UHGV virus genome: UHGV-1366603
Reading direction: 5' to 3' (one strand)
Source: a virus
Length of the DNA stretch: 64,000 nucleotides
Below the pieces are notes generated by a model that did no database searches, was not told the origin of the DNA, and was given only the letters and a program-made list of their open reading frames with translations. The position numbers were made by a program, and so were the translations under genes. This document shows positions 1 through 64,000 of the stretch, piece by piece (positions within the stretch are counted from its first letter, which is position 1; each line of letters begins with the position of its first letter).

Positions 1-1643
1 GTGGTGCTACTGCGGTAGGTGAAGGTGAACTGTTAATCGGATGGTCGGGCACGAGTGGTGCGCACGCTCCAGTTTATATTCGTAGTCGACGTGATTCAGC
101 GGATGCGCCGTGGTCAGATTGGGCACAAGTTTATACTGCCCGTGACAGTATTCCTGGCGTAAATACCACCGGTAATCAGGATACTACTGGCAATGCCGCT
201 ACCGCGACGAAACTGAAAACCGCTCGCAGAATCGGCGGCGTTACATTTGACGGTACTGGGGATATCAATTTACCGGGGGTTAACCAAGCCGGTAACCAGA
301 ATACGTCAGGTAATGCTGCGACAGCGACTAAACTTCAGACTGCGCGAAATATAGGCGGTGTGGCTTTTGATGGTACTAAAGACATCAGTTTACCTGGTGT
401 AAACCAGACGGGTAATCAGTCGACTACCGGAAACGCAGCCACGGCAACAAAGTTGCAGACAGCGCGTACCATTAACGGTATCGCATTTGACGGTACTAGA
501 AATATATCGTTAGGGCCTGCCGATATAGGTTGTCCGGCTTCGCCCACTGGTTGGTTGGAGACTGGTAAAGACGGCGGCGCAATAACTACAGCACAGCTAG
601 TGACGTTATTGCAAAATAACGGCGCGTTTACCACAAAATCATGGGTTGCTCGCTGTGCATGGGCTTATGCTGCTAGTGCGTCCATACCGAACAGCGAGAC
701 GGGTTGTGGTGTTATTCCGTTAGCTGGGGCTGTTATAGAAGTGATTAGTAACAGCGCAAACAACTACACGATTCGTATAACGACCCCCACAACGGCGAGC
801 GTCGACGGCGCACTCACTAATGCGGAGTTTATCTACGTAAATAACGGTGATGCTTACTCACCAGGTTGGCGTCGCGCTTACAATACGAGAAACAAGCCTA
901 CTGCTGCGGATGTTGGGGCGTTGCCATTATCTGGCGGAACAATGACTGGTGTGCTGACGCTGCAAAATGTGAGTCAGCCTCTCAAGACGCCGGGTGGCGG
1001 CATTCTGGCAAATGATGGAAATTTATACATCAATAAGTCAGGATTTGCAGGCTGGATTGATGCGCTGTTTTTGAAGAACAGCGGCGGTACTCTGACTGGC
1101 GGCTTGACTGTTAATGGTAAACTGGTTACGAAGCATCCTGATTTTCGAATCGCTTATGGTAGCTGCGGTTTCATTTTACGTAATGATGGTGCCAATACCT
1201 ATTTCTTAGTAACCGACTCCGGACAAGCCGCAACGGGTTCCTGGAACGGACTACGTCCGTTGTATTTTAATAACTCTAACGGTCAAGTAACCTTTGGTCA
1301 TAACGTTTCTAGCAACGGTAACGGTTCGTTTAACGATGTACAGATTCGTTCTGACCGTCGAAACAAACGTAATCTGGTGAAACTGGATAACGCGTTAGAC
1401 CGTTTAGAAGCGCTTACCGGGTATCTGTACGAGGTTCAACATCCAGACGACGGTTGGAATACCTCAGTGGGTTTAATTGCCCAGGATGCACTCGTTGCGT
1501 TACCTGAATTGGTTACTGAAGACGATGATGCTATTTCTGGTGAAAAACGTTTGCGTTTGAACTATAATGGCGTTATTGCGTTGTTAGTAGAGGGGATGAA
1601 AGCGTTGCGTCAAGAGGTTAACGAAATTAAAGGAAGATCCTAA
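1..1643 (+). CDS. Long tail fibre distal subunit (gp37-like), 5'-partial, with C-terminal intramolecular chaperone (peptidase S74-like) domain
   Basis: Open frame runs from window start (frame 3) to stop at 1641-1643. Three 40-aa fibre repeats (GNQxTxGNAATATKLxTARxIxGxxFDGT). C-terminal SDRRNKRNL...LIAQDALVALPEL...LRLNYNGVIALLVEGMKALRQE matches the auto-cleaving chaperone domain of fibres/tailspikes. Confidence 0.8.
   Translation, partial: GATAVGEGELLIGWSGTSGAHAPVYIRSRRDSADAPWSDWAQVYTARDSIPGVNTTGNQDTTGNAATATKLKTARRIGGVTFDGTGDINLPGVNQAGNQNTSGNAATATKLQTARNIGGVAFDGTKDISLPGVNQTGNQSTTGNAATATKLQTARTINGIAFDGTRNISLGPADIGCPASPTGWLETGKDGGAITTAQLVTLLQNNGAFTTKSWVARCAWAYAASASIPNSETGCGVIPLAGAVIEVISNSANNYTIRITTPTTASVDGALTNAEFIYVNNGDAYSPGWRRAYNTRNKPTAADVGALPLSGGTMTGVLTLQNVSQPLKTPGGGILANDGNLYINKSGFAGWIDALFLKNSGGTLTGGLTVNGKLVTKHPDFRIAYGSCGFILRNDGANTYFLVTDSGQAATGSWNGLRPLYFNNSNGQVTFGHNVSSNGNGSFNDVQIRSDRRNKRNLVKLDNALDRLEALTGYLYEVQHPDDGWNTSVGLIAQDALVALPELVTEDDDAISGEKRLRLNYNGVIALLVEGMKALRQEVNEIKGRS
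171..530 (+). repeat. Three tandem 120-bp coding repeats (40-aa tail fibre repeat units)
   Basis: Units begin at 171, 291 and 411, each starting ggtaa(t/c)cag and encoding GNQ..GNAATATKL.TAR.I.G..FDGT..I.L. Confidence 0.7.
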
Positions 1644-2425
1644 TGGCAGTTGTCGGCGTAGGTGGTTGGATTGGTTCTTCAGCAAAAGCTGAAACTGGTA
1701 ACGATTGGATGTCTGGCGCGATGCGCACACTTGGTGTGCCGGTTCCAGGCTGGATGTCGCAATTGGCGGGAAAATCAAAAGAGGCTCAGTATTCGATCGG
1801 GGCTAATCACAATTACAATAAAGATACGCTTATTAACTATTTACGTTCCATAGGCTCTACTGCTGTCGTTGTGACCATTACAGGGGATTTAGTGTCTTAT
1901 AGTAGCGGGGTTCCTTGTTTAGAGTTCCCTAGCAATCTTCCAAATTCGTATATTACCCTCATCATCAATCCTGGGGTTACAGTATACGGCAGAGGAGGCA
2001 ACGGCGGTTCTAACTCACCAGGCGGTGCAGGTGGAACCGCAATACAGAACGGAATAGGAAACAGACTGCGTATAACCAACCGTGGCGCTATTGCCGGAGG
2101 CGGTGGCGGCGGTGGCGGCGGTAACAGGGGTAGACTAATATTTGGTGGTGGCGGTGGTCGCCCATTCGGTGCTGGTGGGTCTTCCTCTCATATGAGTTCC
2201 GGTGCGGCTGCTGGTACTATTTCCGCTCCTGGTAGAGGATCTGTTGGTGAGGGGTCTCTTAGTGCATATACAGGCGGTTCGGGTGGTAATGTCGGTGCTG
2301 GTGGAGGAAGATGTAATACTCATGGTAACGGTACAGAATATAACGGCGGAGCAGCTGGTAAAGCTGTTACTGGTAATGCGCCAAGATGGGACGCAGTAGG
2401 TGCAATATACGGTTCACGTGTTTAA
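1643..2425 (+). CDS. T2-type gp38-like tail fibre adhesin with glycine-rich motifs
   Basis: ATG overlaps upstream stop (TAATG). N-terminus MAVVGVGGWIGSSAKAETGNDWM and ITGDLVSYS, RLRITNRGAIAGGGGGGGGG, GGGGGRPFG segments fit adhesins that cap gp37 in T2-like phages (from memory of the family). Confidence 0.7.
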   Translation: MAVVGVGGWIGSSAKAETGNDWMSGAMRTLGVPVPGWMSQLAGKSKEAQYSIGANHNYNKDTLINYLRSIGSTAVVVTITGDLVSYSSGVPCLEFPSNLPNSYITLIINPGVTVYGRGGNGGSNSPGGAGGTAIQNGIGNRLRITNRGAIAGGGGGGGGGNRGRLIFGGGGGRPFGAGGSSSHMSSGAAAGTISAPGRGSVGEGSLSAYTGGSGGNVGAGGGRCNTHGNGTEYNGGAAGKAVTGNAPRWDAVGAIYGSRV

Positions 2426-2441
2426 TTAAAAAGGAGGGTAG

Positions 2442-2954
2442 ATGGGGGTAGCGTCAGGATGGGTCGGATCTTCAGCTAGGAATGAAACTGGCCAACAATG
2501 GATGAGCGCTGCGGGTAGTAAATTAGGATTGGGTAGACCTTTTATGATGAGCCAAATGGTAGGCCGATCTACGGGTTGTAAAATTGCGACCGCTTACTAC
2601 AAAGGGAATCCTCCTGATAAAGTTGAAAACTGGGGGGCCGTAGGTTCAGATTGGCCATTGGCTGAAAAGAACAAAGGCACAATTACTGGTGCTACGAGCT
2701 GTGGTTTAGGTCGTTTAGTGGGGATCGTACTTACGCAAGCTCACTACATTTCTGGTGTTCCACCCACTGCGGCTTTATATATCGCAGGAGGAAGGGCGAG
2801 TAACATTACGGTGACGGTTGGTGGTGTTTCGCAAGCATTTACTTACCATGATGTTATTAACGGTTTTCACTATTATTGGCAAGGAACACCGAGTTCGGCC
2901 TTTATAGCAGCAATGAAGAAAACGGGCGTTACACAAGATTTGAAAGTTCGCTAA
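2442..2954 (+). CDS. Second gp38-like protein: shared N-terminal fibre-attachment region, unrelated C-terminal domain without Gly-rich motifs
   Basis: RBS aaggaggg before ATG. N-terminus GWVGSSARNETGQQWMSAAG parallels the upstream adhesin (GWIGSSAKAETGNDWMSGA); remainder diverges. Confidence 0.5.
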   Translation: MGVASGWVGSSARNETGQQWMSAAGSKLGLGRPFMMSQMVGRSTGCKIATAYYKGNPPDKVENWGAVGSDWPLAEKNKGTITGATSCGLGRLVGIVLTQAHYISGVPPTAALYIAGGRASNITVTVGGVSQAFTYHDVINGFHYYWQGTPSSAFIAAMKKTGVTQDLKVR

Positions 2955-3116
2955 CTAATTAGGGGTAAAACGACAACTAAAACTAGTAAAATAAGAGTTC
3001 GTGAATTCGTAATTCAATATTTTTTATAGAAATGCTGATTTATTAGAATCGGGGGAGGGGGTGAAATGTTTTTAGCCAACATTTTACGTCTCCTCAATCA
3101 TAGGAGGTAACCATAC

Positions 3117-3629
3117 GTGGAACAATTCACGCCTGATTTGTCGTTAACTTCACTTAACATGGTTATTTCACTGGTTAACCATGACCTCCAGCTCGACTTG
3201 CAAGAGAACGAGGTTGAAGTCAGCGACGTAAAGACCAGTAACGAAATGGATCGTGACACCACTGCTGTTGTAAAGATAAAACGTCCCGGTAACAGAACGT
3301 TACAAATCTATTACAACCGTTTAACCGCAGAACGTTGGTTAAACCAGCAACCTATTCTGGTGCAAGTAACTGGAGAGGGGTTTAGCACACACGATTTAAT
3401 CGATGCGATTAACGCAGCCTGTGGCAGTAACCTGCAACCCGAAGATCTTCAGGACGATTCATTTACAGTAGGAAAAGACGCTGTAACGTTACAGGTATCA
3501 CCTAACTCCCTAAGTTATAAAGGCCAATTCTCTGTTTTGGTTTTTGGTAACGGCGAAGAAGCCGCAGTAACAAAAGATGACAACCTAATCGTTACCGCAG
3601 ATAATCGCGTCTTAACCTTTGGAGGTTAA
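3117..3629 (+). CDS. Hypothetical protein; possible weak member of the dispersed NTKVTLTA/Y-R-L family
   Basis: GTG start after RBS aggaggt; 170-aa ORF; motif TTAVVKIKRPGNRTLQIYYNRLT. Confidence 0.45.
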   Translation: MEQFTPDLSLTSLNMVISLVNHDLQLDLQENEVEVSDVKTSNEMDRDTTAVVKIKRPGNRTLQIYYNRLTAERWLNQQPILVQVTGEGFSTHDLIDAINAACGSNLQPEDLQDDSFTVGKDAVTLQVSPNSLSYKGQFSVLVFGNGEEAAVTKDDNLIVTADNRVLTFGG

Positions 3630-3631
3630 CA

Positions 3632-4252
3632 GTGGCTGAACTGGTAGGAAAGGTACGCATTCACGAGCTACCGTCACTTTCAGAAGACATCACTGGTGTG
3701 GTGGTGTTAGCGTCTAAGGAACAAACCGAATATCAACTCCCGATTGAGAATTTAGGGGGCGGCGAGGTTACAGTGAGTCCGTCAGCGAATAACATCCTTA
3801 AGTCTAACAGCGACGGACTGTTTGTTGACGGCGCACATCCTATTGTACCGAAAATGGATGCAAAAACCTTATCGGGAAATATGGTGGTAGAAAAAACGTT
3901 GACAGGCGGTGCAGTAATCTGCAAAACAACAGTTGACGTTAATAATAGACTGGGGGTTTCGCAATTATCTGGAGTGTCAATTTATAGCCAGTGTCTGCTG
4001 GAAAATAAATTGGTTTACCTGGCAGAAGACGGCAGTATTATTGATGCGTACTTCTACATTAGTAATACAAAGACCACAGCCAGTACAATAACCCACACCA
4101 TTCGGGTTGTCTTAGCGAAAGTACCTTCTAAAGTTGTCGATATCACCGATTTATCTGAAACTGAGGTGCAGTACGAGAATGGTAATTTGCCTGTTAAGAT
4201 CGTTATTAAGCATCTTACAGGGACAACACTTTCCCAGAACGGAATGAAATAA
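3632..4252 (+). CDS. Hypothetical protein
   Basis: 206-aa ORF, GTG start 2 nt after upstream stop; followed by terminator. Confidence 0.5.
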   Translation: MAELVGKVRIHELPSLSEDITGVVVLASKEQTEYQLPIENLGGGEVTVSPSANNILKSNSDGLFVDGAHPIVPKMDAKTLSGNMVVEKTLTGGAVICKTTVDVNNRLGVSQLSGVSIYSQCLLENKLVYLAEDGSIIDAYFYISNTKTTASTITHTIRVVLAKVPSKVVDITDLSETEVQYENGNLPVKIVIKHLTGTTLSQNGMK

Positions 4253-4262
4253 ATTTTAGGTA

Positions 4263-4306
4263 GTAGGGGCTAAGCCCCTACTACCTTTCTTTTTTTTTAT
4301 TTTTTC
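4263..4306 (+). terminator. Intrinsic terminator
   Basis: Hairpin gtaggggc-taa-gcccctac followed by a long T-run. Confidence 0.7.
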
Positions 4307-4332
4307 TCAGATATATATTACCTAGAGGAGAG
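4307..4332 (+). promoter_or_regulatory. Copy 1 of recurring promoter-like motif TCAGATATATATTACCTAG(A/G)GGAGAG
   Basis: Near-identical motif also at 8362, 40079 and 44424, always upstream of a + strand gene and followed by a short hairpin. Confidence 0.5.
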
Positions 4333-4378
4333 CGAAATTTACATTCGCACTATTAGTTATAGCCGAAAGGAGGATTAG

Positions 4379-5230
4379 ATGTATCACCCGTATTATCTCC
4401 CGCACATTCTAGCAAATAGGGACCCTGGTTATTACTACGAACAAACAAAGGGGTCTTTTAATCGACTTTACATTCGCGAATTTAATACCGTCGAAATGAC
4501 GGATGACCAGTATCTGGAGTATCTAAAAGACCTTTACGGTTTTTCAAAATCGAATAAAGGTGACTTTGGACGTTCCGCAGTCATTAGGGTTGGTGAATAT
4601 CGTCATTTGGCTAAGCCTGTTACGTACCCTATTGTTACGCGTGCTTATACATCGGATAGGCAATATATTGCTGAACTAAAATTTCCTTTACGGATAGACG
4701 GGCCTCAAATTAGCGCTATAGAAGTAGAAATTCAACCAATTGCTGAAGACTATATTGAAGACTACTTCAAGAAAGCTAAAGAGGTACTCGAGGAGGGTTT
4801 AAGCTACTCTGAAGAAGGAACGATTTGTCTTCTCTCGTTACTCTCGAAGACTTATGTCACAGCAAATTTCCGTATCTCCGATTCTAGTAACTACAATACA
4901 CTTACTCCCTCTAAGACAAAACCGGTTTATTGGGACGATCGGTTAGTCGACAGACACCGTTGGCTTACTATCTTAGATAAAGTAAAATTCGAACCCCCTA
5001 AACACACCGAAGACAACTTTATTTTATTACACAACTTCGAACCGATCTATATCCCGACGCATTTTGAACAAGCCTTACGTCATCGATTGAAGTATGTGTT
5101 GGAATTACGGTACGGGAAGATAAACGGACTAACCTGTTCTGGTGAATTGAGTGAAGAAGAACGCGAGAAGATAAAAATCGTGTTTGATAAGTTGGTTGAA
5201 GATTACATTAAGAAGGAAGGACAATTATGA
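4379..5230 (+). CDS. Hypothetical protein
   Basis: 283-aa ORF with RBS aaggagga. Confidence 0.55.
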   Translation: MYHPYYLPHILANRDPGYYYEQTKGSFNRLYIREFNTVEMTDDQYLEYLKDLYGFSKSNKGDFGRSAVIRVGEYRHLAKPVTYPIVTRAYTSDRQYIAELKFPLRIDGPQISAIEVEIQPIAEDYIEDYFKKAKEVLEEGLSYSEEGTICLLSLLSKTYVTANFRISDSSNYNTLTPSKTKPVYWDDRLVDRHRWLTILDKVKFEPPKHTEDNFILLHNFEPIYIPTHFEQALRHRLKYVLELRYGKINGLTCSGELSEEEREKIKIVFDKLVEDYIKKEGQL

Positions 5231-5670
5231 AACCAAATTCTACTAACGGCATTATGTTACTTTGTGATTCTGAAACGTTAGCAAATCGTATTCGTGGTTT
5301 GATGGAAGTACGTTGGAAGCAAAAGGTTCGCGTGGATTACGCTGCTCCGTTTGTTCACGTTACTTGGTTACCAGAAGCTAGTGATTTCAAAGAAAGTATA
5401 ACCACGAGAAGAATTAAAGAATGGTTATCGGCAATCATTAATAAACAGATTACCGTTATCAATTTCCAACTTTTCGGGACTACTGAAGAACATGAAATCT
5501 TGAAACAGTGTTTAAGAGCGTTGGCTGTTTCCTTTTCTGTTCGTGGTAGCTGCTACACGGCTTACTTTATCGGTTCACTTGAACTGTTTAAGAATACGCT
5601 AATGCTTCAGCTAAAAGAAGACTACAAACTTTTAAATAAAATCGATTTTGAATTTCCAGGTATGATTTAA
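5227..5670 (+). CDS. Hypothetical protein
   Basis: 147-aa ORF; ATGA start-stop overlap with upstream gene. Confidence 0.5.
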   Translation: MKPNSTNGIMLLCDSETLANRIRGLMEVRWKQKVRVDYAAPFVHVTWLPEASDFKESITTRRIKEWLSAIINKQITVINFQLFGTTEEHEILKQCLRALAVSFSVRGSCYTAYFIGSLELFKNTLMLQLKEDYKLLNKIDFEFPGMI

Positions 5671-5680
5671 GGAGTATAAA

Positions 5681-6208
5681 ATGCATCAGAAATTAATGAC
5701 TAGTAACAAAGTTCTCCGTTTTAACCAACGTGAGTTAGAAGTTAGCGGAGAACGAATTGGTCGAGTTCGTAATCTTTTAACTGTGTTAGGTTTGGTCGGC
5801 GTTACATTTACATACACAGGTAAAATTCTTTACGCGACCTGGGCTTCATGCGAAAGTGACGCTACCTACGATAAAATTCTCGATGGTATTAAAGACGACT
5901 CAGTTTATTGTAATGTTTTCCGTGGCGTTTCGTACATCGTTGGTGATAAGTTAATGGATAAACTGAACGCCAAATACGGAGACGGTATTATCACCACCGT
6001 CTTCTTTGGTGGCGATATGCTAATCGTAACGAAAAAGGAAATTAGTCTGGAACTTCAAAGTGATATAAACTACGAACTTCAGATTGGCCCACAATTTAGC
6101 TGTAGAATTAATGTTGTTGTCGGTAAAGATGATTTCTACGATGAAGACGAGTCAGTAGAAATTCGAAAAATTGCGAGTCGCTACATGGATTCTATTTTCC
6201 GTAGTTAA
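5681..6208 (+). CDS. Hypothetical protein
   Basis: 175-aa ORF with RBS aaggag. Confidence 0.5.
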   Translation: MHQKLMTSNKVLRFNQRELEVSGERIGRVRNLLTVLGLVGVTFTYTGKILYATWASCESDATYDKILDGIKDDSVYCNVFRGVSYIVGDKLMDKLNAKYGDGIITTVFFGGDMLIVTKKEISLELQSDINYELQIGPQFSCRINVVVGKDDFYDEDESVEIRKIASRYMDSIFRS

Positions 6209-6264
6209 TAATCAAAAAGGGCTGTAAGTCCCCCACATAGTGTAAACCCCTAAAGGAGCATTAA

Positions 6265-6780
6265 ATGTCTGTAACAATCAACATGAATCTTTATACCAAA
6301 CGTGAACGTCAAATCTTGGCTAATCAGCCAGGCGTTACTACTATCGACGGTAAACCTATCGACCCATTAAAAGTCGTTGTCGCACACAACTGTTTCGAGA
6401 AAGACTGGGACATCATGTATTTCCGTTGCCGTTCTGTCGCCAACGCACTTACCCAGCTCTCTAACTATCATCCCGGTCCAGTATTAAAAGACTGGGTTTG
6501 GTTAGTCCCTAAAACACCTTCAGCGATTGAGTATCCGTCGGGTATGGTCTATATTCGTCCTGTCGCTTATCCAGAACGTTTAAAAGAATATCTGGAGGTT
6601 ATCTGGGACCGACCTCGTAAAGAGCTGGTGACGATTATCCGTTTACTTCAAATGTGCGATATCCCCAATGTTTCGAATCTGAAACTTACGTCTCGCGATG
6701 TTAACCAGGCTTACTGGGAACTGGAGTGGACTGAACCGAAATTCGAAAACACTAACCGCATCTTCTTGCACCGGGGGTAA
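6265..6780 (+). CDS. Hypothetical protein
   Basis: 171-aa ORF with RBS aaggag. Confidence 0.5.
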   Translation: MSVTINMNLYTKRERQILANQPGVTTIDGKPIDPLKVVVAHNCFEKDWDIMYFRCRSVANALTQLSNYHPGPVLKDWVWLVPKTPSAIEYPSGMVYIRPVAYPERLKEYLEVIWDRPRKELVTIIRLLQMCDIPNVSNLKLTSRDVNQAYWELEWTEPKFENTNRIFLHRG

Positions 6781-6782
6781 AA

Positions 6783-7064
6783 ATGTTAGATTGGTTGTTG
6801 GGCTTAATTAACTCACGTCAACAGGAGCTTTATAAAGAAAACACGCGATTGCGGCAGGAACTTAGTAACAATCGTCAGACCAAACGACAATTAATTCGGA
6901 TGGTAAAACAACAGGCGCGTTGTATACGAGATATTGATTATCAGTATCACCGTCTGAATACCTTAGACCCAACAACAAAAGCTTTAGGCAGTACGATTGG
7001 ACACGCACGGAAAGTCAGTCACGATGCGTTAGTTCGAATCGACACAATAGAAGAGAAACTGTGA
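6783..7064 (+). CDS. Hypothetical coiled-coil protein
   Basis: 93-aa ORF immediately after upstream stop; Q/R/L-rich heptad-like sequence. Confidence 0.45.
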   Translation: MLDWLLGLINSRQQELYKENTRLRQELSNNRQTKRQLIRMVKQQARCIRDIDYQYHRLNTLDPTTKALGSTIGHARKVSHDALVRIDTIEEKL

Positions 7065-7071
7065 TATAACC

Positions 7072-7095
7072 CCTCTCAGGAATTCCTGAGAGGGT
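7072..7095. promoter_or_regulatory. Perfect 10-4-10 palindrome (ccctctcagg-aatt-cctgagaggg)
   Basis: Stem-loop centred on GAATTC between genes, no downstream T-tract; possible operator or RNA structure. Confidence 0.35.
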
Positions 7096-7106
7096 GGAGT
7101 AACAAT

Positions 7107-7481
7107 ATGTCATTACTGTTATACAAATTCAGATGTTGGCTAGACACCTCGTTTAAAACCTGGGCTTGTGGTGAGAACGTCAGAACGATCGTTAAAGCAA
7201 CAGACTGGTATACCGAAATTGTGGTACTCCCTGACGGTAAACTAATTAATGTTCAGGTACGCAATATCACCGTCAGGATAGGTCGTAAAGGCGGTGCTAT
7301 TTTTCTTCCCGAACTCTATCTGGTTTCTGCATTGGAACTGAAGGCAGGACCGATGTTATTTGGTCGAACAGCGCAACACTATTTCGATACGCTTATTAAA
7401 CTTAGTAATAGTGTAAAGAAATTAGGTGAGTCGGTCCATAGATTTATTAAAGAAACTGAACGAACTACGGTGGAGATTTAA
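7107..7481 (+). CDS. Hypothetical protein
   Basis: 124-aa ORF. Confidence 0.5.
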   Translation: MSLLLYKFRCWLDTSFKTWACGENVRTIVKATDWYTEIVVLPDGKLINVQVRNITVRIGRKGGAIFLPELYLVSALELKAGPMLFGRTAQHYFDTLIKLSNSVKKLGESVHRFIKETERTTVEI

Positions 7482-7484
7482 AGG

Positions 7485-7793
7485 ATGGAAAGTAAAATCA
7501 CAAACACATCAGCACCTGAGAACATTGTCAACTATATTCTCAGTGGCGGATTGTTAGAAGACAACAAAGAAACGTGTGATAAACTCGTTTCTCAACTATT
7601 GCCGATTCGTTCAGAATACTGCGAAGTCGTTATCCTGGGTTCTGAGTATTGCGTACGTTCGTACTGTCGTCGTTTCGAAGCCTTACGCGTTCCGCGTACG
7701 TTAGGTGGCGTGATACTCTTAGTCTCTAACTTTCACAATGCACACGTTCGTGTTGCAACCTGGATTGCAAACGGTGGCGATAATGGTTTTTAA
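7485..7793 (+). CDS. Hypothetical protein
   Basis: 102-aa ORF with RBS aaggatgg. Confidence 0.5.
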   Translation: MESKITNTSAPENIVNYILSGGLLEDNKETCDKLVSQLLPIRSEYCEVVILGSEYCVRSYCRRFEALRVPRTLGGVILLVSNFHNAHVRVATWIANGGDNGF

Positions 7794-8079
7794 ACTAATT
7801 CGACTATTTAAACGTAAGAGATGTCCTGTATGTGAAATTAATGAAAAGATTATTGCTGAGCAAGACGAGCTAATCAAGCAACAAGATAAGTTGCTCACTG
7901 AAATGGGCGAACTCTATTTTAAACTTTGTGCTATTACCGAACTGATTAGTGAAGGTCTGTTAACGAAAGACGGTGGGTTAGAGTTGGTCAAGAAGGCAAC
8001 GATTCACTGTCGCCCTGAAGTAGAAAAATATAAACTTGAAGTGAAACGTGAAATGTGGGAGATTATTAATGAAGCGTGA
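7783..8079 (+). CDS. Hypothetical protein with CPVC motif
   Basis: Start trimmed from the track's 7738 to an internal ATG at 7783 (11-nt overlap with upstream stop). Confidence 0.4.
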   Translation: MVFKLIRLFKRKRCPVCEINEKIIAEQDELIKQQDKLLTEMGELYFKLCAITELISEGLLTKDGGLELVKKATIHCRPEVEKYKLEVKREMWEIINEA

Positions 8080-8350
8080 AACAGTTGTATTTTGTAGTAA
8101 TGGTGATGTGGTTTTGTTTCGTGGTAAGAAACGTATTCGTACGTTAGAATACCGAGAAGCAAAACGTTTTGTTGAAGAGTGCGCATGGTTAATGCATTAC
8201 GAAGGGAACTATCGTGCTATCTTAGAAGCGCCGCGTTTAGAACGTGCGGTTGCACAGATGGCAATAGGTAATCCTAAGAACTGTTACCTGGCACGTAAGC
8301 CAAAATACATACAACGCCTTTCGTTAGGCAGCTTTATTGCTGGATTTTAA
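8069..8350 (+). CDS. Hypothetical protein
   Basis: Start trimmed from 8048 to ATG at 8069 (MKRETVV...). Confidence 0.4.
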   Translation: MKRETVVFCSNGDVVLFRGKKRIRTLEYREAKRFVEECAWLMHYEGNYRAILEAPRLERAVAQMAIGNPKNCYLARKPKYIQRLSLGSFIAGF

Positions 8351-8361
8351 TAAAAATAATT

Positions 8362-8387
8362 TCAGATATATATTACCTAGGTGAGAG
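8362..8387 (+). promoter_or_regulatory. Copy 2 of recurring promoter-like motif
   Basis: TCAGATATATATTACCTAGGTGAGAG followed by inverted repeat gtgagag...ctctcac (8381-8402). Confidence 0.5.
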
Positions 8388-8431
8388 TTCAGTTACTCTC
8401 ACTTAACAAAACCATTTTAGGAGAATATACC

Positions 8432-8926
8432 ATGAACTTCACTAGACTTGATTACACTAACGAATTAGTTGACAAAGAAAAGTACAAATTCACTGTTGAC
8501 TTGGGTTACGGATTACTGGACGTAGAAAAAGATGTTCTGCACAAAGAATTCCGTGAGCAGTTCGGTGCTTTGTTCTACGCAGGTTTCCGCAGAAATACTA
8601 TCGATATCGGTTATAGCGCAACACCACATACCGACGAAGAAATGTTTAAGCTGGTAACACAGATTATCGGAACGCGTGGAGCCAAACGACTCAATTATTC
8701 CAACGAGCTTGTTTCGAAAGAACATTACAAGTTCACCGTTAGACTACCAGTTCACCTCACAGAAGAAGATAAGAACATCCTCTATAAAGCCCTTCAAACC
8801 GAATTCGGTAAAACGCTCAAAGTAGGGTTCCGTAATCGTAGTATCGATATCGGAATTAGTGTGGATGTGTGTAGTGACGATGACCTTTACGAATTAGTTT
8901 CGGAAGTTATCGGAAAACATCTCTAA
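8432..8926 (+). CDS. Hypothetical protein with internal tandem domain duplication
   Basis: Start at ATG 8432 (RBS aggaga). Two ~80-aa halves align: YTNELVDKEKYKFTVDLG...GFRRNTIDIGYS versus YSNELVSKEHYKFTVRLP...GFRNRSIDIGIS. Confidence 0.55.
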   Translation: MNFTRLDYTNELVDKEKYKFTVDLGYGLLDVEKDVLHKEFREQFGALFYAGFRRNTIDIGYSATPHTDEEMFKLVTQIIGTRGAKRLNYSNELVSKEHYKFTVRLPVHLTEEDKNILYKALQTEFGKTLKVGFRNRSIDIGISVDVCSDDDLYELVSEVIGKHL

Positions 8927-8974
8927 ACCTAAATTAACTCATTAACACTTCGACTTGTAAATAAGGAATAGAAT

Positions 8975-9448
8975 ATGTTTAGCTTAGAATTCAACAACAA
9001 CGTTCATGCCGCTTTCCATTCAGTAGAAAAAACCTATAAAATTAAAGATCTGTTTACTGGCAAAAGCGATGCTTTTTCGCTGATTAAAAATGGATGGAGA
9101 AAAAGCAAAGAGCTGAAACGTGATTCAAACCTTTACATTATTGAACGTTTAACTGTAACCGACAATCATGTCACTGCACGTTATGACTTTGTTGTAATGG
9201 ACGCTTTCATCCCGTTAGACAAACTGGTTATCTTGGCTGACAATGGGGAACGCTACGAGGCGGGCGAGAACGGTGAACGTTCATTTACTAATGACGGTAA
9301 ACTAAAAGTTCGCCATTCTGTAATGGCAGTTTGCTACGACGGTGAATGGCTAGGATCTCTGAATAAAGGATTGGATTTGATTGACGCCGATGATTTAGAA
9401 AATTTCGCCGATGTTTTCTCCAGTTATTTGTTTGAATATAAGTGGTGA
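8975..9448 (+). CDS. Hypothetical protein
   Basis: 157-aa ORF with RBS aaggaa. Confidence 0.5.
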   Translation: MFSLEFNNNVHAAFHSVEKTYKIKDLFTGKSDAFSLIKNGWRKSKELKRDSNLYIIERLTVTDNHVTARYDFVVMDAFIPLDKLVILADNGERYEAGENGERSFTNDGKLKVRHSVMAVCYDGEWLGSLNKGLDLIDADDLENFADVFSSYLFEYKW

Positions 9449-9453
9449 GTTCG

Positions 9454-9885
9454 ATGAGAAAAGAACTAAAATCAGAGTTACGCGATTACATTCGTAAATA
9501 CCCAGCCAGTATTCCGGTACTGGCTTCACTCTCTCTGTCGGGTATGGACCTTAATACCTTAACGGTAGAAAAATTCCACGAAGTGGTAAAATCGTCGTAT
9601 CAAATTGTTACCGATATGTCGGTGCGGAAACGTGCTGATTACCCAGACGGTGATTTCGGTACAGAGATGTTCACAGACTACGCAGTTGCGTATCTGATGG
9701 GACGTCACTTTATCGATAAACTCAATACGGTTGTAGAAGGAGAAACAGTCACGGAAATTGTCAATGCTTGGCAACAACGTATTGTGAGTGACGCTTACTG
9801 TCGTCAAGCCTTAAAGAAAATGTCGGCGGTAGCATTAACCAATGACCAACGTGCTTTAGAGTTCCTTAAGCACAATTACGAATAA
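9454..9885 (+). CDS. Hypothetical protein, paralog of 10746..11177
   Basis: ATG at 9454 chosen over the track's GTG at 9442. N-terminus RKELKSELRDYIRKYP..VLA parallels LKDDIRNYIRNNP..VLA in the paralog. Confidence 0.5.
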   Translation: MRKELKSELRDYIRKYPASIPVLASLSLSGMDLNTLTVEKFHEVVKSSYQIVTDMSVRKRADYPDGDFGTEMFTDYAVAYLMGRHFIDKLNTVVEGETVTEIVNAWQQRIVSDAYCRQALKKMSAVALTNDQRALEFLKHNYE

Positions 9886-9906
9886 TTTACCAAAAGGAAA
9901 AGTACC

Positions 9907-10668
9907 ATGTTTAATATTGAGATTACCCCACTCGTTAAAACTGAAATCCGTCCGGTTCCTGAAGCACAGTTACTCGATCAACTTTATCATGTATTCCTGG
10001 ATAAAGGTGTACATTTCCGTGTAGAGCAGCTCAATGACGAAAGCATCGTATTCTACTGGACTCACAGCAACGATTATCTTTGCGATACTATCGCGAAAGA
10101 AATCGGCGAGTTACTCAACCCAGCAGAAGGTACCACGAACGCCTGGGCGGAACCTACCGAGACCGAACAACCGAAAGTCGAAGAACAGCAGAAAGACGAA
10201 CCACACGTCCTCTGGTACGAAGGTAAGAAGATTAAGGAAATTAAAGAAGCGTTAGAGACCCTCTATCCTGACGATTTAGGCATTTATTCGGATAACAGCA
10301 AGCTCGTCGTTCGATTGAAGAAAGACGATCGTAATCTCATGGAAGAAATTAGTTCTATCGTTAAGCTGATCGATAATGATGCCGTTCGACTTATTTCGAT
10401 TCATGGTATCGGAAAAGATACCGCTGATGAACTCATGCGTGTGGCTGTTCACGAACACAAGGAGAAAATTCATCAATCCGTTTACAAAGGCGAAACGCTC
10501 ACCGTTTTGATCGACAACGATGTTGAGGTTTTCAAATCATTAACGAACTTTTTGCGAATTGTTTCAACGGATTCTTATATCGAAAAAACACGTGCCCTGC
10601 TTCTCGAAAAGCTTTTTAATATTTACAACAAAGATTGCGATTGTCCTAATTGTCAAAAACGTCGTTAA
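9907..10668 (+). CDS. Hypothetical protein with C-terminal CDCPNC motif
   Basis: 253-aa ORF; acidic central region. Confidence 0.5.
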   Translation: MFNIEITPLVKTEIRPVPEAQLLDQLYHVFLDKGVHFRVEQLNDESIVFYWTHSNDYLCDTIAKEIGELLNPAEGTTNAWAEPTETEQPKVEEQQKDEPHVLWYEGKKIKEIKEALETLYPDDLGIYSDNSKLVVRLKKDDRNLMEEISSIVKLIDNDAVRLISIHGIGKDTADELMRVAVHEHKEKIHQSVYKGETLTVLIDNDVEVFKSLTNFLRIVSTDSYIEKTRALLLEKLFNIYNKDCDCPNCQKRR

Positions 10669-10692
10669 TTAACGACGTTCTAAATTCATCTA

Positions 10693-10725
10693 AAGGGGTG
10701 GTAAACCACCCCTCTATTATTGTAT
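10693..10725 (+). terminator. Intrinsic terminator
   Basis: Hairpin aggggtgg-taaa-ccacccct followed by T-rich tract. Confidence 0.55.
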
Positions 10726-10745
10726 TTACCTAAAGGAGTATTAAA

Positions 10746-11177
10746 ATGTTTTTCGTATTAAAAGATGATATCCGTAACTACATTCGTAACAATCCGATTG
10801 CTCTAGGCGTTTTAGCAGGTTTCTGTCGTCCAAATACTGACTTCGATTTAGTTAAGTTAGAAGAATATCAGGAAATTGTGAACACTACCTACATGCAGAT
10901 CTGTAGCTGGGGTAAACGTCCTCGTGAGGAGTACCCTGTTGGTGAGTTAGGTGACACCATGCACCGTGACCAGAACCTGATGCACGAATTCGTTGAATAC
11001 ACACTGGAAAATCTTAACTATCCACTCCTGGTCGACACTGTACCAGAAATGGTTGACGAATGGTTAAAACGTGTTTATAGCGATCCTACCGCCAACAAGT
11101 TACTGAGCCAGATGTCACAAACTTCTCGTGACATCGACACTCGTACGCTGATGTACTTAGCGCACAACGTACGTTAA
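10746..11177 (+). CDS. Hypothetical protein, paralog of 9454..9885
   Basis: 143-aa ORF with RBS aaggag; conserved N- and C-terminal blocks with the paralog. Confidence 0.5.
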   Translation: MFFVLKDDIRNYIRNNPIALGVLAGFCRPNTDFDLVKLEEYQEIVNTTYMQICSWGKRPREEYPVGELGDTMHRDQNLMHEFVEYTLENLNYPLLVDTVPEMVDEWLKRVYSDPTANKLLSQMSQTSRDIDTRTLMYLAHNVR

Positions 11178-11186
11178 TCTCTCTCC

Positions 11187-11240
11187 GCTATAGACTTCGG
11201 TCTATAGCGGAATTAATTTTCTTTCCCTTTTCTTTTTTGT
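11187..11240 (+). terminator. Intrinsic terminator
   Basis: Hairpin ccgctatagac-ttcg-gtctatagcgg followed by long T-rich tract. Confidence 0.7.
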
Positions 11241-11344
11241 TATTTTGACACCACTTTACTTACACCCCACCCGACTATTCCTATGCTGGCTGAGGGATGT
11301 AAAACGACCTCTTAAACCTTTTTTACTTACTGTGAGTTAACGCG

Positions 11345-12193
11345 ATGTCTCTTACGTCAAAACAGAAACTGCTAAAACTCATCAACACTGAAAACAATAT
11401 TAGTCCACCGTTGACTTTCAGTGATGTTGATATCGGAGAACCTACCGGTACTGGGGTTGATACCCAGGTGGTTCTGACCTCTAAACTCAAAGGCGATGAG
11501 TCTACTACTTTAACAGTGACTTACCACCGTCGTAATTTACCTGACTACCTAACCGGCGAGTTGGTATTCGGTAACGACAGTGTGGTAACCGCATCGGATT
11601 TGCTTAATGCGATTAACGCAAAATACAACCTAAATATTTTACCCTCGGATATCGTTGACGCAAAAGTTGAAGGCGAAACCCATCAGCTTACCGCTAACGA
11701 GAAATCTTACGAGTGGTGCGGTGTAGTAACACTTACGCTGCGTGATCCTATTGACCTGACTGAACTGTTACCGGTTACACAATTAGAGAATCTGGTAGAG
11801 TATCCGTCCACGAAGAAAGGTAACGCGGCGGTTTATTCTCACCCGATTGATTTCACCGCAGAAAAAGATTACCTTGACCCGATTACTATCAACGACACCG
11901 TCGACCTGGCTGAGTTAGCCACTAAACTGGCTAACGTCGTTGATGAGAAATGGGTAAGCGTGCCTAAGAACGCGGCTAACAACCTGTTCGGTGCGAGGGT
12001 TATTTACGATGGTCCAACCGCAGGTTACGAAGGCGCAAATACGAAGTTCACACGTGTGTTGGTGCTGACGCTCAGCCCGCTGTGTTCTAACCTGACCGGT
12101 AATCTGTTAATCCACTTTAACGGCACCGATCGTCCGAAGTCGAAGATTGAATTAGCGCAGACTAATCCGGTCTTACCGGGATTCTTAGATTAA
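11345..12193 (+). CDS. Hypothetical protein, member of dispersed NTKVTLTA/Y-R-L family
   Basis: 282-aa ORF; N-terminal SDVDIGEPTG...TTLTVTYHRRNL. Confidence 0.5.
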   Translation: MSLTSKQKLLKLINTENNISPPLTFSDVDIGEPTGTGVDTQVVLTSKLKGDESTTLTVTYHRRNLPDYLTGELVFGNDSVVTASDLLNAINAKYNLNILPSDIVDAKVEGETHQLTANEKSYEWCGVVTLTLRDPIDLTELLPVTQLENLVEYPSTKKGNAAVYSHPIDFTAEKDYLDPITINDTVDLAELATKLANVVDEKWVSVPKNAANNLFGARVIYDGPTAGYEGANTKFTRVLVLTLSPLCSNLTGNLLIHFNGTDRPKSKIELAQTNPVLPGFLD

Positions 12194-12206
12194 GAGGATT
12201 ACAGTA

Positions 12207-12704
12207 ATGGCCAATCAAGAAACTATCTTCGACCTTATTAAAAAGGCTAACCCAGACGCCGAGTTCGACACCACTAAAGTCACGCTGGGTGATCCGGTCG
12301 TAACCACTGGTACTTACAATACCGAAATTACGGTTGCGTCGATTAAGAATCTCGGTTACACTAACAAACAAACGTTCCAGTATAACCGCATTGACGCAGG
12401 TTTGTATTTCCTGAACGTATTACCGAAGCTGTTAGTGGAGTCTGCAACGACTACCGCTGACTTACTGCCCGTCATTAACGAGCAGTACAGCCTAACCCTT
12501 ACAGAAGACGACGTGTGGGTAGAACAGGTTGGTGAGTTACCGTTAGACGGTAGCGCAATCGAACACGGTATTTTCTTCCGTCCTGAATGTTTAACCTGGG
12601 TAGGCGGTTTTACGGTGCGCGTTGCACGTAAACCTGCTGAAGATGTTGAACCTGCGCCGAAAGCAGCTAAAGCACGTACAACTCGTGCACGAAAATCCAA
12701 GTAA
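12207..12704 (+). CDS. Hypothetical protein, same family, with Lys/Arg-rich C-terminal tail
   Basis: 165-aa ORF; TKVTLGDPVV...TFQYNRID; C-terminus PKAAKARTTRARKSK. Confidence 0.5.
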   Translation: MANQETIFDLIKKANPDAEFDTTKVTLGDPVVTTGTYNTEITVASIKNLGYTNKQTFQYNRIDAGLYFLNVLPKLLVESATTTADLLPVINEQYSLTLTEDDVWVEQVGELPLDGSAIEHGIFFRPECLTWVGGFTVRVARKPAEDVEPAPKAAKARTTRARKSK

Positions 12705-12708
12705 GATT

Positions 12709-12746
12709 TGGGTGGGGTAAAACCCACCCAACGTTTTTCTTTTTTG
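12709..12746 (+). terminator. Intrinsic terminator
   Basis: Hairpin tgggtgggg-taaaa-ccccaccca followed by T-run. Confidence 0.7.
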
Positions 12747-12768
12747 TGTAAAATGGGAGTTAAACAAA

Positions 12769-13359
12769 ATGGCTGAACGTTGGACTAAAGAAGGTATTAT
12801 TGAATCCAAAACGGATTTAGAAGGCGGGTACGTCAACGACCCTGACGATTTAGGTGCAGAAACGAACCACGGTATCACGGTAACGACTGCACGTGAGTAC
12901 GGTTATAAAGGGAAAATGAAAGACCTTACCCGTACTCAAGCATTCGATATCTACGATCGTGGTTGGTGGAAGAAACTCAAACTCGATGAGATTTTCGCTA
13001 TCTCGCCTTTACTGGCTGACAGAATGTTTGATTTCGGGATTAACGCAGGGCGTGCTAACTGTGTGAAATCGCTACAGCGTATTCTCAACGTGTTGAACAA
13101 CGAAGGTAAACTCTACGCGGACATCGATGTTGACGGTGGAATGGGGCCTAAAACGCTGGGTGCGTTGAACGCGTACCTGAAATACCGTAAAGATGAAGGG
13201 CTAAGCATTTTAATCTTTGCGTTAATCTCGCACCAAGTAACTTACTACACGGAAATCTCCGAGAAACGTAAGCGAAACGAGAAATACACCTACGGCTGGT
13301 ACGGCCGCGTGTTCAGAGAAATGGCAGATTATGCGGTAAAAGCGGGGTTAGTAAAATGA
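12769..13359 (+). CDS. Endolysin: GH108-like lysozyme with C-terminal peptidoglycan-binding domain
   Basis: N-terminal EGGYVNDPDDLGAETNHGIT is characteristic of glycoside hydrolase family 108; C-terminal region resembles a PG_binding_3-type domain. Confidence 0.75.
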   Translation: MAERWTKEGIIESKTDLEGGYVNDPDDLGAETNHGITVTTAREYGYKGKMKDLTRTQAFDIYDRGWWKKLKLDEIFAISPLLADRMFDFGINAGRANCVKSLQRILNVLNNEGKLYADIDVDGGMGPKTLGALNAYLKYRKDEGLSILIFALISHQVTYYTEISEKRKRNEKYTYGWYGRVFREMADYAVKAGLVK

Positions 13360-13460
13360 ACTGGTTTGCTAAACTCTTAGCGTTATTGTGGAAAGCGTTA
13401 ACGTCTGGTCGAAAACGTAAAGACGAAAAACGTGGGCAAGAATTCTTCTGGTTTTTGTAA
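13356..13460 (+). CDS. Small ORF (34 aa) with hydrophobic N-terminus and basic C-terminus
   Basis: ATGA overlap with the endolysin stop; MNWFAKLLALLWKALTSGRKRKDEKRGQEFFWFL. Below the ORF-track length cut-off. Confidence 0.3.
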   Translation: MNWFAKLLALLWKALTSGRKRKDEKRGQEFFWFL

Positions 13461-13466
13461 GGAAAG

Positions 13467-14141
13467 GTGTGGGTAATGGAGAAGCTTCAATATAAACGTT
13501 TAGATAATAAGTGGTTTGTATTAACGGAGGATTACCATTATCCGTTTACGTTACGTGAGATTTATCACGACCACGTACACTTAGACCGTGCGGTTTATTT
13601 AACGGGCGTATTACCTGACACGCAACTGTGGTTAACAGCACCGAAAGGGTTCGTAACGGACTTAGCGTCGATACCCGAACACTTACAGGGAATTTTCCAT
13701 CCCGACGGGCCTTGGGCACCGGCTGCGTGTATTCACGACTTGTTATACCAGAAATGCAGTACGGAACGTAGCTACCCTATGACACCCGGTGGTAACGTTT
13801 CTCGAATTATCGATAAAGAGTTCGCTGACTTAACGTTTCTGCGTATTATGCAGTCGTTAGAAATCTCACCGTATATCTGCCAAACGTTTTATAAAGCTGT
13901 TGTAGGTTTCGGTTGGGATGCTTACGTAGACCCTAACGCGAAACCGTCTTATTCCACTAACGACTACCGTACGTTAGATTACAATCGAAACTATTTGTTC
14001 GTTCGCGAGTTTAAGGAACCTGCTATTCCTGACCACGAACGTGTTGATATCACCACAGGTTGTCCCGTTAATGTCAAATACCTGAACATTAAACGGGCTT
14101 TTCTGTCTGGGAGGGAAGATGTTTCATCCAAATCCGAGTAA
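13467..14141 (+). CDS. Hypothetical protein, possibly DUF1353-like
   Basis: Motif GFVTDLASIP...IHDLLYQ resembles DUF1353-type proteins (from memory). Confidence 0.45.
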   Translation: MWVMEKLQYKRLDNKWFVLTEDYHYPFTLREIYHDHVHLDRAVYLTGVLPDTQLWLTAPKGFVTDLASIPEHLQGIFHPDGPWAPAACIHDLLYQKCSTERSYPMTPGGNVSRIIDKEFADLTFLRIMQSLEISPYICQTFYKAVVGFGWDAYVDPNAKPSYSTNDYRTLDYNRNYLFVREFKEPAIPDHERVDITTGCPVNVKYLNIKRAFLSGREDVSSKSE

Positions 14142-14634
14142 TTTTAAAATCAAAGAGTTAGTACCACAATCGTACATCGCCAAATACGGCGATTCTGCAA
14201 TTCGGTTTATGAACCCGTTGTTAATGATTTCGCTACAACAGATTCGTAACCGTTTCGGCAGAATGGTGATTAACTCGTCTGCTGCGCAACAGCGTGGCCT
14301 AAGAACCTTAGACTTTTTCATCAACCAAGAAAAGCCTAAGGGCGGTAACTATAAACAACGTGCGTTACAACTCTACTCTGATTCAGGGAGTCAGCACAAG
14401 TTCGGCAACGCATTTGATGCGACTCTGTTAGATTCAACGGTAAAACAAGTCCACGATTACATCGCCGCCAATCCTGATGAGTTTCCGTTTATTCACTTTA
14501 TTGAATGCGACATCAGTTGGTTACATATCGATGTTCGTAACCAACCGAATATCACGTTCTGGTCACCGAATCGGGGTACTGTGAAAGTCGTGAAACAAAG
14601 CCCTATCGATTGGAGCGCCTTAGTTAAAATCTAA
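14119..14634 (+). CDS. Peptidase M15-like cell wall hydrolase
   Basis: SQHKFGNAFDA and WLHIDV fit the zinc-binding H..D / H motifs of M15 peptidoglycan peptidases. Confidence 0.6.
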   Translation: MFHPNPSNFKIKELVPQSYIAKYGDSAIRFMNPLLMISLQQIRNRFGRMVINSSAAQQRGLRTLDFFINQEKPKGGNYKQRALQLYSDSGSQHKFGNAFDATLLDSTVKQVHDYIAANPDEFPFIHFIECDISWLHIDVRNQPNITFWSPNRGTVKVVKQSPIDWSALVKI

Positions 14635-14725
14635 GCGCGTAATCCGAAACTTAGGGTGATTGTACCTTATTTTGTATAAACCGTCTTAGAACGCGTTCTA
14701 GCGCGTTTTACGGACAAAATAAACC

Positions 14726-14757
14726 TACCCTCCTGCTAAGCAGGAGGGTATTTATTA
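14726..14757. terminator. Bidirectional intrinsic terminator between convergent genes
   Basis: Hairpin taccctcctg-ctaa-gcaggagggta flanked by T-rich sequence on both strands. Confidence 0.65.
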
Positions 14758-15234
14758 TTCTACCGGGTGCAACATAGTGCCGGTATCTGGAATGCTGCCT
14801 TCGTGACATCTGAAGAACGTTACACCTTTACCTTCACCCGTTTTGTAGTTGACGGTAGAATACGCAAACGTTGGGGTTTTCGACAGTAACCCGTTTACAC
14901 GGTAATAGCGCTCACCGGTAACGACGTTTAAGTTACCGTCCACCTTACCTAACAGGTCTTTATAAAGTTGCGGAGATTCAATTTTACCTTCGTCCCATGT
15001 AGCGACCCAATTCGCCCCTGTATCCATGACTAACACCGAAAGGGGCATCAGTTTTAGACTAGACGGTACGGGTTTAAAATCGTCGAATTCTTGAGAAGCA
15101 CCTGTACAGGTGTAAATGACCATATCGTGTTGGTCAACAGGTACGGTGGAGAACTGACCTTCTGCGTTCGGCTGAATAGCACAACTTGCCAATGTCATTA
15201 CAAAAGCAACGACCACGAGAATGCGTTTTAGCAT
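14755..15234 (-). CDS. Putative lipoprotein
   Basis: Signal peptide MLKRILVVVAFVMTLASC with lipobox L-A-S-C; 159 aa; opposite orientation to neighbours. Confidence 0.6.
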   Translation of the reverse strand: MLKRILVVVAFVMTLASCAIQPNAEGQFSTVPVDQHDMVIYTCTGASQEFDDFKPVPSSLKLMPLSVLVMDTGANWVATWDEGKIESPQLYKDLLGKVDGNLNVVTGERYYRVNGLLSKTPTFAYSTVNYKTGEGKGVTFFRCHEGSIPDTGTMLHPVE

Positions 15235-15372
15235 AATCTCACCCTTATTAAAATTAAGAAAAATTATTTTTTCAGGTTAGCGCCTACTGCCAACCGTCAT
15301 ATCTATATTTTAGTAAATGTCTAAAATAACTTTCTTATGCAATCCACCCCTACCACTTACGAGGTAAAAACG

Positions 15373-15909
15373 ATGGCTAAAGCCTTCAATCAGCAGCTTA
15401 TCGAAGCTGTAAAAGCCAAAAACCCTGAAACTGCTTCTAATCTAACCGTAGAAGACGTTGACTTTGGTGCCGTAGAAGCACATAGCGGAAACGGTGGCCG
15501 TAACACCAAAGTTACGCTGACTGCAAAAGAAGAAAGTGCTAACTTTACTGGCAGTAAAGAATTCCACTACACTCGTCTGGCTTCTCAAGATCTGATCGGT
15601 GCCAAAGCTTACGAACAAGCCGGTAGCCTCGATCTGGAAAACTCTGTCATCGTAACCAAACTCAACGAAGAAATGGTTACTAAAGGTTATACCGATGACG
15701 CTTTCGCTGAAGGCGAACTGACCATTGAGAAAACTGAAGGGGATAGCGGCGCTAAAGTTTACACCGTTAAAGTAAACGATGCACACATTAAATTCCTGGC
15801 TGGTACTATTGCCGTCTTCACTTATTCCAACCCAGCTCCTGAGAAGGTAGCACTGAGCGGTCTGGAAGGTGAACTTGATGGCTTCACTGCACCGGGTGTC
15901 GGTGGCTAA
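15373..15909 (+). CDS. Hypothetical protein, NTKVTLTA family, paralog of 15980..16510
   Basis: Start at ATG 15373 (RBS gaggtaaaaacg). Shares NTKVTLTA...(F)HYxRL and C-terminal GELDGFTA with the next gene. Confidence 0.55.
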   Translation: MAKAFNQQLIEAVKAKNPETASNLTVEDVDFGAVEAHSGNGGRNTKVTLTAKEESANFTGSKEFHYTRLASQDLIGAKAYEQAGSLDLENSVIVTKLNEEMVTKGYTDDAFAEGELTIEKTEGDSGAKVYTVKVNDAHIKFLAGTIAVFTYSNPAPEKVALSGLEGELDGFTAPGVGG

Positions 15910-15917
15910 GTAAGCGA

Positions 15918-15950
15918 AATCGGGGGGGGGTGACCTCCCCCGATATTTCT
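15918..15950 (+). terminator. Intrinsic terminator
   Basis: G/C-rich hairpin atcggggg...cccccgat followed by T-rich tract. Confidence 0.65.
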
Positions 15951-15979
15951 CTATCTCGTTTTATTAAGGACCTAAGATA

Positions 15980-16510
15980 ATGGCCGCTACTAACCAGATG
16001 ATGTTGGTCGCGCTTTATAATGCTGCTAACACTGAGCTACCGCATCAGATTACTGATAAAGAAGTGTCCTTTGGTCTCCCTACTGCGCTGGAAGGCGAAA
16101 GTAAGAATACCAAAGTTACCATGACTGCACTACCGGGTTCTGAGAATTTCAAAGGCGAAATCGAACTGCATTACGATCGTCTGGAGCCGGGTGTTGTAGG
16201 ACGGATTGAACTAACTGACGATCTGTCTCGCTGGGTTCAAGAAAATGAACTCCGCGCTTGGTTACAATATTACATCAACAAAGTAAAACCTGACGACGCT
16301 ATCGCACCAGGCGACGTTGTGTACAACACCGAAGACCAGAAAGACGAACATGAAAACGTCACTCTGCGTACCGTGACGTGCACCGTTACCGAAAAGAACC
16401 TCCGTTATAAACCGGGTGTAATGGCAACTTTCGTAATTACACCGAAGGTTGTCGATAATCGTATTGACCTGGCCACCACCAACGGTGAGTTGGACGGTTT
16501 TACTGCTTAA
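15980..16510 (+). CDS. Hypothetical protein, NTKVTLTA family
   Basis: 176-aa ORF; NTKVTMTALPGSENFKGEIELHYDRL; ends GELDGFTA. Confidence 0.55.
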   Translation: MAATNQMMLVALYNAANTELPHQITDKEVSFGLPTALEGESKNTKVTMTALPGSENFKGEIELHYDRLEPGVVGRIELTDDLSRWVQENELRAWLQYYINKVKPDDAIAPGDVVYNTEDQKDEHENVTLRTVTCTVTEKNLRYKPGVMATFVITPKVVDNRIDLATTNGELDGFTA

Positions 16511-16540
16511 TCGCTAAGTCAACTACTATAACAAAAAATA

Positions 16541-16573
16541 ATAAGTTTACCTACCTCCGTAAAGGAGGTAGGT
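16541..16573. terminator. Bidirectional intrinsic terminator; 3' end of the long minus-strand operon
   Basis: Hairpin acctacctcc-gtaa-aggaggtaggt with T-runs on both sides. Confidence 0.7.
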
Positions 16574-16589
16574 ATTTTTTTGCCGCTAA

Positions 16590-17261
16590 TTACAGCCCTT
16601 GCTCTAATGCAAACGCTTTAATTGAATCGTAATCACGGGCTTCGGCCCAAGCTCTGACTTCTTTTTTCTGTTCCGTCATTGCCTGATGCAGTTGCTGGTC
16701 GCGTTGCACAATAGCACCCAACAGTGTTTTGCACTGCTCTACCGTAAACGGTTCGATACGGGTGTTGTTGGCCGTTAACCAGTACGCTGGCGCGGTTTCT
16801 GATTGAATATAACGACTCAGCGCTACCTGTGACTTCTCATCTGCCTGGAAAGTGAAATCACCCACCTGAATCTCGGCATAGCGCGCATCCTGATAACGGA
16901 ATTCCAATGCGCTCAGGATTTTCTGAACATCGGTAAAGATATAGCGTACGGTGGAACGTAACCCCGTACGAATCTCTTCCAAGTCAATTCCCAACGTGTC
17001 GTTAACAAAGTCTTTCGCTTTCTGTAGCGTAAAACGAGCTTCGATTTCAGACATGTCGTAGTTACGCATTTGTTCCAACGCTTCACGATCAGACATCCCA
17101 TCAATCAATTTATAGTGCAGTAACGCGCAAAAACCCGTACGACCATGATCTTCGCTACCGATTTTTTCCATATAGTTACCATGGCGGTCAATCGGTAAAT
17201 CGTGCTCAAAATAACGACGACGGATTTCTTCTTTCGTTAAGCCTTCACCAGTAGCAGACAT
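16590..17261 (-). CDS. Hypothetical protein, last gene of radical SAM cassette
   Basis: 223-aa ORF overlapping the upstream gene by 25 nt. Confidence 0.55.
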   Translation of the reverse strand: MSATGEGLTKEEIRRRYFEHDLPIDRHGNYMEKIGSEDHGRTGFCALLHYKLIDGMSDREALEQMRNYDMSEIEARFTLQKAKDFVNDTLGIDLEEIRTGLRSTVRYIFTDVQKILSALEFRYQDARYAEIQVGDFTFQADEKSQVALSRYIQSETAPAYWLTANNTRIEPFTVEQCKTLLGAIVQRDQQLHQAMTEQKKEVRAWAEARDYDSIKAFALEQGL

Positions 17262-17809
17262 TCATCGTCTCCTTTAATCAATCCTAATTCGATTAACAGT
17301 TCAAAATCGATATGGCGGAATCTTGTATCGAAATCCGATTCCCAATCGATGCGGATACCCTGGCACTCTTCTGCCGTTAGCTCGGGAAAAATTACGGTAT
17401 TAAATTTCTCACGCTCATCGTAAAACCCATCAATCGGTGAGTTCGGGTTACGCGTTGCGAAAATAGTAATACCGGGGAAAGATAATGCTAACACAGTGAT
17501 AGACTCTGCGCTGGGTTCGCTTAAAGAGCGGCGTAGAAACGCAATTTTGTGGCGTGGGAAGTCCAATACGCGTTCTTCAAACCCTGGATTACGTTTTTCG
17601 ATTTCCGCTACCGACAGGTCAGTAAGTTCGGTGCAATACATTGGGATGATTACAGTCACGCCGTGGCGAATCATTAAACGTTTTACGTCATCAGTAAAAT
17701 CTTCACCGTTAATCATCACGTAACAACCGAATAGCTTACTGTTCTCCAGAAACTTATCCAGAAGTCGAATTCTACGCTTCGTAATATTGTTGATCAGAAT
17801 TGGTTTCAT
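17237..17809 (-). CDS. Hypothetical protein in radical SAM cassette
   Basis: 190-aa ORF overlapping the radical SAM gene 3' end. Confidence 0.5.
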   Translation of the reverse strand: MKPILINNITKRRIRLLDKFLENSKLFGCYVMINGEDFTDDVKRLMIRHGVTVIIPMYCTELTDLSVAEIEKRNPGFEERVLDFPRHKIAFLRRSLSEPSAESITVLALSFPGITIFATRNPNSPIDGFYDEREKFNTVIFPELTAEECQGIRIDWESDFDTRFRHIDFELLIELGLIKGDDECLLLVKA

Positions 17810-19094
17810 CTTTGGCTTCTCTTAATAATTTTTCCTTTTGGGCGCGTTCACGAACACAGCGTGGGCAATAACACATACTCGTGTCGTGGAACGCTTTTGC
17901 TGACGTCGTACCCATCTTCTGTTTCCAGTATTCCGCCACCATCAGTTTCGCTGTCGTCCAGCCGCACTGACGTCGCTCAGCGTGATACGCTTTACGGTCT
18001 TCCAGTGTCCCTTCACCGTTTTCGTAAGAAGCCGCAGCGCAGCTACCACAAGCGTGCTTCATCGGACAACCTAAACAAGTCTCTGGATAGTTGGTATATT
18101 GTGTTTGAATCTCTTCTAACAATTTACCGTTGTCCAGACTGACGAATTCCCGACCTACCAACTCAAATACCGCAGAACGCGACGTTACGGTTGACATAAA
18201 GCGATTGCAACCGAAGATCTTACGATCAAATCCTAAACACGTCATGTGCGTTAATGTCCCACAGAACGGACGTAAACGTTCTGGGTTCAACCGTACTGTG
18301 TCATTATAAAGTAATTGGTCACGCCAGTTCGGTTCCCAAATCGTATCGAAATCCAACCCTTCTGGAATGATATGCGATAAGATATTACGTGGGTTGGTGT
18401 GTAATCCTTTCTCGACCCAATAATCAATCACATCCATCATCTGCAATGCAATTGAAGTAGCCATGCCGCGTGGCATAATGTCTTCGAAGGTTACGTTGCC
18501 GGAGATAGTTCCGCCACCAGTAATATCAATTAATGACTTCATTCCGGCAGCATAGTACGGTAACGTTTCTAACGTAAAGGTCGCCTTTACGCCAAGCTCT
18601 GCAATGCCAACCTCTTTTAAGTAGTTATAGCCTCGTACTGCGGCTTCGTAAGAACCCTGGCGCGTCGTTGTAAAGATACGATAACGGTCATGGGACTCAG
18701 GTAAGCCGTCAATTGAAACCCCAACCGAAAGTTTGTCTTTCCAACGCTCTACGATCTCACGGTTCAACGGGCGATCTAACAACGTCCCGTTTGTGGAAAT
18801 ACTAAACATAAACGGCCGATTATGTTCTTTACACAACTGCTCGGCGGTTTCAAATGCAGCCAGCAGCAACTTAGGCTGCATGAACGGTTCACCACCGATA
18901 ATGTCGATAATAACTTCAACATTCGGTTCGTTTTTATCACGTTCAAAACAGGCGTGCAAGAAATCAACAATATCTGCCGCTTTGTTGTTACGCGGGTACT
19001 TACGTTCGTAACAATATTCGCAGTCCAGGTTACACGAAAGATTCGTTACAATCTGATACGTTAGCTGCTTAGGGAATTCATTTACTTGACTCAT
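17772..19094 (-). CDS. Radical SAM enzyme with C-terminal SPASM-like Cys-rich domain
   Basis: CNLDCEYC (CxxxCxxC) near N-terminus; IGGEPF SAM-binding motif; C-terminal CLGCPMKHACGSC plus additional Cys (CGTLTHMTC, CYCPRC) fit an auxiliary Fe-S SPASM-type domain. Confidence 0.8.
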   Translation of the reverse strand: MSQVNEFPKQLTYQIVTNLSCNLDCEYCYERKYPRNNKAADIVDFLHACFERDKNEPNVEVIIDIIGGEPFMQPKLLLAAFETAEQLCKEHNRPFMFSISTNGTLLDRPLNREIVERWKDKLSVGVSIDGLPESHDRYRIFTTTRQGSYEAAVRGYNYLKEVGIAELGVKATFTLETLPYYAAGMKSLIDITGGGTISGNVTFEDIMPRGMATSIALQMMDVIDYWVEKGLHTNPRNILSHIIPEGLDFDTIWEPNWRDQLLYNDTVRLNPERLRPFCGTLTHMTCLGFDRKIFGCNRFMSTVTSRSAVFELVGREFVSLDNGKLLEEIQTQYTNYPETCLGCPMKHACGSCAAASYENGEGTLEDRKAYHAERRQCGWTTAKLMVAEYWKQKMGTTSAKAFHDTSMCYCPRCVRERAQKEKLLREAKDETNSDQQYYEA

Positions 19095-20001
19095 TTGCCG
19101 CCCCTCTATTACGCCCTGCCATCACTACGCGACGAATATATTCGTAAGCCTCTACACCGATAGAGAAGGCCAGTTGGTTACACCCGGATTCCAGTACGTT
19201 AGGTGCATTCTGGAGCTGGTGCTCACCACCGTCTGCATTAATCCAGAGACTTTCGCTGCAAACGTTACAGCCTTCTTCAAACACTTTACTTACCGTAAAA
19301 CCACATTCACGTCTGTTTACTACATTCAGTCGTTCAATGTTGTCCTGAACCTGATAGTAGCCGTAAATAAAGTTCATGACGTGGTCAGGTGATAACGGTT
19401 TTGGCATTTTCGCATCTAAGAGTAACGTCATTGCTCGGAAACCGTAATGGTAAATCGCGCTATGCAGCTGAATAATATCTTCATGCCAACGTTTATCCCC
19501 CAAACGGTCCCGTGTCAAGACACCCCAAGTCTGGACATTATCCAGCTCGTAGATCGTTTCCAGTGCTTCGTAACAGCCTTCGTCAATAAAGCGCATAAAT
19601 GGACGCTCAGACGACTTAAACCCATCGATGCTAACGTAGACATTGTCAAACTGTTTTAGCAACGGGAGATGCGATTTACGCATCTTTAAGCCATTGGTAT
19701 ACAACTGGTGTTTGAGTTCTGGACGAATCACTTTTAATTCGTCAACAAACGCCTCAATTTTACGGGTTGCCAGTAATGGCTCACCACCCGTCCACTGAAT
19801 TTCGGTAATGGTTGGATTAGCTTCCAACGCTTCCAAAATTCGCTCACGTTGAAACTCTCGCGGAGAATCTTCACGATTCATGTAATAGGCTCCACCGCAG
19901 AAGCTACAATCCAGGTTACACTTGGACGTAGCGACTACGGACAATACGGTGGGTTTATCGTATAAACGATTCGATAACCTTGGTTCTGCATTGGTTGTCA
20001 T
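19078..20001 (-). CDS. Radical SAM enzyme (second, shorter)
   Basis: CNLDCSFCGG (CxxxCxxC) and TGGEPLL motifs; C-terminal Cys cluster CGFTV...CNVCSES...SGCNQ. Confidence 0.8.
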   Translation of the reverse strand: MTTNAEPRLSNRLYDKPTVLSVVATSKCNLDCSFCGGAYYMNREDSPREFQRERILEALEANPTITEIQWTGGEPLLATRKIEAFVDELKVIRPELKHQLYTNGLKMRKSHLPLLKQFDNVYVSIDGFKSSERPFMRFIDEGCYEALETIYELDNVQTWGVLTRDRLGDKRWHEDIIQLHSAIYHYGFRAMTLLLDAKMPKPLSPDHVMNFIYGYYQVQDNIERLNVVNRRECGFTVSKVFEEGCNVCSESLWINADGGEHQLQNAPNVLESGCNQLAFSIGVEAYEYIRRVVMAGRNRGAANESSK

Positions 20002-20022
20002 TGCAGGTGACTCCGGTCGTTT

Positions 20023-20922
20023 TTAAATATAATCAATGGCGAACAAAGGATCGTCGTCTACGTTAGCACCAGGGGTTAACAAGAATGGAGAGTTATACGC
20101 TTCCAAAATACGGTTAAGGTCTTTATAACGGACATTTAAACGTTCTAAATCCGCTAACGTTACGTTACGGTCCAACACCGCCGACACTGCTGCTTTCTCT
20201 TCGTCAGTTAACGTGACTTTCGTCATTAAGAAACTAACGAGTTTTGCCAGATCCGCTTCTGTTGACGGATGCTCGCCAATACGTGTTTGAATCAAATGCT
20301 GCATCCAAGGCTTACGGATGCGTTTTGTGATTTCGTGCTCATCCGTCAGGGCAACCCACACAGAACGTTCACGATCCCACACGAACTTATAGCTATACGC
20401 CATTAAATCCGCTAAGCAATTAATCCCTAACGCTTCGTACCCTTCAATTTCGATATACGATTCCGTATCGAAATAGTTCTTCGTTTCTGGTGTTACCAGG
20501 GTAAAGAAATACGGGAACGAGCCTAAGTAATCCGGCGACCACCAACGACGGGCAACCGGTTTTGCACCCATTTCTTCAAACGGGGTAAAGAACAATTCCA
20601 TATCTACGGAGTTATTCAAAATCCCGTCACTAAAGAAATATTTACCTGCAACCAATTTACCACGCAACTCGGAGTCACCGGTAAAGACCACTACACTTTC
20701 TGCCGCCAGATCACGAATCTTAAACGTATTTTCTACACGATAGTTTTTACGATCGGTAAAGAAACGTCCGCGCACTTTAGGCCATTCGCCTGGCAATTGC
20801 GTCAGCAGACGAACTTCATCTGCTAAGTGTGCACGTACGGAATCAGGGGAAGAAATGTGAAGTGGATGATTGAAAATCGTTTTGTACGCTAAATGTAAAT
20901 CATTCTTCATTGATTGCTCCAA
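20023..20922 (-). CDS. Hypothetical protein in radical SAM cassette
   Basis: 299-aa ORF, directly abutting the 77-aa gene. Confidence 0.55.
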   Translation of the reverse strand: MEQSMKNDLHLAYKTIFNHPLHISSPDSVRAHLADEVRLLTQLPGEWPKVRGRFFTDRKNYRVENTFKIRDLAAESVVVFTGDSELRGKLVAGKYFFSDGILNNSVDMELFFTPFEEMGAKPVARRWWSPDYLGSFPYFFTLVTPETKNYFDTESYIEIEGYEALGINCLADLMAYSYKFVWDRERSVWVALTDEHEITKRIRKPWMQHLIQTRIGEHPSTEADLAKLVSFLMTKVTLTDEEKAAVSAVLDRNVTLADLERLNVRYKDLNRILEAYNSPFLLTPGANVDDDPLFAIDYI

Positions 20923-21156
20923 CTATTTTACGGTCAAACGGACGTTCAGGGTATAGAACCCACCCCGCCATTGTCTGCCGGTAACTTGAAACTCAGCAGT
21001 AAACCCATTCGATTTACTCGGTTGCTGGTTAATCGCCATACTACCGCCGGAATTACTTAAAACCTCTAAAGAGATAGAAGCAGAAGTCGCATTACCGATT
21101 GAGTCTATCTTAAAACTAGCCGCATCTGTAAAATTGACAGTAATACCATCACCCAT
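20923..21156 (-). CDS. Hypothetical small protein
   Basis: 77-aa ORF between Cys-rich genes and the modification-enzyme genes. Confidence 0.45.
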   Translation of the reverse strand: MGDGITVNFTDAASFKIDSIGNATSASISLEVLSNSGGSMAINQQPSKSNGFTAEFQVTGRQWRGGFYTLNVRLTVK

Positions 21157-21178
21157 CGCAACTTGGGGAAAGGCTTAC

Positions 21179-21385
21179 TTACCGCCCCCCTGCTCCCTTA
21201 CTACAGCTACCGCTGCACGACCAGCTACATCCACCGTTACAGTTGTAGTGGCTTAAAGGTAAACCGGCAAGGTTATTGGTTGAAGACACGGTACCCTGGT
21301 TTGCAATATAGTTGTTTGCGTTAGCGGTCGTAATATACCCTTCCGCTGTTACTAAACGATCACGAAGGTTCTTAAGGCTAATCAC
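21179..21385 (-). CDS. Cys-rich precursor-like protein C (short core)
   Basis: GTG start at 21383-21385 preceded by GGGAGG, which overlaps the stop of gene B. Translation (V)ISLKNLRDRL...HYNCNGGCSWSCSGSCSKGAGGR shares the leader motif and CGGSCSW core start with A and B. Confidence 0.55.
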   Translation of the reverse strand: MISLKNLRDRLVTAEGYITTANANNYIANQGTVSSTNNLAGLPLSHYNCNGGCSWSCSGSCSKGAGGR

Positions 21386-21387
21386 AA

Positions 21388-21786
21388 TTACCTCCCAGAA
21401 CACCCACCGGAACAAGAACCTGAACAGCCTGAAGAACAGTTCCCTGTACACGCGTTAGAACAGCTCCCCGTGCAACTTCCTGAACACCCACCGGAGCAGG
21501 TATTCGAACATCCGCTACAGCCCGCGCTACAACCTGATACGCAGTTTGCAGAACACGAGGAACCACAACCACCGGATGCGTTTCCTGTGCAGCCACCAGA
21601 ACAACTCGAACACGTCCAGCTACAACTACCTCCGCAGTCGTAGTGATTGCGGGCCTGTCCTCCGAATAAGTCTGCGTTGTTTGTCGCTTTCCCGCGAATA
21701 TAGTTTTGTACTGCACCCGTATTCTTCAATGCAGTGCTGTCAATGTTATTTAACCGCGCTTGTAGCGCAGGTAATCCAATTGCCAT
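21388..21786 (-). CDS. Cys-rich precursor-like protein B (~50-aa leader plus ~80-aa Cys/Gly/Ser core)
   Basis: RBS agaggtg. Core begins HYDCGGSCSWTCS and continues with about 20 Cys at mostly CxxxC spacing, ending GGCSGR. Confidence 0.65.
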   Translation of the reverse strand: MAIGLPALQARLNNIDSTALKNTGAVQNYIRGKATNNADLFGGQARNHYDCGGSCSWTCSSCSGGCTGNASGGCGSSCSANCVSGCSAGCSGCSNTCSGGCSGSCTGSCSNACTGNCSSGCSGSCSGGCSGR

Positions 21787-21796
21787 TTTTCACCTC

Positions 21797-22192
21797 TTAG
21801 GTTGGACCAGAACAGCCGCCAGAGCAGGCACCAGAACAACCCGTAGAACAACGGCCTGAGCAAGCACCCCCACAAGTTCCGCTACAACCTGAACACCCAC
21901 CTGAACACGTTGAGCTACATCCAGTACATTGGTTACCGCACGCAGAGGAGCAGCTGCCTACACACACAGACGTACAAGTACCCGAACAGCTCGTACAACC
22001 ATGCGTACAGCCGTTTGAGCACGTCCAGCTACAACTACCTCCGCAGTCTAACCGGTTTGGCGTCCAACCCGAAAATGTATCGGCTGCATTATGTGCTTTC
22101 GACGCAACTTGCGGATCAACACGTGGGCCAGTTGCCATTTGGTTCTCTACGTTGGTGATTCGGTCACGTACGTTTTTAACACTGATCGCCAT
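21797..22192 (-). CDS. Cys-rich precursor-like protein A
   Basis: ATG at 22190-22192 with RBS aagga (track ORF begins one codon earlier at GTG). Leader MAISVKNVRDRITNVENQ...; core NRLDCGGSCSWTCSNGC... ending SGGCSGPT. Confidence 0.65.
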   Translation of the reverse strand: MAISVKNVRDRITNVENQMATGPRVDPQVASKAHNAADTFSGWTPNRLDCGGSCSWTCSNGCTHGCTSCSGTCTSVCVGSCSSACGNQCTGCSSTCSGGCSGCSGTCGGACSGRCSTGCSGACSGGCSGPT

Positions 22193-22259
22193 CACGTATC
22201 CTTAAAATAAAAAAGAATGGAGGACTACGTCCATAAACATAGTTCCTCCTGTAATTAAA

Positions 22260-23465
22260 TTATTTTGTACCCGCTTCCGCCTGTACGTCATCACGAGACG
22301 TCAGGTTAGCGTTAACGTGTACTGGGGCCTGAACCACACCACCGTATCTCTTGTGGAGATAACCGCTGTGCGGGTTATCTGCCGCGATGTGGTTTTGTAG
22401 GTTCTGGTTCGCTTGACTGATTGCGTTCGTGTTATTGTTAACTTGCTGTTTAAGCGCATCCAGGTTCTGTTGTACCTGATCGATTTTCTGATCGGTTTCT
22501 TGACCCTGTTGCTCTAACGCGGCAACACGCTGAATAACCTGATTCAGTTTTGTGTTTAAATCGTTGATGCTCTTTTGCAGTTGTAACACTAACGAGTTCA
22601 GGTTCGCTAACGCTAATGCCATTTTCTGGTAGTTTTGAGCAACCACGTTAAGTTGGTCGTTCCACGCTTCCAGAGAGTTGACAACAGCGTCAATACGCTT
22701 ACCTAAAGCTTCGTCCGCTTTCTTCAGTGCATTGATTTCCGTAATCGTTGCGTCGATAGCAGACTGGACGTCACGGATAAGCGCACGGATTTCAGTTTCC
22801 GTTAACCCGTTAACCTGATGGATATCAAGATGGTGAACGTTACCGGTTGAGTTAATGTGTGCATTTAAAGCGTCTAAGAAGTCATTTTTCAGGCTTTCTA
22901 AAATCGCTTTAATGTTCTCTAACTGTACTGCGTCACCAGAACTAATAGCATCTTTAATACCCGCCAATACGGTAATGATATATTCAAAACCGTAGATGTC
23001 ACCCACGTCTTTATACGTCGGTGCAGACGGGAATGTATCCGGTACGTTACGCAAGTCTTTAAACGCAATCGTACGGTTATCGAGGTTTAATTCAGCAATC
23101 GCCTGTTCGATAGCCACGATGTTCGCAGACTGTGGGCCACCAACGACCTGCGCAGATACTGTAATATCTGTTGGAATCGCTGTGTTAGTGACCACCACCG
23201 CCATAACAATCTCGCGGTTTTTAGTCAGCTTTTCATAAGTCGGGTGTGCAAAAATCAACTCATAATCGGTACCACGTTCGTAGGTTGCATCCGGTCGGTT
23301 AGCAACGCGTAAACGGAACGTGTCCGCAAAGAACGGGCCGTCAGGAAAAGCAAAAGCACGGTTTACTTTACCTGTACCTAACGTAATCTGACGCTCCACA
23401 GCGTTAGACGTTAGCGAGCCCGTTAAATCTAAAGGATATTGATAAACAATGGAGGCCATGGCCAC
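22260..23465 (-). CDS. Tail fibre protein with N-terminal anchor module and long coiled-coil shaft
   Basis: N-terminal FPDGPFFADTFRLRV...GTDYELIF resembles the N-termini of the three large upstream proteins; residues ~230-360 are heptad-rich (LNTKLNQVIQRVAALEQQGQETDQKIDQVQQNLDALKQQ). Confidence 0.6.
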   Translation of the reverse strand: MAMASIVYQYPLDLTGSLTSNAVERQITLGTGKVNRAFAFPDGPFFADTFRLRVANRPDATYERGTDYELIFAHPTYEKLTKNREIVMAVVVTNTAIPTDITVSAQVVGGPQSANIVAIEQAIAELNLDNRTIAFKDLRNVPDTFPSAPTYKDVGDIYGFEYIITVLAGIKDAISSGDAVQLENIKAILESLKNDFLDALNAHINSTGNVHHLDIHQVNGLTETEIRALIRDVQSAIDATITEINALKKADEALGKRIDAVVNSLEAWNDQLNVVAQNYQKMALALANLNSLVLQLQKSINDLNTKLNQVIQRVAALEQQGQETDQKIDQVQQNLDALKQQVNNNTNAISQANQNLQNHIAADNPHSGYLHKRYGGVVQAPVHVNANLTSRDDVQAEAGTK

Positions 23466-23499
23466 TCTCCTTTATTCGAGACGTCCTTGTCCCGAGTCA

Positions 23500-26400
23500 T
23501 TAAGATGTAAACATAAGATTGAACTGGAGTTTGTCGATATCGCGAGTTTCTGCCGGATTCACGGCATCGTACGCGGTCGCTACGTAAACGGTTAGCGTGC
23601 CGTTAGCGTAAGACGATTTCACCGGTGGGTTAGTTCCGGTCTGACCATCTCGCACAATGAGTGTAGGTTCACTTGGGAGATTATCAAACTGACCCTTGAC
23701 CGCTTTATACACCAAACCAGATTGCGCAGACAGTTCACTGTCCGTAAAGACAAAGAACGGTGTGTCGATATCTGCCTGTTTAATCGTGGTACCGGTCTCG
23801 ACGTCAATCAACTGTACCGCCCCAAACTTCGTACGATAACTTTCATACTCGTTCTTCGGAATAACGAACGTGACGTGAACGCGAACCTCCTCGGCAGGTT
23901 TAAACCCAGCGTGCTCTTTTTCCAGGTACTGGTTGGCGGTTAACGTTACCGTTTGTTCAGTCATCGTACCACCGGCCTGGTTTATTGCATACCGAGCTTC
24001 AACAATACCGGTTGGTGCAGCAAGTCGCAGTTTCAAAGCACGATTCGCCGTTCCTGGATTACCTGGCACCTGAACGCGCAAACTCAATGCTAGGTAAGCA
24101 TACGTTCCGGTAGTCGGTTTCGTATACGCACCAATCCATTTCATGTTCGCAGACGCTGCCTGCGTGTTTTCAGAAGCAGTGGCTGTCGCAATGTTGGCGG
24201 CTACCGCTTTCTGCCAGAATTGGTCAGCGCAGTTCTCATACGCTACCCTGGCCACGCTCTTATAACCCGAGTAAGTTTCCTGAATTGGTAACTTAGGACG
24301 CGTCGTAATACCAGACAGTGAACCCCATTTTTGACCGTCAACATACCCTTCACCTTTCGTCGCAGACGCCGTAGGTGCTTTAACGGGTTTGTTAACCAGC
24401 GTTAATAGAGGACCGGTCTTTCTGTCAAACGCTGCTGCTACATCGTGTTGGTCGATAATTGCCGCGTGGTCTTCCAGCTCTTTCACACGACCCAAACGTT
24501 TTACTTTGTCGATACTGATATCGGTAATACGGCTGGAATCGGTGGTTACCGTCCCGACGAACAGTCTTGTTGAAGTATCAGCTAACTGCTCCAAACCGAT
24601 ACGGTATTGCGCAGTAGAACCTGACACCTCAGCGTGCACGTAGAACGTTTGGTTAGCGTGATTGGACGGGAACTCGCTGCTTAAATCCACAGACCACGTT
24701 GGAAGTGTGTAACTGCTGCTACCGAAGTCTAACTTGACTTCTTCTGTCAAATACAGAATCCAGCCTTCTGCTGTCTCCACACCGGCAATAATAACAGCCT
24801 GACCTCCGGTTGAGAACGTCGTGTCGTTAACGAACTCTGCGGCTGTATACGCGTTACCTGAACAGAAAACACGGTCAGCTTTAGAGTAAATCAACGCCAT
24901 CTTGTCCCAATTACCGGCACCCATATAGCACCCAGATTCTGGGTTATGTGCAGGGGCCATCTGTCGTAACTGTGACTTACCAGGAACGCGAGACCAACCT
25001 GAACCTGGGTCGTAGGTATACTTCGCGGCGTAACCTAGTGCATTTAAGTCCCCGATATTTCGGATAGTTAACGTATAAGGTAGCCAAATACCGAAGTTTA
25101 CACCGTCGGCAGAAGCAAAAATTGGCTGACCGACACGTCGTGTTTTATTACCCGCTTCTTCCCTCAGAGACTGATAACTTAAACCATAATCGAGGTCTAA
25201 GAACCAGTCCACCAACTTAAAGGTGGCTGAGTTGAAACGTAAGTAGCCGTTCTCTTTAGATGGACTCACCATGAAGTAATAGATGTCAAGAATTCGACGT
25301 CCGTTACTTGAGGTTTTCATGCACGAAACTTGCAACAAGTCAAATTCGCACACGGTGTTGATACCCAACATCCAAAGAGCAAACAATGCATTACCGGTTT
25401 GATGGGCAGCGCTAATACGTTCATTCGCGTAACCATTTGCTTGACCAGATGGCGCACCGTCAACGATCATCCGAATCATTTTCTGGCGATCGGCTTCTTC
25501 TAGCGTTAAGCGTTCGGAAGACAATGCGAAATTACCGTAGATGTTACGATACGGGAACGTTTCTGCTTTGGTCAAATACCAACCGTTTAACTGCCCGTGA
25601 CGCTCCTCAGGAGTCATGCACGCAGCCATACAGCTAAGCTGCTCGTAAAGCGTTGCATCGACTTCACGACGGTTGTTGTTCGGACCGTATCCGCTATAAC
25701 CCGGAACATCGTAAGGTTTGTTCGGATCAACTTCTACTTCGATGGTGTAACGGTTACGTGGGTTAGACAACCACACTTTGTTCGAACCACCAATTCCGAC
25801 AGGATGGGAAAGACCGATGGTATAAATAGAACCGCGACCTTTATCCCAGGTAAACGTTCCTTCGCCCGAGGTGTTGTTTGGGTTATCGTAACGCAGATAG
25901 TCGAAAAGCTCTTTGCCTTGTGTTCCTTTAATAGAAACGTTCGTCATCTGGTCCGCATCGTTAATCTGCCAACAGGAAAGCATCATTCCTGTACCGTTGG
26001 GTTTAGCATACGTCGCGAAACAACGGTTGTTTGCCTGGCCACCACCCCACTTACGACTGGTTTCTACAGTTGAGCCATCCGCGAACGAGAGTGTAGTAGC
26101 ATCAGCCTTGATGGGGAAGCGTTCGCGGCCTTCTAACGTAACCTTGCCCGTCAACGTATCGATTGTGAAACTTGTTGCCCATTGACGGAAATTAATCGTC
26201 GAACCGTCTGCCGCCGCAAACCACACAGTGGGCACATGGTTCACACGAATCACGCTATCGCGTACAGCACACGCGTGGTTACATTCTGGACCGTGAACAA
26301 AGTTACGTCCGATCGTCCATTTAGCACGACCCTCCGGTGTGAGATATGTAAAGAATTGACCAGTCTGCGACTCTTCGGTCTTCTGACCAATTCGTAAACA

Positions 26401-28683
26401 GAGGTTATCCCCGAATTGTCCCATCTCCCCGTTTAGGGTTACACGTTCAAATTCTAACGTAGTGTTAGTAGACAAATCGGCTTTACGTAATCGCCATGCT
26501 GCAACAGCGTAAGCAGAGTTATTTACCGTAGAGCGGAGAAGATAAACGTAGTCATCAACCAACACAACATCATCGGTTTCTGGCCACGGATTCCAGGTTT
26601 GTTCCGTAGTACCGCTGGGGTTGCCGTTACGGTACACAGGCATCGTAACGCGGCATACCACCGTGTGCTTAGTGTGGTCCATCGAGCCATTAAACAGTAC
26701 CAAATAACGGTTATTATCAGAACCCAGGCAAATAATCGCTTCCTGGCCGCCGATCAATATCGCTTTTAGGGTCACTCCAGGATATTTACTCATCCCGGCA
26801 GGGTGATATTTCACTGAGGTCTGCTGCGGATTTACAAACGCGTTTGACGTGTTAATGTCCGCGTAGCCGTAATAAATAGCTTCTGTACCCGGTACGCCAT
26901 TAGAACCGTTACGTAGCGAATAAACCTTACCCTGCTGATGCCCAACAACCCCTTTCTGGTAGGACTGGTTTTTGGTGTAGCCTGCGTAGTTACCTAACGC
27001 TGGGATAGGTAAGAAGTTCTTGTTACCGAATTTCGCACCGCCTACCGTCCACGCCGGTAAGATGGTATTCAGTTTATCAGAGACCTTCTTAATCTCTTTT
27101 GCGAACAACCACCCTTGACGTGACGTGACAGCTTTATCATTAGTGGTGTCAATCGCATCCCACAGCTGTAAGATACCGTCAACCGTTGCACTACCAATTG
27201 GGACGTTATCCAAGTCAGCAGTGGTGTGGGTGTGCGTTTTCAAACTCTTGTTTTTCAACACGTTCGTTAACGCTTTTGTCACCGGCTTAGCACTCGGTAT
27301 GGTGTTATCCATCTTATCGATACCGAAATCGGTTTTCGTTAAGGTTAACACCATCTTGTCGCCCGTCTTAACAAACCCTTTACCGTTAACGGTATAGTCA
27401 TCGTCAACGTACAAGTCCAAACGGTCTTTTAATTCTGTTACAGCTTTCTGGGAGATGGCAGTACCTAACGCCGCAGACGTAGAGATATTCGTAATCGAGA
27501 ACAGCCCGTAAACCGATTCGGACGCTGTGGGAATATTCGCGTTTAACGTGACCGGGTTAGTCTGTTTTGCGGTACCGTACGGTTTTACGGTGTCTGACGC
27601 TTTGAAATACGCGTTTGCTTCAAGCAACGTTACTGACGTCAGATACATGTTCACCATTTCCGGTGTGACCAGATACACGGAGTTATAAACTGGCGCTAAT
27701 ACATCCTGTTCTGACCCCGAGTGAACCCAAAGCGTATTCAGACCCGCACTGAATTCAACCGCTAAACCCGATTCATTGTTGTCCTGGTCTGCTTTAATCA
27801 CCAACGGTTGTGGCGAGGTAATTAACCACTTATCGCCACGAATACTGATGATGTGGCCACCTGACGTTTTAAACGTTAATTCATTACCGTTCGTGGTACC
27901 CCATCGACCGTAAACGGTGCCGAGGGCTTCACCCATTAACTGGTCAACATCAGATTGTTCGATACCCGCTGAACCCATCAGCGTGGCCAATTCGTCAATC
28001 GTTAACCCAAACGCTTTAGTAGCGTCAACCGCACGTCCTAATACGGGGAGCGCAGCAACGTCGTCAGTGGTATAGTGATGCGCGTTAGGGTTACGGTGAT
28101 GCTGGTATAATTCTTCGTCGAAAACCTTTTTCCCGTTCTCGTAAATCAGGTTAGTGACTTCACTGAACGCAGCATCTAATTCCGTAGAACGTTTGATGAT
28201 TTTCTTACGAATGTCTTCTAACGCCTTAACGACCTCATCCATCAGAATCGCTTCTTCTAAGTTAGCAGGCGGGTCGATAGGCTGGATAACCGGCGCATAC
28301 GCCATTAGTTCAGACCAGTCCACGTTACGTGGGTCTTTCAGGTCAGTGCGAACTAAGAACTTCCCGATTTCAGATTGCGGTACACGGTATTGACGTGCTA
28401 CCCCTAAAATCTCATATTCGATTTCTGTTGCGGTAAGCAACATAAACCCGCCGTAAATCTGATCTTGCTCAGCTTCTGCGAGTTCTTTAAAGTAATAGCC
28501 TAAATAGTAGTCCAACCCCTCAATCAGAGTACGACGTCCGTTAGGCGCGGTATCGTCGGCTACTGTGAGTTTTAATCCGATACGATAAAAAGGTCCTTCA
28601 GGCGGAATGACCACGTTAAATCGGTTAGGGTACGTTGCTGTGCTTAGCGTACCGTTAAACTGCGCCGCGTCTTCTCTCGGCAT
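23500..28683 (-). CDS. Large tail fibre / tailspike-like structural protein (1727 aa)
   Basis: Single uninterrupted ORF; N-terminal PPEGPFYRIGLKL...GLDYYLGYYF anchor-like module; RBS aggag upstream. Confidence 0.6.
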   Translation of the reverse strand: MPREDAAQFNGTLSTATYPNRFNVVIPPEGPFYRIGLKLTVADDTAPNGRRTLIEGLDYYLGYYFKELAEAEQDQIYGGFMLLTATEIEYEILGVARQYRVPQSEIGKFLVRTDLKDPRNVDWSELMAYAPVIQPIDPPANLEEAILMDEVVKALEDIRKKIIKRSTELDAAFSEVTNLIYENGKKVFDEELYQHHRNPNAHHYTTDDVAALPVLGRAVDATKAFGLTIDELATLMGSAGIEQSDVDQLMGEALGTVYGRWGTTNGNELTFKTSGGHIISIRGDKWLITSPQPLVIKADQDNNESGLAVEFSAGLNTLWVHSGSEQDVLAPVYNSVYLVTPEMVNMYLTSVTLLEANAYFKASDTVKPYGTAKQTNPVTLNANIPTASESVYGLFSITNISTSAALGTAISQKAVTELKDRLDLYVDDDYTVNGKGFVKTGDKMVLTLTKTDFGIDKMDNTIPSAKPVTKALTNVLKNKSLKTHTHTTADLDNVPIGSATVDGILQLWDAIDTTNDKAVTSRQGWLFAKEIKKVSDKLNTILPAWTVGGAKFGNKNFLPIPALGNYAGYTKNQSYQKGVVGHQQGKVYSLRNGSNGVPGTEAIYYGYADINTSNAFVNPQQTSVKYHPAGMSKYPGVTLKAILIGGQEAIICLGSDNNRYLVLFNGSMDHTKHTVVCRVTMPVYRNGNPSGTTEQTWNPWPETDDVVLVDDYVYLLRSTVNNSAYAVAAWRLRKADLSTNTTLEFERVTLNGEMGQFGDNLCLRIGQKTEESQTGQFFTYLTPEGRAKWTIGRNFVHGPECNHACAVRDSVIRVNHVPTVWFAAADGSTINFRQWATSFTIDTLTGKVTLEGRERFPIKADATTLSFADGSTVETSRKWGGGQANNRCFATYAKPNGTGMMLSCWQINDADQMTNVSIKGTQGKELFDYLRYDNPNNTSGEGTFTWDKGRGSIYTIGLSHPVGIGGSNKVWLSNPRNRYTIEVEVDPNKPYDVPGYSGYGPNNNRREVDATLYEQLSCMAACMTPEERHGQLNGWYLTKAETFPYRNIYGNFALSSERLTLEEADRQKMIRMIVDGAPSGQANGYANERISAAHQTGNALFALWMLGINTVCEFDLLQVSCMKTSSNGRRILDIYYFMVSPSKENGYLRFNSATFKLVDWFLDLDYGLSYQSLREEAGNKTRRVGQPIFASADGVNFGIWLPYTLTIRNIGDLNALGYAAKYTYDPGSGWSRVPGKSQLRQMAPAHNPESGCYMGAGNWDKMALIYSKADRVFCSGNAYTAAEFVNDTTFSTGGQAVIIAGVETAEGWILYLTEEVKLDFGSSSYTLPTWSVDLSSEFPSNHANQTFYVHAEVSGSTAQYRIGLEQLADTSTRLFVGTVTTDSSRITDISIDKVKRLGRVKELEDHAAIIDQHDVAAAFDRKTGPLLTLVNKPVKAPTASATKGEGYVDGQKWGSLSGITTRPKLPIQETYSGYKSVARVAYENCADQFWQKAVAANIATATASENTQAASANMKWIGAYTKPTTGTYAYLALSLRVQVPGNPGTANRALKLRLAAPTGIVEARYAINQAGGTMTEQTVTLTANQYLEKEHAGFKPAEEVRVHVTFVIPKNEYESYRTKFGAVQLIDVETGTTIKQADIDTPFFVFTDSELSAQSGLVYKAVKGQFDNLPSEPTLIVRDGQTGTNPPVKSSYANGTLTVYVATAYDAVNPAETRDIDKLQFNLMFTS

Positions 28684-28715
28684 CGTAAAGACTCCTACTT
28701 TTAAATAAAATGGAT

Positions 28716-28740
28716 ACCCCTCCCCATTACAGGGAGGGGT
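28716..28740 (-). terminator. Intra-operon hairpin with U-rich tail (possible partial terminator or attenuator)
   Basis: On the minus strand, acccctccc-tgtaatg-gggaggggt is followed by atccattttatttaaaag, just before the RBS of the 1727-aa gene. Confidence 0.45.
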
Positions 28741-28777
28741 TACCTACGGACACACAACTGCCCGCAGGCAGCCTGTC

Positions 28778-31700
28778 CTAAGTACGATCCCCTAACTGCT
28801 TCCCGTTAAGTTCTCGTTTCAGTACAGAAAGTATCCATTTCCACGCTTTACTCGTGATATGGTACGGATTGCGTTTCTCCATTAAGAACTGCTTTTCACC
28901 GCTACGCAGTTCGAAGCTCTGCGCATTAAGCTGATCCTGACGAGTGCTTTGCTCATCAGTCACTTCTAACGAACAGGTAAAGTTAAGCTCGTAACCTTCA
29001 GGATTATTACCCGGCGGGTCTAAGACAATATAGATGTCCTGACCTACACGTAAATCCGTTGGAGTGATGGTAATCGCTTTACCCACATCGGCGTTAGTCG
29101 ACAGAGCAAACTCTGCACTATCGGTAGACGCTAAGAATGGGTCTTTCCCTGCGTCACCGATAATCACCTTACCCGGCCAGTTACTTTTTATCGTTCCTGA
29201 CACTCTTGCAATTCGGTACTGTTGTTTATCAACACCTTGTGCAAAACGGAGAATGAGTTTGTGACGATAACGACTTGCAGCAGCCTTAGTCGTACTCCAC
29301 TCGTTGTTCCAGGAAGTATGCAGTTCGTTTTTCTTCGCCATCAGCGCACCGCGAGACAGCTTACGGTCAAAGAACTGCGCAGGTAACTGCCCATCGTGAG
29401 AAACCGCAACGCTTCCCTGACCAGTTGGTAAAGCAATGCTTTCCGTAACGCGGTATTTTTGACTAATCTCATAAGTCGCAGGGTCAATCACAGACTGACT
29501 ATAATCAGCGTCTTTGTTATCAGCCAAATACCCAACGGATGAATCCAGATACGACTCAAACAGCGAACGTAAGTAATGATACTTATCAATGTTGATGTTG
29601 TTCGTAACCGGATCAATCAGCGCATGGCTAATCGTTACTCGGCATTTCGCACTCAGTTCTTTAAACGACAACCCTATTCCGTCACCGGTAAAATAATCCA
29701 CTAAGTCGAACGGGAATTGAATTTCCAACTGACGTTGTTTAACTGTCGTCGTCCCAAACTGCGAGAACGACAACGCTAAACGTAACACACGCGTACTCAC
29801 GTTATAGCGATAACGAATCATGCCACGAGGCGCATGGTTTGCAGAGATTTTATCTCGGGCGGCACCCCAACCAATCAAATCGAGAATCGCGGGGTTGGTT
29901 TCTTCACCGTTGAACAACACGTCCTTAAACGTTGCGTCAATCGCTGTTTCCCCAGACTCTTCCATTACCAACGGAATGTCAGTAACGTCTGAAACCGAAC
30001 GGGAACCAATCCCCAACTTACACTCTTTGGCCGTCAGGTCAATACGTACGTAACGACGCTTAACACTCGCACCTTGCGTTGACGTACACAGCACCAAATC
30101 CGGTGCAGCAGTAAGCGCTTGCGCCCCACCGACGTCGTCAACATCGAATGCAAACGAGCCTTCGAAGGTCGGTGCGTTGTTTTCTTTCGGGTTAAACGGT
30201 GTAAACCAACAATACGGCGTAGCACCTTCAGGTATCACAACGTATTGAAGACTGGATTTCACGTTTTGGTTGTGTGCGTAAGTATAAAGACCGCGACTGA
30301 CAAGATGGAAAACATCACCTGTACCGGCTGTTAACGCTTTCCTAAAGATACACGCTCTTGGTTCGGCAACAGCACGGTTTAATAACGGCAACCGTGGGTT
30401 ATCCGTTAACGCCCAGTCCACAGAACTGAGTCCGTGTGCTTTACGCGTGGCGATGTGTCCACTAACCTCGGCACTTTTCCCGAAATCAAACGTGGTTTCG
30501 AACCCAACTGTTTTATTCGCGTAATTCTCACCAGCAACAATATCAACGTAACCGATATAGCCACGTTCAGGATCAACTGCGATGCTCTGAATCGGTTCAG
30601 CACGCGAATATAGAGAGCCTGTGAGCATGTTAACGTACAGATAGTGACGAATCCCTACGTGCGTGGTAACAAACTCCTGGAGAAGCTCTACGCGCGTTTC
30701 AGGGCCACTGAAGTAAACAGGGTAATTCCCATCGTAAACTTCAAACTGTACCGCTGCGGACTTAGCCGTATCGCTACACTCAGCTTTAACCGCTACTGTG
30801 TAGTTTTCAACGTCCGATGACGTTTCGTACACTGCAACGAGCGGAGACTCGCCTGACGCTGCCAGGACACCGTTAATGTAAACCGTAACCGGACCGCCGC
30901 CCGCAGCATAAACCCAGAGCTTCGGTTGGTACGCCCTTACACGCGTTTTTGCCAATACCGTAACCACTGACTGGTCACCCATCTGCGTGGCAGTTTTACC
31001 CACCGGGACAGACTGGAACCCCATCAACGGCGGTTCTTCAATACCTGTCCAGTTGATTCCCGTACCGTTACTCACCTTACCCGTAGGCCAGGTCAGTTCA
31101 AGCTGGTTGTTCGGTGAGAACCAGTTAAACATCGGGGTGGTTTGCAGGTCAATCGCACCAGTAACGGTGCTGTCGCCTTTCGTCCCGTCCAGCAAATAGA
31201 AATATTTCAAATCCTGAACGGAGATTGACGTACCCTGGCTATTAAAACGCCAGTCCGCACCTTTCACAGCAGCGAAGTCAGTTACCGTGCCTTCTTTCGC
31301 GTTTGCAATTGCCGCAGCGACCACATCTAAACGTGCTGAAAGCTCTTTTAGGATGTTCGGTACCACTGCACGGTTTTCAACTAAGCCGTTCTGGTTAGTT
31401 GCGTAACGACCAATACCGTAAATCGTCTGCGAGGCTTTATAAATGCCTAACTCTGACCAGTCGTGATGGTGCCCGACGTCTGCTAAACCACTAACCGAAG
31501 CATTCAGTGCGGTCGACAACGGTTTGTCGAGGTCTGCGGTGTTATCCGCTTGCCCTAATCCCAGGTCAGCTTTCGTGATTGTCCTGGAACCGTCGTTCAT
31601 CGGCTTACCGTTAATCATGGTCGTTTTAGTCACGTACCCTGATAAGTCGGTTGAATACGGCGTTAATGATGCAGGCGTTGCAGCAACCCCAACCGTTTCT

Positions 31701-32962
31701 GTGCCTTTACCGGTTTTAAGCTTAACAACACCTTTTTCAGCGGTGGACGCTTTCGTTGGGTCGATAGTCCCCACGATAGGATCGGCACGAGAGCCTTTAC
31801 CGGTAAAACTAATCCCGTTACGGCCTTCGATATACACTTTGGAGTCATCAGGATCGCTACCGCCACTCCCGCCAGCATCAGGGTCTTGCTGATACTCCAT
31901 CAGCGCTGTGGTGGTCAACAACGGGTTACCGTTCAGGGTGAGTTTGTTCATCCCTAAAGCGTCGCCGGTTGACTCGATACGTAAGGTGTTTTTACCCGCA
32001 CGCCAGTTAATGTAACGTCCCGCACCTGTGCCTTCCAGATGCCCTACCGCTAATACCACAGAACCGTTGGATTTTAACGTAAAGCCATCATTCGCAAAAA
32101 TGATTTCTGACTCGCCGTTTTTCGAACGGAACTGTGCGCGGTTTCCTGACACCGTACAGTTAAACACACCCCGTACTTCCGAAGAAATCCAGTGAGAGAT
32201 ATACGTGTCGATAACCGACTGCGGTAAACGAAACGCTTTGAGTTCTTCCGTTAACGCTTTCAACTTTAACCCATACGCCATAAAGGTGTCGGGTGTTTTC
32301 AGGTTAACGGGATGGGCATTAATTTGTGCGCTCGTGGTTTCGTGCGGGTTCGTCGCGGCGATATGTGCTGGGTAGTTGAACGCTTCAATTTCTTTACCCA
32401 GCGCAGTCACTAACGCTTTAACTTCGGCTAATTTATCTTTAATTAGCTGGTTAGCATCATCGGTTTTCAGCTCAATATCGTGAATCGCTGACGCTAAATA
32501 TTTTTTGTTCAGCAAATCCGCCCAAGACGTTGCCGCAGGCGTAGCTGGATATAACGACGGCCTTCCGTCTAACAACAGCCAGTCTGCACTGACCGGGTTA
32601 TTCAAATATTTCACCAGCTCGTCGAGCATGTCAACGAACGGGTCGTAGAACGTACCGCCGAGCATTTGTCCTTCAAAGGTTACGATGCCTTTGATGGATG
32701 GGTTGATAAGGTGTACCCCACAATACACGTTGGCTGCTACCGAGTCATCCAGTTCCGTCAGCTGATATTGCAGTTCGTAGTCCACCCCACGGCTCAGTGG
32801 GGTGGTTGAACCTGGTTGTCTGACGACTAAATCTTCAAAGAACGGGCGATGGTCTAAAATCACCACCCGATCGTTGTTGTTTTCTGACCCGATGATACGC
32901 TCCTCTAAGAAGTGATTCTCGGTTTTCGTCCCCCGAGGATCGTAAGGATACGCTTTCATCAA
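28778..32962 (-). CDS. Large tail fibre / tailspike-like structural protein (1394 aa)
   Basis: N-terminal HRPFFEDLVVRQ...GVDYELQY anchor-like module; Gly/Thr/Ser/Asn-rich beta-type composition. Confidence 0.6.
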   Translation of the reverse strand: MMKAYPYDPRGTKTENHFLEERIIGSENNNDRVVILDHRPFFEDLVVRQPGSTTPLSRGVDYELQYQLTELDDSVAANVYCGVHLINPSIKGIVTFEGQMLGGTFYDPFVDMLDELVKYLNNPVSADWLLLDGRPSLYPATPAATSWADLLNKKYLASAIHDIELKTDDANQLIKDKLAEVKALVTALGKEIEAFNYPAHIAATNPHETTSAQINAHPVNLKTPDTFMAYGLKLKALTEELKAFRLPQSVIDTYISHWISSEVRGVFNCTVSGNRAQFRSKNGESEIIFANDGFTLKSNGSVVLAVGHLEGTGAGRYINWRAGKNTLRIESTGDALGMNKLTLNGNPLLTTTALMEYQQDPDAGGSGGSDPDDSKVYIEGRNGISFTGKGSRADPIVGTIDPTKASTAEKGVVKLKTGKGTETVGVAATPASLTPYSTDLSGYVTKTTMINGKPMNDGSRTITKADLGLGQADNTADLDKPLSTALNASVSGLADVGHHHDWSELGIYKASQTIYGIGRYATNQNGLVENRAVVPNILKELSARLDVVAAAIANAKEGTVTDFAAVKGADWRFNSQGTSISVQDLKYFYLLDGTKGDSTVTGAIDLQTTPMFNWFSPNNQLELTWPTGKVSNGTGINWTGIEEPPLMGFQSVPVGKTATQMGDQSVVTVLAKTRVRAYQPKLWVYAAGGGPVTVYINGVLAASGESPLVAVYETSSDVENYTVAVKAECSDTAKSAAVQFEVYDGNYPVYFSGPETRVELLQEFVTTHVGIRHYLYVNMLTGSLYSRAEPIQSIAVDPERGYIGYVDIVAGENYANKTVGFETTFDFGKSAEVSGHIATRKAHGLSSVDWALTDNPRLPLLNRAVAEPRACIFRKALTAGTGDVFHLVSRGLYTYAHNQNVKSSLQYVVIPEGATPYCWFTPFNPKENNAPTFEGSFAFDVDDVGGAQALTAAPDLVLCTSTQGASVKRRYVRIDLTAKECKLGIGSRSVSDVTDIPLVMEESGETAIDATFKDVLFNGEETNPAILDLIGWGAARDKISANHAPRGMIRYRYNVSTRVLRLALSFSQFGTTTVKQRQLEIQFPFDLVDYFTGDGIGLSFKELSAKCRVTISHALIDPVTNNINIDKYHYLRSLFESYLDSSVGYLADNKDADYSQSVIDPATYEISQKYRVTESIALPTGQGSVAVSHDGQLPAQFFDRKLSRGALMAKKNELHTSWNNEWSTTKAAASRYRHKLILRFAQGVDKQQYRIARVSGTIKSNWPGKVIIGDAGKDPFLASTDSAEFALSTNADVGKAITITPTDLRVGQDIYIVLDPPGNNPEGYELNFTCSLEVTDEQSTRQDQLNAQSFELRSGEKQFLMEKRNPYHITSKAWKWILSVLKRELNGKQLGDRT

Positions 32963-32972
32963 AAAATTCTCC

Positions 32973-35900
32973 TTAATCGCGAATGATTACCGCCTGCACT
33001 TTATTGTTGGTGTCGATAAACGACATTACGCGCTCCTTGTTAAGATAAGGAGGTATCGGTAACGCAGCGTAATCCGCCAGGTTGTTATTAAACTCGGTTG
33101 CCACTAGCGCATTAAGCGTTTCGGGGTCTGAGCTTGTCCCGGCCAATTCCATGACACGTACACGATTTAACGAGGAGTAGTTGCTAATATAATCCAGCAG
33201 CGTACCGTAGAGTTTGTTCCCGGTTATGCTGTCTGCCGTAGAACGGATATTAGCACGCACTTCGTCCTCATAAAGTCCCCCTAAACCGTAGTAAATAGGG
33301 GTGTACGGATCGTTAACGATAGGTGCAATATTGAACCCGGTTAAACGGTCGCTTAGTGGGATTTTCTGCGTAGTGCCGCCTGCTGCTGTACAGCTTACGT
33401 ATTTATCTACCGCAGACAAGTACACCACGATAGTGTAAACGGTACCTGCTAAGGTCAGCGATGCGTTAAACGTTAAGTCGTTATTCGCACCACGCGTGTG
33501 TGTAAAAGTCACATCGGGTTGTAACGTACTCCACGGTGCAGGTGTAACACGTTTGGTGGGCGTGAAGCCTAACACCACAGATTTCCCGTTACCGAAGTTT
33601 AAACCAAACCCGGCGTAACAATACTCGCCGTTGCTATCAGTTAACCGATAACCACGGGTGACAAGTAACGACAACCGCATAAACTCGCCATCGGTGTTTT
33701 TCCAGCAACCCAGGACGGTTTCTAGCACCGTTCCGGTTTTTGCGTTGCTTTCGGTTTCCCAACTGACTCGCATCCCCGCATTGTTAAATACTGGGAACAA
33801 GTTGTGGATAAACCCGTGAACGTTATCACTTACCCCTTTCGCATCAAACACCCACTTCGACGCAAGCTGGTCGTATTTCACACCATCGAGTGCTTTATAT
33901 CCACCGCCAACCACATAACGCCAATCTGCCTCGCCACGCACAACCGCTTGAAGTCCAGAAGCCCAGCAGGGCGCACCTACTGTTAAATTGCTTAACCCCA
34001 GCACTGCACGCGGAGCAGAACGCTGAATATGTGCGTTGTCATTAGCGACGTGGTCTTTCAATTCACGGAAATCGCCTAACCGTGTCACGTTACGTAGTTC
34101 AGTAACGAACACTTCAGAAAGGTCGTTAATACCGATCAGCCCCACGCGCGTCATGGTATCCGTTTCAGCCTGACTGTAGCTGTCGTGAATAATATACTTC
34201 GCTTTGTTATCGACAATGTCAACAAAAATCCCTGCGTAAATTTCCTTATTCAGATTCGGGAAACGTTCAGTGACGTTAACCGACATCAACGGCACGTCGT
34301 ACGTTTCGCCGCCAATGAAATACGTGGAAGCAGGAAGTGTCACCAGGATTTTGTCTTTAACCGTAACGTCAATTAGGTCGTTACCGGACTTACCAAAGCG
34401 AATAATGTCAACGCGAGCACCCGAGTCAACCCCACCGACGGTATTCTCCAAATCTTCAATCTGGGAAGTCTGCGCCATCACCACACTACCATCGAGTGCT
34501 AAGGTGACATCATCCACATCCAGACCGAACTTAATCAGACCCCGTTTCGTGGTGTCTGCGTTTTCAACACCGAACACAGAAGACGGGTGTTGGTGAACCT
34601 TCGGTGAGTATTTGTCTAACTCAGTCTGTTGTGCAACAGAAATCGGTAAGTCAACGTCCGGGGTATTCGCAACGTTACCTAAACCAAAGGTAATTTTGTC
34701 GATAGTAACCGAACTGGTAAGCTGCATGTCGTTGATGTACGACTTGGCAGCAACCAACTTACCAGTAAACTCTGCGTCCAGTTTTTCAATTAGCGCAGGA
34801 GTCGCCGCGAGGTTTTCAGCCGTACCAAACTCGTCAGTCAACTGCCAACACGCTAACGTAGTAACGTCTTCGGCAACCGGAAGGATAAACGTTGCGACAA
34901 ACGGCGATGCTTTAATCCCGCTACCGGTAAGTTCCACCGTAGACGTCGACGCACCGTAGAACAGACCTGTACCGCCTGCGGTATTACCCGGCAAATACGG
35001 ACCGACCGTAGTGGGGTCTAAGAGCTTCTTACCACGCCACAACAATCCACGGTCATCGGGGTATAGCACAAGCTGGTTACCGCCTGCTTGTAACGTAACA
35101 GGGTTATTACCCACGTTAACATCGGTAGAACCTTGACCGATGAACTTAATGGATTTCGGATCAACGACGAACTGGGCACCTAAACGTTTTTCGTCAACTA
35201 CACCAGGTGCTTTCTTAATGGTAACCGTGTTACCTTTGTTTTGCGAACTAATAGAGACGCCGTCAGCAACATTATTGATCAGCGATTTAAAGTGATGCTG
35301 ATTCTCTAATGCTTCTAACGCAGCGTCCATGTTATCGAAGTTAATCCGGGAGCTATACGTTTTACCGTTTAAGCTAATAACGGCGTCAAACACGTTCCCT
35401 GTACGCTTCAGTTGAAAACGCAGCGTAAAATCCCCATCCGGTATTGCTGGATCAGGAGCTTGAGAAATGTACCGAACTGACGGTACCGGATTCCCGTAAC
35501 CGTGCAACGACAGTTCGATAGTAAGAGTACCACTCCGGACTTCACCGAAAATCTCTACGTACTTACCGGAGTTACTACCGGGATTTTCGTAGAAACGTAA
35601 ACCGGCCCTACCGACTGCCTCATTACCAGACGCTGTTTTACGTCCAGTAACAATAAAGTCAATATCTTGCAGGCTGGCGGGTACCGCGTTAAAAGAAGCA
35701 CTAAATCCATTCTTCGTTCCTGTGTAACGAAGTGCGCCGTGATACGTGCGACCTTGACTAACATAGCTTTCGCTAAAATAAGGATTCACGTATTTAGACA
35801 TCGAAACCGGATCAACTTCTGTCGTGAACGAAGTAAAACCGGATAGCGTTCCAATGGTTCCGTCGGCCGTTTTCGTAGTTGACGTGCGCAGTAGTTTCTT

Positions 35901-37295
35901 TTGCGCAGTCAATGTTGCTTGCGTTGGATACTTAGCATTAACATAATCTGTTAACTGCGGCTTCGTTTTTCCGTAAGCTAACGCTGCATCCGTCGCAATA
36001 CCATTCAACTCTAACGCACGAATCGGGCCCCAAGTGTCAGCGTGTGGGTTATCCTTACGAGTGACGTGTTCGTGTGCAGGGGCGTTGCGATAGAGTTGTT
36101 CTACTAACTGATGGTACTTAACGATTAGCTGATAAACGTCATTACTTACGTCGGCTTCTGGCGCACCAGGTAACGCAAGGAATTGAGCGTAATCGTTTTC
36201 AGCCGCCCACCAGTTTAAGTTAACGTTGGTTTTGTATTTCAGCCACTTCGCAACGTCGGTTTTGCTGTAACCTGCTGAGAATTCGTCTGGCGGTGTGTCA
36301 ACGTTAAACGTATAGTCCATGGACTGTTTGTTAGTCGTTACCTCGATAACGTATACACCATTACCCGGCTGACGAACGACACTAAACGTTAACTCGCCTT
36401 TTAATTCATCGTCGGTCAAACCGTTGATTAACGTATAATCGTAATCGGTCGAACCACTGCCTAACGCAACCGTTAGACGTAGGCCGATTTTACGTTGTTT
36501 TAATTGGAGACGAAGGATACTTGCGCCACCGTTCGCGTAACACAACATCCAATCGATTTGTTCGTTCGGATTAATACTCCCCATATTCGGAAAAATAGCC
36601 GGAATGCGGTATTTCATCGACAGGGAATATTCATTTAACGTGGTGGTTTTGTACGTAACAGAGAAACGACGTTTAGCGGTATTGTAAGTATACCCACCTT
36701 TGTTGTCGTACGTTGCGTACTGTTCAGACGTGATAACCGTGCCATTAGCGCGATGCTCGATATCTAACGTGTTACGTGCAATCGGGTCTACCCGATTCAC
36801 CACGTTACCTAACGAATCACCTAAGCCTGCAATGGCCTGCATTAATTCCAGTTCACCTTTCCAGTTTTCCCAGTCAAACTGAATATCAACCGGTGGAAAG
36901 TAAACGTCTCCGATAACGGTATCCCATTGACACGCAGACGGGTATTTATCTTTATTGAGTTCGCGTTCTGCGGTAATCTGTTCTTGGGTCGCTTCACCAC
37001 AACCTACGGCGTGGTAATCTACCGTGAAATTCGATTTGTATTTGTCGTTAACAATCCAAATCATCCCGTGCACGAGATAGGCTGTGCGCAACATACCGGT
37101 CTCGTACGGGTGTGTAATAACGTAATCGTCGCCTAAGGTCAGTATTTTGCCGCCGCTCTTGACCACCAGGGATGTGGTGAAAAAAGGGGCGTGGGCAGGT
37201 ACCAACATTCGGTACTTCGTACCAATGACGGCGACCGCTTCACCGGTTATTTTATTCCCCGGTTCTTTGAAGTGTGGGTCTAGGACGACAGCCAT
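32973..37295 (-). CDS. Large tail fibre / tailspike-like structural protein (1440 aa); first gene of the operon in this window
   Basis: N-terminal AHAPFFTTSLVVK...GDDYVITHPY module; RBS aggag upstream; divergent from the + gene at 37363. Confidence 0.6.
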   Translation of the reverse strand: MAVVLDPHFKEPGNKITGEAVAVIGTKYRMLVPAHAPFFTTSLVVKSGGKILTLGDDYVITHPYETGMLRTAYLVHGMIWIVNDKYKSNFTVDYHAVGCGEATQEQITAERELNKDKYPSACQWDTVIGDVYFPPVDIQFDWENWKGELELMQAIAGLGDSLGNVVNRVDPIARNTLDIEHRANGTVITSEQYATYDNKGGYTYNTAKRRFSVTYKTTTLNEYSLSMKYRIPAIFPNMGSINPNEQIDWMLCYANGGASILRLQLKQRKIGLRLTVALGSGSTDYDYTLINGLTDDELKGELTFSVVRQPGNGVYVIEVTTNKQSMDYTFNVDTPPDEFSAGYSKTDVAKWLKYKTNVNLNWWAAENDYAQFLALPGAPEADVSNDVYQLIVKYHQLVEQLYRNAPAHEHVTRKDNPHADTWGPIRALELNGIATDAALAYGKTKPQLTDYVNAKYPTQATLTAQKKLLRTSTTKTADGTIGTLSGFTSFTTEVDPVSMSKYVNPYFSESYVSQGRTYHGALRYTGTKNGFSASFNAVPASLQDIDFIVTGRKTASGNEAVGRAGLRFYENPGSNSGKYVEIFGEVRSGTLTIELSLHGYGNPVPSVRYISQAPDPAIPDGDFTLRFQLKRTGNVFDAVISLNGKTYSSRINFDNMDAALEALENQHHFKSLINNVADGVSISSQNKGNTVTIKKAPGVVDEKRLGAQFVVDPKSIKFIGQGSTDVNVGNNPVTLQAGGNQLVLYPDDRGLLWRGKKLLDPTTVGPYLPGNTAGGTGLFYGASTSTVELTGSGIKASPFVATFILPVAEDVTTLACWQLTDEFGTAENLAATPALIEKLDAEFTGKLVAAKSYINDMQLTSSVTIDKITFGLGNVANTPDVDLPISVAQQTELDKYSPKVHQHPSSVFGVENADTTKRGLIKFGLDVDDVTLALDGSVVMAQTSQIEDLENTVGGVDSGARVDIIRFGKSGNDLIDVTVKDKILVTLPASTYFIGGETYDVPLMSVNVTERFPNLNKEIYAGIFVDIVDNKAKYIIHDSYSQAETDTMTRVGLIGINDLSEVFVTELRNVTRLGDFRELKDHVANDNAHIQRSAPRAVLGLSNLTVGAPCWASGLQAVVRGEADWRYVVGGGYKALDGVKYDQLASKWVFDAKGVSDNVHGFIHNLFPVFNNAGMRVSWETESNAKTGTVLETVLGCWKNTDGEFMRLSLLVTRGYRLTDSNGEYCYAGFGLNFGNGKSVVLGFTPTKRVTPAPWSTLQPDVTFTHTRGANNDLTFNASLTLAGTVYTIVVYLSAVDKYVSCTAAGGTTQKIPLSDRLTGFNIAPIVNDPYTPIYYGLGGLYEDEVRANIRSTADSITGNKLYGTLLDYISNYSSLNRVRVMELAGTSSDPETLNALVATEFNNNLADYAALPIPPYLNKERVMSFIDTNNKVQAVIIRD

Positions 37296-37362
37296 TATCT
37301 ACTCCTATAGTCCGTGGGCGTCGAGTTCATACTATGACTTGAATCTATTGAGGAAAAGAGCT

Positions 37363-38625
37363 GTGACTACTGCTTATCAAGTGCGGCCTGACAGCGCTTT
37401 TGGCTTCTCTCGTGAGACCCGTACCTGGGGAGCCATCGACGTCACGCAACCCTTAGAAACCTTGTGTTCTGATTACCATATTTTCGAAGTCGGTCTGAGT
37501 GCGCTTGGTAAAGACTATACGTTAATTAGCCAATATCACCTCGCTGACTTACAAAACCGTACCGATACATTACAAGACTGGCTGAATGAAAAAGCCGGTG
37601 TGGTTATCTCTGCGTTGAAAGACGGTTTACCGACGTTAGAGTTTGATTGGGCACACTATCAATCGATTAATGCTGATGTTCCAGTAGAAACCTATCTGTG
37701 TCCTCCTGGTTATCACTACAGTCAAGAATTCAGTATAGACGATGCTGACGACGTTGTGATTGTTTGCGAAGATAAATGGAAAGACAAATACCGTAACGGG
37801 GTGCTGTATAACATCAACGGTCAATGGGTACCACATCAGTCGGATACTGTTGGTGTACGTTTACCGGGTGCAGGTAAGATAGTACGTCGTGCAGGGACAC
37901 CGGATATCGGGTGCATGGTCTTTAGTAAATTGGGGAATGTTAAAACGTACCCCATTGCTAACTTGACCTTAAACAAACTCGACACCACCCGTGACTATTA
38001 TTCCACGTTAATGATTTCTTTACCGGAATCTATTACAGGTAAAACCGTGGGGTTTGTTATCGGGGGACTGATACACTGGTTACCGGTTACTGGGTACTTC
38101 TCCGACAAAGCCATTATGGTGTCGCTACCGAACTTTGACGTTGCGCGTACTGTGTTAGAAACACGTCGCTATTACGATTGGGACAGTATTGGTGTTGGCG
38201 ATTTATCATCGCCGACCAGCGTACAGCGTATCCGCAACCCAGAAACGTTAAAGGCGCTTTTAACCCACGAGTCGTCGTTTATCTTTACGGTGGATAATCC
38301 GTATCTGGAAGAAGAAGTTGTGGGGGTTTCTCACAACGCTATCTGGGGACGTTTATACCTTAAAGATCCTACTGACCCTGACGGGGAAAAGCAGCTGGGG
38401 TATCTGTTAAACCGCTTCGGTAAAACCGTTGCCTATTGGCCGACGTGGGAAGAAGGGGAATGGGTATTTAACACCACGGAGTTCGACAGTCAAAACTACG
38501 TGTTCCGTGAAGCCCGCTGGTATAACCAGAAGAAAATTAACGATGCACAGGCAATCGTAGGGCCTTTCGGTCCCTGGGAAAAAGTCTATTTGGAAATGCA
38601 TCGTTTCCGTGCAAGAAAAAAATAA
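37363..38625 (+). CDS. Hypothetical protein (420 aa)
   Basis: Track ORF starts at 37147 inside the 1440-aa gene; trimmed to an in-frame GTG at 37363 with RBS gaggaaaagag. Confidence 0.45.
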   Translation: MTTAYQVRPDSAFGFSRETRTWGAIDVTQPLETLCSDYHIFEVGLSALGKDYTLISQYHLADLQNRTDTLQDWLNEKAGVVISALKDGLPTLEFDWAHYQSINADVPVETYLCPPGYHYSQEFSIDDADDVVIVCEDKWKDKYRNGVLYNINGQWVPHQSDTVGVRLPGAGKIVRRAGTPDIGCMVFSKLGNVKTYPIANLTLNKLDTTRDYYSTLMISLPESITGKTVGFVIGGLIHWLPVTGYFSDKAIMVSLPNFDVARTVLETRRYYDWDSIGVGDLSSPTSVQRIRNPETLKALLTHESSFIFTVDNPYLEEEVVGVSHNAIWGRLYLKDPTDPDGEKQLGYLLNRFGKTVAYWPTWEEGEWVFNTTEFDSQNYVFREARWYNQKKINDAQAIVGPFGPWEKVYLEMHRFRARKK

Positions 38626-38629
38626 GTAA

Positions 38630-38671
38630 CCTCCTACCCTCTTAGAGGGTAGGAGTAGCACGTTTTTTTTT
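38630..38671. terminator. Bidirectional intrinsic terminator
   Basis: Hairpin ctcctaccctc-ttag-agggtaggag followed by a 10-T run. Confidence 0.7.
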
Positions 38672-38675
38672 TCAC

Positions 38676-38885
38676 TTAGTCTTTTTTGTAGACGATCGCG
38701 TTACCGTGCAGTTTGTTGTTACCGGAAATACCGATAACTTTAAACGCTTCACCGCCGATCTTTTCAGCTTCGACAGCCAGCTTAGCAGTAACGTCGTCTA
38801 CGGTGTCACCGAAAGCGCTTACGTTACCAATTTTCTTGAACTCTTCAGGAATGTGTTCAGCAGAAGAGAATTCTTTAATAGCCAT
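38676..38885 (-). CDS. DUF1471 (YhcN/BhsA/McbA-family)-like small protein lacking a signal peptide
   Basis: KKIGNVSAFGDTVDDVTAKLAVEAEKIGGEAFKVIGISGNNKLHGNAIVYKKD matches the conserved core pattern of enterobacterial DUF1471 proteins (from memory); RBS ggagag; no hydrophobic N-terminus. Confidence 0.55.
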   Translation of the reverse strand: MAIKEFSSAEHIPEEFKKIGNVSAFGDTVDDVTAKLAVEAEKIGGEAFKVIGISGNNKLHGNAIVYKKD

Positions 38886-39084
38886 AGCTACTCTCCAGTT
38901 AAAGAAAGGAAGGACTGTATCGTGTTACAACCAAAGCATAAGATAGCTCCTCCCCGAAGGGAGGAGTGAGTGCGCGAAAAAAGTGGCCTGCTTAACTAAA
39001 CGATGAGGTTTAAGAAAAGTGTTGATAAGAAGCTTACCAACGTCAGGTCACAATATATAATACCAACGTAAGAAAAAGGGGAAA

Positions 39085-40050
39085 TTAGCGTGGGCCTGAA
39101 GTTGGGCCATGTACACCGTCGTGGATGTGTACGCTGAAGGTAATACCGGAAATCACCGCATCCTTAACTGTAAAGACACCCACACCTTCACCCGTACCAC
39201 CGTATTTGAAGTTCTTAGCAACTTCCAAATTACCGGTGAACATCGCTTCATTACCCTCTTGCTTAAAGTTCGGCGTTTTATACGTTGTGGAACCGGAGGC
39301 TTCGGTTAGCCACGTTTCTGTTTTAAAGGTAACCGATTTCGACGCTTCGGTATTCCGAACTTCGCATTTCTCATTAATCGTTTTCGTTTCCAGGTTAATC
39401 GAACGTTTTGCGTAAATGAACGCATCTTCTTTGTTGATGTTCACTTTCGAGAGCATCGCGTTCTCAAAACCTAAATCGTCTTCCACCGAGTTAATGTAAT
39501 ACTTATTCCCTTTATGGTCAACGCACTGCCACGACCCGTTAGCGTTATCGAATTGGAATAACCACGCCGCTTTCTCCCCGTTCACCATACTTGTTCTTAG
39601 GGTAACGTGTTTGTCAATCGTTGAGACGTTTAACACATACGCGTTCGACAAGTCATCCGCCATCTGGTTTTCAGGGTCAGCAGACCACGCGTAAACCGCA
39701 TCCTCTAATCGCTTAACGTTAGCGAAATTCAAATCAATCCAAAAATAAATATCGGTTTGCCCTAGACGTAGCAAGATAACATAATCTTCACGCTTAACGT
39801 CTGGGGAATTAATTCGATTGGAATTAAACTTCCACCACTTTGCGGTAATCGTGTTACCGGTTTTAATCGTTAGGTTGTCGGTAGCACCCCCGGCTTCGTG
39901 TACCTTTTCAGCGGTTGAGGAAACTGACTGTACAACGGTAGGGTTCGCAAAGTTGGTTTCAATGGGAATAACACTCACCCGATCCGTACCACGAGGTTTA
40001 TCTTCCGCGACGATACCAATCGAGAAAAAGTCAACGCTGGATTTCTCCAT
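39085..40050 (-). CDS. Hypothetical protein (321 aa), possibly structural
   Basis: Long ORF with beta-rich composition; no recognisable motif. Confidence 0.5.
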   Translation of the reverse strand: MEKSSVDFFSIGIVAEDKPRGTDRVSVIPIETNFANPTVVQSVSSTAEKVHEAGGATDNLTIKTGNTITAKWWKFNSNRINSPDVKREDYVILLRLGQTDIYFWIDLNFANVKRLEDAVYAWSADPENQMADDLSNAYVLNVSTIDKHVTLRTSMVNGEKAAWLFQFDNANGSWQCVDHKGNKYYINSVEDDLGFENAMLSKVNINKEDAFIYAKRSINLETKTINEKCEVRNTEASKSVTFKTETWLTEASGSTTYKTPNFKQEGNEAMFTGNLEVAKNFKYGGTGEGVGVFTVKDAVISGITFSVHIHDGVHGPTSGPR

Positions 40051-40078
40051 TAGGTCGTTCCTTAGATCGGAAATGTAA

Positions 40079-40130
40079 TCAGATATATTTTACTTAGGTG
40101 AGTAGGGGCTGAAGTGCGAATTCAGCCCCT
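40079..40130 (+). promoter_or_regulatory. Copy 3 of recurring promoter-like motif plus downstream hairpin
   Basis: TCAGATATATTTTACTTAGGTGAG followed by inverted repeat aggggctgaa-gtgcgaa-ttcagcccct. Confidence 0.45.
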
Positions 40131-40438
40131 ATGGGCACGTTTCTTTCGAAACGGAGTTACCATGTGATTAGGAGACAGACCAATGTCTACTGAGAAGAAA
40201 AGCGGATTGGACGAAGTCATCGAATTGTTCAAACGCTACAACCCGGCTATTCCTCGGTAATCATAGTATTACTTAAAATTTACAGATTGTCCCTTTATTC
40301 TGCTACTCGGGATACCGGTAGGGGGTAGGGGGCAATATGTATACGGATATAAATAGCGGAGGTATACGTAGTATACCGACATACTCTTCCCAGAGGAACG
40401 TAGTGACTTCCTTATTCCTTTTTAGGAGAATAAACCTC

Positions 40439-41173
40439 ATGAGAGAATTATTAGACGATATCTTTACCAACACCAGTTTAGAACTTTCTTCTACAGTGGT
40501 TAACGAACTAATAAAACAATCGCAACCTGCTAAGTTAGTCACTGTCAGGGTAGTTAACCCTAAAGATTATCTAGGCTGCGATATCATAAACGGTACGATC
40601 GATGAGTACGCAATTGGTATTTACGCCGACTGGGTCTTCTTTGTTCTTAATACCGAAACCGGTGTCATGTTAACCTACACGATGAGTAGTGATGTCGAAC
40701 ACGAAGTTGTAGCGAAACATATTCGCCACATTGCCAGCACGCCTACCTTTTCCGACGTTACGTTTATTGGGGGAAGCACTATGCTGACGTTATTCTCTTA
40801 CTTCCCACTGTTTAGACATGGGGTAGGGTTAATCAAGCATGTAGAAAACCTTCCCGCTGATGTAGAATTAACGTTGCTCGGTCGGGACATTAGTCTTTAT
40901 CCCTTAAAAGATAACGGTAAGTTATACGGTTTACGTATCTATGTTTCTTGGTTAGAGGGATACCGCGTTATTGAACTGATTGCATCGGATTTAACAAAAC
41001 AAATCCCAGAGGTGGAAACGATTTCTAAAGCCACCCACCTGGTTGAGATTAACCCAGACGATCCGTTTTTACAGTATCACAATGAAATTGCCCTTCGTGG
41101 TATCGCTGCCGTAAAAGGGTGGGGGTGTGCTGAGATTACGAAGGGGTATCTGCTGTTAATTAAAACCGCGTAA
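40439..41173 (+). CDS. Hypothetical protein, member 1 of a tandem four-gene paralog family
   Basis: Start at ATG 40439 (RBS aggag). Shares C-terminal G-W...G..LLF-type motif with the next three genes (weakest in this member). Confidence 0.5.
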   Translation: MRELLDDIFTNTSLELSSTVVNELIKQSQPAKLVTVRVVNPKDYLGCDIINGTIDEYAIGIYADWVFFVLNTETGVMLTYTMSSDVEHEVVAKHIRHIASTPTFSDVTFIGGSTMLTLFSYFPLFRHGVGLIKHVENLPADVELTLLGRDISLYPLKDNGKLYGLRIYVSWLEGYRVIELIASDLTKQIPEVETISKATHLVEINPDDPFLQYHNEIALRGIAAVKGWGCAEITKGYLLLIKTA

Positions 41174-41198
41174 GTAAAAACCTAAAGGAGAAAATATC

Positions 41199-41753
41199 AT
41201 GTTTCAAACTGAACTGAAAATTGAAATTATCCAAACCCTTGAAAAAGGCGTAGGCGAACATTTCTTTAGCTGTCCTTATACCGTACTGACCAATACCATT
41301 ATTCAGCCAGGCGCGATGATAGTAGGGGTGAGGGTACAAGCTGTGGAGGAAACCCCGCTGCGTCGCAACATCACTCGTAAAAACCATATCCCATTTAGAA
41401 CGGGTTTTACAGATTACTTTCAGAGCTTACTGAAAGATAGCGTTTGGAAAACGGGCAGCTTCTTCCACGAAGGGAAGACGTCCACGCTGGTTTATAAAGA
41501 AAATACCAAGTATCTGGTTGATTTTCTCTTAGCGCGGCAATACGATTTCTTTCCATCCCCTTCTGGCACCACCCCTGATAATCCAGGTAAGTTATTAAAC
41601 CAAGACGAAGCCGAAGCACTCTTTACAAAACTTCGGAATGAGCAGTGCGATGTTGACGACTGGGAAACATTGATCGCGGTCGCTAAAGCCCACGGTTGGT
41701 ATACTGTACGTAAACTCGGCCAGCAGTTGTTGTTCTTAGCTTATAATGTTTAA
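41199..41753 (+). CDS. Hypothetical protein, tandem paralog family member 2
   Basis: RBS aaaggag; C-terminus AHGWYTVRKLGQQLLFLAYNV. Confidence 0.5.
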   Translation: MFQTELKIEIIQTLEKGVGEHFFSCPYTVLTNTIIQPGAMIVGVRVQAVEETPLRRNITRKNHIPFRTGFTDYFQSLLKDSVWKTGSFFHEGKTSTLVYKENTKYLVDFLLARQYDFFPSPSGTTPDNPGKLLNQDEAEALFTKLRNEQCDVDDWETLIAVAKAHGWYTVRKLGQQLLFLAYNV

Positions 41754-41781
41754 GTAACGAAAACCCTAAAGGAGAGTAAAA

Positions 41782-42933
41782 ATGCGAAATATTATTTCTA
41801 AACCAGGACATGTCAAAATCCTAAAAGAACTGATGGACAGATGCTATAATCAGACTTGGCCTCTGCCAAGCTTAACCATCGAGTCTTCATTACAACGTGA
41901 GTTGTTTGGTTATAACTTGGGCTGCTGTGTACTTACTGAATACAATGAGATTATCGCGCCTGTCGATATCTGTACTTACGATGAAGAAATTGAAGGTTAC
42001 AAGTTCGCGGTTTACACAAATTCTGGACTAAATTACCGTAAACTCGTTGTTAGAGAAAAGAGTAGCAACCGGAAGATTATGTTTAAAGTCTTCCCAAGTG
42101 GTAAAGTCAGTAATTTATGTTTTCAGCTTGAGCAAGTGCCCTTTCACGGTGCGGACATTTTAACTAAACCAGAACTCGCGTTATTAAGCGGGTTAATCGG
42201 CTTTGAAGCAAAAACCATCAAAGTTGAGCAGGAACTTACACAAAACGATTTCGGCTCAAGTTGGTACGAAAGTTTCTTCCGCTACGAAATGTTAAGTGAT
42301 AAAGCTATCAAACTCACTTACCGTTCTACCGACGATCTCGTTTACCACATTTTAATTAGCGGCGAACCCCACCTGATTATTGAAGACAAAGGAGAAAATC
42401 AAATGTCTGCCTTAAAAGACGAATTAGCCCAATTCATTCGTGACGTTGAAGAGAAAAGCAAGAGCGATCATATTTTCTCACAACGCTATCCTGAACTTAT
42501 TGACGAAACCACCGATAGTGTTGTCGATGGTATACGCATTTTCCCAAGTGGTCTTGCAATTTACCGACTGCCTAGCGTTAACCAGCTTAAAGTCATGGAA
42601 ATGCTAAAAGACGTTTTAGCAGAAGCGGGTTGGGAATATCGCTTCGATTGCAATTTCGAAGGGATGGCGTTATTCGTTACAAAGAAAAACTATACCTTGT
42701 CAATCGATCTGCCTAAAAGTCAATACTACAGTTTCTTCCCAAAAGCGTATGACCGCACTGAAAAAGAACCTGCGATGTTACTTGATGCGGCAGAATCCAA
42801 TACGTTAATGATGCATTTGCGGTCAATTGACAAAAAGTTAAATACTAGTCATTTAACGACGATCGGTAAAGATTACGGTTGGAAATCTGTCGAACCGTAC
42901 GGCAGTCAGCTGCTGTTTGTTGCTGACCTTTAA
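41782..42933 (+). CDS. Hypothetical protein, tandem paralog family member 3
   Basis: RBS aaaggag; C-terminus DYGWKSVEPYGSQLLFVADL. Confidence 0.5.
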   Translation: MRNIISKPGHVKILKELMDRCYNQTWPLPSLTIESSLQRELFGYNLGCCVLTEYNEIIAPVDICTYDEEIEGYKFAVYTNSGLNYRKLVVREKSSNRKIMFKVFPSGKVSNLCFQLEQVPFHGADILTKPELALLSGLIGFEAKTIKVEQELTQNDFGSSWYESFFRYEMLSDKAIKLTYRSTDDLVYHILISGEPHLIIEDKGENQMSALKDELAQFIRDVEEKSKSDHIFSQRYPELIDETTDSVVDGIRIFPSGLAIYRLPSVNQLKVMEMLKDVLAEAGWEYRFDCNFEGMALFVTKKNYTLSIDLPKSQYYSFFPKAYDRTEKEPAMLLDAAESNTLMMHLRSIDKKLNTSHLTTIGKDYGWKSVEPYGSQLLFVADL

Positions 42934-43000
42934 TAAGTGAAAATACACTTTCTCTAACTGCCGCGCTTTAGTCGCGGCTTTTGTTAAGAAGGAAATAGAA

Positions 43001-43774
43001 ATGAAAGTCCATTTAGACGATATCTTTAAAACCGAACCGTATATGATCGAAGGTCCGCTAACGTCCCTACTATTCGCCGATAGACTAGATCGTACGTTGC
43101 AATTACAATCGGTCGAATCTGCACCGATTAACGATGTAGAGCGCTACGAGCGTATCAACCATACGCGGGGTGAGTATCGTCGCTATAAGCCAAACTCACT
43201 AACCATCAAACTTTGGAAAGTAAGCACAGGTAAAGTATTAACTTATCGCGCCGTTGGTAGTTATTACATTCAACAGGCCAAAGAGTGGTTAGAAAAAGTT
43301 AAAGAACTGAACTTCGATCTACTGAGCAAAAAACTGCGCGATCATAACGCCAGTTTGCCGATACGTAATTATTTCGCCACGATTGAAAATAGTCGTTGCT
43401 TCGTTTCCAGCAAGTCTATGATCTTACCCGGGGCTGATGTTCAAACAACACTGAAAGATGTGGTTGTGAAGAAAATCTTTCATGAATCTGAACACGTTGG
43501 ATTTCGTATCTATTTAACGCACAAGAGGCCATTTACCGTGATTCATGTTGTTACCGCACCCGAAGGCTCAGCAGTCGTACGTGAACTTCCTGACGCACGT
43601 GACCGCAGCCCTAATGAGCCGCTTTACTTAATGTCAGGAACAAAATCAGAATCTTTGATGTCCCGTTACAGCATGGTTGATGTTGTTGATACTGCTATGA
43701 AGTTAGGTTGGAAAGAAGTACAGCAGCACGGCAAACAATTGCTGTTTATCGCAGATGTAAATCTCAATAACTAA
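43001..43774 (+). CDS. Hypothetical protein, tandem paralog family member 4
   Basis: C-terminus KLGWKEVQQHGKQLLFIADV. Confidence 0.5.
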   Translation: MKVHLDDIFKTEPYMIEGPLTSLLFADRLDRTLQLQSVESAPINDVERYERINHTRGEYRRYKPNSLTIKLWKVSTGKVLTYRAVGSYYIQQAKEWLEKVKELNFDLLSKKLRDHNASLPIRNYFATIENSRCFVSSKSMILPGADVQTTLKDVVVKKIFHESEHVGFRIYLTHKRPFTVIHVVTAPEGSAVVRELPDARDRSPNEPLYLMSGTKSESLMSRYSMVDVVDTAMKLGWKEVQQHGKQLLFIADVNLNN

Positions 43775-43786
43775 AGAGGTGGTACC

Positions 43787-44365
43787 GTGTACCGATTAAT
43801 AGAAATGAGAAAAGACGTTTGGTTGGAAAACCTCGTCGATGGGGAGCTTGAGGGAATAGAGCTTTCCTTACCAGAGAGAGCGGACACGGTATTGGCCTTT
43901 CTGGTAAAACAGGCAGACCGTGAACCGGTAGGAATCTTCACTGTGGACTATAAAGATCCACGAGGAATTCATTTACGGAACATTTGCAGTGGTTTGGAAA
44001 ACTTACCGGCTAATCCGTTCTTAAACTACGCAAAACGTAAACTCCAAACGGGACAACACCTCTGGGTAACGTTATCGCCTGACGTTAGGATCATACGTGA
44101 CGATTACTCGGCGTTTGTACAGGCAACGAAAGTCAGTCTGTATAACCCGAACGCAGAGCGTACCGATATGCCGTTTATAATTACCTTAGAAGACGATGGA
44201 ACGCAAGAAGGTATTGAGGCAATTACGGAATTAGTAAATTCTTATCCGGTTGCCACTATTGAGTTAGAAAACCCAAACCGATTACCGTTGGGTGACCTGC
44301 TCGAATGGATCGAACTGAATACAGAATTCTTAATCAATTCTCGTCAGTATCGATTCGACGTTTAA
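43787..44365 (+). CDS. Hypothetical protein
   Basis: GTG start with RBS aagaggtgg; 192 aa; followed by terminator. Confidence 0.45.
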   Translation: MYRLIEMRKDVWLENLVDGELEGIELSLPERADTVLAFLVKQADREPVGIFTVDYKDPRGIHLRNICSGLENLPANPFLNYAKRKLQTGQHLWVTLSPDVRIIRDDYSAFVQATKVSLYNPNAERTDMPFIITLEDDGTQEGIEAITELVNSYPVATIELENPNRLPLGDLLEWIELNTEFLINSRQYRFDV

Positions 44366-44369
44366 CAAC

Positions 44370-44400
44370 GGTGGGGTGTAAGCCCCACCTTTTATTTTTT
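44370..44400 (+). terminator. Intrinsic terminator
   Basis: Hairpin ggtgggg-tgtaa-gccccacc followed by a T-run. Confidence 0.7.
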
Positions 44401-44423
44401 GTTCGCTAACATTAAAAATAATC

Positions 44424-44449
44424 TCAGATATATATTACTCAGGTGAGAG
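44424..44449 (+). promoter_or_regulatory. Copy 4 of recurring promoter-like motif
   Basis: TCAGATATATATTACTCAGGTGAGAG followed by an imperfect inverted repeat; precedes the secreted-protein array. Confidence 0.5.
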
Positions 44450-44494
44450 TTAAGATTAACTCTTTTACTTGTTAACCCCACGAGGAGCAAAACA

Positions 44495-44956
44495 ATGAAA
44501 ATCTTCACTTCCTTTTTAATCGCCCTTTTCGCAATCGGATTCAATACTGCACACGCCGCAATCAATAGCTGGGAACAACTACCGAACCCAGGTCAGACTG
44601 TTTACGAAATTGAAGACACCGCCGGAAACGGACTGTCTATCAACTGTGACACTGAAACTGCGAATCGCAAATTTTACGGTCGTATGGTTTGGTATTACGG
44701 GGAACCTGTAGGTGCAACTAACGCTGAAGACAACACGATGGATATCGTCGTAAATGGCAAAACCTACAACATCCCTACGGTGGATGGCAGTGACAAAGCA
44801 GAGCTCGCTTGGGTGGCTTTCGTTAACGCTATCGGTAACGCCAAAACTTTCAGTGTGAACATCAATGGTAACGAAGCTGCTAACTTTACCGTAGAAGGCG
44901 AACGTCTGTCTGAAACTTTCTTCCAGAACTGTGGACACACCCGTCCTAACAAATAA
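44495..44956 (+). CDS. Small secreted protein 1 (signal peptide)
   Basis: MKIFTSFLIALFAIGFNTAHAA; two Cys in mature part. Confidence 0.55.
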   Translation: MKIFTSFLIALFAIGFNTAHAAINSWEQLPNPGQTVYEIEDTAGNGLSINCDTETANRKFYGRMVWYYGEPVGATNAEDNTMDIVVNGKTYNIPTVDGSDKAELAWVAFVNAIGNAKTFSVNINGNEAANFTVEGERLSETFFQNCGHTRPNK

Positions 44957-44978
44957 GTAATAATCTTTTTTAGAGTGC

Positions 44979-45371
44979 GTGAAAATGAATATCAGAACTA
45001 TACTTTATTCAATCATTATTTTCTGTGCAATCGGTATTACTGGCACTTATGCTTTCGGCGATTCGGACGTCCGCCATTACGAACCGGCTCCTGACTCGCC
45101 CATTATCAACCCGGATGAGTCCCCTACGTTAATGCGCAGTTTCGGTAAACTGCAAGTTTATCGCTTAGTACGTGGTGAAACGTGTACCGGATTACTCATT
45201 GCTGACACCCGTGCACAGGTCTACCAACGTCTGACGGATATCGCCTGCGAACAACCAAAAGTCATGTCGGTCAGTATTCATCCGTTAGAGGTCGGTAACT
45301 ATACTGCTGTGGACTTCTTCCATAATGCAGAACTGATTGGTCGTATCACTTTAAATCGTAGCGCTGAATAA
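44979..45371 (+). CDS. Small secreted protein 2 (signal peptide)
   Basis: GTG at 44979 or ATG at 44985; hydrophobic ILYSIIIFCAIGITGTYA N-terminus. Confidence 0.5.
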   Translation: MKMNIRTILYSIIIFCAIGITGTYAFGDSDVRHYEPAPDSPIINPDESPTLMRSFGKLQVYRLVRGETCTGLLIADTRAQVYQRLTDIACEQPKVMSVSIHPLEVGNYTAVDFFHNAELIGRITLNRSAE

Positions 45372-45389
45372 TTTAATGGAGAATTTACA

Positions 45390-45872
45390 ATGAAACGTTT
45401 ACACACCCTGATGCTTTTCGTGGCTATTCTGTTCACAGGCTTTACCTTTAACACAGAAGCGGCTACCGTAAAACAAGCACTTAGCTGTAACCCGGAAGCC
45501 TGGGCTGAACAACCTGGTGCGTGTCCTGACATCAATACGCTCTATACCGACGACGCGACTTATAAAGCCGCAATCGATAAAGCGTTGAAACCTGTCGGAC
45601 TAGACGGGTTATTCGGTAAAGATGGTGTAATGAATGGTCCTGGCGGCGATGTTATTCCCGTGCAAATCAACGGTAAAGTCTGGCTTGAGTCTACCGCTTG
45701 CAAAAGCAATGCTTGTGGTTGGGAATACATCACGACGCTTTATAACCCGCAGACCCATGTCGTGGTAGGTTACTATTACAACGTCGACCCAGGTTACCTG
45801 GTCTGGTTCGGCGATATCGGCGTTAACGAATTCGCCTATCTGGTTAAGAAATACGTAGCTACGGTTAATTAA
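45390..45872 (+). CDS. Small secreted protein 3 (signal peptide)
   Basis: MKRLHTLMLFVAILFTGFTFNTEAA; four Cys in mature part. Confidence 0.55.
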   Translation: MKRLHTLMLFVAILFTGFTFNTEAATVKQALSCNPEAWAEQPGACPDINTLYTDDATYKAAIDKALKPVGLDGLFGKDGVMNGPGGDVIPVQINGKVWLESTACKSNACGWEYITTLYNPQTHVVVGYYYNVDPGYLVWFGDIGVNEFAYLVKKYVATVN

Positions 45873-45887
45873 TTTAAGGAGTCTGTC

Positions 45888-46298
45888 ATGAAAACGTTTA
45901 TCAAAACTTTACTCGTTGCTGTAACTGTTCTGTTCTCTCTTAACGTAGCAGCAAAAACAATAAAGCTACCGGCGGGTATCAAATACGTCAACAGTACCGA
46001 TGAATTCTACTGCACTGAAATTGACGGCCTGTATTGCCAGACAAAGAATTTGTTTGAATACAAAGGTAACAGATATGTTTTCGTTGTTGAGCAAGGTGGT
46101 GCCTGGTGCTACGACAGCCCTATGTCGGTACTCAACCTGGAAACTTGGAAAGCACAGAAAATTGAATACAAAGACAACCAACTGTGTTCAGGCGAAAACA
46201 AACCGTTCTTCAAAATCAAAAATGGTGTGCCGACTGTAGGTATTATCGACACCTCTGGAGCACCCATCGTTGTAGCTCAGGACAAACTTAAAATCTAA
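45888..46298 (+). CDS. Small secreted protein 4 (signal peptide)
   Basis: MKTFIKTLLVAVTVLFSLNVAAK; four Cys. Confidence 0.55.
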   Translation: MKTFIKTLLVAVTVLFSLNVAAKTIKLPAGIKYVNSTDEFYCTEIDGLYCQTKNLFEYKGNRYVFVVEQGGAWCYDSPMSVLNLETWKAQKIEYKDNQLCSGENKPFFKIKNGVPTVGIIDTSGAPIVVAQDKLKI

Positions 46299-46308
46299 GG
46301 AGTAAACC

Positions 46309-46698
46309 ATGCGTCTTATCTGCGCTTTGTTGGCGTTTTTCTCAATCGGAGTTATGGCTTCTACACACATCGACGATTTATTACTTACCCCGGCAACGAA
46401 CACAGACTATCACTACAACCCACCGGGTTTTGAAGTCTGCGAAGGCGATGCAGGCGAATGCCAAGAAGTTGGCGCAGATGGACGCTATATACTCGTAAAA
46501 GCAGACGGCGGGACAACCTGCCCTGCGGGTTATTATTTCGTACTTGACGCTGTAGCAAAAGAGGTACTTCCTGTAACGACCAAAACGTGTGACCCCACAG
46601 TTGTACTAACGCTTGCGAAAAGCAAATCACGTGACCGCCATCTTATCGTCATCGAAGAACGCGGTGAGATGCTAGGCGCTATCGAATTAGATTACTGA
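46309..46698 (+). CDS. Small secreted protein 5 (signal peptide)
   Basis: MRLICALLAFFSIGVMAS; Cys pairs CEGDAGEC and CPAG...C. Confidence 0.55.
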   Translation: MRLICALLAFFSIGVMASTHIDDLLLTPATNTDYHYNPPGFEVCEGDAGECQEVGADGRYILVKADGGTTCPAGYYFVLDAVAKEVLPVTTKTCDPTVVLTLAKSKSRDRHLIVIEERGEMLGAIELDY

Positions 46699-46710
46699 TG
46701 TGTAGTCTTG

Positions 46711-46747
46711 ACCCCGGTTCGTGCCGATTCGTCCGGGGTCCTTTTTA
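46711..46747 (+). terminator. Intrinsic terminator
   Basis: Hairpin gaccccgg-(15 nt loop)-ccggggtc followed by ttttt. Confidence 0.65.
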
Positions 46748-46777
46748 CGACCTGTTTTACCTAAAGGAGAATTAAAA

Positions 46778-47254
46778 ATGCGTTTATCTAATGTTTATCA
46801 AGCGGCCCAATTCCATCACGAACTGACGGCTAAGCCTGAATATATTCGCCACAACTTAACGGTGGCTTGGAAACTGCTATTGATTGCTGACGCAGCACGG
46901 CACAACGACCAGGAAACTATTATCAAAACCGTGCGTACTTTACGCCCTATTGACCTGGAAACAATTTGGTCGTTTGACTTAATTCGAATTTATCATCGTC
47001 GTTTTAATGCGGCGGTGGATGCGATACGTCCTTATTTCCACTATTTGCAAGCAACATCAGACTGTGGTCCATCCTTAGAGTGGGTCTTGGTACAAAGCGT
47101 ATGGAGCGATTACATTTATCTCCTATCTTTAGAGACGGGTGAATGCATTATCGCTAACGAGGTATTCTCAACCAACGCTGAAATGTATCGTTCCCACGCT
47201 ACTATCCAGGGTGTCTCACAGCCTATCTTATCACTCACGCACTTAGGGCTGTGA
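46778..47254 (+). CDS. Hypothetical protein
   Basis: Start trimmed to ATG 46778 (RBS aaaggaga) because the track's 46721 start lies inside the terminator hairpin. Confidence 0.5.
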   Translation: MRLSNVYQAAQFHHELTAKPEYIRHNLTVAWKLLLIADAARHNDQETIIKTVRTLRPIDLETIWSFDLIRIYHRRFNAAVDAIRPYFHYLQATSDCGPSLEWVLVQSVWSDYIYLLSLETGECIIANEVFSTNAEMYRSHATIQGVSQPILSLTHLGL

Positions 47255-47261
47255 TTAGCCC

Positions 47262-47289
47262 GGCCCCGCTGTGTACGGGGCTTCTTTTT
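47262..47289 (+). terminator. Intrinsic terminator
   Basis: Hairpin gccccg-ctgtgta-cggggc followed by T-run. Confidence 0.7.
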
Positions 47290-47308
47290 TGCCCAAGGAA
47301 ACTGAAAC

Positions 47309-47917
47309 ATGAACGAAATTACTTTGGTTCGTTTTATTGAAGCGATGCATCTAAACGAAGCTAATCCGCACTCTCCGTTATTCATCGATTTAATGGAGGA
47401 AGAAGTCGAAGGGTTCTTAGCGTACCCGCGTTTGAAAGACTACTTCGAACGTAAAACACCAACCGCTTACGAAAAGCTGATGTACGCGTTAGATAACCGT
47501 ACTACGCTAAACAATACGCCGTTTAAAGCGCTGGAAGCAATAGACCCTACCGGGGGTGCAGGTATCCCACAACGTGTTGTGTTCTACTACATCGACAACG
47601 GACGTATTAAAGCCGACGTTGTAAACTGGATCTCCGAAGGGGAAATCCCAGAAACGCGTACTTTTAACCTCTGTCCGGTAGAAGAAGGTTGGGTTGCAGG
47701 AACGCATTATTCCTATCCGTATCAAAGCATCAAATCACCTTATCTGTATCCGGTGTATTTAGATGACGTTACGCCAGGGAAATGTATTCCCGTTACCAAT
47801 CTGATTTGTTTACTGACGATGGAAGTTGTTGCGTCGGACGCAGGCCAGGCTTGGGTTGAGCAATCGAAGAATATCCAAAACTGGCAGGAGATGGGTTACA
47901 AACTCTATCAGCCGTAA
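47309..47917 (+). CDS. Hypothetical protein
   Basis: 202-aa ORF with RBS aaggaaa; no phosphoesterase (Mre11/SbcD) motifs seen. Confidence 0.5.
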   Translation: MNEITLVRFIEAMHLNEANPHSPLFIDLMEEEVEGFLAYPRLKDYFERKTPTAYEKLMYALDNRTTLNNTPFKALEAIDPTGGAGIPQRVVFYYIDNGRIKADVVNWISEGEIPETRTFNLCPVEEGWVAGTHYSYPYQSIKSPYLYPVYLDDVTPGKCIPVTNLICLLTMEVVASDAGQAWVEQSKNIQNWQEMGYKLYQP

Positions 47918-47924
47918 TACCACG

Positions 47925-47974
47925 AGAGAACCTTCGGGTTCTCTCCCTTCTCTTTTATTTTTTTTTCTTTTTAC
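47925..47974 (+). terminator. Intrinsic terminator
   Basis: Hairpin gagagaacc-ttcg-ggttctctc followed by a T-run longer than 15 nt. Confidence 0.75.
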
Positions 47975-48002
47975 ACCACGCTCCGTGAATATGGAGGTGG
48001 AC

Positions 48003-50507
48003 ATGTTAAAAGTTGAACGTATTGTACTTAAAGGATTTACCGGAATGGGATTACACGAAATCGAAACCTTCGATTTTACTATCCATTCCCCGACCACCAT
48101 TATCCTCGGTGGTAACGGGTGCGGTAAGACCAGCTTACTGTCCGTGTTTCTACCTATCGCACCTTCGAAATCCGAATTCCGTGACGGGGGTTCTTACACC
48201 AACATCTGTTTGGTTAACGACCATCGTTACAAATTTAAGGTTGCACGTAAAGGCAACTCACTGGTTTGCGATATCGAGAACCTGACGACGGGTACCAAAA
48301 TCGTCGAACAAGGTAATGCGAAAGTGTATAACTCTCGTGTAGAAGAAATCACGGGCATTACAAAAGAGATTAAAGAGTTACTGAACGGAGAAGTGCTTTT
48401 AACGGATGCAGGAACGGAGCTGCGTCGTAAGTGGTTCTACCGTTTAAGTACGTCAGACTTAACTTACGCGTTAGGTTTTTATCAACGTTTACGAAAAAAC
48501 CTGACGATGCTAAACGGTGGTATTGAAATCACCAGCCGTAAAATTGCAGAGTTGCGTACCCGCGTAATTGATAACGAGGAAGAACGTCAGCAGTTAGCAA
48601 CACGGTTAAAAGCATTAGAAGTAGATTTACGTGAACTCAACAAACAGATTGAACAACTGCCTGGTCTGAATCGTGACGTTACGGTGGCAACTATTCAATC
48701 GCTATTGCTTAAAATCGAAGCACCGATTAATGCTATCTTGGAACACCGTGGCGGATTACCTACGGAAGAACAGGTAGAGGAAGCACGACGGATTGAAGCC
48801 ACTGCCCGTGAAGCGGTGGTCTCTGCTGAAACAGAACTATCCATGCTAAACAAAGATTTGTCTTTGTTGATGGACGAGTCCACTCGCCAAGATTACCTGA
48901 TGCGGAATCACGAGGGGTTAAAAAACACGGTTGCGAAACTGCGCGAGTTATTAAAGCAGTGGGACACTGAGCATCTTTTCCCTGAACTGTTTGCGGAGAC
49001 CGTTAACATCGACCAGCTTAAAGCAGCGACGGATGCGCGTGTCTGGGGACAACGTTTAGGAACAACGCTGGATGCTATTAAATCAACGGAACGGTTGAAC
49101 GTACTGGAAGAGAAACTGTTGACCTTAGACCAAAACTCATCTGGGTTGCGTGACCGGTTACAACGCGTTGAAAACGTATTGCAGAACCTCAACCACGAAC
49201 GGAATCACTATTTGGAAACTGCCGAGGTTGATTGTCCGCAGTGTCAATTTAAATTCCGTCCGGGTGTCCGTCGATCGCTGCCTGAATTGGAAGAAGCCAT
49301 TCGTGGTCAGATGGAGCAACGTAATACGTTACAGACTCAACTTGATTCCGTATTGCGAGACCGTACGGAATTAGAGTCAGACGTTAATTACATGCGTCAA
49401 GTACGGGAAATTGTTTTAACATACTCGAAAGACCCGGTATTGAGCTTGTTCTTTAAACGACTCCAGGAGCGGAATGTCTTTACGGATAACCGTAGTCAGT
49501 TTGGTAGTTTGTGCGCAGAGTTTGATCGTGAACTTTATTCTGCAATTGAGTACCACGAAACGAAACACCGTTTCGCTAAAGCGGAAAAAGAGTGGGAAAA
49601 TGCAGTTGCAGCGGTAGGTAACGTTGACGGTGCACTACAGCAGAAAATTGCCTTCCAGCAGGAACGTTTGGGTAAGGCAACAGAAACGCTCTCAGAGCGC
49701 CGTAGAGAGCACGCAGTTGCTAATGATACCTTTTGTTATCTAAACGAACTTAAAGCCACTGTAGACAATTTTAATGCGGTTTTTGAGCGTTTAGAGAACG
49801 ATGTTAAGGTAACATTAACCAACACGGTGGTCGAAACGTTATTAAACGCCCGAGAAAACAAGTTGGATGCGTTCACCACAGCACGGGAACGGTACCGTCA
49901 GATGGAAAACGAACTCAACCAACTTACTGCGTTAGAAAAGGAGTTATCAGATTTACAAGCGCAGCAATTCAATAACAAGCTGATGATTCAAGCGTTCTCA
50001 CCTGAGAAAGGGGTATTACGCAAATACTTCTACAACGCTATCGTGAGAATCACGGAATTGATGACGCGGTATATCGAACAAGTCTGGACCTACCCTATGC
50101 GGGTCATGCCGTGCGACTTAACCGACGGTGACTTAGACTACACGTTCCCAGTGCAGTTGAAAACCCATCCTGAGCCGGTACCTGACGTGCGGAAAGGGTC
50201 GAAAGCGCAGCGAGCCATCTTTAATTTGATGTTTCGTTTAACCGCTTACAAAGCCCTGAAACTTCATCAGTATCCGCTACTGTTGGATGAACCGTCAGAA
50301 GGGATGGATGAGGAACACCGAAATAACCTCGTCGGGTTTATTAAAACCCTGGCGAATTCCGGTGAGTTCTCTCAGTTACTGGTGGTATCTCACGAAGCAG
50401 AAATTCATTCAAAACTTAACGAAGCCGCATACTGTGTTATTGAACCTGAAGGCGTAACACTGCCTGCGGTATACAACGAGGGAGTAAAAATTGTCTACGC
50501 AAACTGA
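48003..50507 (+). CDS. SbcC/Rad50-like SMC-family ATPase
   Basis: Start trimmed to ATG 48003 (RBS ggaggtgg). Walker A GGNGCGKTS; long central coiled coil with CPQC zinc-hook-like motif; C-terminal LLLDEPSEGMDEEH (Walker B) and VVSHE. Confidence 0.7.
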   Translation: MLKVERIVLKGFTGMGLHEIETFDFTIHSPTTIILGGNGCGKTSLLSVFLPIAPSKSEFRDGGSYTNICLVNDHRYKFKVARKGNSLVCDIENLTTGTKIVEQGNAKVYNSRVEEITGITKEIKELLNGEVLLTDAGTELRRKWFYRLSTSDLTYALGFYQRLRKNLTMLNGGIEITSRKIAELRTRVIDNEEERQQLATRLKALEVDLRELNKQIEQLPGLNRDVTVATIQSLLLKIEAPINAILEHRGGLPTEEQVEEARRIEATAREAVVSAETELSMLNKDLSLLMDESTRQDYLMRNHEGLKNTVAKLRELLKQWDTEHLFPELFAETVNIDQLKAATDARVWGQRLGTTLDAIKSTERLNVLEEKLLTLDQNSSGLRDRLQRVENVLQNLNHERNHYLETAEVDCPQCQFKFRPGVRRSLPELEEAIRGQMEQRNTLQTQLDSVLRDRTELESDVNYMRQVREIVLTYSKDPVLSLFFKRLQERNVFTDNRSQFGSLCAEFDRELYSAIEYHETKHRFAKAEKEWENAVAAVGNVDGALQQKIAFQQERLGKATETLSERRREHAVANDTFCYLNELKATVDNFNAVFERLENDVKVTLTNTVVETLLNARENKLDAFTTARERYRQMENELNQLTALEKELSDLQAQQFNNKLMIQAFSPEKGVLRKYFYNAIVRITELMTRYIEQVWTYPMRVMPCDLTDGDLDYTFPVQLKTHPEPVPDVRKGSKAQRAIFNLMFRLTAYKALKLHQYPLLLDEPSEGMDEEHRNNLVGFIKTLANSGEFSQLLVVSHEAEIHSKLNEAAYCVIEPEGVTLPAVYNEGVKIVYAN

Positions 50508-50691
50508 TTGGTGGCGTCAGTTACTAAGCGTTTTAGGGTTTAGCGTCATGGTGCTGGTTGCCATTCTGTACGTGCTATTTTGTATAACGGCGATTTTATG
50601 GGTGGTCTTAGCGTACGCGATTAGACTCGCCTGGGGTTCAATTTGGCACCAACGCGAATGTGAGTGGCGGTGTGTTGGAGGGAAGTCATGA
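50491..50691 (+). CDS. Small membrane protein
   Basis: TTG start with RBS ggag; hydrophobic stretch LLSVLGFSVMVLVAILYVLFCITAILWVVLAYAI. Confidence 0.4.
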   Translation: MSTQTDWWRQLLSVLGFSVMVLVAILYVLFCITAILWVVLAYAIRLAWGSIWHQRECEWRCVGGKS

Positions 50692-50798
50692 TTGAGGGTA
50701 TTCTGTTAACACTTGGGTCGTTGTGGATTATTGGGAAATCCCTCAACTGGCTGATTAATAAGTACGGATGGGCTTTCAAAGGCTCTACGCACAGTTAA
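50688..50798 (+). CDS. Small hydrophobic peptide (36 aa)
   Basis: ATGA overlap with the previous ORF; MIEGILLTLGSLWIIGKSLNWLINKYGWAFKGSTHS. Confidence 0.25.
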   Translation: MIEGILLTLGSLWIIGKSLNWLINKYGWAFKGSTHS

Positions 50799-50848
50799 GT
50801 TAGAACCCCCTCCTGGGTAACTGGGAGGGCGTTTTACGAGGGAAAACC

Positions 50849-50977
50849 ATGACTGTTGTCAATACTACCAATGCTGCAATTGGCGCTTTATACAACGCGG
50901 AACTAACATGGGGTGCGGGTTTTATCACCGTACTGCTTCTCGCCGCAGCCGCTTTTATCATTGGACGTTGGTTTTAA
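50849..50977 (+). CDS. Small hydrophobic peptide (42 aa)
   Basis: RBS gagggaaaacc; MTVVNTTNAAIGALYNAELTWGAGFITVLLLAAAAFIIGRWF. Confidence 0.3.
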   Translation: MTVVNTTNAAIGALYNAELTWGAGFITVLLLAAAAFIIGRWF

Positions 50978-51010
50978 TTTCATCTTTTTTGCGTCTGTAA
51001 GGTCTGATAA

Positions 51011-51454
51011 ATGGAAATTTATTTGTTGAACGCACTTTCTAAAATCGGTGAAGAACAAGCGAAAGATTTACTCGCACTTCATTACCGTTACTTAGATCAT
51101 CAAGCAACGATGCTGAAAATCAAAACCGCTGTACCGAAATTAAACGTGCGTCAACTGATCGAAGGCAACTGTGTTGTTCTGATTTATATCGACGATGTTG
51201 CGGTGGGTTATTGCAGTTACCGCAATCGCAACGGGGTACTCAAAATTCGTTCGTTATACGTGCTGCCTGATTACCGTCAACGCGGGGTAATGAAAGAAAT
51301 CTTCAAAGCGATAGCCGCTGATGAAGCATTCGGTGAAATTGCCATTGGGATGTACACGAAGTGCAAAGAAGCGAAAGAGTATTTCATTCGTCGTGGCTAC
51401 AAAGCAACCTATTCTCACGATAAAGAATGGGTGGATTTCAGCAAAACTTTCTAA
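51011..51454 (+). CDS. Possible GNAT-family acetyltransferase
   Basis: 147 aa; LYVLPDYRQRGVMKEIF loosely fits GNAT motif A; weak. Confidence 0.4.
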   Translation: MEIYLLNALSKIGEEQAKDLLALHYRYLDHQATMLKIKTAVPKLNVRQLIEGNCVVLIYIDDVAVGYCSYRNRNGVLKIRSLYVLPDYRQRGVMKEIFKAIAADEAFGEIAIGMYTKCKEAKEYFIRRGYKATYSHDKEWVDFSKTF

Positions 51455-51520
51455 AACAATAAAGGCTCTCTTGACGTTCCTCACTATGAGTGTGAGATTT
51501 TTACGTCAGGAGAGCTACTT

Positions 51521-51757
51521 ATGTTAAACAGTTTCGGTGTAGGTGGAATGGATACAAGCATTTGCTGGAAAGAATACGAACGCGCAAAAGCATTTCTCCA
51601 GCATCCCAACGTGGGTAAGATCGGTCAGGTGTGTTTTGGTAAACCTGAACTGACGGCCTGTATTCAAGGTGCGTTAGGAACGCTGCCACCTGAATCACCT
51701 TTCGAGCCTAAGGAGAATCCAGATGTTACCAGGAACCCAAACCCCGTATCTATTTAG
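51521..51757 (+). CDS. Hypothetical protein
   Basis: 78-aa ORF. Confidence 0.4.
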   Translation: MLNSFGVGGMDTSICWKEYERAKAFLQHPNVGKIGQVCFGKPELTACIQGALGTLPPESPFEPKENPDVTRNPNPVSI

Positions 51758-52097
51758 TGAACCACTGGATAACAGCGACATCTTACAAATCTGTTATCAG
51801 TGTCACGAAATCGGTGGTAGCGAACTTACGCGGATTAATAAACTACTGTGGCTGATTCCAGAAATCGAATTACCGTTCGTTAAACCGAGTTTGTGGCGTC
51901 GTGGTGCGTGTCGTGAAGCGTATATGCTGTCAAAATTTAACATTAATCTGGAGAAAGTCTGGGAGAAAATGAATGATGCTCAAACCCGAGAACAGATTAC
52001 GCACACGCTGGAATTGCATCTTGCCATGAAACGCCTCGGTCTTGAGCATGAAGGGCTAGAGTCCGTTATCAGTCAATGGGTGAAAAGGAATCGTTAA
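51723..52097 (+). CDS. Hypothetical protein
   Basis: 124-aa ORF overlapping the previous by 35 nt. Confidence 0.4.
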   Translation: MLPGTQTPYLFSEPLDNSDILQICYQCHEIGGSELTRINKLLWLIPEIELPFVKPSLWRRGACREAYMLSKFNINLEKVWEKMNDAQTREQITHTLELHLAMKRLGLEHEGLESVISQWVKRNR

Positions 52098-52170
52098 TGT
52101 CTAAAACGTATATAGCGATTTTGGTTGAGTTAGCGATTGGCGGAACGCGGTTTATCCCTGTGCATCAATT

Positions 52171-52695
52171 ATGCTTACCTCACTCGGTAAGACCGTTATG
52201 CTAACGATACTTCCAGAATCGGTTATTGACAACGACCTGTTTAACGCCCCTGAGCGCTTCAAGGTCGTTACGATAAATTGCGTAGGGGCAATGGGTCGGG
52301 GTATCGCTTTAGCGTGCAGAGAACGCTATCCTGGGCTTTATCAGGACTACCGGGAACGTTGCTTCGCTAACGAAATACGAATAGGGAATGTGTACGTTTA
52401 TCCCGAGGAAAACTGCATTCTCTTACCAACCAAAACACATTGGAAACTAAAATCCCAGGTTTCTTATGTTATCGCGGGTATCACCGCGTTGGCAGATGCC
52501 GCAGAAAACTTAGAGGGTGGGGTGGCTTTACCGCCGTTAGGGATGGCTAACGGTTGGTTGACAAAAGCTGAACGTCAACAAATCTTTTTGTTTATCGAAA
52601 AGAAACTCGTACCGAGGAGACAACATTACCGTTTCTATTTACCCGATACGCTTTATCAAGAAGCAAAACCTTTAATTCCAAACCTTTTTAAATAG
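52171..52695 (+). CDS. Hypothetical protein, possible macro-domain-like (ADP-ribose binding/processing) fold
   Basis: VVTINCVGAMGRGIALACRERYPGLY resembles the N-x-V/G-x-M-G-x-G-I-A stretch of some macro-domain families; recognition from memory only. Confidence 0.35.
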   Translation: MLTSLGKTVMLTILPESVIDNDLFNAPERFKVVTINCVGAMGRGIALACRERYPGLYQDYRERCFANEIRIGNVYVYPEENCILLPTKTHWKLKSQVSYVIAGITALADAAENLEGGVALPPLGMANGWLTKAERQQIFLFIEKKLVPRRQHYRFYLPDTLYQEAKPLIPNLFK

Positions 52696-52795
52696 ATATT
52701 ATCATTAGGGCACACAACAAAGGAGTTCCAGCTGTCCGCGCCGTGATTTCGTTCTACGGAACACGGAAATGTATAAATCCAACTGGAGAACTAGT

Positions 52796-53482
52796 ATGTT
52801 TCGTATTTTCTTTCTTTTACTGGTAACACTTTTCGCGTTTAACGCATACGCATCCAAATCCGCACCCAGTGCCAAACACCATCGTGAATTCGAAATGATT
52901 CAAGACCGTTTCGAACGTGTAAAACCGTTGATTGTGGAAATCTCCCGAAAGCAGGGCGTCGATCCTAAGTTGATGACCACGCTAATCTATCGGGAATCGC
53001 GGTTTAATCCGAAGGCGTATAATCGAACGTCTAAAGCGCACAGTCTGGTTCAGATGCTACCGAGCACAAAGCGTAATTTGCTAAAACTCTACGGTGCCGA
53101 AATCGGACTTAGTCGTAACGCGGATTTGTATAATCCTCGTAATGCGGTGCTATTGGCTTCCGTCTACGTTAAACATTTAGAAAAGGGGTTGACTAAACGA
53201 CTCAAACGCAAGCCCACTATTGCAGAAATTGCATTGGCTTATCACTGGGGTGAAAGTGGTGCACACGCCAGGATTAAAAGCAAGTCTCGGGCAGCACAAC
53301 GAGAAATGGCGAGCTTTATGAAAGATGCAACGTTCTACAGTGCGAAAATCGACAAGCCTGTAGCATCTCGTCAGCTTGCGTTTGCGAAGAAACCAGAACG
53401 CCAGATTCAGTTAGCGGAAGTTAACCGAATTTGGGATACGATAAACACCAGTTTTCCATTTAAACAAGGAGTCACCCTTTGA
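52796..53482 (+). CDS. Lytic transglycosylase (SLT domain) with signal peptide
   Basis: Start at ATG 52796 (RBS ggaga). Signal peptide MFRIFFLLLVTLFAFNAYA; catalytic-region pattern LIYRESRFNPKAYN...AHSLVQMLPST...AYHWGE typical of SLT-type transglycosylases. Confidence 0.7.
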   Translation: MFRIFFLLLVTLFAFNAYASKSAPSAKHHREFEMIQDRFERVKPLIVEISRKQGVDPKLMTTLIYRESRFNPKAYNRTSKAHSLVQMLPSTKRNLLKLYGAEIGLSRNADLYNPRNAVLLASVYVKHLEKGLTKRLKRKPTIAEIALAYHWGESGAHARIKSKSRAAQREMASFMKDATFYSAKIDKPVASRQLAFAKKPERQIQLAEVNRIWDTINTSFPFKQGVTL

Positions 53483-53988
53483 GCATCGTTGTAACCGATT
53501 GGTATAAAGGTATCACTAAGGCTACCCAAATTACTGCCCAGGACGTGTACAGTATCGTTCGTAGCAGTAACGAAGACCAGATAAAGTCCGACGAAGACTT
53601 TGCAACGCGTCATGAGTTTTACGATGCCCTTAAAACGGCTTTCGGTGATGACGAAGAAGAAGGTTTAGAGTTTGACTGGAACGTCAACCTTGCCTTGTTG
53701 TGGATTTGCGGATTACGTCCGAGTGTGAAAGACACGGAGCAAGGGAAAGTTCTGTTGTGGCGCTACACCGGTAAATACAATCCGAACCAGGTCTTTAAAG
53801 AAGCGTATATGGAAGCCACTGTAGAGTTACAGAATCTGCTGTTGGGTGAGAACACCTACTGTCAACGCAGCTTCCTGACGATTCTGGAGAAACTGGCGAC
53901 TACACACAAAATCTGGCGTCAAGCAGATGCCCCTGAACACATCTTCGTTCTGGAATATGCTGTGATTCCAAACCAACCGTTCTTTTAA
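53479..53988 (+). CDS. Hypothetical protein
   Basis: 169-aa ORF with TTG start overlapping the upstream stop. Confidence 0.4.
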   Translation: MSIVVTDWYKGITKATQITAQDVYSIVRSSNEDQIKSDEDFATRHEFYDALKTAFGDDEEEGLEFDWNVNLALLWICGLRPSVKDTEQGKVLLWRYTGKYNPNQVFKEAYMEATVELQNLLLGENTYCQRSFLTILEKLATTHKIWRQADAPEHIFVLEYAVIPNQPFF

Positions 53989-54051
53989 TACTTGCCCCTA
54001 ATCCGATTGGATTAGGGGTACTTTTATTTATTCCCCTAAAGGAGCAAAGGT

Positions 54052-54531
54052 ATGTTGAAGTTTATCTGGCGTTACCCAACCCGCTTTTGGTTCGTGGTAT
54101 TAGAGGTAATCACCGTTTTACTGTTAGTGACGTTCGTAAACGCCTCTACGAAACAAATGGTGATTTTCTGTGTATTCGTGGCTATACCGCTGTGGGTGTT
54201 TGCAAAGATTATTAAGTTTTACATGATAAGCTGGGCGAACTACACCTGTCCATTTAAACCCAGAGAAATCATGAACTGGTTGATGTATATCGAAGACCGT
54301 TTACCCGCTCAGTCTAAAACGTTAGGTTGGCAATCGATGTTGGATATTGCGCTAGAAACAAACGCAAAATTCCCTGGGTCAAAGAATCCTTATTTGCTGC
54401 TGGCTGTTATTGTTGCCCAGCAGAAACGTGCAGGCGAACGTTGGTTACCGAAAGAAGCGAAAGAGTATATTCGTAAACATCCGAAGGCTTTCTATTCCGT
54501 AGGTCAATGGCGTAACCTCCCACTCTTTTAA
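54052..54531 (+). CDS. Hypothetical membrane protein
   Basis: Two hydrophobic segments (FWFVVLEVITVLLLVTFV; MVIFCVFVAIPLWVFAKII); RBS aaaggag. Confidence 0.5.
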   Translation: MLKFIWRYPTRFWFVVLEVITVLLLVTFVNASTKQMVIFCVFVAIPLWVFAKIIKFYMISWANYTCPFKPREIMNWLMYIEDRLPAQSKTLGWQSMLDIALETNAKFPGSKNPYLLLAVIVAQQKRAGERWLPKEAKEYIRKHPKAFYSVGQWRNLPLF

Positions 54532-54583
54532 CTTTTTACAAAACCCTTAGTTGATTTGAACAAACCTAAAGAGGACTATTAAA

Positions 54584-55516
54584 ATGACTTTTCCATCTGA
54601 AGTAATTTACGAACTGGCTAACACACTGCGCCGTCGTTATAACTACCATATGCTGCAAACCAGCGTAGGTGCAACCGCTACCTTTCTGCGCAACCATTTC
54701 CTAGGCAGTAATCAATCTTCAATTACGCAGGAAATGGTTTTCTCTATCGATCGAACCACCAAAATTCTTCCGATTGACAGTGCAATTGCGGTTCAAAATG
54801 GTGATATGTTCAACTTCTCCATGGGAATGCGCCATACAACCGTTACTGTTGACCCAAACGTAGGGATCGAACATTCTTTCATGCGCAACCCGTATCCTCT
54901 CCCGGATAGCTGGTTCGTTGTTGTAGAACAAGGGGTGAATCAGTACGAAGTTGTTGCGGCACGCGACGAGTCTTTCTTTGACTTGGGGCAGATTTCGCGC
55001 CGCCTGGAAATTGCTCTCGAACTTCGCCAAGGCAATATCGGATTAAATGGGGGCGTCGTCTACTTCATCCTGAGCAACTGGGCGCATGTGAGCTACGTCC
55101 TGAGAAAAGCTGACGCAACGTTCCACGCAACAGAAGTAAATTACCTCTCCGCTGAGAATGAAGATCAAGACGAAGAAGAAACCGTCCCTGGTACAGAAGT
55201 CGCCGTTTGCGAAGACTACGATGATCTGAAATCTGTGCTTGTTAAGCGCGATGTTTTCGAATCGTTAAACCTGGATTTCCCTGGTGACGAAAATGAAATA
55301 TCCGTAGCTGACCTGGTAGAAGCATTGTGTCAGAAAGACCAAGCTAATGAAATCAGTGACGAAGAAGCGGAACTCTTCCAAGTTCAACAACTCGTCAGCA
55401 AGGTTATCGGCGGCCAGGAAATCGTTGACACCCTTATGGCTTTACCAGCGAAGAAACGCACTCAAAAGTACATTCGTGAACTGGTTCTTAAAAATCTGGG
55501 TCAAACCAAAAAGTAA
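54584..55516 (+). CDS. Hypothetical acidic protein, paralog of 55577..56125
   Basis: Shared N-terminus (MTFPSEVIYELA vs MFPSSEYLTHLA) and motif GGVVYFILSNWAHV vs GNTVYFIFRTWNDV. Confidence 0.5.
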   Translation: MTFPSEVIYELANTLRRRYNYHMLQTSVGATATFLRNHFLGSNQSSITQEMVFSIDRTTKILPIDSAIAVQNGDMFNFSMGMRHTTVTVDPNVGIEHSFMRNPYPLPDSWFVVVEQGVNQYEVVAARDESFFDLGQISRRLEIALELRQGNIGLNGGVVYFILSNWAHVSYVLRKADATFHATEVNYLSAENEDQDEEETVPGTEVAVCEDYDDLKSVLVKRDVFESLNLDFPGDENEISVADLVEALCQKDQANEISDEEAELFQVQQLVSKVIGGQEIVDTLMALPAKKRTQKYIRELVLKNLGQTKK

Positions 55517-55523
55517 TATAAGT

Positions 55524-55558
55524 CCCCTACTCCTCCGGGAGTAGGGTTATTCTTTTTT
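55524..55558 (+). terminator. Intrinsic terminator
   Basis: Hairpin cccctactcc-tccg-ggagtaggg followed by T-run. Confidence 0.7.
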
Positions 55559-55576
55559 CCATCTTAGGAGTATTAA

Positions 55577-56125
55577 ATGTTTCCATCGTCTGAATATTTA
55601 ACCCACCTGGCTTACGGTATTCGTCGTGGTTCTGTTTTCCGTACACGTTTAAAGGATATAAATTTCCTGGCTAATTTCTTATTTGATCGTTTGGGAGATG
55701 GCAATAGCGTTTACAAAAAGATCACCACAACACAACTTTATTCCCTTATAGCAGCATCGGAAATTGTACCTACAGATATTTGGCGATTCAAACGGTATTG
55801 CGAGGGAATTACGATCAGTTTTCTTGATCATTCTCCGATTACCGTTGAAATCGTCGATCGCGTTGATATTAATAGTGAAGTATCAGGTTGGAAGATTCTG
55901 TTCGATTGTGGCAATCGTTATGCGGTACTTGGTTCCTCTGATGAGCGTGACTTCCCATTCGACAAACCCTACTACTACCTCAACGAGGATGAATTCCCGG
56001 ATAAAGAATCCAATATCTTTTTAAACGGGAATACCGTTTACTTCATTTTTCGTACCTGGAACGATGTTGCTGCTATGATTGCTCAAGGCGTCATCGATTA
56101 CCGTAAACTAGAAGTCGACATTTAA
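55577..56125 (+). CDS. Hypothetical protein, paralog of 54584..55516
   Basis: 182-aa ORF with RBS aggag. Confidence 0.5.
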   Translation: MFPSSEYLTHLAYGIRRGSVFRTRLKDINFLANFLFDRLGDGNSVYKKITTTQLYSLIAASEIVPTDIWRFKRYCEGITISFLDHSPITVEIVDRVDINSEVSGWKILFDCGNRYAVLGSSDERDFPFDKPYYYLNEDEFPDKESNIFLNGNTVYFIFRTWNDVAAMIAQGVIDYRKLEVDI

Positions 56126-56136
56126 AATAAAAGCTA

Positions 56137-56168
56137 CCCTACTCCCGAAAAGGAGTAGGGTAATTTCT
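56137..56168. terminator. Bidirectional intrinsic terminator
   Basis: Hairpin ccctactcc-cgaaa-aggagtaggg, T-rich on both sides, between convergent genes. Confidence 0.65.
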
Positions 56169-56169
56169 T

Positions 56170-56793
56170 TTAGTTAACTAACCCGTTAGCTTTAAGAATC
56201 TCTAACATCTGGTTGTTTAACTCTTTTAATTTTTTGTTTTCGTTTGTCAACGAAGTAACCTGTTCTGACAACGGAATAGCCTCCCGAATTTTCCTTTTCC
56301 GAGCTGCTTCCATTTGCAGGTGTTGCTCCTCCGTCACTTTCCCTTCATACTCCATGGTCGTGATTTCGACTTTCGGGTCGATACCCAACGTTCGGGTAAG
56401 AATATCCGAAACGTCTTTAGTCATCACCGACACATCTACGTAATCCGGTACAAACGATAAGTCCACTACCATCACATTACGCTGATACGCAATCCCCGAT
56501 AAACCAGGACACGATTCTACGTAAGTATCGGGGATATAAACGACTTGGCCATCGCGTGATTTAAACGTAAGTATTGACGCGTTAACGGTGGCATCAGCAA
56601 GATATTCTTCTCGCTCCAACCCGACAGGCTTGTAATACTCGTTGTAAACATCAATATTCTGACGTACTAAATCTGGGAAGGTACGTGATGCCTCCACCGT
56701 GAAGATAACCGTTTCGGCTAACGTAAACGGTGTTTTTACCTTAAATAAACCCGTTGTGTTAACGGGAACCAAAAGAGGTAAACGCGTAGCCAT
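56170..56793 (-). CDS. Hypothetical protein
   Basis: 207-aa ORF; C-terminal coiled-coil-like segment. Confidence 0.5.
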   Translation of the reverse strand: MATRLPLLVPVNTTGLFKVKTPFTLAETVIFTVEASRTFPDLVRQNIDVYNEYYKPVGLEREEYLADATVNASILTFKSRDGQVVYIPDTYVESCPGLSGIAYQRNVMVVDLSFVPDYVDVSVMTKDVSDILTRTLGIDPKVEITTMEYEGKVTEEQHLQMEAARKRKIREAIPLSEQVTSLTNENKKLKELNNQMLEILKANGLVN

Positions 56794-56796
56794 TCA

Positions 56797-58170
56797 TTAC
56801 TCCTCGTCGATTTCAGTGTACCATTTCGCTTTACGAGACAGTATGCGATATTCGACGTTATCGTATTCGAACACCCAGAAGTAGTTATCGGGATCAGCTT
56901 CATCAACGAGTTTCACGACATCCAGACTGGTCTGGTACGGATGGTATTCTTCCGCTGCGATTAACGCCTGGAAGAACAACGCTAACCACTCGGTGGTGGA
57001 TTTCGACATTCGTGCAATGTCTGGGTTTGTTGTTGCAATCAGTGCATAGTCTGGTAACGTTTCGTGTAAGGTATTCTTACGGGTGTCATTCTCAGGACCA
57101 CTGATAACCACCATGTTCAGTGATTTATACACAGTAGGTAAATCGGTAACATCCGTCGTCGGTTTGCTTACCGTTTTACTATTTCTTTCTGCAACAGACT
57201 GATCAGACCATTCCCCAAACTTTGTAATGGCTTTGACCCAGAAATCATATGGAAGGATGGGGGAATAGAGAGCCGCCACGTCTTCCTCATTCGGTATACC
57301 ACGGATTTTCCACCCCGGAACCATTGTGAATTTCGTGGTGGTAAAGATCTCAGGGAATACCTTCACTCCAATCGGAACCGTAAAGCTGGAGTTTGCAAGA
57401 ATATGTTCACGCAACGCTTGCTTTATTTTCGTTGGGTTTTTTCCTGCGCGTCCGTAAATGATAACCGACATTGGAACAACCAGTGTTGACTCGTAGTTTT
57501 CTTGGTCATGCCAGGTGTAGTAGTTAGTCTGGATGGCAGTATACGGGAACCCTGCCATTAACTCGTTGATTTTCTTATGGTGTTCGGTAAGGTTAAACCC
57601 TTCCATCGCTTTTTCAACGACTGACTTCGTGGCCAAAAACGTGTCGATTGGCTCAATCGGCATTTGCACTTCGATTTCATAACCCGTGTAGTCCTGGTCG
57701 AAGTCTTCATCCGAGAACCAAACTATGATTTGGTTATCTACATCAGTGTCATCTTGTACTTGATCTGCTGTTGCTTCATATTTCCAGCTCACCCAACGTG
57801 GGAACCAGTTACTGTTCGTCTGGATCATCGCACCGGATTGAACACCGGAAATGGTTGATTGGAATTGGCCTAATAATAGGCGCTGGAATTCAAGTTCGTC
57901 ATTTCTCAGATTCCCCAAGATGGCTTGCTGGTAAATCCATTGAGAAACGGTTAGAATATGATCAGAAAACTCGGCTGGAACAACAACCGTCTGTTTTTCT
58001 CGTTTAGACGTAAATGTCACCAACTGCACTTGCAGATTGGATTTAGTAAACGTCTGTTTACTCTTCGCGTACGAGAGGGTCAGATCAGACAGCTCACCTA
58101 CCGGAGCGGTGACGCCGTCCTGATTGTCAAACAGAGCCGGTATCTGAATAAAACCTTGTAAGTCTAACAT
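56797..58170 (-). CDS. Hypothetical protein (about 457 aa)
   Basis: Track ORF ends at 58230; trimmed to internal ATG at 58168-58170 (GGAG about 13 nt upstream) to avoid overlap with the divergent + gene. Confidence 0.45.
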   Translation of the reverse strand: MLDLQGFIQIPALFDNQDGVTAPVGELSDLTLSYAKSKQTFTKSNLQVQLVTFTSKREKQTVVVPAEFSDHILTVSQWIYQQAILGNLRNDELEFQRLLLGQFQSTISGVQSGAMIQTNSNWFPRWVSWKYEATADQVQDDTDVDNQIIVWFSDEDFDQDYTGYEIEVQMPIEPIDTFLATKSVVEKAMEGFNLTEHHKKINELMAGFPYTAIQTNYYTWHDQENYESTLVVPMSVIIYGRAGKNPTKIKQALREHILANSSFTVPIGVKVFPEIFTTTKFTMVPGWKIRGIPNEEDVAALYSPILPYDFWVKAITKFGEWSDQSVAERNSKTVSKPTTDVTDLPTVYKSLNMVVISGPENDTRKNTLHETLPDYALIATTNPDIARMSKSTTEWLALFFQALIAAEEYHPYQTSLDVVKLVDEADPDNYFWVFEYDNVEYRILSRKAKWYTEIDEE

Positions 58171-58195
58171 AATTAAAAATACTCCGAGGTGAGCA

Positions 58196-58699
58196 ATGGG
58201 TTCATTTCTTAAAGTGCTTCCGTTCTTCATTCAGATGTTGATGGAAGCATTTAAACCAGGAGAAGGAGAAAACGTATCAAGAGCAAACAAGATAATGACT
58301 TTAATCATCACGGTCTTGTTATCCTATTCGACTTTCGTCTCCTATGCGTACGTAGTGCAGTTTCACAAGCTCGTTACAGTACAATCTCATGATCAATACA
58401 TGTCGCAATCTTACCAAGAGATGAAGCAAGATCGTGACAAACTGAAAGATGATAATGGTAGATTATACGACAAGCTCTTTATTTGCCTCGGCCAGAAACC
58501 GCCATATGAAAGCGGGTACAGCACGGTAAAAGAAGACAACTCTACCAAAGATTTAACACCTAAGAAACCAGAAACTCCTGTTAGCCCAGCTTCAACACCA
58601 GAACAACGCAAAGAAGCTTCGGCGCGACCTGTTGGTAGTCAAAACGCTAACAGTTTCCGTCAGGAGATCATAAAGACGTTATCCTCACCTAAGGAGTAA
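58196..58699 (+). CDS. Membrane-anchored protein with coiled coil and Pro-rich tail
   Basis: RBS gaggtg; hydrophobic segment IMTLIITVLLSYSTFVSYAYVV, then charged heptad-like region. Confidence 0.5.
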   Translation: MGSFLKVLPFFIQMLMEAFKPGEGENVSRANKIMTLIITVLLSYSTFVSYAYVVQFHKLVTVQSHDQYMSQSYQEMKQDRDKLKDDNGRLYDKLFICLGQKPPYESGYSTVKEDNSTKDLTPKKPETPVSPASTPEQRKEASARPVGSQNANSFRQEIIKTLSSPKE

Positions 58700-58702
58700 C
58701 TG

Positions 58703-59158
58703 ATGAAATTGCTGTTATTCATCATGATTTTGTGCGTGGGTTTGGTGAGTAATAGCTATGGAGAACCCGGTAAACGGCCATCCTATACTGCGTTACAACC
58801 TCCGCCAGCGCCGCCTATCATGCTAAATTGGAAGATTGATAAAGACGCGATGCGGGAATATGTTGCGGATGTGAATACATACGCTTATTACGTTTATCTC
58901 TACACACGAAACTTAAATCAACAAGCAGTCAAGCGCGGGTGGAATCCACCGATGTTAGCGCCTATCTGCGAACGGTTTGAAATTCCTAAATTACATTCCG
59001 TTCCAGAGAAGATGTTATTAGACGACAAAGCGTTAACGCCACAAGAAATCAGTCGCGATTTATCACGTAAACTGAATTCGTTGTTGTGGAATTATCGCTC
59101 TGACCGGCAAGCTTTATTAGACGCCTACGATCAGTATCTGACAACGTGTTTGAACTGA
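58703..59158 (+). CDS. Secreted protein with Pro-rich N-terminal mature region
   Basis: Signal peptide MKLLLFIMILCVGLVSNSYG; mature start EPGKRPSYTALQPPPAPP. Confidence 0.5.
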   Translation: MKLLLFIMILCVGLVSNSYGEPGKRPSYTALQPPPAPPIMLNWKIDKDAMREYVADVNTYAYYVYLYTRNLNQQAVKRGWNPPMLAPICERFEIPKLHSVPEKMLLDDKALTPQEISRDLSRKLNSLLWNYRSDRQALLDAYDQYLTTCLN

Positions 59159-59163
59159 CAACG

Positions 59164-59203
59164 CCTCCTGTATCCTTCGGGGTACAGGAGGTATTTTCTT
59201 TTT
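59164..59203 (+). terminator. Intrinsic terminator
   Basis: Hairpin cctcctgtatcc-ttcg-gggtacaggagg followed by T-run. Confidence 0.7.
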
Positions 59204-59245
59204 AACGTTTAACCCCCTTCTAATGTATAGAGAAAGGAGCTTAAC

Positions 59246-59980
59246 ATGACATACCCGAAAACGATTCAACCTACCTTACCGACGCTGGTAATCGGTGCTG
59301 ACGCAGAAACCAAATCACTGCGTCCTGATGCGTATCTGTTAACCACAGGCTTAGTTGCCTTTGACGTACCGACTTTAAAAATGGTAGGGTCGTCGTATAT
59401 GCGTATTGATCCTAACGACCCTAAAGCAAAAGCTGTGTTCCACGAAGACCCGCAAACCGTGGGGTGGTGGGAAGGTAAAGGAGAACCTGAATACGCACCG
59501 TCTCGCGAAGCCTATACGGAAGCATGGGGCGGTACTACACCTATGCCGGAAGCGCTGTGGGCGATGCGTAAGTGGTTAGACGAAATCACCGGTAAACACA
59601 ATTTTGTTATCACCATGCGTGGCCCGGATTTCGATTCTCCGATTTTCATGAACGCGTTCGCACAATGTGACGTCCCTCCAGGTAAGTTCCGTAAATTCAG
59701 CGCGTTAGACAGCGACCGCACCGCAGAACGTTTAGCGTTGGCGTTTGGTTTTGAACCTGACTTGACCGTTGAGCAAGTTTACTGGACGCGTGGCAAACCT
59801 GCATTTGAACACCATGCTTTGTGGGACGCTGCGAAAGAAGCGTACACCACCGCACGTATTTATCACCTTGCACTGATTACCCGCGAGTATGGGTACGAAC
59901 GTGCTAAAGCCTGTCACGAAGAACTGAAAACCGGTGAATATATTCCACCACAGATTCGTGATCAGTTAACCAGGGATTAA
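59246..59980 (+). CDS. DEDDh-type (DnaQ-like) 3'-5' exonuclease
   Basis: Exo I-like GADAET (D-x-E) near N-terminus and Exo III-like HHALWDAAKEA (H-x4-D) near C-terminus. Confidence 0.55.
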   Translation: MTYPKTIQPTLPTLVIGADAETKSLRPDAYLLTTGLVAFDVPTLKMVGSSYMRIDPNDPKAKAVFHEDPQTVGWWEGKGEPEYAPSREAYTEAWGGTTPMPEALWAMRKWLDEITGKHNFVITMRGPDFDSPIFMNAFAQCDVPPGKFRKFSALDSDRTAERLALAFGFEPDLTVEQVYWTRGKPAFEHHALWDAAKEAYTTARIYHLALITREYGYERAKACHEELKTGEYIPPQIRDQLTRD

Positions 59981-59982
59981 GA

Positions 59983-61494
59983 ATGAAGAACGTTGATGTT
60001 GCTGTACTTTATACCGACGGTAGCCATTTAACCTCACCGATGGGAACAGGCGGTGGGATTCACGGTTACCTGTTTAATAAGGAAGAAATTGTTGACGGTG
60101 GCGTTTATCGCCACCCTACCATTCCCGAAGGGATTACAACCTCCGGCTATCGCCAGATTAACAAAGAGGAAAAACTTCCTGCGTTACCAGACTCTGTTGA
60201 GTTCGTGGACTGTGTTATTCCGGTACCGAAACACCACCACTCTGACGTTGCAGAGATTGTTGCTTTTTTAACCGTTTTCGAAAAAGCACCGTTCGTTGCA
60301 AAGAACTACATTATCTATATCGATGCGTCTTACGTTGTGAATACGTTTAACGATTGGATTGACGGTTGGGCTAAGCGGGACTGGCGACGGGCTGATGGAA
60401 CCCCTATCGCGAACCTTGAGCTGGTTCAACGGATGTGGGAAATTAAGAAACGTCTGAAGCGTGAAGGAAAAGGGATTCGTGTTCTTAAAATCAAAGGACA
60501 CTCTGGTCACTACGGTAACGAACGGGCTGACGGGCTGGCACGAAAAGGATCGTCCATCTCTGCACACGGAGAAGGCTTAGATTATCAGGCGTACTGGTCA
60601 GCAGACGAAATCCCGGAAGAACAGCAGGAAGAAATCGTCAGTGAAGGCGTTAACGTTGCCGCGTTTCCTGATATTTGCGTAACTAAGTTCTGTTACCCGA
60701 TGGTAAATGAGCAGCACCCTACAGTTAAAGTAAACGGTGAAAATCTCTATTACATGTTCGGGGGTAACCACGCAAAACAGAAGGACGATATTGTCTTCGT
60801 CGGAAAATACATTCCTGATGCGCAGTTTTGTGTGATGTTTACACGTGAGCCGTGGACAAACGTTTACGATTTGGTTAACACCCACGCTGCTAAAGCCTGG
60901 GAAGGTGTGCCGCGTTTGCGTCAGTTTGACCCTATCGCAGTTGTTTTTAACCTGTTCGTAAAACGTAAGAAGTTTGCGGAAGCAGCGGCTAACGGTATTC
61001 CGGTTGACAAAATGCACTTTAGCGAAGACAAAAACCTGTGGATGTACGAAGACTTGTCCATCAGTCGTATTCTGCGTCCTGCGTTATTGTCTTACCGTTG
61101 CATTTCCATTCGTGATGAACTGGCAGTGTGGCTGCGTGACTGTTTGGAAGGCAAATCAAACGTTGTCTTAAATGACATTACCGATTTGCTTTATGACGAA
61201 AAAGGTAAACCCACCAAAGACTTTTACCGAAACGTGGATAAAGGGTTTGACGTCTCCATTAAAATCCCTAACGGGAAGGTTGCCGTTAAAACTATTTTGA
61301 CGCGTGCTATCGACTTACCGACGCGTACGGAAATCAACCGTATCAAAGAACCGAATGGACGATTCTACGTCGCTGTACGTCGTCCAGAACGTCAGTACGT
61401 TGAATACGCGTTAGTGTATATCGGTGAGAAGTATCACGGTCTGTGGTGTGGTTATTATTCAAACAAACGAATATTGACCGATAAGGAACTTTGA
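59983..61494 (+). CDS. RNase H-like (RNase HI-type) domain protein with C-terminal extension
   Basis: LYTDGS, IYIDASY and KIKGHSGHYGNERADGLARKG fit the catalytic Asp/Glu/Asp/His pattern of RNase HI-type domains. Confidence 0.6.
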   Translation: MKNVDVAVLYTDGSHLTSPMGTGGGIHGYLFNKEEIVDGGVYRHPTIPEGITTSGYRQINKEEKLPALPDSVEFVDCVIPVPKHHHSDVAEIVAFLTVFEKAPFVAKNYIIYIDASYVVNTFNDWIDGWAKRDWRRADGTPIANLELVQRMWEIKKRLKREGKGIRVLKIKGHSGHYGNERADGLARKGSSISAHGEGLDYQAYWSADEIPEEQQEEIVSEGVNVAAFPDICVTKFCYPMVNEQHPTVKVNGENLYYMFGGNHAKQKDDIVFVGKYIPDAQFCVMFTREPWTNVYDLVNTHAAKAWEGVPRLRQFDPIAVVFNLFVKRKKFAEAAANGIPVDKMHFSEDKNLWMYEDLSISRILRPALLSYRCISIRDELAVWLRDCLEGKSNVVLNDITDLLYDEKGKPTKDFYRNVDKGFDVSIKIPNGKVAVKTILTRAIDLPTRTEINRIKEPNGRFYVAVRRPERQYVEYALVYIGEKYHGLWCGYYSNKRILTDKEL

Positions 61495-62162
61495 TGCTGA
61501 TTGTTTTTAGTCATGCGTTATCGATGGCACCGAGTTATATTCAGATACGCTTTTCAGCAATTGCGCGTCAGCAGTGGGGCTTTAAAGCCCCCTATTCTGA
61601 CGACCACTATACTCTTGGTGAAGTAGCACTTGAACTTGCCTTACGCTCATTGTGGGAAATCATCGCATTGTATAATGCAGGTTGTGATATACCGAAAGAT
61701 TGTTTCCCGCAACGGTTGATTGCGCAAGGTACTACGAACACTTACGGTAATCCGGCATTGGTAGAAGAGTGCTTAGGCTACGCTAACCAGTCTGGGGAAC
61801 TGCAACACAACTTTAATCTGGTGATTAACAAAGTCTGGAGTGAGCTGGAAAGCTATCCTGAAAAGATTATCTGGTTTGATCGTAACCAATTCGTTAAGGA
61901 GGTGGCCAGTAAACGACCTGTTCGTTTAGTTACCTTAAAACCCGCCGACCTTGATTTGAAACAAACGTATCCCTTCCCGGAAGAAATTCGGCTTTCTCCA
62001 GAAACTGTAGGTCACACTATTTTCAAACAAGGTGACGCCTGGATATTGCCTCACGATCTAGACCGTTTCCTGCTCAACTCCGATCAGATTCACTCCGGCT
62101 ATGATTCTCTCGTGAAAGCGTTTCACATCGATCCCTATTTCGCTAAAAACTTTCTTAGATAG
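61491..62162 (+). CDS. Hypothetical protein
   Basis: 223-aa ORF; ATGA overlap with upstream gene. Confidence 0.5.
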   Translation: MMLIVFSHALSMAPSYIQIRFSAIARQQWGFKAPYSDDHYTLGEVALELALRSLWEIIALYNAGCDIPKDCFPQRLIAQGTTNTYGNPALVEECLGYANQSGELQHNFNLVINKVWSELESYPEKIIWFDRNQFVKEVASKRPVRLVTLKPADLDLKQTYPFPEEIRLSPETVGHTIFKQGDAWILPHDLDRFLLNSDQIHSGYDSLVKAFHIDPYFAKNFLR

Positions 62163-62199
62163 ATATTATTCAGGTGTAGAACCCTCGGAGTTAATCACC

Positions 62200-62937
62200 A
62201 TGTTGAAAGTTTATGTCCCTCAATTACAACGTATTAATCCCTCGTTGTTCGAGGGACTCTTTTATAAAATTTGGCCACAATACTTCAATGAACGCCTGAA
62301 AGACCCAAAATGGTCAACTGTCCAAGGAGAATTCTTTTACACCGCACAAACAGCCTGTACAAATGTCTTTACTCACCTCATCTCTGAGGTTATTGACGCT
62401 ATCAACACCAACCGAAACTTTGACCTTCGTGACATCATAATAGATCTCTCAGCAATCTTCGATAACTACGATTGTGATGACGCCGTATTCGAACATTTCT
62501 CCTCTGAAGATGTCTGGGAGGCCGTTTATCAATGGCTAGAATACTACGTAAATTTTCTACTTTCCCCGAACATGTTAGAAAATTACAATAAAGCACTCTT
62601 TCCCATTTATAACGACTTAATGAACGTCAAACGAACAAAGAATCTCGTTGGTTTCTGGTATTCGACTTATGACGCTGAATGTAAGTTGTGGGAAAAAGAA
62701 ATGATTGCTTACGGTATCGAGCGCGATGATTTTGATGAATTACATCGTGGTTATTGGCCGTTCAATCATTACGAAAATGGGTGTCATGGCGATCCGTATT
62801 TGTGGTCTTTTTATTTCTGTAATCAGACTGGTGTTATCTATCTTGAAGACACCGGTGTGCGAATCCCTAACGGTGCGGATGTGACATACTGCCAGTTACG
62901 TAAAGACCGGGCTGACGTCATTTATCAGGATTATTAA
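62200..62937 (+). CDS. Hypothetical protein
   Basis: 245-aa ORF; degenerate copy of the promoter-like motif (agatattattcaggtg) at 62163-62181. Confidence 0.5.
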   Translation: MLKVYVPQLQRINPSLFEGLFYKIWPQYFNERLKDPKWSTVQGEFFYTAQTACTNVFTHLISEVIDAINTNRNFDLRDIIIDLSAIFDNYDCDDAVFEHFSSEDVWEAVYQWLEYYVNFLLSPNMLENYNKALFPIYNDLMNVKRTKNLVGFWYSTYDAECKLWEKEMIAYGIERDDFDELHRGYWPFNHYENGCHGDPYLWSFYFCNQTGVIYLEDTGVRIPNGADVTYCQLRKDRADVIYQDY

Positions 62938-62938
62938 C

Positions 62939-63487
62939 ATGAAATTACTTATTGATTTCTCTCTGAGCTCGTCACGAGACAGGCTAAATAAAATACTTAC
63001 TGAAATGCGAAATAAAGTGACGTTAGAACTGCACGACGCGATAGCGGTGTACGAGAGAAAGCTAACAAAAGAGAACAACGGGGAAACCGTGGTGATCTTA
63101 GACGCTAAGGCGATGGTGGATTTTCTGGTAGACGTATTAGAAAGGCGGATTCACGCAGTGATAGAACGACCTTATCTGGTTCGTGTAACTGACCCAGACA
63201 CTACGGTAGAATCAATACTGGAAAAGGCGTTCGTCGACGCAGCACACTATTTACAAAACCATTCCCCAGACGATTTCGAAACGATTTACGTTGGCGTTAT
63301 ACAGCAACAGAATGCTGAAACCAACATCGTGGATACCGTCTGCTGGAGCGATATCCTTACTAATGAAACCATGTCTCGTATTCGAGATATCTTTATTGAA
63401 AATCTGGCATTAGTGAAAAGGGTGTGTAGTTCCGAGATTATTTATTTATCATCAAAACTTCAACCCGCTAAGACAAGCACCGTTTAA
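62939..63487 (+). CDS. Hypothetical protein
   Basis: 182-aa ORF starting 2 nt after upstream stop. Confidence 0.5.
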   Translation: MKLLIDFSLSSSRDRLNKILTEMRNKVTLELHDAIAVYERKLTKENNGETVVILDAKAMVDFLVDVLERRIHAVIERPYLVRVTDPDTTVESILEKAFVDAAHYLQNHSPDDFETIYVGVIQQQNAETNIVDTVCWSDILTNETMSRIRDIFIENLALVKRVCSSEIIYLSSKLQPAKTSTV

Positions 63488-63504
63488 CTTAAGGAGATTA
63501 AAAC

Positions 63505-63993
63505 ATGAATTTAAATCAAATTATCGCTTTGAAAAACTCAGACATCATTCATGAATTCCTCAACCATACCGACCGTGTACATGCCACGATCAGAAATAAA
63601 CTCGCACCAATGGTCGTCGATACTCCCTGGATGGCTGGCGTTGCCAGCGACTACATCGAAAATAGTTACAGAGCCCGACTTATAACGAATCTGGATGATT
63701 TCTTTGTTGGTTTCTTTGGCGGAATCACAAAATCATTTATCGATAGACGGTTATACGGAATCCGTATTGAAACATTACAATCGCTAATTAACGAATACCA
63801 TAACGGTTTTATCCCAGCAATTGTACCGCCTTATGCAGAAGGTGAGTGGCGTCGTTTCTATAGTCAAATTTGGGGCAATGAAGCACACTCACACGGTATT
63901 GTGGAAATCATTAGCTACGATCAAGGTATGCTCGCACTACACCTGTGGGAATGGCTAAAAGCTAACTATCCAAATTACGTCAAGATCGACTAA
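63505..63993 (+). CDS. Hypothetical protein
   Basis: 162-aa ORF with RBS aaggag. Confidence 0.5.
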   Translation: MNLNQIIALKNSDIIHEFLNHTDRVHATIRNKLAPMVVDTPWMAGVASDYIENSYRARLITNLDDFFVGFFGGITKSFIDRRLYGIRIETLQSLINEYHNGFIPAIVPPYAEGEWRRFYSQIWGNEAHSHGIVEIISYDQGMLALHLWEWLKANYPNYVKID

Positions 63994-64000
63994 TATACAC

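Follow-up and report, generated by a model that had tools for sequence, protein, structure and literature searches.

The CXXX-repeat system consists of target proteins (TIGR04114, TIGR04117 and TIGR04118, with the target repeat PF27846), the maturase TIGR04115 and the accessory families TIGR04119 and TIGR04116; to our knowledge, the chemistry of its products is uncharacterised. PapB (freyrasin) and CteB (thermocellin; PDB 5WGG), both SPASM-type, form thioethers between Cys and carbon in repeated Cys motifs, and the radical-SAM/SPASM enzyme QhpD installs intramolecular Cys thioethers in QhpC, the small subunit of quinohemoprotein amine dehydrogenase. In the phage HK97, autocatalytic isopeptide cross-links form the capsid 'chainmail'. 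Literature searches found no published description of a conserved Cys-rich/radical-SAM phage module, in agreement with the remark in the initial annotation that the arrangement reported here is not a described one.

The window, a stretch of 64,000 nt of the virus genome UHGV-1366603, derives from a giant, SPN3US-like phage, in which a cassette containing three small Cys-rich proteins and two radical-SAM enzymes (rSAM1 and rSAM2) adjoins tail-fibre genes. An ORF check of the window recovered all nine previously listed minus-strand ORFs in tight spacing. In the order of transcription, these and the flanking features are:

22260..23465, minus strand: 401-aa tail protein, SPN3US gp167 homologue, directly upstream of the cassette (phrog_2163, E 1.6e-102)
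22204..22249, minus strand: RNA hairpin with U-tract, separating the 401-aa tail-protein gene from Cys-rich paralogue A
21797..22192, minus strand: Cys-rich paralogue A, 131 aa, 21 Cys, with an N-terminal module of 49 aa and then a CXXX-repeat region of 82 aa
21388..21786, minus strand: Cys-rich paralogue B, 132 aa, 20 Cys
21179..21385, minus strand: Cys-rich paralogue C, 68 aa, GTG start, 4 Cys
20923..21156, minus strand: 77-aa ORF of uncertain gene status
20023..20922, minus strand: 299-aa ORF, accessory protein phrog_8030, SPN3US gp165 homologue
19078..20001, minus strand: rSAM2, 307 aa, with CNLDCSFC, GGEP and three invariant C-terminal Cys, twitch-like
17772..19094, minus strand: rSAM1, 440 aa, with CNLDCEYC, GGEP and CLGCPMKHACGSC
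17237..17809, minus strand: accessory protein phrog_7988, SPN3US gp162 homologue, 190 aa
16590..17261, minus strand: DUF4376 protein, SPN3US gp161 homologue, 223 aa, final gene of the unit
16548..16574, no strand: bidirectional terminator-like hairpin closing the minus-strand unit, stem of 11 bp

All three Cys-rich paralogues matched phrog_6085 (E 1.7e-40 for A, 1.6e-39 for B and 2.3e-24 for C). Successive Cys are four residues apart in 17 of the 20 gaps of A and 16 of the 19 gaps of B, and the cores of both, composed of 24-26% Cys, contain no Asp or Glu; the Cys-rich cores are also devoid of tryptic sites. When compared to the TIGR04114 CXXX-repeat target model, B reached 20.7 bits (cut-off 20) and A 14.4 bits, under this cut-off. 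Paralogue C keeps only the first CxxxCSWxC motif and two further Cys. Shine-Dalgarno sequences were identified for A (AAGGA), B (AGAGGTG) and the GTG-initiated C, whose GGGAGG motif sits within the 3' end of B. In SPN3US, these genes are unannotated or called in a wrong frame. The dN/dS in the Cys reading frame was 0.03-0.09 in the closer computable pairs (0.04-0.08 for A), with saturated synonymous sites, and the N-terminal module was constrained as much as the core. Across four genera, all Cys as well as the start and stop codons are conserved, and Cys aligned to Cys at every position in almost all of the nine further phages compared. Paralogue B kept 20/20 Cys in 8 other phages, A had 21 Cys at each of the 28 orthologous loci examined, and orthologues of C, with 2-5 Cys, were present at every locus examined. 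The Cys frame is under strong purifying selection, far beyond chance, and the three Cys-rich ORFs are real genes.

In some homologues the N-terminal module is internal, located behind tail-fibre-like domains, and folded domains can come after the Cys motif; paralogue C, for instance, is fused to a C-terminal domain of 80-140 aa in related phages (P0067, P0075). The original description of these proteins as leader plus core, in the RiPP sense, is therefore doubtful. A search of 1.84 billion representatives with the N-terminal-module profile matched only 31 proteins, none of them a generic tail fibre, and long N-terminal leader domains occur in true RiPPs too (Nif11 and NHLP types); both observations speak against reading the Cys-rich proteins as cross-linked tail-associated proteins.

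Both enzymes exceeded the Pfam Radical_SAM cut-off of 29.5 bits (57.0 bits for rSAM1, 53.0 bits for rSAM2), which bears out their initial assignment. The top NCBIfam match of rSAM1 was TIGR04115 (E 1.4e-33, nearly full length, 117 bits with a cut-off of 350), followed by PapB (E 2.2e-33, far under the family cut-off); TIGR03906 matched with E 6.5e-17, and the best solved relative was CteB (5WGG, E 8e-15, again far under the family cut-off). Alignment of rSAM1 to a bona fide TIGR04115 member with hhalign (99.1%, E 5e-19) extended over 323 columns including the CX2CX5CX2C motif and brought the auxiliary-cluster Cys of both proteins into register. Invariant Cys of rSAM1 are located at positions 21, 25, 28, 278, 286, 296, 340, 343, 349, 352, 377, 408, 410 and 413, comprising a SPASM-like double-cluster region and an additional C-terminal CxCxxC. 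The stand-alone Pfam SPASM model did not match rSAM1, but because of the invariant Cys pattern and the alignment to the TIGR04115 member we retain the earlier SPASM-like assignment. The 117-bit score, compared to a cut-off of 350, and the miss of the SPASM model also count against reading the locus as one for cross-linked tail-associated proteins. Judged by its sequence, rSAM1 is, from end to end and with its C-terminal Cys clusters, a homologue of the CXXX-repeat target maturases, with the thioether-forming PapB and CteB as next relatives.

In rSAM2, C28/C32/C35, GGEP and C245/C248/C274 are invariant. Its PDB profile matches were 8VPO (E 1e-10), SkfB, MoaA, YydG and BtrN, and its profile matches include MoaA, QueE, viperin and NrdG-type enzymes. 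Two related loci (L019 and L034) carry an additional rSAM2 copy between A and B. The phrog_8030 protein is probably translated from the ATG at 20910, resulting in 295 aa, which matches the length of its orthologues, and the phrog_7988 gene overlaps the 3' end of rSAM1 by 38 nt; both families were seen only in the SPN3US-type clade, in the remote phage L013 and in L014. The DUF4376 protein (Pfam DUF4376, E 2.5e-11) showed weak PHROG matches to tail and tail-fibre families, is missing from the L013 cassette and is probably a fibre-assembly factor outside the core cassette. For the 77-aa ORF, tblastn gave no matches in 50,697 phage records and profile searches (Pfam, NCBIfam, PHROG) no family matches; SPN3US has no room for it, and it weakly resembles (E 0.007) the end of the C-terminal extension fused to paralogue C in a related phage (L038).

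At every one of the 28 orthologous phage loci that we read directly, which span four genera, enzymes and Cys-rich genes occurred together; the gene order is the same in the four genera, and Cys-rich genes were present at 18/18 orthologous IMG/VR loci. By tblastn, 60 phage records contain the Cys-rich N-terminal module and 62 GenBank records an rSAM1 orthologue, the two additional ones being Cronobacter CR5 with all three Cys-rich ORFs. An identical five-family cassette is present in L013. Furthermore, CXXX proteins of 100-880 aa were found at 75 of 80 TIGR04115-type loci on gut-virome contigs, some with an N-domain/CXXX/C-domain and others with a CXXX/Gly-rich-domain architecture, and the enzyme of one gut phage belongs to TIGR04115 proper (378.6 bits, cut-off 350). 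Minimal gut-phage versions keep the enzyme/Cys-protein pairing, and the four contexts that were checked place CXXX loci among tail-fibre, baseplate-wedge, minor-tail and tail genes. Profile matches to the CXXX-repeat, PapB and CteB families, the score of B at the CXXX target cut-off, and co-occurrence and synteny in four genera and a remote lineage thus strongly support the precursor-plus-maturase reading of the initial annotation, and assign the locus, as far as homology can tell, to the radical-SAM/SPASM peptide-maturase type of substrate-plus-maturase loci.

Upstream of the 401-aa tail-protein gene lie genes of 1727, 1394 and 1440 aa, homologues of gp168-170. SPN3US gp168 resembles phiKZ gp131, a protein of the baseplate periphery. 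Comparison of wild-type and tailless SPN3US particles classified gp167-171 as Tail proteins, while gp161, gp162 and gp163 gave only trace non-virion detections (PMC5694885 and PMC10052503 supplements); according to this published proteomics, the radical-SAM enzymes are located outside the virion. The same data are neutral on the Cys-rich proteins, since their ORFs are unannotated and their cores lack tryptic sites. The L013 cassette, in which the enzyme/Cys-protein pairing persists without giant fibre genes, lies away from fibre genes: it and the L014 cassette are flanked by nucleotidyltransferase, Acb2-like, GIY-YIG and GroEL genes.

The hairpin at 22204..22249 (dG -19.4 kcal/mol, z -4.4) showed compensatory changes at 6 of 13 pairs in six phages, with 86.5% of cells paired compared to 39-53% when partners were slid, and is a putative terminator- or attenuator-like element. 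The one apparent transcription unit that had been proposed is weakened by a conserved, covarying terminator-like hairpin and U-tract between the fibre genes and the cassette, just upstream of paralogue A. The separation of the fibre genes from the cassette by this hairpin, and the L013 and L014 cassettes without fibre neighbours, also speak against the reading as cross-linked tail-associated proteins.

Four other explanations were considered. That the Cys-rich ORFs are a by-product of a low-complexity GC-rich repeat and not genes would accord with SPN3US gp166 and several Erwinia-phage records, where overlapping ORFs are called in a different frame or on the opposite strand, but selection analysis effectively refutes it: low dN/dS at saturated synonymous sites, conserved Cys, starts and stops, and a Shine-Dalgarno sequence for each gene leave it hardly any probability. 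It is very unlikely that the enzymes have another target, such as a nucleotide, a cofactor or the giant fibre proteins, and that the Cys-rich proteins are unmodified, disulfide-bonded and merely nearby. Adjacency is no proof of an enzyme-substrate pairing, and MoaA-, QueE-, viperin- and NrdG-type matches of rSAM2 would suit such a role, but the pairing is kept in L013 and in the minimal gut-phage versions, rSAM1 is homologous to a maturase family defined by CXXX targets, the rSAM2 duplicate sits between two precursor genes, and disulfides are not expected in the cytoplasm, where virions assemble.

We also regard it as unlikely that the proteins are modified and remain outside the virion, as fibre assembly chaperones or scaffolds or as metal- or Fe-S-binding, metallothionein-like infection factors. 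The 20-21 Cys per 80 residues recall metal-binding proteins, adjoining non-virion proteins such as the DUF4376 protein resemble assembly factors, and SPN3US proteomics, for which their ORFs were unannotated, lists no Cys-rich proteins in virions; yet metal binding alone would not call for two dedicated, strictly linked radical-SAM enzymes, and relatives have a modular, fibre-like build ending in globular domains. Rather improbable, too, is a true phage RiPP, whose ~50-aa leader would precede a modified core that is cut by a host protease and released at lysis as toxin, signal or anti-competitor peptide. The leader/core-like layout next to RiPP-type maturases, the annotation of the closest enzyme families as RiPP maturases, the multiple paralogous precursors typical of RiPP loci, and the L013 and L014 cassettes amid non-structural and anti-defence-type genes would fit this explanation. 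Against it, the cassette has no immunity gene, and Pfam, NCBIfam and PHROG searches detected no protease, exporter/transporter or signal peptide in it; the cores have at least 80 aa, relatives reach several hundred aa with flanking folded domains, independent phages again have the module among tail and baseplate genes, and the N-terminal module is constrained no less than the core. The initial proposal of a virion component and not a secreted toxin gains indirect support from the missing protease, exporter and signal peptide, the modular CXXX relatives in tail contexts, the Tail class of gp167-171 and the non-virion class of the enzymes.

Our preferred reading, to which we give about an even chance, is that the Cys-rich proteins are enzyme-cross-linked, tail-associated structural proteins and not a secreted RiPP. 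The three proteins would be substrates of the two adjoining radical-SAM enzymes. By analogy to PapB and CteB, from which thioether chemistry is extrapolated to the CXXX family, rSAM1 would most likely abstract an H atom from acceptor residues and couple Cys sulfur to carbon. The C-x-x-x repeats would then carry thioethers of the sactionine or ranthionine type, and the Gly/Ser/Thr/Cys stretch of 80 residues could become a covalent ladder that does not depend on redox conditions and is formed in the reducing cytoplasm. The twitch-like rSAM2 may introduce a second modification or be dedicated to particular paralogues, and the phrog_8030 and phrog_7988 proteins may be substrate-presenting or scaffold partners. 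The product would consist of an N-terminal attachment or oligomerisation module and a cross-linked distal rod or knot, would not be exported, and may be assembled with the adjoining gp167-170-type fibre/baseplate proteins into the virion. Altogether, the module probably yields a covalently stapled tail-associated protein.

The locus shares with the CXXX-repeat system a Cys at each fourth residue with small residues between, several target paralogues per locus, and an adjoining radical-SAM enzyme with a CX3CX2C core and a CX2CX5CX2C auxiliary-cluster motif. It differs in the low score of its enzyme, in a second radical-SAM enzyme and the phrog_8030 and phrog_7988 proteins, and in TIGR04119 and TIGR04116 homologues, which profile searches did not find in the phage locus. 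A bacterial-type locus (L006) has a Tat signal and adjoining TatA-/TatC-looking ORFs; the phage proteins, by contrast, lack a signal peptide and carry an N-terminal module that is conserved and distinct. PapB and CteB are SPASM-type like rSAM1, which is among their homologues. In contrast to CteB, where ~100 residues precede it, the CX3CX2C motif of rSAM1 begins at residue 21 (aligned to CteB 105), indicating that rSAM1 has no N-terminal RRE-like domain; moreover, unlike in the PapB and CteB systems, the phage substrates have 68-132 aa compared to peptides of at most 45 aa, and rSAM1 has the additional invariant C-terminal CxCxxC. QhpD/QhpC, to which the TIGR03906 match of rSAM1 relates, resembles the proposed system in that a SPASM maturase cross-links a subunit of a protein complex and not a secreted peptide, although enzyme family and substrate are different and QhpC belongs to a periplasmic enzyme and not to a virion. 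HK97 is an analogy only, in that covalent cross-links harden a phage structural protein: instead of autocatalysis in the capsid, dedicated radical-SAM enzymes would act here on tail-associated proteins.

Database comparison placed the Cys-rich/radical-SAM cassette of UHGV-1366603 (16590-22195, minus strand) beside that of the Salmonella phage SPN3US and related Seoulvirus-type jumbo phages, at a DNA identity of about 72%. None of the records of the phage collection reached a query coverage of at least 80%, and the radical-SAM genes share only about 72% nucleotide identity with their counterparts there. A radical-SAM enzyme 99% identical to rSAM1 (440 aa, 17772-19094) is encoded in a 225-kb IMG/VR genome, which probably belongs to this very phage. 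In a Salmonella enterica assembly, an annotated protein matches the 190-aa protein at 98% identity, pointing to Salmonella as the host. All nine minus-strand ORFs described in the initial annotation are present, separated by short gaps or with overlapping ends: rSAM2 (307 aa, 19078-20001) overlaps rSAM1 by 17 nt, rSAM1 overlaps the gene of the 190-aa protein by 38 nt, and the latter overlaps that of the 223-aa protein by 25 nt.

Phages of the genera Seoulvirus, Machinavirus, Derbicusvirus and Wellingtonvirus share one gene order, in which fibre genes and a tail protein of about 400 aa are followed by the Cys-rich genes A (21797-22192, 131 aa), B (21388-21786, 132 aa) and C (21179-21385, 68 aa), and then by phrog_8030 (the 299-aa ORF), rSAM2, rSAM1, phrog_7988 (the 190-aa ORF) and DUF4376 (the 223-aa ORF). 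A remote phage (loci L013/L014) has the same five families in the same order, with nucleotidyltransferase, Acb2-like, GIY-YIG and GroEL genes as neighbours. Comparing the gene sets across phages, this one included, delimits a core cassette made up of the Cys-rich genes, phrog_8030, rSAM2, rSAM1 and phrog_7988, with the DUF4376 gene and the 77-aa ORF (20923-21156) outside. In the remote phage, a gene of the Acb2/Tad1-hairpin family (L013 9600-9821) lies directly ahead of the Cys-rich genes, and a third, unrelated radical-SAM-like gene (394 aa, L013 4651-5835) lies about 5 kb upstream of the cassette. Convergent with the cassette in the window are two tandem plus-strand paralogues (15337-15909 and 15980-16510) with GELDGFTA at their end. 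Their counterparts in a syntenic 222-kb phage (L038) are annotated DUF7941, and SPN3US gp160 (18.5 kDa) is an abundant head protein; from these two observations we conclude that the cassette abuts head-protein genes on the opposite strand.

Two hairpins flank the cassette:

22204-22249, minus strand, hairpin with U-tract between the 401-aa tail-protein gene and Cys-rich gene A
16548-16574, bidirectional, strong hairpin marking the end of the minus-strand unit

The hairpin at 22204-22249 has a predicted dG of -19.4 kcal/mol (z-score -4.4) and is conserved in six phages, 6 of its 13 pairs showing compensatory changes. It may act as a terminator or attenuator, or it may stabilise the mRNA upstream. 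The proposal that the cassette forms a single transcription unit with the fibre genes is weakened by its position ahead of gene A. Sites found in a sigma-70 promoter scan were no commoner than in shuffled sequence; phages of this kind use their own RNA polymerases.

The comparison brought to light three conserved genes that the annotation of the model phage SPN3US and of many relatives lacks or places in the wrong frame. Each of the Cys-rich ORFs is preceded by a Shine-Dalgarno sequence, which for paralogue C, starting with GTG, lies within the end of B. Paralogues A and B contain 21 and 20 Cys, respectively, spaced by four residues in 17 of 20 and 16 of 19 gaps, and their 82-residue C-terminal regions consist almost solely of Cys, Gly, Ser and Thr, bearing out the described core composition, with not a single acidic residue. 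The same three ORFs occur in SPN3US, the Erwinia phage pEa_SNUABM_29, CR5, Derbicus, Wellington, Phobos, pEa_SNUABM_11 and SPAsTU. In Machina, A and C were detected; B was missed by the motif filter, but the annotation has a 393-nt CDS where B would lie. All 28 loci encode a paralogue A with exactly 21 Cys, and Cys pairs with Cys at nearly every position when the ORFs are aligned across phages. Synonymous sites are saturated, yet dN/dS stays at 0.03-0.09 in the closer, computable pairs. Judged by this pattern of conservation, the Cys-rich ORFs are genes. In SPN3US (NC_027402; locus L001, 12167-13196, with the ORFs at 12804-13196, 12389-12793 and 12167-12373 on the minus strand) they are missing from both the GenBank and the RefSeq annotation, where gp166/ACQ60_gp100 was called over them on the same strand in another frame. 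Many related GenBank records have no feature, or opposite-strand or wrong-frame ORFs, at the tblastn matches.

Co-occurrence of these genes with the enzymes across related phages, a check proposed with the initial annotation, was borne out. The trio accompanies rSAM1 in all 18 orthologous IMG/VR loci. By tblastn, 62 phage records have an rSAM1 orthologue and 60 have the Cys-rich N-terminal module; the two remaining records are of Cronobacter phage CR5, which on inspection carries all three ORFs. An extra rSAM2 paralogue (303 aa), a third radical-SAM gene, sits directly between A and B in two IMG/VR phages (L019, 3575-4486, and L034) whose rSAM1 is 93% identical to that of the window. Together with the profile matches given below, this genomic linkage gives good support to a pairing of the radical-SAM enzymes with the Cys-rich proteins as enzymes and substrates.

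The 77-aa ORF had no homologue in the phage database. In L038, paralogue C is a single 210-aa ORF (7001-7633, protein P0067) with a C-terminal domain of about 140 aa; the window instead has the 68-aa C followed, in another frame, by the 77-aa ORF, which weakly resembles the end of the P0067 domain (E 0.007). By this comparison, C and the 77-aa ORF may represent a split or decayed fusion.

Both enzymes were confirmed as radical-SAM proteins with the Pfam model PF04055. Membership was taken to require the CX3CX2C and GGE(P) motifs, the latter binding SAM, together with a score over the gathering threshold of 29.5 bits; rSAM1 reached 57.0 bits and rSAM2 reached 53.0. The motifs CNLDCEYC, CNLDCSFC and GGEP are invariant over the four genera. 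The top NCBIfam match of rSAM1 was TIGR04115, 'radical SAM peptide maturase, CXXX-repeat target family' (E 1.4e-33), followed by the PapB model (E 2.2e-33) and further peptide maturases. The TIGR04115 alignment covers model positions 3-345 of 359 at 116.9 bits, below the 350-bit equivalog-domain cut-off. When ten phage rSAM1 orthologues were combined into a profile, it aligned with a bona fide TIGR04115 enzyme over 323 columns (hhalign probability 99.1%), among them the auxiliary-cluster motifs C...C and CX2CX5CX2C. By these profile comparisons rSAM1 is clearly homologous to TIGR04115, but it falls outside the equivalog. Its closest solved relative is CteB; since the CX3CX2C motif starts at residue 21, rSAM1 is without an N-terminal RRE domain of the CteB kind.

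A SPASM domain (PF13186/TIGR04085) is defined by a C-terminal pattern of seven Cys (C...G-x4-C, CX2CX5CX3C, C), two auxiliary 4Fe-4S clusters and an HMM match. Of the SPASM-like C-terminus ascribed to rSAM1, the Cys pattern held and the profile match did not: invariant C278/C286/C296, C340-x2-C343-x5-C349-x2-C352 and C377 reproduce the pattern with one spacing shortened and align with the same motif of the bona fide TIGR04115 enzyme, while the Pfam SPASM model gave no match at E<=10 even with the C-terminal half alone. The bona fide enzyme itself matched the SPASM model weakly (14.9 bits). Past the SPASM-like region, a CxCxxC motif (C408, C410 and C413; window 17772-17900) is invariant in 10 of 10 orthologues and may form an extra metal site absent from the TIGR04115 model. 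rSAM2 has just three conserved C-terminal Cys, and its nearest matches were 8VPO, SkfB, MoaA, YydG and BtrN.

With regard to the role of the Cys-rich proteins, searches with paralogue A and with the N-terminal module brought few relatives, though telling ones. Run over 1.84 billion representatives, a profile built from the N-terminal modules of A, B and C retrieved only 31 proteins, all of the same family or spurious repeat proteins (P0081, P0083, P0092 and P0093). The idea that this module resembles a common tail-fibre motif, 'NAxxLxG...HY', was dropped, as the search brought no generic fibres; what was retained is the evidence from domain fusions. In P0084, P0090 and P0091 the module lies behind domains of about 95 aa that match PHROG tail-fibre or tail-assembly families (phrog_5073, tail fibre, at E~2e-5 for P0084 and P0091), and in the paralogue-C type proteins P0067 and P0075 a folded domain of 80-140 aa follows a short Cys motif. 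Scanning IMG/VR with TIGR04115-type enzymes yielded 215 or more viral contigs. Of the 80 best loci, 75 have a CXXX-run ORF (100-880 aa, up to 89 Cys) on the strand of the enzyme gene and no more than about 5 kb away, in most cases within 3 kb. In gut-phage loci L015/L016, three tail-fibre genes are followed by genes for a Gly-rich protein, a CXXX protein and a bona fide TIGR04115 enzyme; in L039 the order is baseplate wedge, a fibre-like phrog_2163 protein, enzyme, CXXX protein and tail protein. Minor-tail or fibre-like genes lie directly upstream in L069 and L049, and a tail-protein gene upstream of P0090 in L017. As far as gene content tells, these CXXX-protein contexts are tail modules. Through the scan, hundreds of viral contigs connect an uncharacterised 'RiPP' family of NCBIfam with the tail modules of phages. 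The CXXX protein of L069 has domains on both sides of the repeat, and that of L110 (1554-3992, 813 aa) joins a CXXX region to two Gly-rich domains. In gut-phage contigs, ALK_LTK_GRD-type Gly-rich domains (phrog_1589, phrog_5811) were found either fused to CXXX, as in L110, or in a neighbouring gene, as in L015 (5762-6646). Orthology of the 401-aa window protein (22260-23465) with the L039 phrog_2163 protein was rejected, BLASTP giving only an 86-aa fibre-motif match (E 3e-4); by sequence both are fibre-like, no more.

[quoted passage not shown] The recorded PSMs imply that gp161, gp162 and gp163 are expressed. That the Cys-rich proteins are missing from these lists is uninformative, because they lay outside the proteome as annotated and trypsin has no cleavage sites in their cores. 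Taken together, a cross-linked, tail-associated structural element is the most likely, putative role. Sactipeptides carry thioethers from Cys sulfur to the alpha-carbon and ranthipeptides to the beta- or gamma-carbon; by analogy with PapB and CteB, such Cys-to-carbon cross-linking would be the most likely chemistry.

More tentatively, and with rather less than even confidence, we propose that CXXX-repeat proteins form a widespread phage tail/fibre class in which radical-SAM/SPASM enzymes turn a Gly/Ser/Cys 'shaft' into a thioether-laddered rod. Unlike disulfides, which do not form in the reducing cytoplasm, cross-links made by radical-SAM enzymes can be installed there. If true, the class would span SPN3US-like jumbo phages to many gut phages, virion assembly would gain a new post-translational chemistry, and two genes annotated 'radical SAM superfamily' and left unexplained in SPN3US-like phages would acquire a function. 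It would be, to our knowledge, without precedent for a virion structural protein to carry radical cross-links put in by an enzyme. The bacterial 'CXXX-repeat RiPP' family, or at least some of it, would then comprise structural proteins, not natural products, and cross-linked fibre elements resistant to proteases and reductants could bear on phage stability, host range and engineering. As amber-mutant genetics and deep proteomics exist for SPN3US, the hypothesis is directly testable.

A RiPP pathway, judged here by gene content, would entail leader removal, a dedicated leader peptidase and/or exporter, and release of the mature peptide. Searches with Pfam, NCBIfam and PHROGs found no peptidase, transporter or immunity gene in the cassette, its proteins have no signal peptide, and neither the phrog_8030 nor the phrog_7988 protein shows a protease-like fold. 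By this gene content the cassette does not qualify as a RiPP pathway. No description of an SPN3US-type radical-SAM/Cys-repeat module was found in the searchable literature, in line with the earlier impression that the arrangement is undescribed. A phage tail-fibre protein would be recognised by homology to known fibre domains and by its place in the virion tail; the sole PHROG matched by the window Cys-rich proteins was phrog_6085 (unknown function). A target of the TIGR04114/PF27846 type has Cys at every fourth residue, lies beside a maturase and scores at least 20 bits; in sequence the Cys-rich proteins fit this type clearly by pattern and marginally by score (B 20.7, A 14.4 bits; cut-off 20), and remote phage homologues match PF27846, the Pfam counterpart of TIGR04114. 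A classical CXXX system is seen in L006 (MT837480, 'Bacteriophage sp.', 6.8 kb), which combines a Tat-signal CXXX protein with TIGR04115, TIGR04119 and TIGR04116 proteins, adjoined by TatA- and TatC-looking ORFs. This 'phage' record resembles a bacterial CXXX-repeat locus and is possibly not viral. Its TIGR04115 enzyme scores 630 bits, compared with 378.6 bits for the gut-phage enzyme of L015. Homologues of TIGR04119 and TIGR04116, both present in L006, were not found among the window cassette proteins (NCBIfam, E<=0.1), and rSAM2 is unrelated to the TIGR04119 protein of L006. On these sequence comparisons, we regard the module as a phage-specific and divergent form of the CXXX-repeat radical-SAM system, which is itself defined by bioinformatics.

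What the first reader, a model, noticed from the sequence alone, without database searches (positions are those of the whole stretch)
21179..22192. Leader-core architecture and CxxxC periodicity of the three Cys-rich paralogs
All three proteins reach a nearly identical junction (HYDCGGSCSWTCS, RLDCGGSCSWTCS, HYNCNGGCSWSCS) after divergent leaders. The cores are of very different length (about 80, 80 and 17 residues) and consist almost only of C, G, S, T, A and N with Cys mostly every fourth residue. A conserved recognition junction with hypervariable cores is the pattern expected for substrates of one maturase. The extreme composition also produces spurious ORFs on the opposite strand and in other frames (for example 21378-21716 and 21546-21800). 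Regular CxxxC spacing could alternatively indicate a metal-binding or disulfide-stapled fibrous repeat.
Basis: seen in the sequence. Interest (0 to 1): 0.8.

Follow-up and report, generated by a model that had tools for sequence, protein, structure and literature searches.

The report
Phage Cys-ladder proteins with radical-SAM maturases
Three small genes of an SPN3US-like giant phage encode proteins with a cysteine at every fourth residue, next to two radical-SAM enzymes that probably cross-link them; the same domain ends genuine tail-fibre proteins in other phages, so these look like enzyme-stapled fibre parts, not free peptides.

Summary
Three minus-strand genes, A 21797-22192, B 21388-21786 and C 21179-21385, encode paralogs. 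Each has a 48-50-residue N-terminal part, a near-identical C-x-G-x-C-S-W junction and a Cys-every-fourth tail with 21, 20 and 4 Cys.

They are real genes. Against the nearest relative, the A core has 25 synonymous and 0 non-synonymous changes. All 20 related giant-phage loci examined carry exactly one A, one B and one C.

The maturase-substrate idea is supported. B just reaches NCBIfam's CXXX-repeat radical-SAM target model. The 440-aa SPASM enzyme four genes downstream best matches the cognate maturase family TIGR04115, though below its cut-off.

The "divergent leader, hypervariable core" reading is not supported. The leaders are homologous. Among orthologues every Cys column is invariant, lengths are fixed, and the cores are about as conserved as the leaders.

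In other phages the same domain is the C-terminal end of genuine tail-fibre, collagen-like and SGNH-esterase proteins, always with a radical-SAM gene within three genes downstream. Paralog C is fused to swappable C-terminal domains in close relatives.

Best reading: fibre-associated proteins cross-linked by phage radical-SAM enzymes. The chemistry and virion location are untested. SPN3US annotations miss these genes, so published virion proteomics could not have seen them.

The parts
21797..22192 (-). Paralog A, 131 aa. N-terminal part of 49 aa (predicted helix at residues 5-21), junction LDCGGSCSWTCS, and an 82-residue CxxxC tail with 21 Cys.
   Evidence: ORF and Shine-Dalgarno. phrog_6085 at E 1.7e-40. 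Core has 25 synonymous and 0 non-synonymous differences from L013. All 21 Cys columns invariant in 18 orthologues. AF2 model.
21388..21786 (-). Paralog B, 132 aa. 50-aa N-terminal part, junction HYDCGGSCSWTCS, and an 82-residue tail with 20 Cys. One Cys position is Ala in this clade (CTGNASGGC).
   Evidence: ORF. phrog_6085 at E 1.6e-39. TIGR04114 at 20.7 bits against a cut-off of 20. Core pS 0.44, pN 0.03. Orthologue alignment.
21179..21385 (-). Paralog C, 68 aa, GTG start two bases after B's stop codon. 48-aa N-terminal part, junction HYNCNGGCSWSCS, only 4 Cys. Ends at a G6 run.
   Evidence: (phrog_6085 at E 2.3e-24). Fused to 140-158-aa domains in relatives.
21185..21190 (-). G6 homopolymer just before C's stop codon. 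In relatives this tract is the in-frame joint to a C-terminal domain (G11 in L028), or the point where frames differ between contigs.
20923..21156 (-). 77-aa ORF between C and the 295-aa gene. Its last ~40 residues are shared with the remnants that follow C in L013 and L016, and it is weakly similar to the end of the domain fused to C in L028. Possibly a decaying or separately expressed piece.
   Evidence: (32% identity over 56 aa, E 0.007).
20023..20910 (-). Conserved 295-aa accessory protein (phrog_8030, = SPN3US gp165). Confident AF2 model with no known fold match. A remote homologue sits in the same position in a T7-like phage.
19078..20001 (-). Radical SAM enzyme 2, 307 aa (= SPN3US gp164). 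CX3CX2C at residues 28/32/35, plus four C-terminal Cys.
17772..19094 (-). Radical SAM/SPASM enzyme 1, 440 aa (= SPN3US gp163). CX3CX2C at residues 21/25/28. SPASM-type Cys at 278, 286, 296, 340, 343, 349, 352 and 377.
   Evidence: TIGR04115 at 116.9 bits and PapB at 115.9 bits, both below their cut-offs. CteB (5WGG) at E 1.3e-13.
17237..17809 (-). Conserved 190-aa accessory protein (phrog_7988, = SPN3US gp162). Also present in the cassette of an unrelated phage contig.
16590..17261 (-). DUF4376 protein, 223 aa (= SPN3US gp161), with weak matches to tail and tail-fibre PHROGs. Last gene of the minus-strand block.
   Evidence: Not detected in SPN3US virions.
16548..16574 (.). Bidirectional terminator-like hairpin of 11 bp that closes the block.
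22204..22249 (-). Hairpin plus U-tract between the upstream virion-protein gene and A. It looks like a terminator or attenuator.
   Evidence: dG -19.4 kcal/mol, z -3.5.
22260..23465 (-). Coiled-coil virion structural protein, 401 aa (= SPN3US gp167), directly upstream. It is preceded by three giant baseplate/tail-fibre candidate genes.
   Evidence: SPN3US gp167-170 found in virions.

Best explanation
The window comes from a giant phage related to Salmonella phage SPN3US.

A, B and C are translated paralogous proteins. Each has a short helical N-terminal part, an invariant C-x-G-x-C-S-W junction, and (in A and B) an 80-residue ladder of C-[S/T/G]-[G/S]-x units.

After translation, in the host cytoplasm, the two radical-SAM enzymes encoded four and five genes downstream act on the Cys ladder. 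The 295-aa and 190-aa proteins of the same cassette assist them. The junction probably serves as the docking and register-setting element.

The most likely chemistry is the one used by the nearest characterised SPASM enzymes (PapB, CteB/SCIFF maturase, QhpD). A 5'-deoxyadenosyl radical abstracts a hydrogen from a nearby residue, and a Cys sulfur is then joined to that carbon, giving a thioether. Repeated some twenty times, this would turn a floppy Gly/Ser/Cys tail into a rigid, reduction-proof, protease-resistant rod or knot. That is something a phage cannot achieve with disulfides in a reducing cytoplasm.

The mature proteins are then used as parts of, or attachments to, the tail-fibre/baseplate apparatus encoded immediately upstream. 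They may act as a 1:1:1 A-B-C assembly, with C carrying the exchangeable distal domain.

Shown: the genes are real and under strong purifying selection; the cassette is conserved; the family is related to the CXXX-repeat radical-SAM system; the domain is fused to tail-fibre proteins elsewhere.

Inferred: that the enzymes modify these proteins, the thioether chemistry, the virion location, and the heteromer.
For: Coding and selection:
- Between the window and L013, the A core has 25 synonymous and 0 non-synonymous differences, B has 26 and 6, and C has 7 and 0.
- 64 of 73 differences in A and B fall on third codon positions.
- All three genes have strong Shine-Dalgarno sequences.

Link to radical-SAM maturation:
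- B scores 20.7 bits on TIGR04114 (cut-off 20).
- rSAM1's two best NCBIfam hits are TIGR04115 (full length, E 1.4e-33) and PapB.
- rSAM1 has a SPASM Cys pattern. Its nearest solved structures are CteB and anSME.

Conserved cassette:
- 20 of 20 SPN3US-like loci carry exactly one A, one B and one C, next to the same enzymes.
- The same cassette moved as a unit into a different phage contig, L007.

Wider family:
- The profile search found 330 proteins at 90% clustering and 879 representatives at 50% clustering.
- All eight further phage contexts sampled have a radical-SAM gene within three genes downstream.
- One gut-phage enzyme passes the TIGR04115 cut-off, 378.6 against 350.

Structural role:
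- The phrog_6085 domain is the C-terminus of proteins whose N-termini match tail collar fibre (phrog_910, E 2e-20), tail-fibre proximal subunit (phrog_972) and tail fibre (phrog_5073) families.
- It also ends collagen-like, coiled-coil and SGNH-esterase proteins.
- In a T7-like contig it follows the Phage_T7_tail adaptor gene and a collagen-like gene.
- In L028 and L029, C is fused in frame to two unrelated 140-158-aa domains, which is how receptor-binding proteins behave.
- In the window the genes lie between the orthologue of virion protein gp167 and a DUF4376 protein.
- Fixed lengths and invariant Cys columns fit a structural domain.
Against: - No experiment shows any modification. The chemistry of the whole CXXX-repeat family is, to my knowledge, uncharacterised.
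- rSAM1 is far below the curated cut-offs of both TIGR04115 (117 against 350) and PapB (116 against 340).
- The cores contain no Asp or Glu, the acceptor residues used by PapB and QhpD.
- AF2 gives no fold for A: pLDDT 46.6, with only one helix.
- In L007 the cassette is not beside tail-fibre genes.
- SPN3US gp161-166 were not detected in virions. The three ORFs were not in the search database, because the annotated gp166 is a wrong-frame ORF, so this is silent rather than negative.
- The heterotrimer idea rests only on the strict 1:1:1 conservation.
Confidence: 0.5

Rival explanations
1. Classical RiPP. A, B and C are precursors whose leaders are cut off, and the cross-linked cores are released at lysis as diffusible peptides such as a bacteriocin, signal or anti-competitor agent.
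For: The proteins are small and have a leader-like part, a conserved junction and a Cys-rich tail. They sit next to a SPASM maturase related to ranthipeptide and SCIFF enzymes. In L007 the cassette is not in a tail module.
Against: - No peptidase, exporter or immunity gene is in the cassette.
- Cores are not hypervariable, and their lengths and Cys register are fixed across genera.
- The three paralog lineages are kept 1:1:1 in 20 loci.
- The 'leader' region is internal in tail-fibre fusion proteins.
- C is fused to large C-terminal domains downstream of the Cys motif.
Confidence: 0.13
2. Non-virion assembly factor. The modified proteins act as a scaffold, chaperone or template for tail-fibre assembly and are not part of the finished particle.
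For: The neighbours gp161-165 are absent from SPN3US virions. A DUF4376 protein with only weak tail and tail-fibre PHROG matches closes the block. Many fibre proteins carry C-terminal parts that serve assembly only (own knowledge).
Against: In many phages the domain is covalently part of fibre proteins, with no evident cleavage site. C carries variable distal domains. Irreversible cross-linking seems an expensive way to make a transient factor.
Confidence: 0.17
3. Metal or iron-sulfur binding protein. The Cys ladder binds Zn, Fe or Fe-S clusters and is not covalently modified. The radical-SAM enzymes act on something else.
For: The tail is 25% Cys and has no aromatic or charged residues. Fibre proteins of other phages hold metal ions on their axis (own knowledge). 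Bacterial relatives carry Tat-type signals and sit next to TatA/TatC, the route used by cofactor-loaded proteins.
Against: - The CC and CxC motifs typical of metallothioneins are completely absent.
- The Cys-rich gene and a SPASM enzyme are adjacent in every sampled context across unrelated phages and bacteria.
- The curated family models name these proteins as radical-SAM targets.
Confidence: 0.08
4. Not real genes. The ORFs are open only because of the skewed composition.
For: The composition keeps several frames open on both strands. One antisense frame shows the same synonymous pattern, because its third codon positions coincide with those of the sense frame.
Against: - Each ORF runs from start to stop with a Shine-Dalgarno, and is conserved in 20 loci across at least four genera at about 50-60% protein identity.
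- The A core has 25 synonymous and 0 non-synonymous differences.
- The proteins match PHROG and NCBIfam profiles.
- There are hundreds of homologues, with conserved enzyme neighbours.
Confidence: 0.02

Closest known systems
CXXX-repeat radical-SAM target system (NCBIfam TIGR04114/TIGR04117 targets = Pfam PF27846; TIGR04115 rSAM/SPASM maturase; TIGR04119 second maturase; TIGR04116 accessory protein). It is defined bioinformatically, and I know of no determined chemistry for it.
   Same: The target tail has a Cys every fourth residue and is rich in Gly, Ser and Thr. The adjacent SPASM enzyme best matches TIGR04115. Two maturase-type proteins serve each target set.
   Different: - The bacterial example fetched here (L027) has a ~100-aa target with a twin-arginine signal, plus TIGR04119, TIGR04116, TatA and TatC.
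- The phage set has none of these.
- Instead it has a 48-50-aa helical N-terminal part, a CSW junction, three fixed paralogs, a second true radical-SAM enzyme, and two private accessory proteins (295 and 190 aa).
- rSAM1 scores 117 bits against a cut-off of 350.
Ranthipeptide maturase PapB (freyrasin) and SCIFF maturase CteB
   Same: SPASM radical-SAM enzymes that install several Cys-derived thioether cross-links in a repeat-containing peptide. PapB is the joint best NCBIfam hit, and CteB is the nearest solved structure.
   Different: PapB joins Cys to Asp or Glu in C-x3-D units (own knowledge), and the phage cores contain no Asp or Glu. The scores are below the family cut-offs. The products of PapB and CteB are small peptides, not domains of fibre proteins.
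QhpD/QhpC (quinohemoprotein amine dehydrogenase gamma subunit)
   Same: This is a precedent for a SPASM enzyme that puts several intramolecular thioether cross-links into a small protein subunit that then serves as a structural part of a larger complex (own knowledge). TIGR03906 is among the hits of rSAM1.
   Different: The acceptors are Asp and Glu. The subunit is an enzyme part that carries a quinone cofactor. There is no Cys-every-fourth ladder and no phage context.
Phage tail-fibre proteins with repetitive stiff shafts (collagen-like and coiled-coil fibres)
   Same: The genes lie in the fibre/baseplate module. The homologous domain sits at the C-terminus of proteins with tail-fibre, collagen-like and coiled-coil N-terminal parts. 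C carries a swappable distal domain.
   Different: To my knowledge and in the library searched, no known fibre shaft depends on radical-SAM enzymes or has a Cys ladder. Virion presence has not been shown here.

Membership tests
CXXX-repeat radical-SAM target system (TIGR04114-04119) | Target protein with a Cys-every-fourth-residue repeat that reaches the TIGR04114 (PF27846) score | tested here: inconclusive
   The periodicity is unmistakable. B scores 20.7 bits against a cut-off of 20, A scores 14.5, and C does not hit.
CXXX-repeat radical-SAM target system (TIGR04114-04119) | Adjacent rSAM/SPASM maturase that reaches the TIGR04115 cut-off | tested here: not met
   TIGR04115 is the best hit, and the match is full length, but it scores 116.9 bits against a cut-off of 350. 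A gut-phage relative (L009) does pass, at 378.6 bits.
CXXX-repeat radical-SAM target system (TIGR04114-04119) | Second maturase TIGR04119 and accessory protein TIGR04116 | tested here: not met
   No protein in the cassette hits either model. rSAM2 against a TIGR04119 protein gives BLASTP E 1.5.
CXXX-repeat radical-SAM target system (TIGR04114-04119) | Twin-arginine signal on the target, and linked TatA/TatC, as in the bacterial example fetched | tested here: not met
   The bacterial targets carry SRRxFFKKAAK, and locus L027 has TatA/TatC. A, B and C have no such motif.
RiPP precursor (leader-core natural product) | Conserved recognition sequence next to the modified region | tested here: met
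   The junction is the most conserved part: 0.74-0.78 pairwise identity for its non-Cys residues.
RiPP precursor (leader-core natural product) | Core more variable than the leader, with paralog number and length free to vary | tested here: not met
   Core identity is 0.53-0.58 against 0.59-0.60 for the leader. All Cys columns are invariant. Lengths are 128-131 aa (A) and 130-142 aa (B). The 1:1:1 paralog set is kept in 20 loci.
RiPP precursor (leader-core natural product) | Leader peptidase and/or exporter in the cluster | tested here: not met
   Pfam, PHROG and NCBIfam scans of all cassette proteins show none. The fold of the 295-aa protein matches no peptidase.
Ranthipeptide / sactipeptide (thioether RiPPs) | SPASM radical-SAM maturase with CX3CX2C and auxiliary-cluster Cys | tested here: met
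   rSAM1 has Cys at 21/25/28 and at 278, 286, 296, 340, 343, 349, 352 and 377. It is related to CteB and anSME.
Ranthipeptide / sactipeptide (thioether RiPPs) | Cys-to-carbon thioether cross-links in the product | not testable with these tools
   This needs mass spectrometry or NMR of the modified protein.
Ranthipeptide / sactipeptide (thioether RiPPs) | PapB-type C-x3-D/E acceptor motif | tested here: not met
   The cores of A, B and C contain no Asp or Glu.
Phage tail-fibre / fibre-associated protein | Encoded in the tail-fibre/baseplate module | tested here: met
   The genes lie directly downstream of the orthologues of SPN3US virion proteins gp167-170, and upstream of a DUF4376 protein.
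Phage tail-fibre / fibre-associated protein | Homology to domains of recognised tail-fibre proteins | tested here: met
   phrog_6085 occurs as the C-terminal domain of proteins that match phrog_910, phrog_972 and phrog_5073 (tail collar fibre and tail fibre), and of collagen-like fibres.
Phage tail-fibre / fibre-associated protein | Presence in purified virions | not tested
   The published SPN3US virion proteome used an annotation without these ORFs. gp166 is a wrong-frame call.
Metallothionein-like metal-binding protein | Clustered CC, CxC and CxxC motifs | tested here: not met
   There is no CC or CxC in 36 orthologues. Only spacings of 3, 4 and 8 occur.

The most novel reading that the evidence does not exclude
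Phages of several unrelated lineages (SPN3US-like giant phages, T7-like podophages, gut phages) build part of their tail fibres or receptor-binding apparatus from a Cys-every-fourth-residue domain. Phage-encoded radical-SAM enzymes covalently staple this domain inside the host cell. As far as I can find, that would be the first virion structural protein matured by radical chemistry, and the first assigned biological role for the CXXX-repeat radical-SAM family. A bolder version follows from PapB-type enzymes bridging residue i to i+4. In a C-x3-C ladder each Cys could be both donor and acceptor, giving a continuous chain of fused rings.
Probability: 0.35. Interest if true: 0.85.

Novelty: new variant of a known kind. 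Interest (0 to 1): 0.72.

Why it matters
**For radical-SAM biology.** It would give the orphan CXXX-repeat radical-SAM family a biological role for the first time, and a tractable model. SPN3US grows on Salmonella and already has amber-mutant genetics and virion proteomics.

**For phage biology.** It would show that phages use radical-SAM peptide chemistry to build particles, not only for nucleotide or metabolic tricks. It also suggests how a phage gets disulfide-like rigidity in a reducing cytoplasm.

**For application.** A short genetically encoded tail that enzymes turn into a reduction-proof rod could be useful for stabilising engineered fibres or proteins.

**For annotation.** These genes are missing or called in the wrong frame in the SPN3US reference and in many related records. 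Existing proteomic and structural studies therefore could not have seen them.

Tried and rejected
**Structure prediction of A.** A 30-sequence alignment gave pLDDT 46.6 and only one helix. The model was unusable for fold search.

**Accessory proteins and the bacterial system.** Pfam and NCBIfam gave nothing for the 295-aa, 190-aa and 77-aa proteins. I tested whether rSAM2 is the counterpart of the bacterial TIGR04119 maturase and found no similarity.

**Solved structures.** A PDB sequence search with the family profile found no relative.

**Literature.** Ten searches found no description of the CXXX-repeat system or of radical-SAM enzymes acting on phage fibres. The library did not hold the paper under the PMC id I guessed for Haft & Basu 2011.

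**DNA-level tandem repeat.** I considered that the ladder was an artefact of a DNA repeat. I rejected this because TRF finds almost nothing and the codons are diversified.

**Docking segments.** I looked for segments like the A, B and C leaders elsewhere in the window, which might act as docking partners. There are none.

**Promoters.** The sigma-70 scan gave fewer matches than shuffled sequence. I did not use it, because these phages carry their own RNA polymerases.
Full report
**Where the window comes from**

The window is from a giant phage of the SPN3US group. The stretch 20000-24000 matches Salmonella, E. coli and Proteus phages of about 240 kb at only about 71% nucleotide identity. An IMG/VR contig of 225 kb (L013) is the nearest relative found, at about 94% identity across the three genes.

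Gene order matches SPN3US, all on the minus strand:
- three giant baseplate/tail-fibre candidate genes (SPN3US gp170, gp169, gp168);
- a coiled-coil virion protein (gp167);
- the three Cys-rich genes;
- a 295-aa protein (gp165);
- two radical-SAM enzymes (gp164, gp163);
- a 190-aa protein (gp162);
- a DUF4376 protein (gp161).

A strong bidirectional terminator closes the block at 16548-16574.

**The observation**

The three genes are A (21797-22192, 131 aa), B (21388-21786, 132 aa) and C (21179-21385, 68 aa). C has a GTG start preceded by GGGAGG, and this start is confirmed by the SPN3US orthologue. The quoted junction strings are exact.

From the first Cys onward, the tails are 82, 82 and 20 residues with 21, 20 and 4 Cys, and 85-96% of residues are C, G, S, T, A or N. 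In A, 17 of 20 Cys spacings are exactly 4. Shuffled cores give a mean of 2.2 and never exceeded 10 in 100,000 trials.

The unit is C-[S 62%, G, T]-[G 56%, S]-[G, S, T, N]. The repeat is not a DNA tandem array.

**Are they genes?**

Yes.
- Against L013 the A core has 25 synonymous and 0 non-synonymous differences. B has 26 and 6, and C has 7 and 0.
- 64 of 73 differences in A and B are at third codon positions.
One antisense frame shares third positions and so cannot be excluded by this test alone. It is only a 57-aa ORF in the window.
- The sense ORFs run from a Shine-Dalgarno and start codon to a stop codon in all 20 related loci.
- All three proteins match PHROG family phrog_6085, of unknown function, from their first residue.

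The SPN3US GenBank and RefSeq records do not annotate A or C. In place of B they annotate a wrong-frame 111-aa ORF, gp166 = ACQ60_gp100. A tblastn search found 'none' annotated under the match in about half of the 60 phage records that carry the gene.

**Conservation pattern**

The three N-terminal parts are homologous: same length, 26-35% identity, z 4.4-8.3.

Eighteen distinct orthologues each of A and B were compared. They come from Seoulvirus, Machinavirus, Wellingtonvirus, Derbicusvirus and metagenomic relatives.
- Every Cys column is invariant, 21 of 21 in A and 20 of 20 in B.
- A is always 128-131 aa, and B is 130-142 aa.
- The junction is the most conserved segment (0.74-0.78 pairwise identity for non-Cys residues).
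- The distal tail (0.53-0.58) is about as conserved as the N-terminal part (0.59-0.60).

Each of 20 loci has exactly one A, one B and one C. In the Derbicusvirus- and Wellingtonvirus-type loci, C keeps only the two junction Cys.

This is how a structural domain behaves. It is not how a hypervariable natural-product core behaves.

**Link to radical-SAM enzymes**

rSAM1 (440 aa) has CX3CX2C at residues 21/25/28 and a SPASM-type set of eight C-terminal Cys.
- Its two best NCBIfam matches are TIGR04115, 'radical SAM peptide maturase, CXXX-repeat target family' (full length, 116.9 bits), and PapB (115.9 bits). Both are far below their curated cut-offs.
- Its nearest solved structures are the SCIFF maturase CteB (5WGG) and anSME.
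- B reaches the cut-off of the matching target model TIGR04114 (20.7 against 20), and A does not.

A genuine bacterial system fetched for comparison (L027) has a 102-aa target with a twin-arginine signal, TIGR04115 (630 bits), TIGR04119, TIGR04116, TatA and TatC.

The phage cassette lacks TIGR04119, TIGR04116 and Tat. It has instead:
- a second true radical-SAM enzyme, rSAM2;
- a 295-aa protein whose confident model matches no known fold;
- a 190-aa protein.

The whole cassette also occurs in an unrelated 76-kb phage contig (L007). There it has Cys-rich genes of 122, 119 and 69 aa and homologues of all four partner proteins.

**Evidence for a fibre-related, structural role**

A profile search found 330 relatives at 90% clustering and 879 representatives at 50% clustering. 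Beyond the small phage proteins and the Tat-signal bacterial peptides, many are longer proteins with the phrog_6085 region at the C-terminus.
- Some have N-termini that match tail collar fibre (phrog_910, E 2e-20), tail-fibre proximal subunit (phrog_972) or tail fibre (phrog_5073) families.
- Others are a collagen-like fibre (P0218), a long coiled-coil fibre (P0196), SGNH-esterase fusions (P0245, P0261) and a 1610-aa giant (P0174).
- In these proteins, the segment equivalent to the 'leader' (...NA-x-L-x-G-Q-x3-Y-Y-R-C-x-x-G-C-S-W-T-C...) is internal.

All eight additional phage contexts I opened have a radical-SAM gene within three genes downstream of the Cys-rich gene. Most lie in tail, fibre or virion structural modules.
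- One is a T7-like contig with the order: Phage_T7_tail adaptor, collagen-like protein, Cys-rich protein, a remote homologue of the 295-aa protein, then a fused double radical-SAM enzyme.
- One gut-phage enzyme passes the TIGR04115 cut-off.

In two close relatives of the window (L028, L029), C is fused in frame through a poly-G tract to two unrelated domains of 140-158 aa. A conserved proximal part with a swappable distal part is typical of receptor-binding proteins.

**Published proteomics**

The SPN3US virion proteome found gp167-173 in particles and did not find gp161-166 (PMC5694885 Supplementary Table 1). That fits the enzymes and accessory proteins being non-virion. It says nothing about A, B and C, which were not in the sequence database. 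Their N-terminal parts would give ordinary tryptic peptides. The tails would give 67-86-residue Cys-rich peptides that standard workflows miss.

**Mechanism proposed**

This section is inference. The enzymes recognise the junction and work along the ladder. They make Cys-derived thioether cross-links, as the nearest characterised SPASM enzymes do (PapB, CteB and QhpD; own knowledge).

The result would be a rigid, reduction-proof domain made in the cytoplasm, where disulfides are not available. It would then be used in or on the fibre/baseplate apparatus.

Two points argue against metal binding or a PapB-type acceptor. CC and CxC motifs are completely absent, and the cores contain no Asp or Glu. 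The acceptor is therefore likely a Ser, Thr or Gly, or the next Cys. The strict 1:1:1 paralog set suggests a heteromer, but nothing tests this.

**Comparison and novelty**

By the curated thresholds the phage set is not a member of the bacterial CXXX-repeat system. It is a divergent relative with different accessory parts and a different biological setting. I found no paper on the chemistry of that family or on radical-SAM maturation of phage structural proteins. The library is incomplete, so prior work may exist.

I rate it a new variant of a known kind. Interest is high because a cheap re-analysis of existing mass spectra and a simple co-expression experiment would decide the main questions.

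Noticed in passing
L001 9934-10963 (SPN3US NC_027402 / JN641803, about 143191-144220): The SPN3US reference records do not annotate A or C. In place of B they annotate a wrong-frame 111-aa ORF (gp166 / ACQ60_gp100). About half of the 60 related phage records have no feature under the tblastn match.
   Followed up: yes
window 21179-21195; L028 5157-5633; L029 5157-5681; L016 and L015 just after C: C ends at a G6 run. In L028 a G11 run joins C in frame to a 140-aa domain. In L029 a G-rich tract joins it to an unrelated 158-aa domain. P0043 (seen on 19 contigs) is the frameshifted form of P0050 (226 aa, seen on 10 contigs). In L016 and L015 the remnant is open in the -1 frame directly from a G GGG GGA heptamer. 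This may be a phase-variable or frameshift site.
   Followed up: partly
window 20923-21156 (-): The 77-aa ORF between C and the 295-aa gene has no obvious Shine-Dalgarno. It shares ...SKSNGFTAEFQVTGRQWRGGFYTLNVRLTV with the remnants in L013 (which has in-frame stops) and L016. It weakly resembles the end of the domain fused to C in L028. The spacer between C and the next gene ranges from 42 to 523 nt among relatives.
   Followed up: partly
L017 4380-5303 and L018 4381-5304: Two metagenomic relatives carry a 307-aa radical-SAM gene of the rSAM2 type (same size and Cys motif, by eye) inserted between A and B.
   Followed up: no
window 21179-22192 against L013: Synonymous divergence in the Cys-rich cores (pS 0.41-0.57) is two to three times that of the N-terminal parts (0.15-0.26) and five to seven times that of the neighbouring 295-aa gene (0.078). 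Possible causes are transition bias at two-fold TGY codons, mosaic recombination, or selection for codon diversification in a repetitive gene.
   Followed up: partly
window 22204-22249 (-): A hairpin (dG -19.4 kcal/mol, z -3.5) followed by a U-rich tract lies between the gp167-like gene and A. It looks like a terminator or attenuator, which would set A-B-C expression apart from the big fibre genes.
   Followed up: partly
window 21388-21786 (B), residues 66-74: The single 8-residue Cys gap in B (CTGNASGGC) is a Cys-to-Ala replacement specific to the Seoulvirus- and Machinavirus-like clade. Wellingtonvirus- and Derbicusvirus-like orthologues keep the Cys (CTGNCSSGC). Wellington-type B also has a 9-10-residue insertion with two more Cys.
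   Followed up: yes
[not shown]
   Followed up: yes
L027 6001-9906: The bacterial CXXX-repeat system fetched for comparison is followed directly by its own TatA and TatC genes, and its target carries a twin-arginine signal. This implies export of an already modified or folded product.
   Followed up: partly
P0174 (1610 aa), P0245 and P0261 (SGNH-hydrolase fusions): Family members include a 1610-aa protein whose last ~620 residues are one continuous CxxxC ladder, and proteins with an N-terminal GDSL/SGNH motif (judged by eye, not scanned) joined to the Cys-rich domain.
   Followed up: no

What the first reader, a model, noticed from the sequence alone, without database searches (positions are those of the whole stretch)
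22260..37295. Four fibre-like proteins sharing an N-terminal module, co-transcribed with the Cys-rich/radical SAM genes
The 1440-, 1394-, 1727- and 401-aa proteins all begin with a related ~100-aa segment (hydrophobic-x-P-x-G-P-F-F/Y ... G-x-D-Y-x-L). That is consistent with a common attachment domain docking different distal, receptor-binding or enzymatic domains onto one baseplate site, as in multi-fibre phages. The 401-aa member carries a ~130-residue coiled coil. Gaps between the genes are only 10 to 100 nt, and there is no strong terminator until 16541.
Basis: partly seen in the sequence, partly recalled or inferred. Interest (0 to 1): 0.55.

Follow-up and report, generated by a model that had tools for sequence, protein, structure and literature searches.

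The report
Jumbo-phage baseplate fibre paralog set
These four genes are the baseplate-fibre gene set of a giant phage related to Salmonella phage SPN3US: each protein starts with the same anchor domain already described for phiKZ gp131-135, so this is a new example of a known arrangement.

Summary
All four minus-strand ORFs (399/401, 1727, 1393/1394 and 1440 aa) begin with one homologous domain of about 140 aa. A profile built only from other phage genera picks out exactly these four among 366 ORFs (E 9e-14 to 3e-29).

The window is an undescribed relative of SPN3US, Asesino and phiEaH2. The genes are orthologues of SPN3US gp167-170. Three of those are the published "paralog family C": virion proteins, absent from tailless mutants and similar to phiKZ gp131.

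The shared module is the gp131-like N-terminal domain. In the 2026 phiKZ cryo-EM atlas, six such domains plus a six-helix bundle form each of 12 fibre-attachment sites beneath gp130. The gp130 homologue is the divergent neighbour here (37363-38625).

The distal parts differ. The short protein has a helix of about 150 residues. The 1727-aa protein models as beta-propeller plus beta-sandwich domains.

The transcription claim fails. Conserved hairpin-plus-T-tract elements lie at 28716-28740 and 22219-22249, the second separating the fibre genes from the Cys-rich/radical SAM genes.

Verdict: a new member of a known kind, of low to moderate interest. The adjacent CXXX-repeat/radical SAM cassette is the more unusual feature.

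The parts
32973..37295 (-). Fibre paralog 1 (1440 aa), the orthologue of SPN3US gp170 and Asesino gp190. Layout: N-anchor domain, lineage-variable insert, shared stem module, distal domain.
   Evidence: ORF. PHROG 7557 match E=0; PHROG 2163 matches aa 4-100, E 9.7e-16. Orthologue alignments.
36876..37295 (-). gp131-like N-terminal anchor domain of the 1440-aa protein (aa 1-140).
   Evidence: HMM from other genera: E 3.3e-22, aa 5-137. Alignment A2.
28778..32962 (-). Fibre paralog 2 (1394 aa, or 1393 aa from ATG 32959), the orthologue of SPN3US gp169 and Asesino gp189.
   Evidence: The RBS overlaps the stop codon of the upstream gene.
32540..32962 (-). gp131-like N-terminal anchor domain of the 1394-aa protein (aa 1-141).
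   Evidence: External HMM E 3.5e-25, aa 2-141. tblastn of aa 1-227 finds 184 phage records, including phiKZ-like 'tail protein' genes.
28716..28740 (-). Conserved GC-rich hairpin (11 bp) followed by a T-rich run, in the 94-nt gap between paralogs 2 and 3. Terminator- or attenuator-like.
   Evidence: compensatory changes in Asesino and SPN3US; the gap folds at -45.3 kcal/mol, z = -5.7.
23500..28683 (-). Fibre paralog 3 (1727 aa), the orthologue of SPN3US gp168 (tail protein, 'expected essential') and Asesino gp188.
   Evidence: PMC5105663.
28276..28683 (-). gp131-like N-terminal anchor domain of the 1727-aa protein (aa 1-136).
   Evidence: External HMM E 9.3e-14, aa 17-136.
23503..27096 (-). 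Distal region of the 1727-aa protein (aa 530-1727). It is almost all beta and is modelled as beta-propeller plus beta-sandwich domains.
22260..23465 (-). Fibre paralog 4 (401 aa as listed; probably 399 aa from ATG 23459). It is the orthologue of SPN3US gp167 and Asesino gp187. Among the paralogs of each other phage it best matches the last gene of the array (phiKZ-like gp135, 201phi2-1 gp220).
   Evidence: BLASTP E 4e-13 to 2e-51 over about 210-350 aa against the last array gene of six other phages.
23019..23465 (-). gp131-like N-terminal anchor domain of the short paralog (aa 1-149).
   Evidence: External HMM E 3.2e-29. AF2 gives a beta-rich domain at aa about 7-115 with pLDDT mostly 84-90 (two 10-residue blocks at 70 and 76), followed by helix 116-125.
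22353..22799 (-). Long single helix or coiled coil of the short paralog (aa 223-371).
   Evidence: AF2 helix 223-371, pLDDT >90 over about aa 250-350. Coiled-coil Pfam hits.
22219..22249 (-). Conserved hairpin followed by a U-run (22204-22218), immediately after the short paralog. Looks like an intrinsic terminator and separates the fibre genes from the Cys-rich/rSAM genes.
   Evidence: -19.4 kcal/mol, z = -4.4; conserved in Asesino, SPN3US and L009.
37363..38625 (+). Homologue of phiKZ gp130 and SPN3US gp171, the baseplate outer-periphery protein under which the fibres dock. It is divergently transcribed, with a 67-nt gap. The listed 492-aa ORF starting at 37147 is an over-extension.
   Evidence: BLASTP to the gp130 of a phiKZ-like phage, E 4e-13. 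81% identity to Asesino gp191 from aa 73 onward. gp130 is solved in PDB 9xqd. Synteny holds in 9 of 9 loci.
31403..32083 (-). Shared 'stem' module in the 1394-aa protein (aa 294-520). It carries fibre motifs (GLG..N..D.DKP...H.H) and is homologous to aa 313-512 of the 1727-aa protein and aa 709-928 of the 1440-aa protein.
   Evidence: BLASTP 2e-10 and 6e-18. hhalign probabilities 96.5% and 98.9%. PHROG cross-hits.

Best explanation
The four genes encode the baseplate-peripheral fibre set of an SPN3US/Asesino-like nucleus-forming jumbo phage. This is the gp131 paralog family, called 'paralog family C' in SPN3US.

Each protein starts with the gp131-like N-terminal domain: about 140 aa, beta-rich, then a helix and a P-x-x-F-P-P/H-x-H type fibre motif. 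That domain is the anchor. By homology with phiKZ, six such domains plus a six-helix bundle pack together at each fibre-attachment site beneath the gp130 homologue, which is encoded divergently next door. The paralogs therefore probably co-assemble, either as a hetero-hexamer or as paired trimers, rather than acting as freely interchangeable fibres.

Beyond the anchor the proteins diverge:
- The 1394- and 1727-aa proteins share a stem of about 500 aa.
- The 1440-aa protein has the stem module displaced by an insert.
- The short protein continues as a helix of about 150 residues and is the counterpart of phiKZ gp135.
- The distal part of the 1727-aa protein is beta-propeller plus beta-sandwich, the sort of module that binds or cleaves surface carbohydrates. 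It is the likeliest receptor-binding end.

Shown here: homology, domain positions, synteny and fold class.
Taken from the literature on orthologues: virion and tail location, and docking under gp130.
Inferred: stoichiometry, co-assembly and receptor binding in this particular phage.
For: - Orthology and synteny with Asesino gp187-190 and SPN3US gp167-170.
- The N-domain is recognised by an HMM that contains no SPN3US-like sequence, by PHROG 2163 and by shuffle statistics.
- The same domain starts phiKZ-like gp131/133/134/135, 201phi2-1 gp216/218/219/220 and fibre-like proteins of Goslar, RP12, Moabite and pVa-21.
- It is always at the extreme N-terminus in 3211 cluster representatives whose lengths, among the best 150 listed, run from 159 to 3740 aa.
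- A gp130 homologue is the divergent neighbour in 9 of 9 loci.
- PMC13250141: 12 fibre sites beneath gp130, each with six gp131-like N-domains and a six-helix bundle.
- PMC5694885: SPN3US gp167-170 are detected in virions at similar abundance (spectral count/mass 1.0-1.9; portal 0.93). gp168-170 are absent from a tailless mutant.
- PMC5105663: gp171 is an essential tail-associated gene and gp168 is a tail protein.
- PMC12676376: phiKZ gp131-135 all lack transposon insertions, as expected for non-redundant co-assembling parts.
- Fibre motifs match a solved 'tail collar fibre' (9d93, E 1.8e-8).
- The Goslar homologue carries a Peptidase_S74 fibre-chaperone domain according to its annotation.
- The short paralog matches the last array gene of six other phages.
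Against: - No experimental data exist for this phage.
- The phiKZ fibre base was built by docking AF3 models into a 4.5 A map. It is not an atomic structure, and the gp131 N-domain is not in the PDB.
- The stoichiometry 3+1+1+1 was proposed for phiKZ, where three paralogs are about 460 aa. Here three paralogs are 1400-1700 aa and look like full fibres, so the arrangement may differ.
- The AF2 N-domain model has no significant structural neighbour (best Foldseek E 0.09).
- None of the window proteins has detectable similarity to the gp131 C-terminal propeller.
Confidence: 0.78

Rival explanations
1. Classical multi-fibre model. Each paralog forms its own homotrimeric fibre, and the common N-domain lets the different fibres plug independently into equivalent baseplate sockets. 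This broadens host range, with no hetero-oligomer.
For: - Three of the four proteins are fibre-sized, with typical trimeric-fibre motifs.
- The Goslar homologue has a Peptidase_S74 domain typical of homotrimeric fibres.
- Six N-domains per site could equally be two homotrimers (PMC13250141).
- Roughly equal abundance of gp167-170 in SPN3US virions fits 12 sites shared out among four trimers.
Against: - The phiKZ atlas fits N-domains of four different paralogs into each site.
- All phiKZ paralogs appear essential, and SPN3US gp168 is 'expected essential'. Redundant alternative fibres should not be.
- The set of one short plus several long paralogs, with the short one always last, is conserved across genera. 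That suggests fixed roles rather than interchangeable modules.
Confidence: 0.17
2. Not fibres as such. The large proteins are baseplate-periphery struts or virion-borne enzymes such as depolymerases, and the N-domain is merely a generic oligomerisation or assembly tag.
For: - The published annotation is only 'baseplate/tail fiber candidate'.
- gp131 was located at the baseplate periphery and only 'possibly' with fibres.
- The propeller fold resembles glycosidases and sialidases, including a phage endosialidase.
Against: - Fibre sequence motifs are present (GLGN..N..D.DKP, H-x-H, P..FPP..H.H), and there is a match to a solved collar fibre.
- phiKZ density continues from the N-domain hexamer into extended fibres.
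- No glycosidase family is detected by Pfam or NCBIfam.
Confidence: 0.04
3. The N-terminal resemblance is a chance or compositional similarity among unrelated large ORFs.
For: Several pairwise BLASTP E-values for the N-termini are above 1.
Against: The profile and shuffle statistics, conservation across eight genera and the constant N-terminal position rule this out.
Confidence: 0.01

Closest known systems
SPN3US gp167-gp170 (paralog family C = gp168-170) and Erwinia phage Asesino gp187-190
   Same: Same four genes in the same order and orientation, with the same divergent gp171/gp191 neighbour and the same downstream Cys-rich, radical SAM and DUF4376 genes. Amino-acid identity is 76% for the short protein and about 44-67% for the long ones.
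   Different: - This phage matches no record of the phage collection over more than 7% of the region at nucleotide level.
- Its 1440-aa protein carries about 200 extra residues (aa about 495-690) compared with the 1237-1242-aa orthologues.
- The 2017 paper did not place the short protein gp167 in the family. Here it clearly belongs.
phiKZ gp131-gp135 fibre complex beneath gp130 (Sycheva 2012, PDB 4GBF; structural atlas PMC13250141, PDB 9xqd for gp130)
   Same: The same N-terminal domain at the start of every paralog, a tandem array divergent from the gp130 gene, and four full paralogs. The short protein here matches the gp135 homologue of the phiKZ-like phage PA02 directly, E 4e-13.
   Different: - phiKZ has one 771-aa and three ~460-aa proteins. 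Here there are three proteins of 1400-1700 aa and one of 400 aa.
- The gp131 C-terminal seven-bladed propeller has no detectable counterpart by sequence.
- The ~500-aa shared stem and the long coiled coil were found here only in the window phage and its closer relatives, not in the phiKZ-like proteins.
201phi2-1 gp216-gp220, annotated as virion paralogs by mass spectrometry
   Same: The record itself annotates the proteins as paralogs of one another and as virion proteins. They carry the same N-domain and follow the gp215 (gp130-like) gene.
   Different: The proteins are shorter (435-738 aa), and there is an extra ~107-aa truncated paralog, gp217.
Branched multi-tailspike systems with shared N-terminal adaptor domains, such as CBA120 TSP1-4, G7C gp63.1/gp66 and phiKp24 (recalled from my own knowledge; only phiKp24 is mentioned in a paper read here)
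   Same: The concept is the same: several receptor-binding proteins with different distal domains are held on one baseplate through conserved N-terminal modules.
   Different: No sequence or fold relationship was found. Those systems branch from one another, whereas the gp131-type domains pack six to a socket under gp130.

Membership tests
gp131-like baseplate fibre paralog family of phiKZ-related (chimalliviral) jumbo phages | gp131-like domain of about 140 aa at the extreme N-terminus | tested here: met
   An HMM from other genera hits all four at aa about 2-149, E 9e-14 to 3e-29. Supported by alignment A2 and PHROG 2163.
gp131-like baseplate fibre paralog family of phiKZ-related (chimalliviral) jumbo phages | Tandem array of paralogs immediately next to, and divergent from, the gp130 homologue | tested here: met
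   The gp130 homologue lies at 37363-38625(+), 67 nt from the first paralog. The same layout is found in 9 of 9 loci.
gp131-like baseplate fibre paralog family of phiKZ-related (chimalliviral) jumbo phages | Proteins are tail/baseplate components of the virion | not testable with these tools
   Known only for orthologues. SPN3US gp167-170 are found in virions by mass spectrometry, and gp168-170 are absent from a tailless mutant (PMC5694885). The 201phi2-1 paralogs are annotated as mass-spectrometry-verified.
gp131-like baseplate fibre paralog family of phiKZ-related (chimalliviral) jumbo phages | Six N-domains plus a six-helix bundle form each fibre-attachment site beneath gp130 | not testable with these tools
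   Reported for phiKZ from docked AF3 models at about 4.5 A (PMC13250141). A helix follows the N-domain in the AF2 model here, but no multimer prediction was available.
Strict orthologue of phiKZ gp131 | C-terminal seven-bladed beta-propeller (PDB 4GBF) | tested here: not met
T4-type tail fibres (gp12, gp34-37) and curated Pfam tail-fibre families | Match to a curated tail-fibre family above its threshold | tested here: not met
   In Pfam, only a sub-threshold Phage tail repeat (PTR) hit, E 0.13, for the 1727-aa protein. NCBIfam gives nothing. Only weak N-terminal PHROG hits to 'tail protein/tail fiber' families, E 1e-6 to 6e-3.
Single operon with the Cys-rich/radical SAM genes | No terminator between the fibre genes and the downstream genes | tested here: not met
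   Conserved hairpin-plus-U-run at 22219-22249 and hairpin at 28716-28740. Whether they actually terminate transcription by the phage RNA polymerases was not testable.

The most novel reading that the evidence does not exclude
The fibre module may extend beyond the four paralogs. The three CXXX-repeat Cys-rich proteins (21179-22195) begin with a fibre-like 'NADxFxG' motif. They are followed by two radical SAM (SPASM/ranthipeptide-type) maturases and a DUF4376 protein. They could be fibre-associated proteins that are thioether-cross-linked by phage enzymes, which would make this a virion or adsorption apparatus containing RiPP-like post-translationally cross-linked components. Separately, the SPN3US-type set could assemble as paired trimers of full-length fibres, giving a socket architecture different from the 3+1+1+1 arrangement in phiKZ.
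Probability: 0.15. Interest if true: 0.65.

Novelty: new member of a known kind. Interest (0 to 1): 0.25.

Why it matters
This adds little conceptually. It places an undescribed SPN3US-like phage in a well-documented scheme and extends SPN3US 'paralog family C' to include the short gp167-type protein, which turns out to be the counterpart of phiKZ gp135.

It is useful in practice. It names the probable host-range determinants of this phage. It defines the anchor-domain boundary (about aa 1-140) at which distal domains could be swapped. It also marks the SPN3US amber-mutant system as a place to test whether gp131-type fibres are obligate hetero-assemblies.

Tried and rejected
- A word-indexed homologue search with the four-sequence profile gave only 12 hits, mostly fragments or scrambled sequences.
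- phmmer of all four proteins against the PDB found nothing relevant. The profile of 30 N-termini matched only the helix/FPP-HxH motif of 9d93, not the globular domain.
- Pfam has no family for the N-domain.
- Foldseek of the short-protein model against the PDB gave no significant neighbour, best E 0.09.
- A test for an internal duplication to explain the extra ~200 aa of the 1440-aa protein found none.
- A test for similarity to the gp131 C-terminal propeller found none.
- The sigma-70 promoter scan gave counts no higher than shuffles, as expected for a phage that uses its own RNA polymerases, so it is uninformative.
- An exact-sequence contig look-up of the 401-aa translation found nothing, probably because the real product starts two residues later.
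- A literature search for phage radical SAM plus Cys-rich proteins found nothing relevant.
- Considered and rejected: chance similarity, and a single uninterrupted operon running to 16541.
Full report
**What is there**

Region 22260-37295 holds four consecutive minus-strand ORFs of 1440, 1394, 1727 and 401 aa. The gaps between them are 10, 94 and 34 nt.

Two starts probably need small corrections. The short gene has a good RBS (AAGGAGA) in front of ATG 23459, which gives 399 aa, the length of a 98%-identical relative. The 1394-aa gene probably starts at ATG 32959, with an RBS that overlaps the stop codon of the upstream gene.

At nucleotide level the region matches the phage collection only in patches: 72-77% identity over at most 7% of the query, to Erwinia phages Asesino, phiEaH2 and Stratton and to Salmonella SPN3US-like phages. 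The gene order is nevertheless identical to Asesino gp187-190 and SPN3US gp167-170. Protein identity is 76% for the short protein and 44-67% for the long ones. The window therefore comes from an undescribed relative of the Seoulvirus/Erskinevirus jumbo phages. Proteins 88-98% identical occur in assemblies of public sequencing runs.

**Is the N-terminal similarity real?**

Yes.

Its F, D and Y are nearly invariant across 30 homologues.
- Local alignment scores of the first 150 residues exceed 1000 shuffles for all six pairs (z = 3.0-12.3).
- All four match the N-terminal part of PHROG 2163, with E from 1.6e-102 to 9.7e-16.
- The cleanest test used an HMM built only from 18 N-termini of phiKZ-like, 201phi2-1, Goslar, RP12, Moabite and pVa-21 proteins, with no SPN3US-like sequence. 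It finds exactly these four among 366 ORFs, always at residues about 2-149, with E from 9e-14 to 3e-29.
- Simple pairwise BLASTP would have missed the 1440-aa protein, where E is about 1.6.

- The 401- and 1394-aa proteins align over about 215 aa.
- The 1394- and 1727-aa proteins align over about 490 aa.
- The 1440-aa protein carries the same 'stem' module at aa 709-928, after an insert.
- A further module is shared between the 1727-aa protein (aa 1290-1413) and the 1440-aa protein (aa 967-1089).

**What the module is**

The domain is the N-terminal domain of phiKZ gp131 and its paralogs. In a phiKZ-like genome it starts the 771-aa gp131 homologue and the three ~460-aa genes that follow it. 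In 201phi2-1 it starts gp216, 218, 219 and 220, which that record already annotates as virion paralogs.

A profile search of 1.84 billion cluster representatives finds 3211 proteins with the domain (2102 at E<=1e-10). Among the best 150 it is always at the very N-terminus, on proteins of 159 to 3740 aa. It has no Pfam family and no solved structure.

The AF2 model of the short protein gives a beta-rich domain at aa 7-115 (pLDDT mostly 84-90), followed by helices. It has no significant structural neighbour in the PDB. The helix and the 'W..i..kP..FPP..H.H' segment that follow the domain match a repeated motif of a solved tail collar fibre (9d93, E 1.8e-8).

**What the literature already says**

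- SPN3US gp168, gp169 and gp170 were named 'paralog family C'. They are baseplate/tail-fibre candidates, detected in virions, absent from a tailless mutant and similar to phiKZ gp131 (PMC5694885).
- gp168 is a tail protein and 'expected essential'. gp171, the divergent neighbour, is an essential tail-associated gene (PMC5105663).
- gp167, the orthologue of the short protein here, is in the virion at comparable abundance but was not assigned to the family.
- The 2026 structural atlas of phiKZ found 12 fibre-attachment sites beneath gp130. [quoted passage not shown] AF3 models were docked at about 4.5 A (PMC13250141).
- gp130 itself is in the PDB as 9xqd.
- A phiKZ transposon screen found no insertions in gp131-135 (PMC12676376).

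**The neighbourhood fits**

The ORF listed as 37147-38625(+) really starts at GTG 37363. It is 420 aa and 81% identical to Asesino gp191. It is a homologue of phiKZ gp130 (E 4e-13). A gp130 homologue is the divergent neighbour of the first paralog in all nine loci examined.

Among the paralogs of each other phage, the short protein best matches the last gene of the array. Examples are the phiKZ-like gp135 homologue (E 4e-13), 201phi2-1 gp220 (9e-23), Goslar gp25 (2e-26) and pVa-21 gp121 (2e-51). It is therefore a conserved, fixed member of the set, not an accessory.

**Distal parts**

The short protein continues as a single helix at aa 223-371 with pLDDT >90. This confirms the coiled coil.

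The distal 1198 residues of the 1727-aa protein model well (mean pLDDT 78, pTM 0.63) and are nearly all beta.

- Foldseek agrees weakly.

This is fold-level evidence for a carbohydrate-recognising distal module. It does not show enzymatic activity. None of the window proteins resembles the gp131 C-terminal propeller by sequence.

**Transcription**

The claim of one uninterrupted transcription unit reaching 16541 does not hold up.

- The 94-nt gap between the 1394- and 1727-aa genes contains two hairpins. One is an 11-bp, 7-GC stem followed by ATCCATTTTATTT. It is of the same class as the hairpins at 16548-16574 and 38631-38655 that close other gene blocks. The gap folds at -45.3 kcal/mol (z = -5.7), and the stem is kept by compensatory changes in Asesino and SPN3US.
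- Immediately after the short gene there is a hairpin followed by UUCUUUUUUAUUUU (-19.4 kcal/mol, z = -4.4), conserved in Asesino, SPN3US and a close relative.

Whether the phage RNA polymerases stop there is not known, so read-through cannot be excluded. The sequence gives no support for obligatory co-transcription with the Cys-rich/radical SAM genes.

**Most likely mechanism**

*Shown:* four paralogous proteins share a gp131-type N-terminal domain and sit next to the gp130 homologue.

*From orthologues:* they are tail/baseplate virion proteins, and the domain docks beneath gp130, six copies per site.

*Inferred:* in this phage the four proteins co-assemble at the fibre sockets through their N-domains and the helices that follow. 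The three long proteins present different distal binding modules, and the short coiled-coil protein acts as the gp135-like partner.

The stoichiometry is open, either 3+1+1+1 as proposed for phiKZ or paired trimers. In SPN3US the spectral-count-per-mass values (1.0-1.9, against 0.93 for the 12-copy portal) are compatible with roughly 12-24 copies of each protein, but this is a rough guide only.

The apparent essentiality of all phiKZ paralogs and the fixed composition of the set across genera argue against simple interchangeability.

**Verdict**

The finding is a new member of a known kind.

The adjacent cassette of CXXX-repeat Cys-rich proteins with SPASM-type radical SAM maturases is the more unusual feature and deserves its own assessment.

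Noticed in passing
window 21179-22195 (-), 17772-20001 (-): Three small ORFs (132, 132 and 90 aa; PHROG 6085) have a conserved leader of about 45 aa ending in 'NADxFxG...DCGGSCSWTCS', then a long (C-x-x-x)n Cys/Gly/Ser repeat. Two radical SAM genes lie about 1.2 kb downstream, after two ORFs of unknown function. The 440-aa enzyme best matches TIGR04115 (CXXX-repeat-target peptide maturase, E 1.4e-33, below its cutoff) and PapB-type ranthipeptide maturases. One Cys-rich ORF reaches the TIGR04114 cutoff. tblastn finds the leader only in 60 SPN3US/Erskinevirus-like phage records, often unannotated. SPN3US virion mass spectrometry lists no gp165/166. This is a phage-borne RiPP-like cassette next to the fibre genes.
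   Followed up: partly
window 28716-28740 and 22204-22249 (-): Conserved terminator-like hairpins lie inside and at the end of the fibre gene array, with compensatory substitutions in related phages. The same hairpin class closes other blocks at 16548-16574 and 38631-38655.
   Followed up: yes
window 16590-17261 (-): The last gene of the minus-strand block carries DUF4376 (PF14301, E 2.5e-11) and gives weak PHROG hits to tail and tail-fibre proteins. This suggests that the block downstream of the fibres is still tail-related.
   Followed up: no
window 35226-35813 (-), aa ~495-690 of the 1440-aa protein: About 200 extra residues compared with the 1237-1242-aa orthologues of SPN3US and Asesino. 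The insert is also present in a 90.6%-identical, 1440-aa relative. No internal duplication or other similarity was detected.
   Followed up: partly
window 37147-37362 (+); 23460-23465; 32960-32962: ORF-start artefacts. The 492-aa ORF overlapping the start of the 1440-aa gene is an over-extension of a 420-aa gene that starts at GTG 37363. The '401' and '1394' ORFs probably start 2 and 1 codons later, at ATG.
   Followed up: yes
L009-L011 (Logan assemblies of SRR16327195, SRR16327228, SRR16327204): Contigs up to 91.6 kb encode a 98%-identical 1727-aa protein in the same gene order. The 90%-identity cluster has 803 member sequences, so close relatives of this phage are common in some public sequencing runs. 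Gene calls in their Cys-rich region differ from the window (92 and 222 aa).
   Followed up: no
L003 (Vibrio phage pVa-21) 23631-25906: In pVa-21 the four N-domain paralogs are interleaved with genes annotated as tail fibre assembly proteins, instead of being followed by Cys-rich/radical SAM genes. The accessory genes of the fibre module therefore differ between lineages.
   Followed up: no
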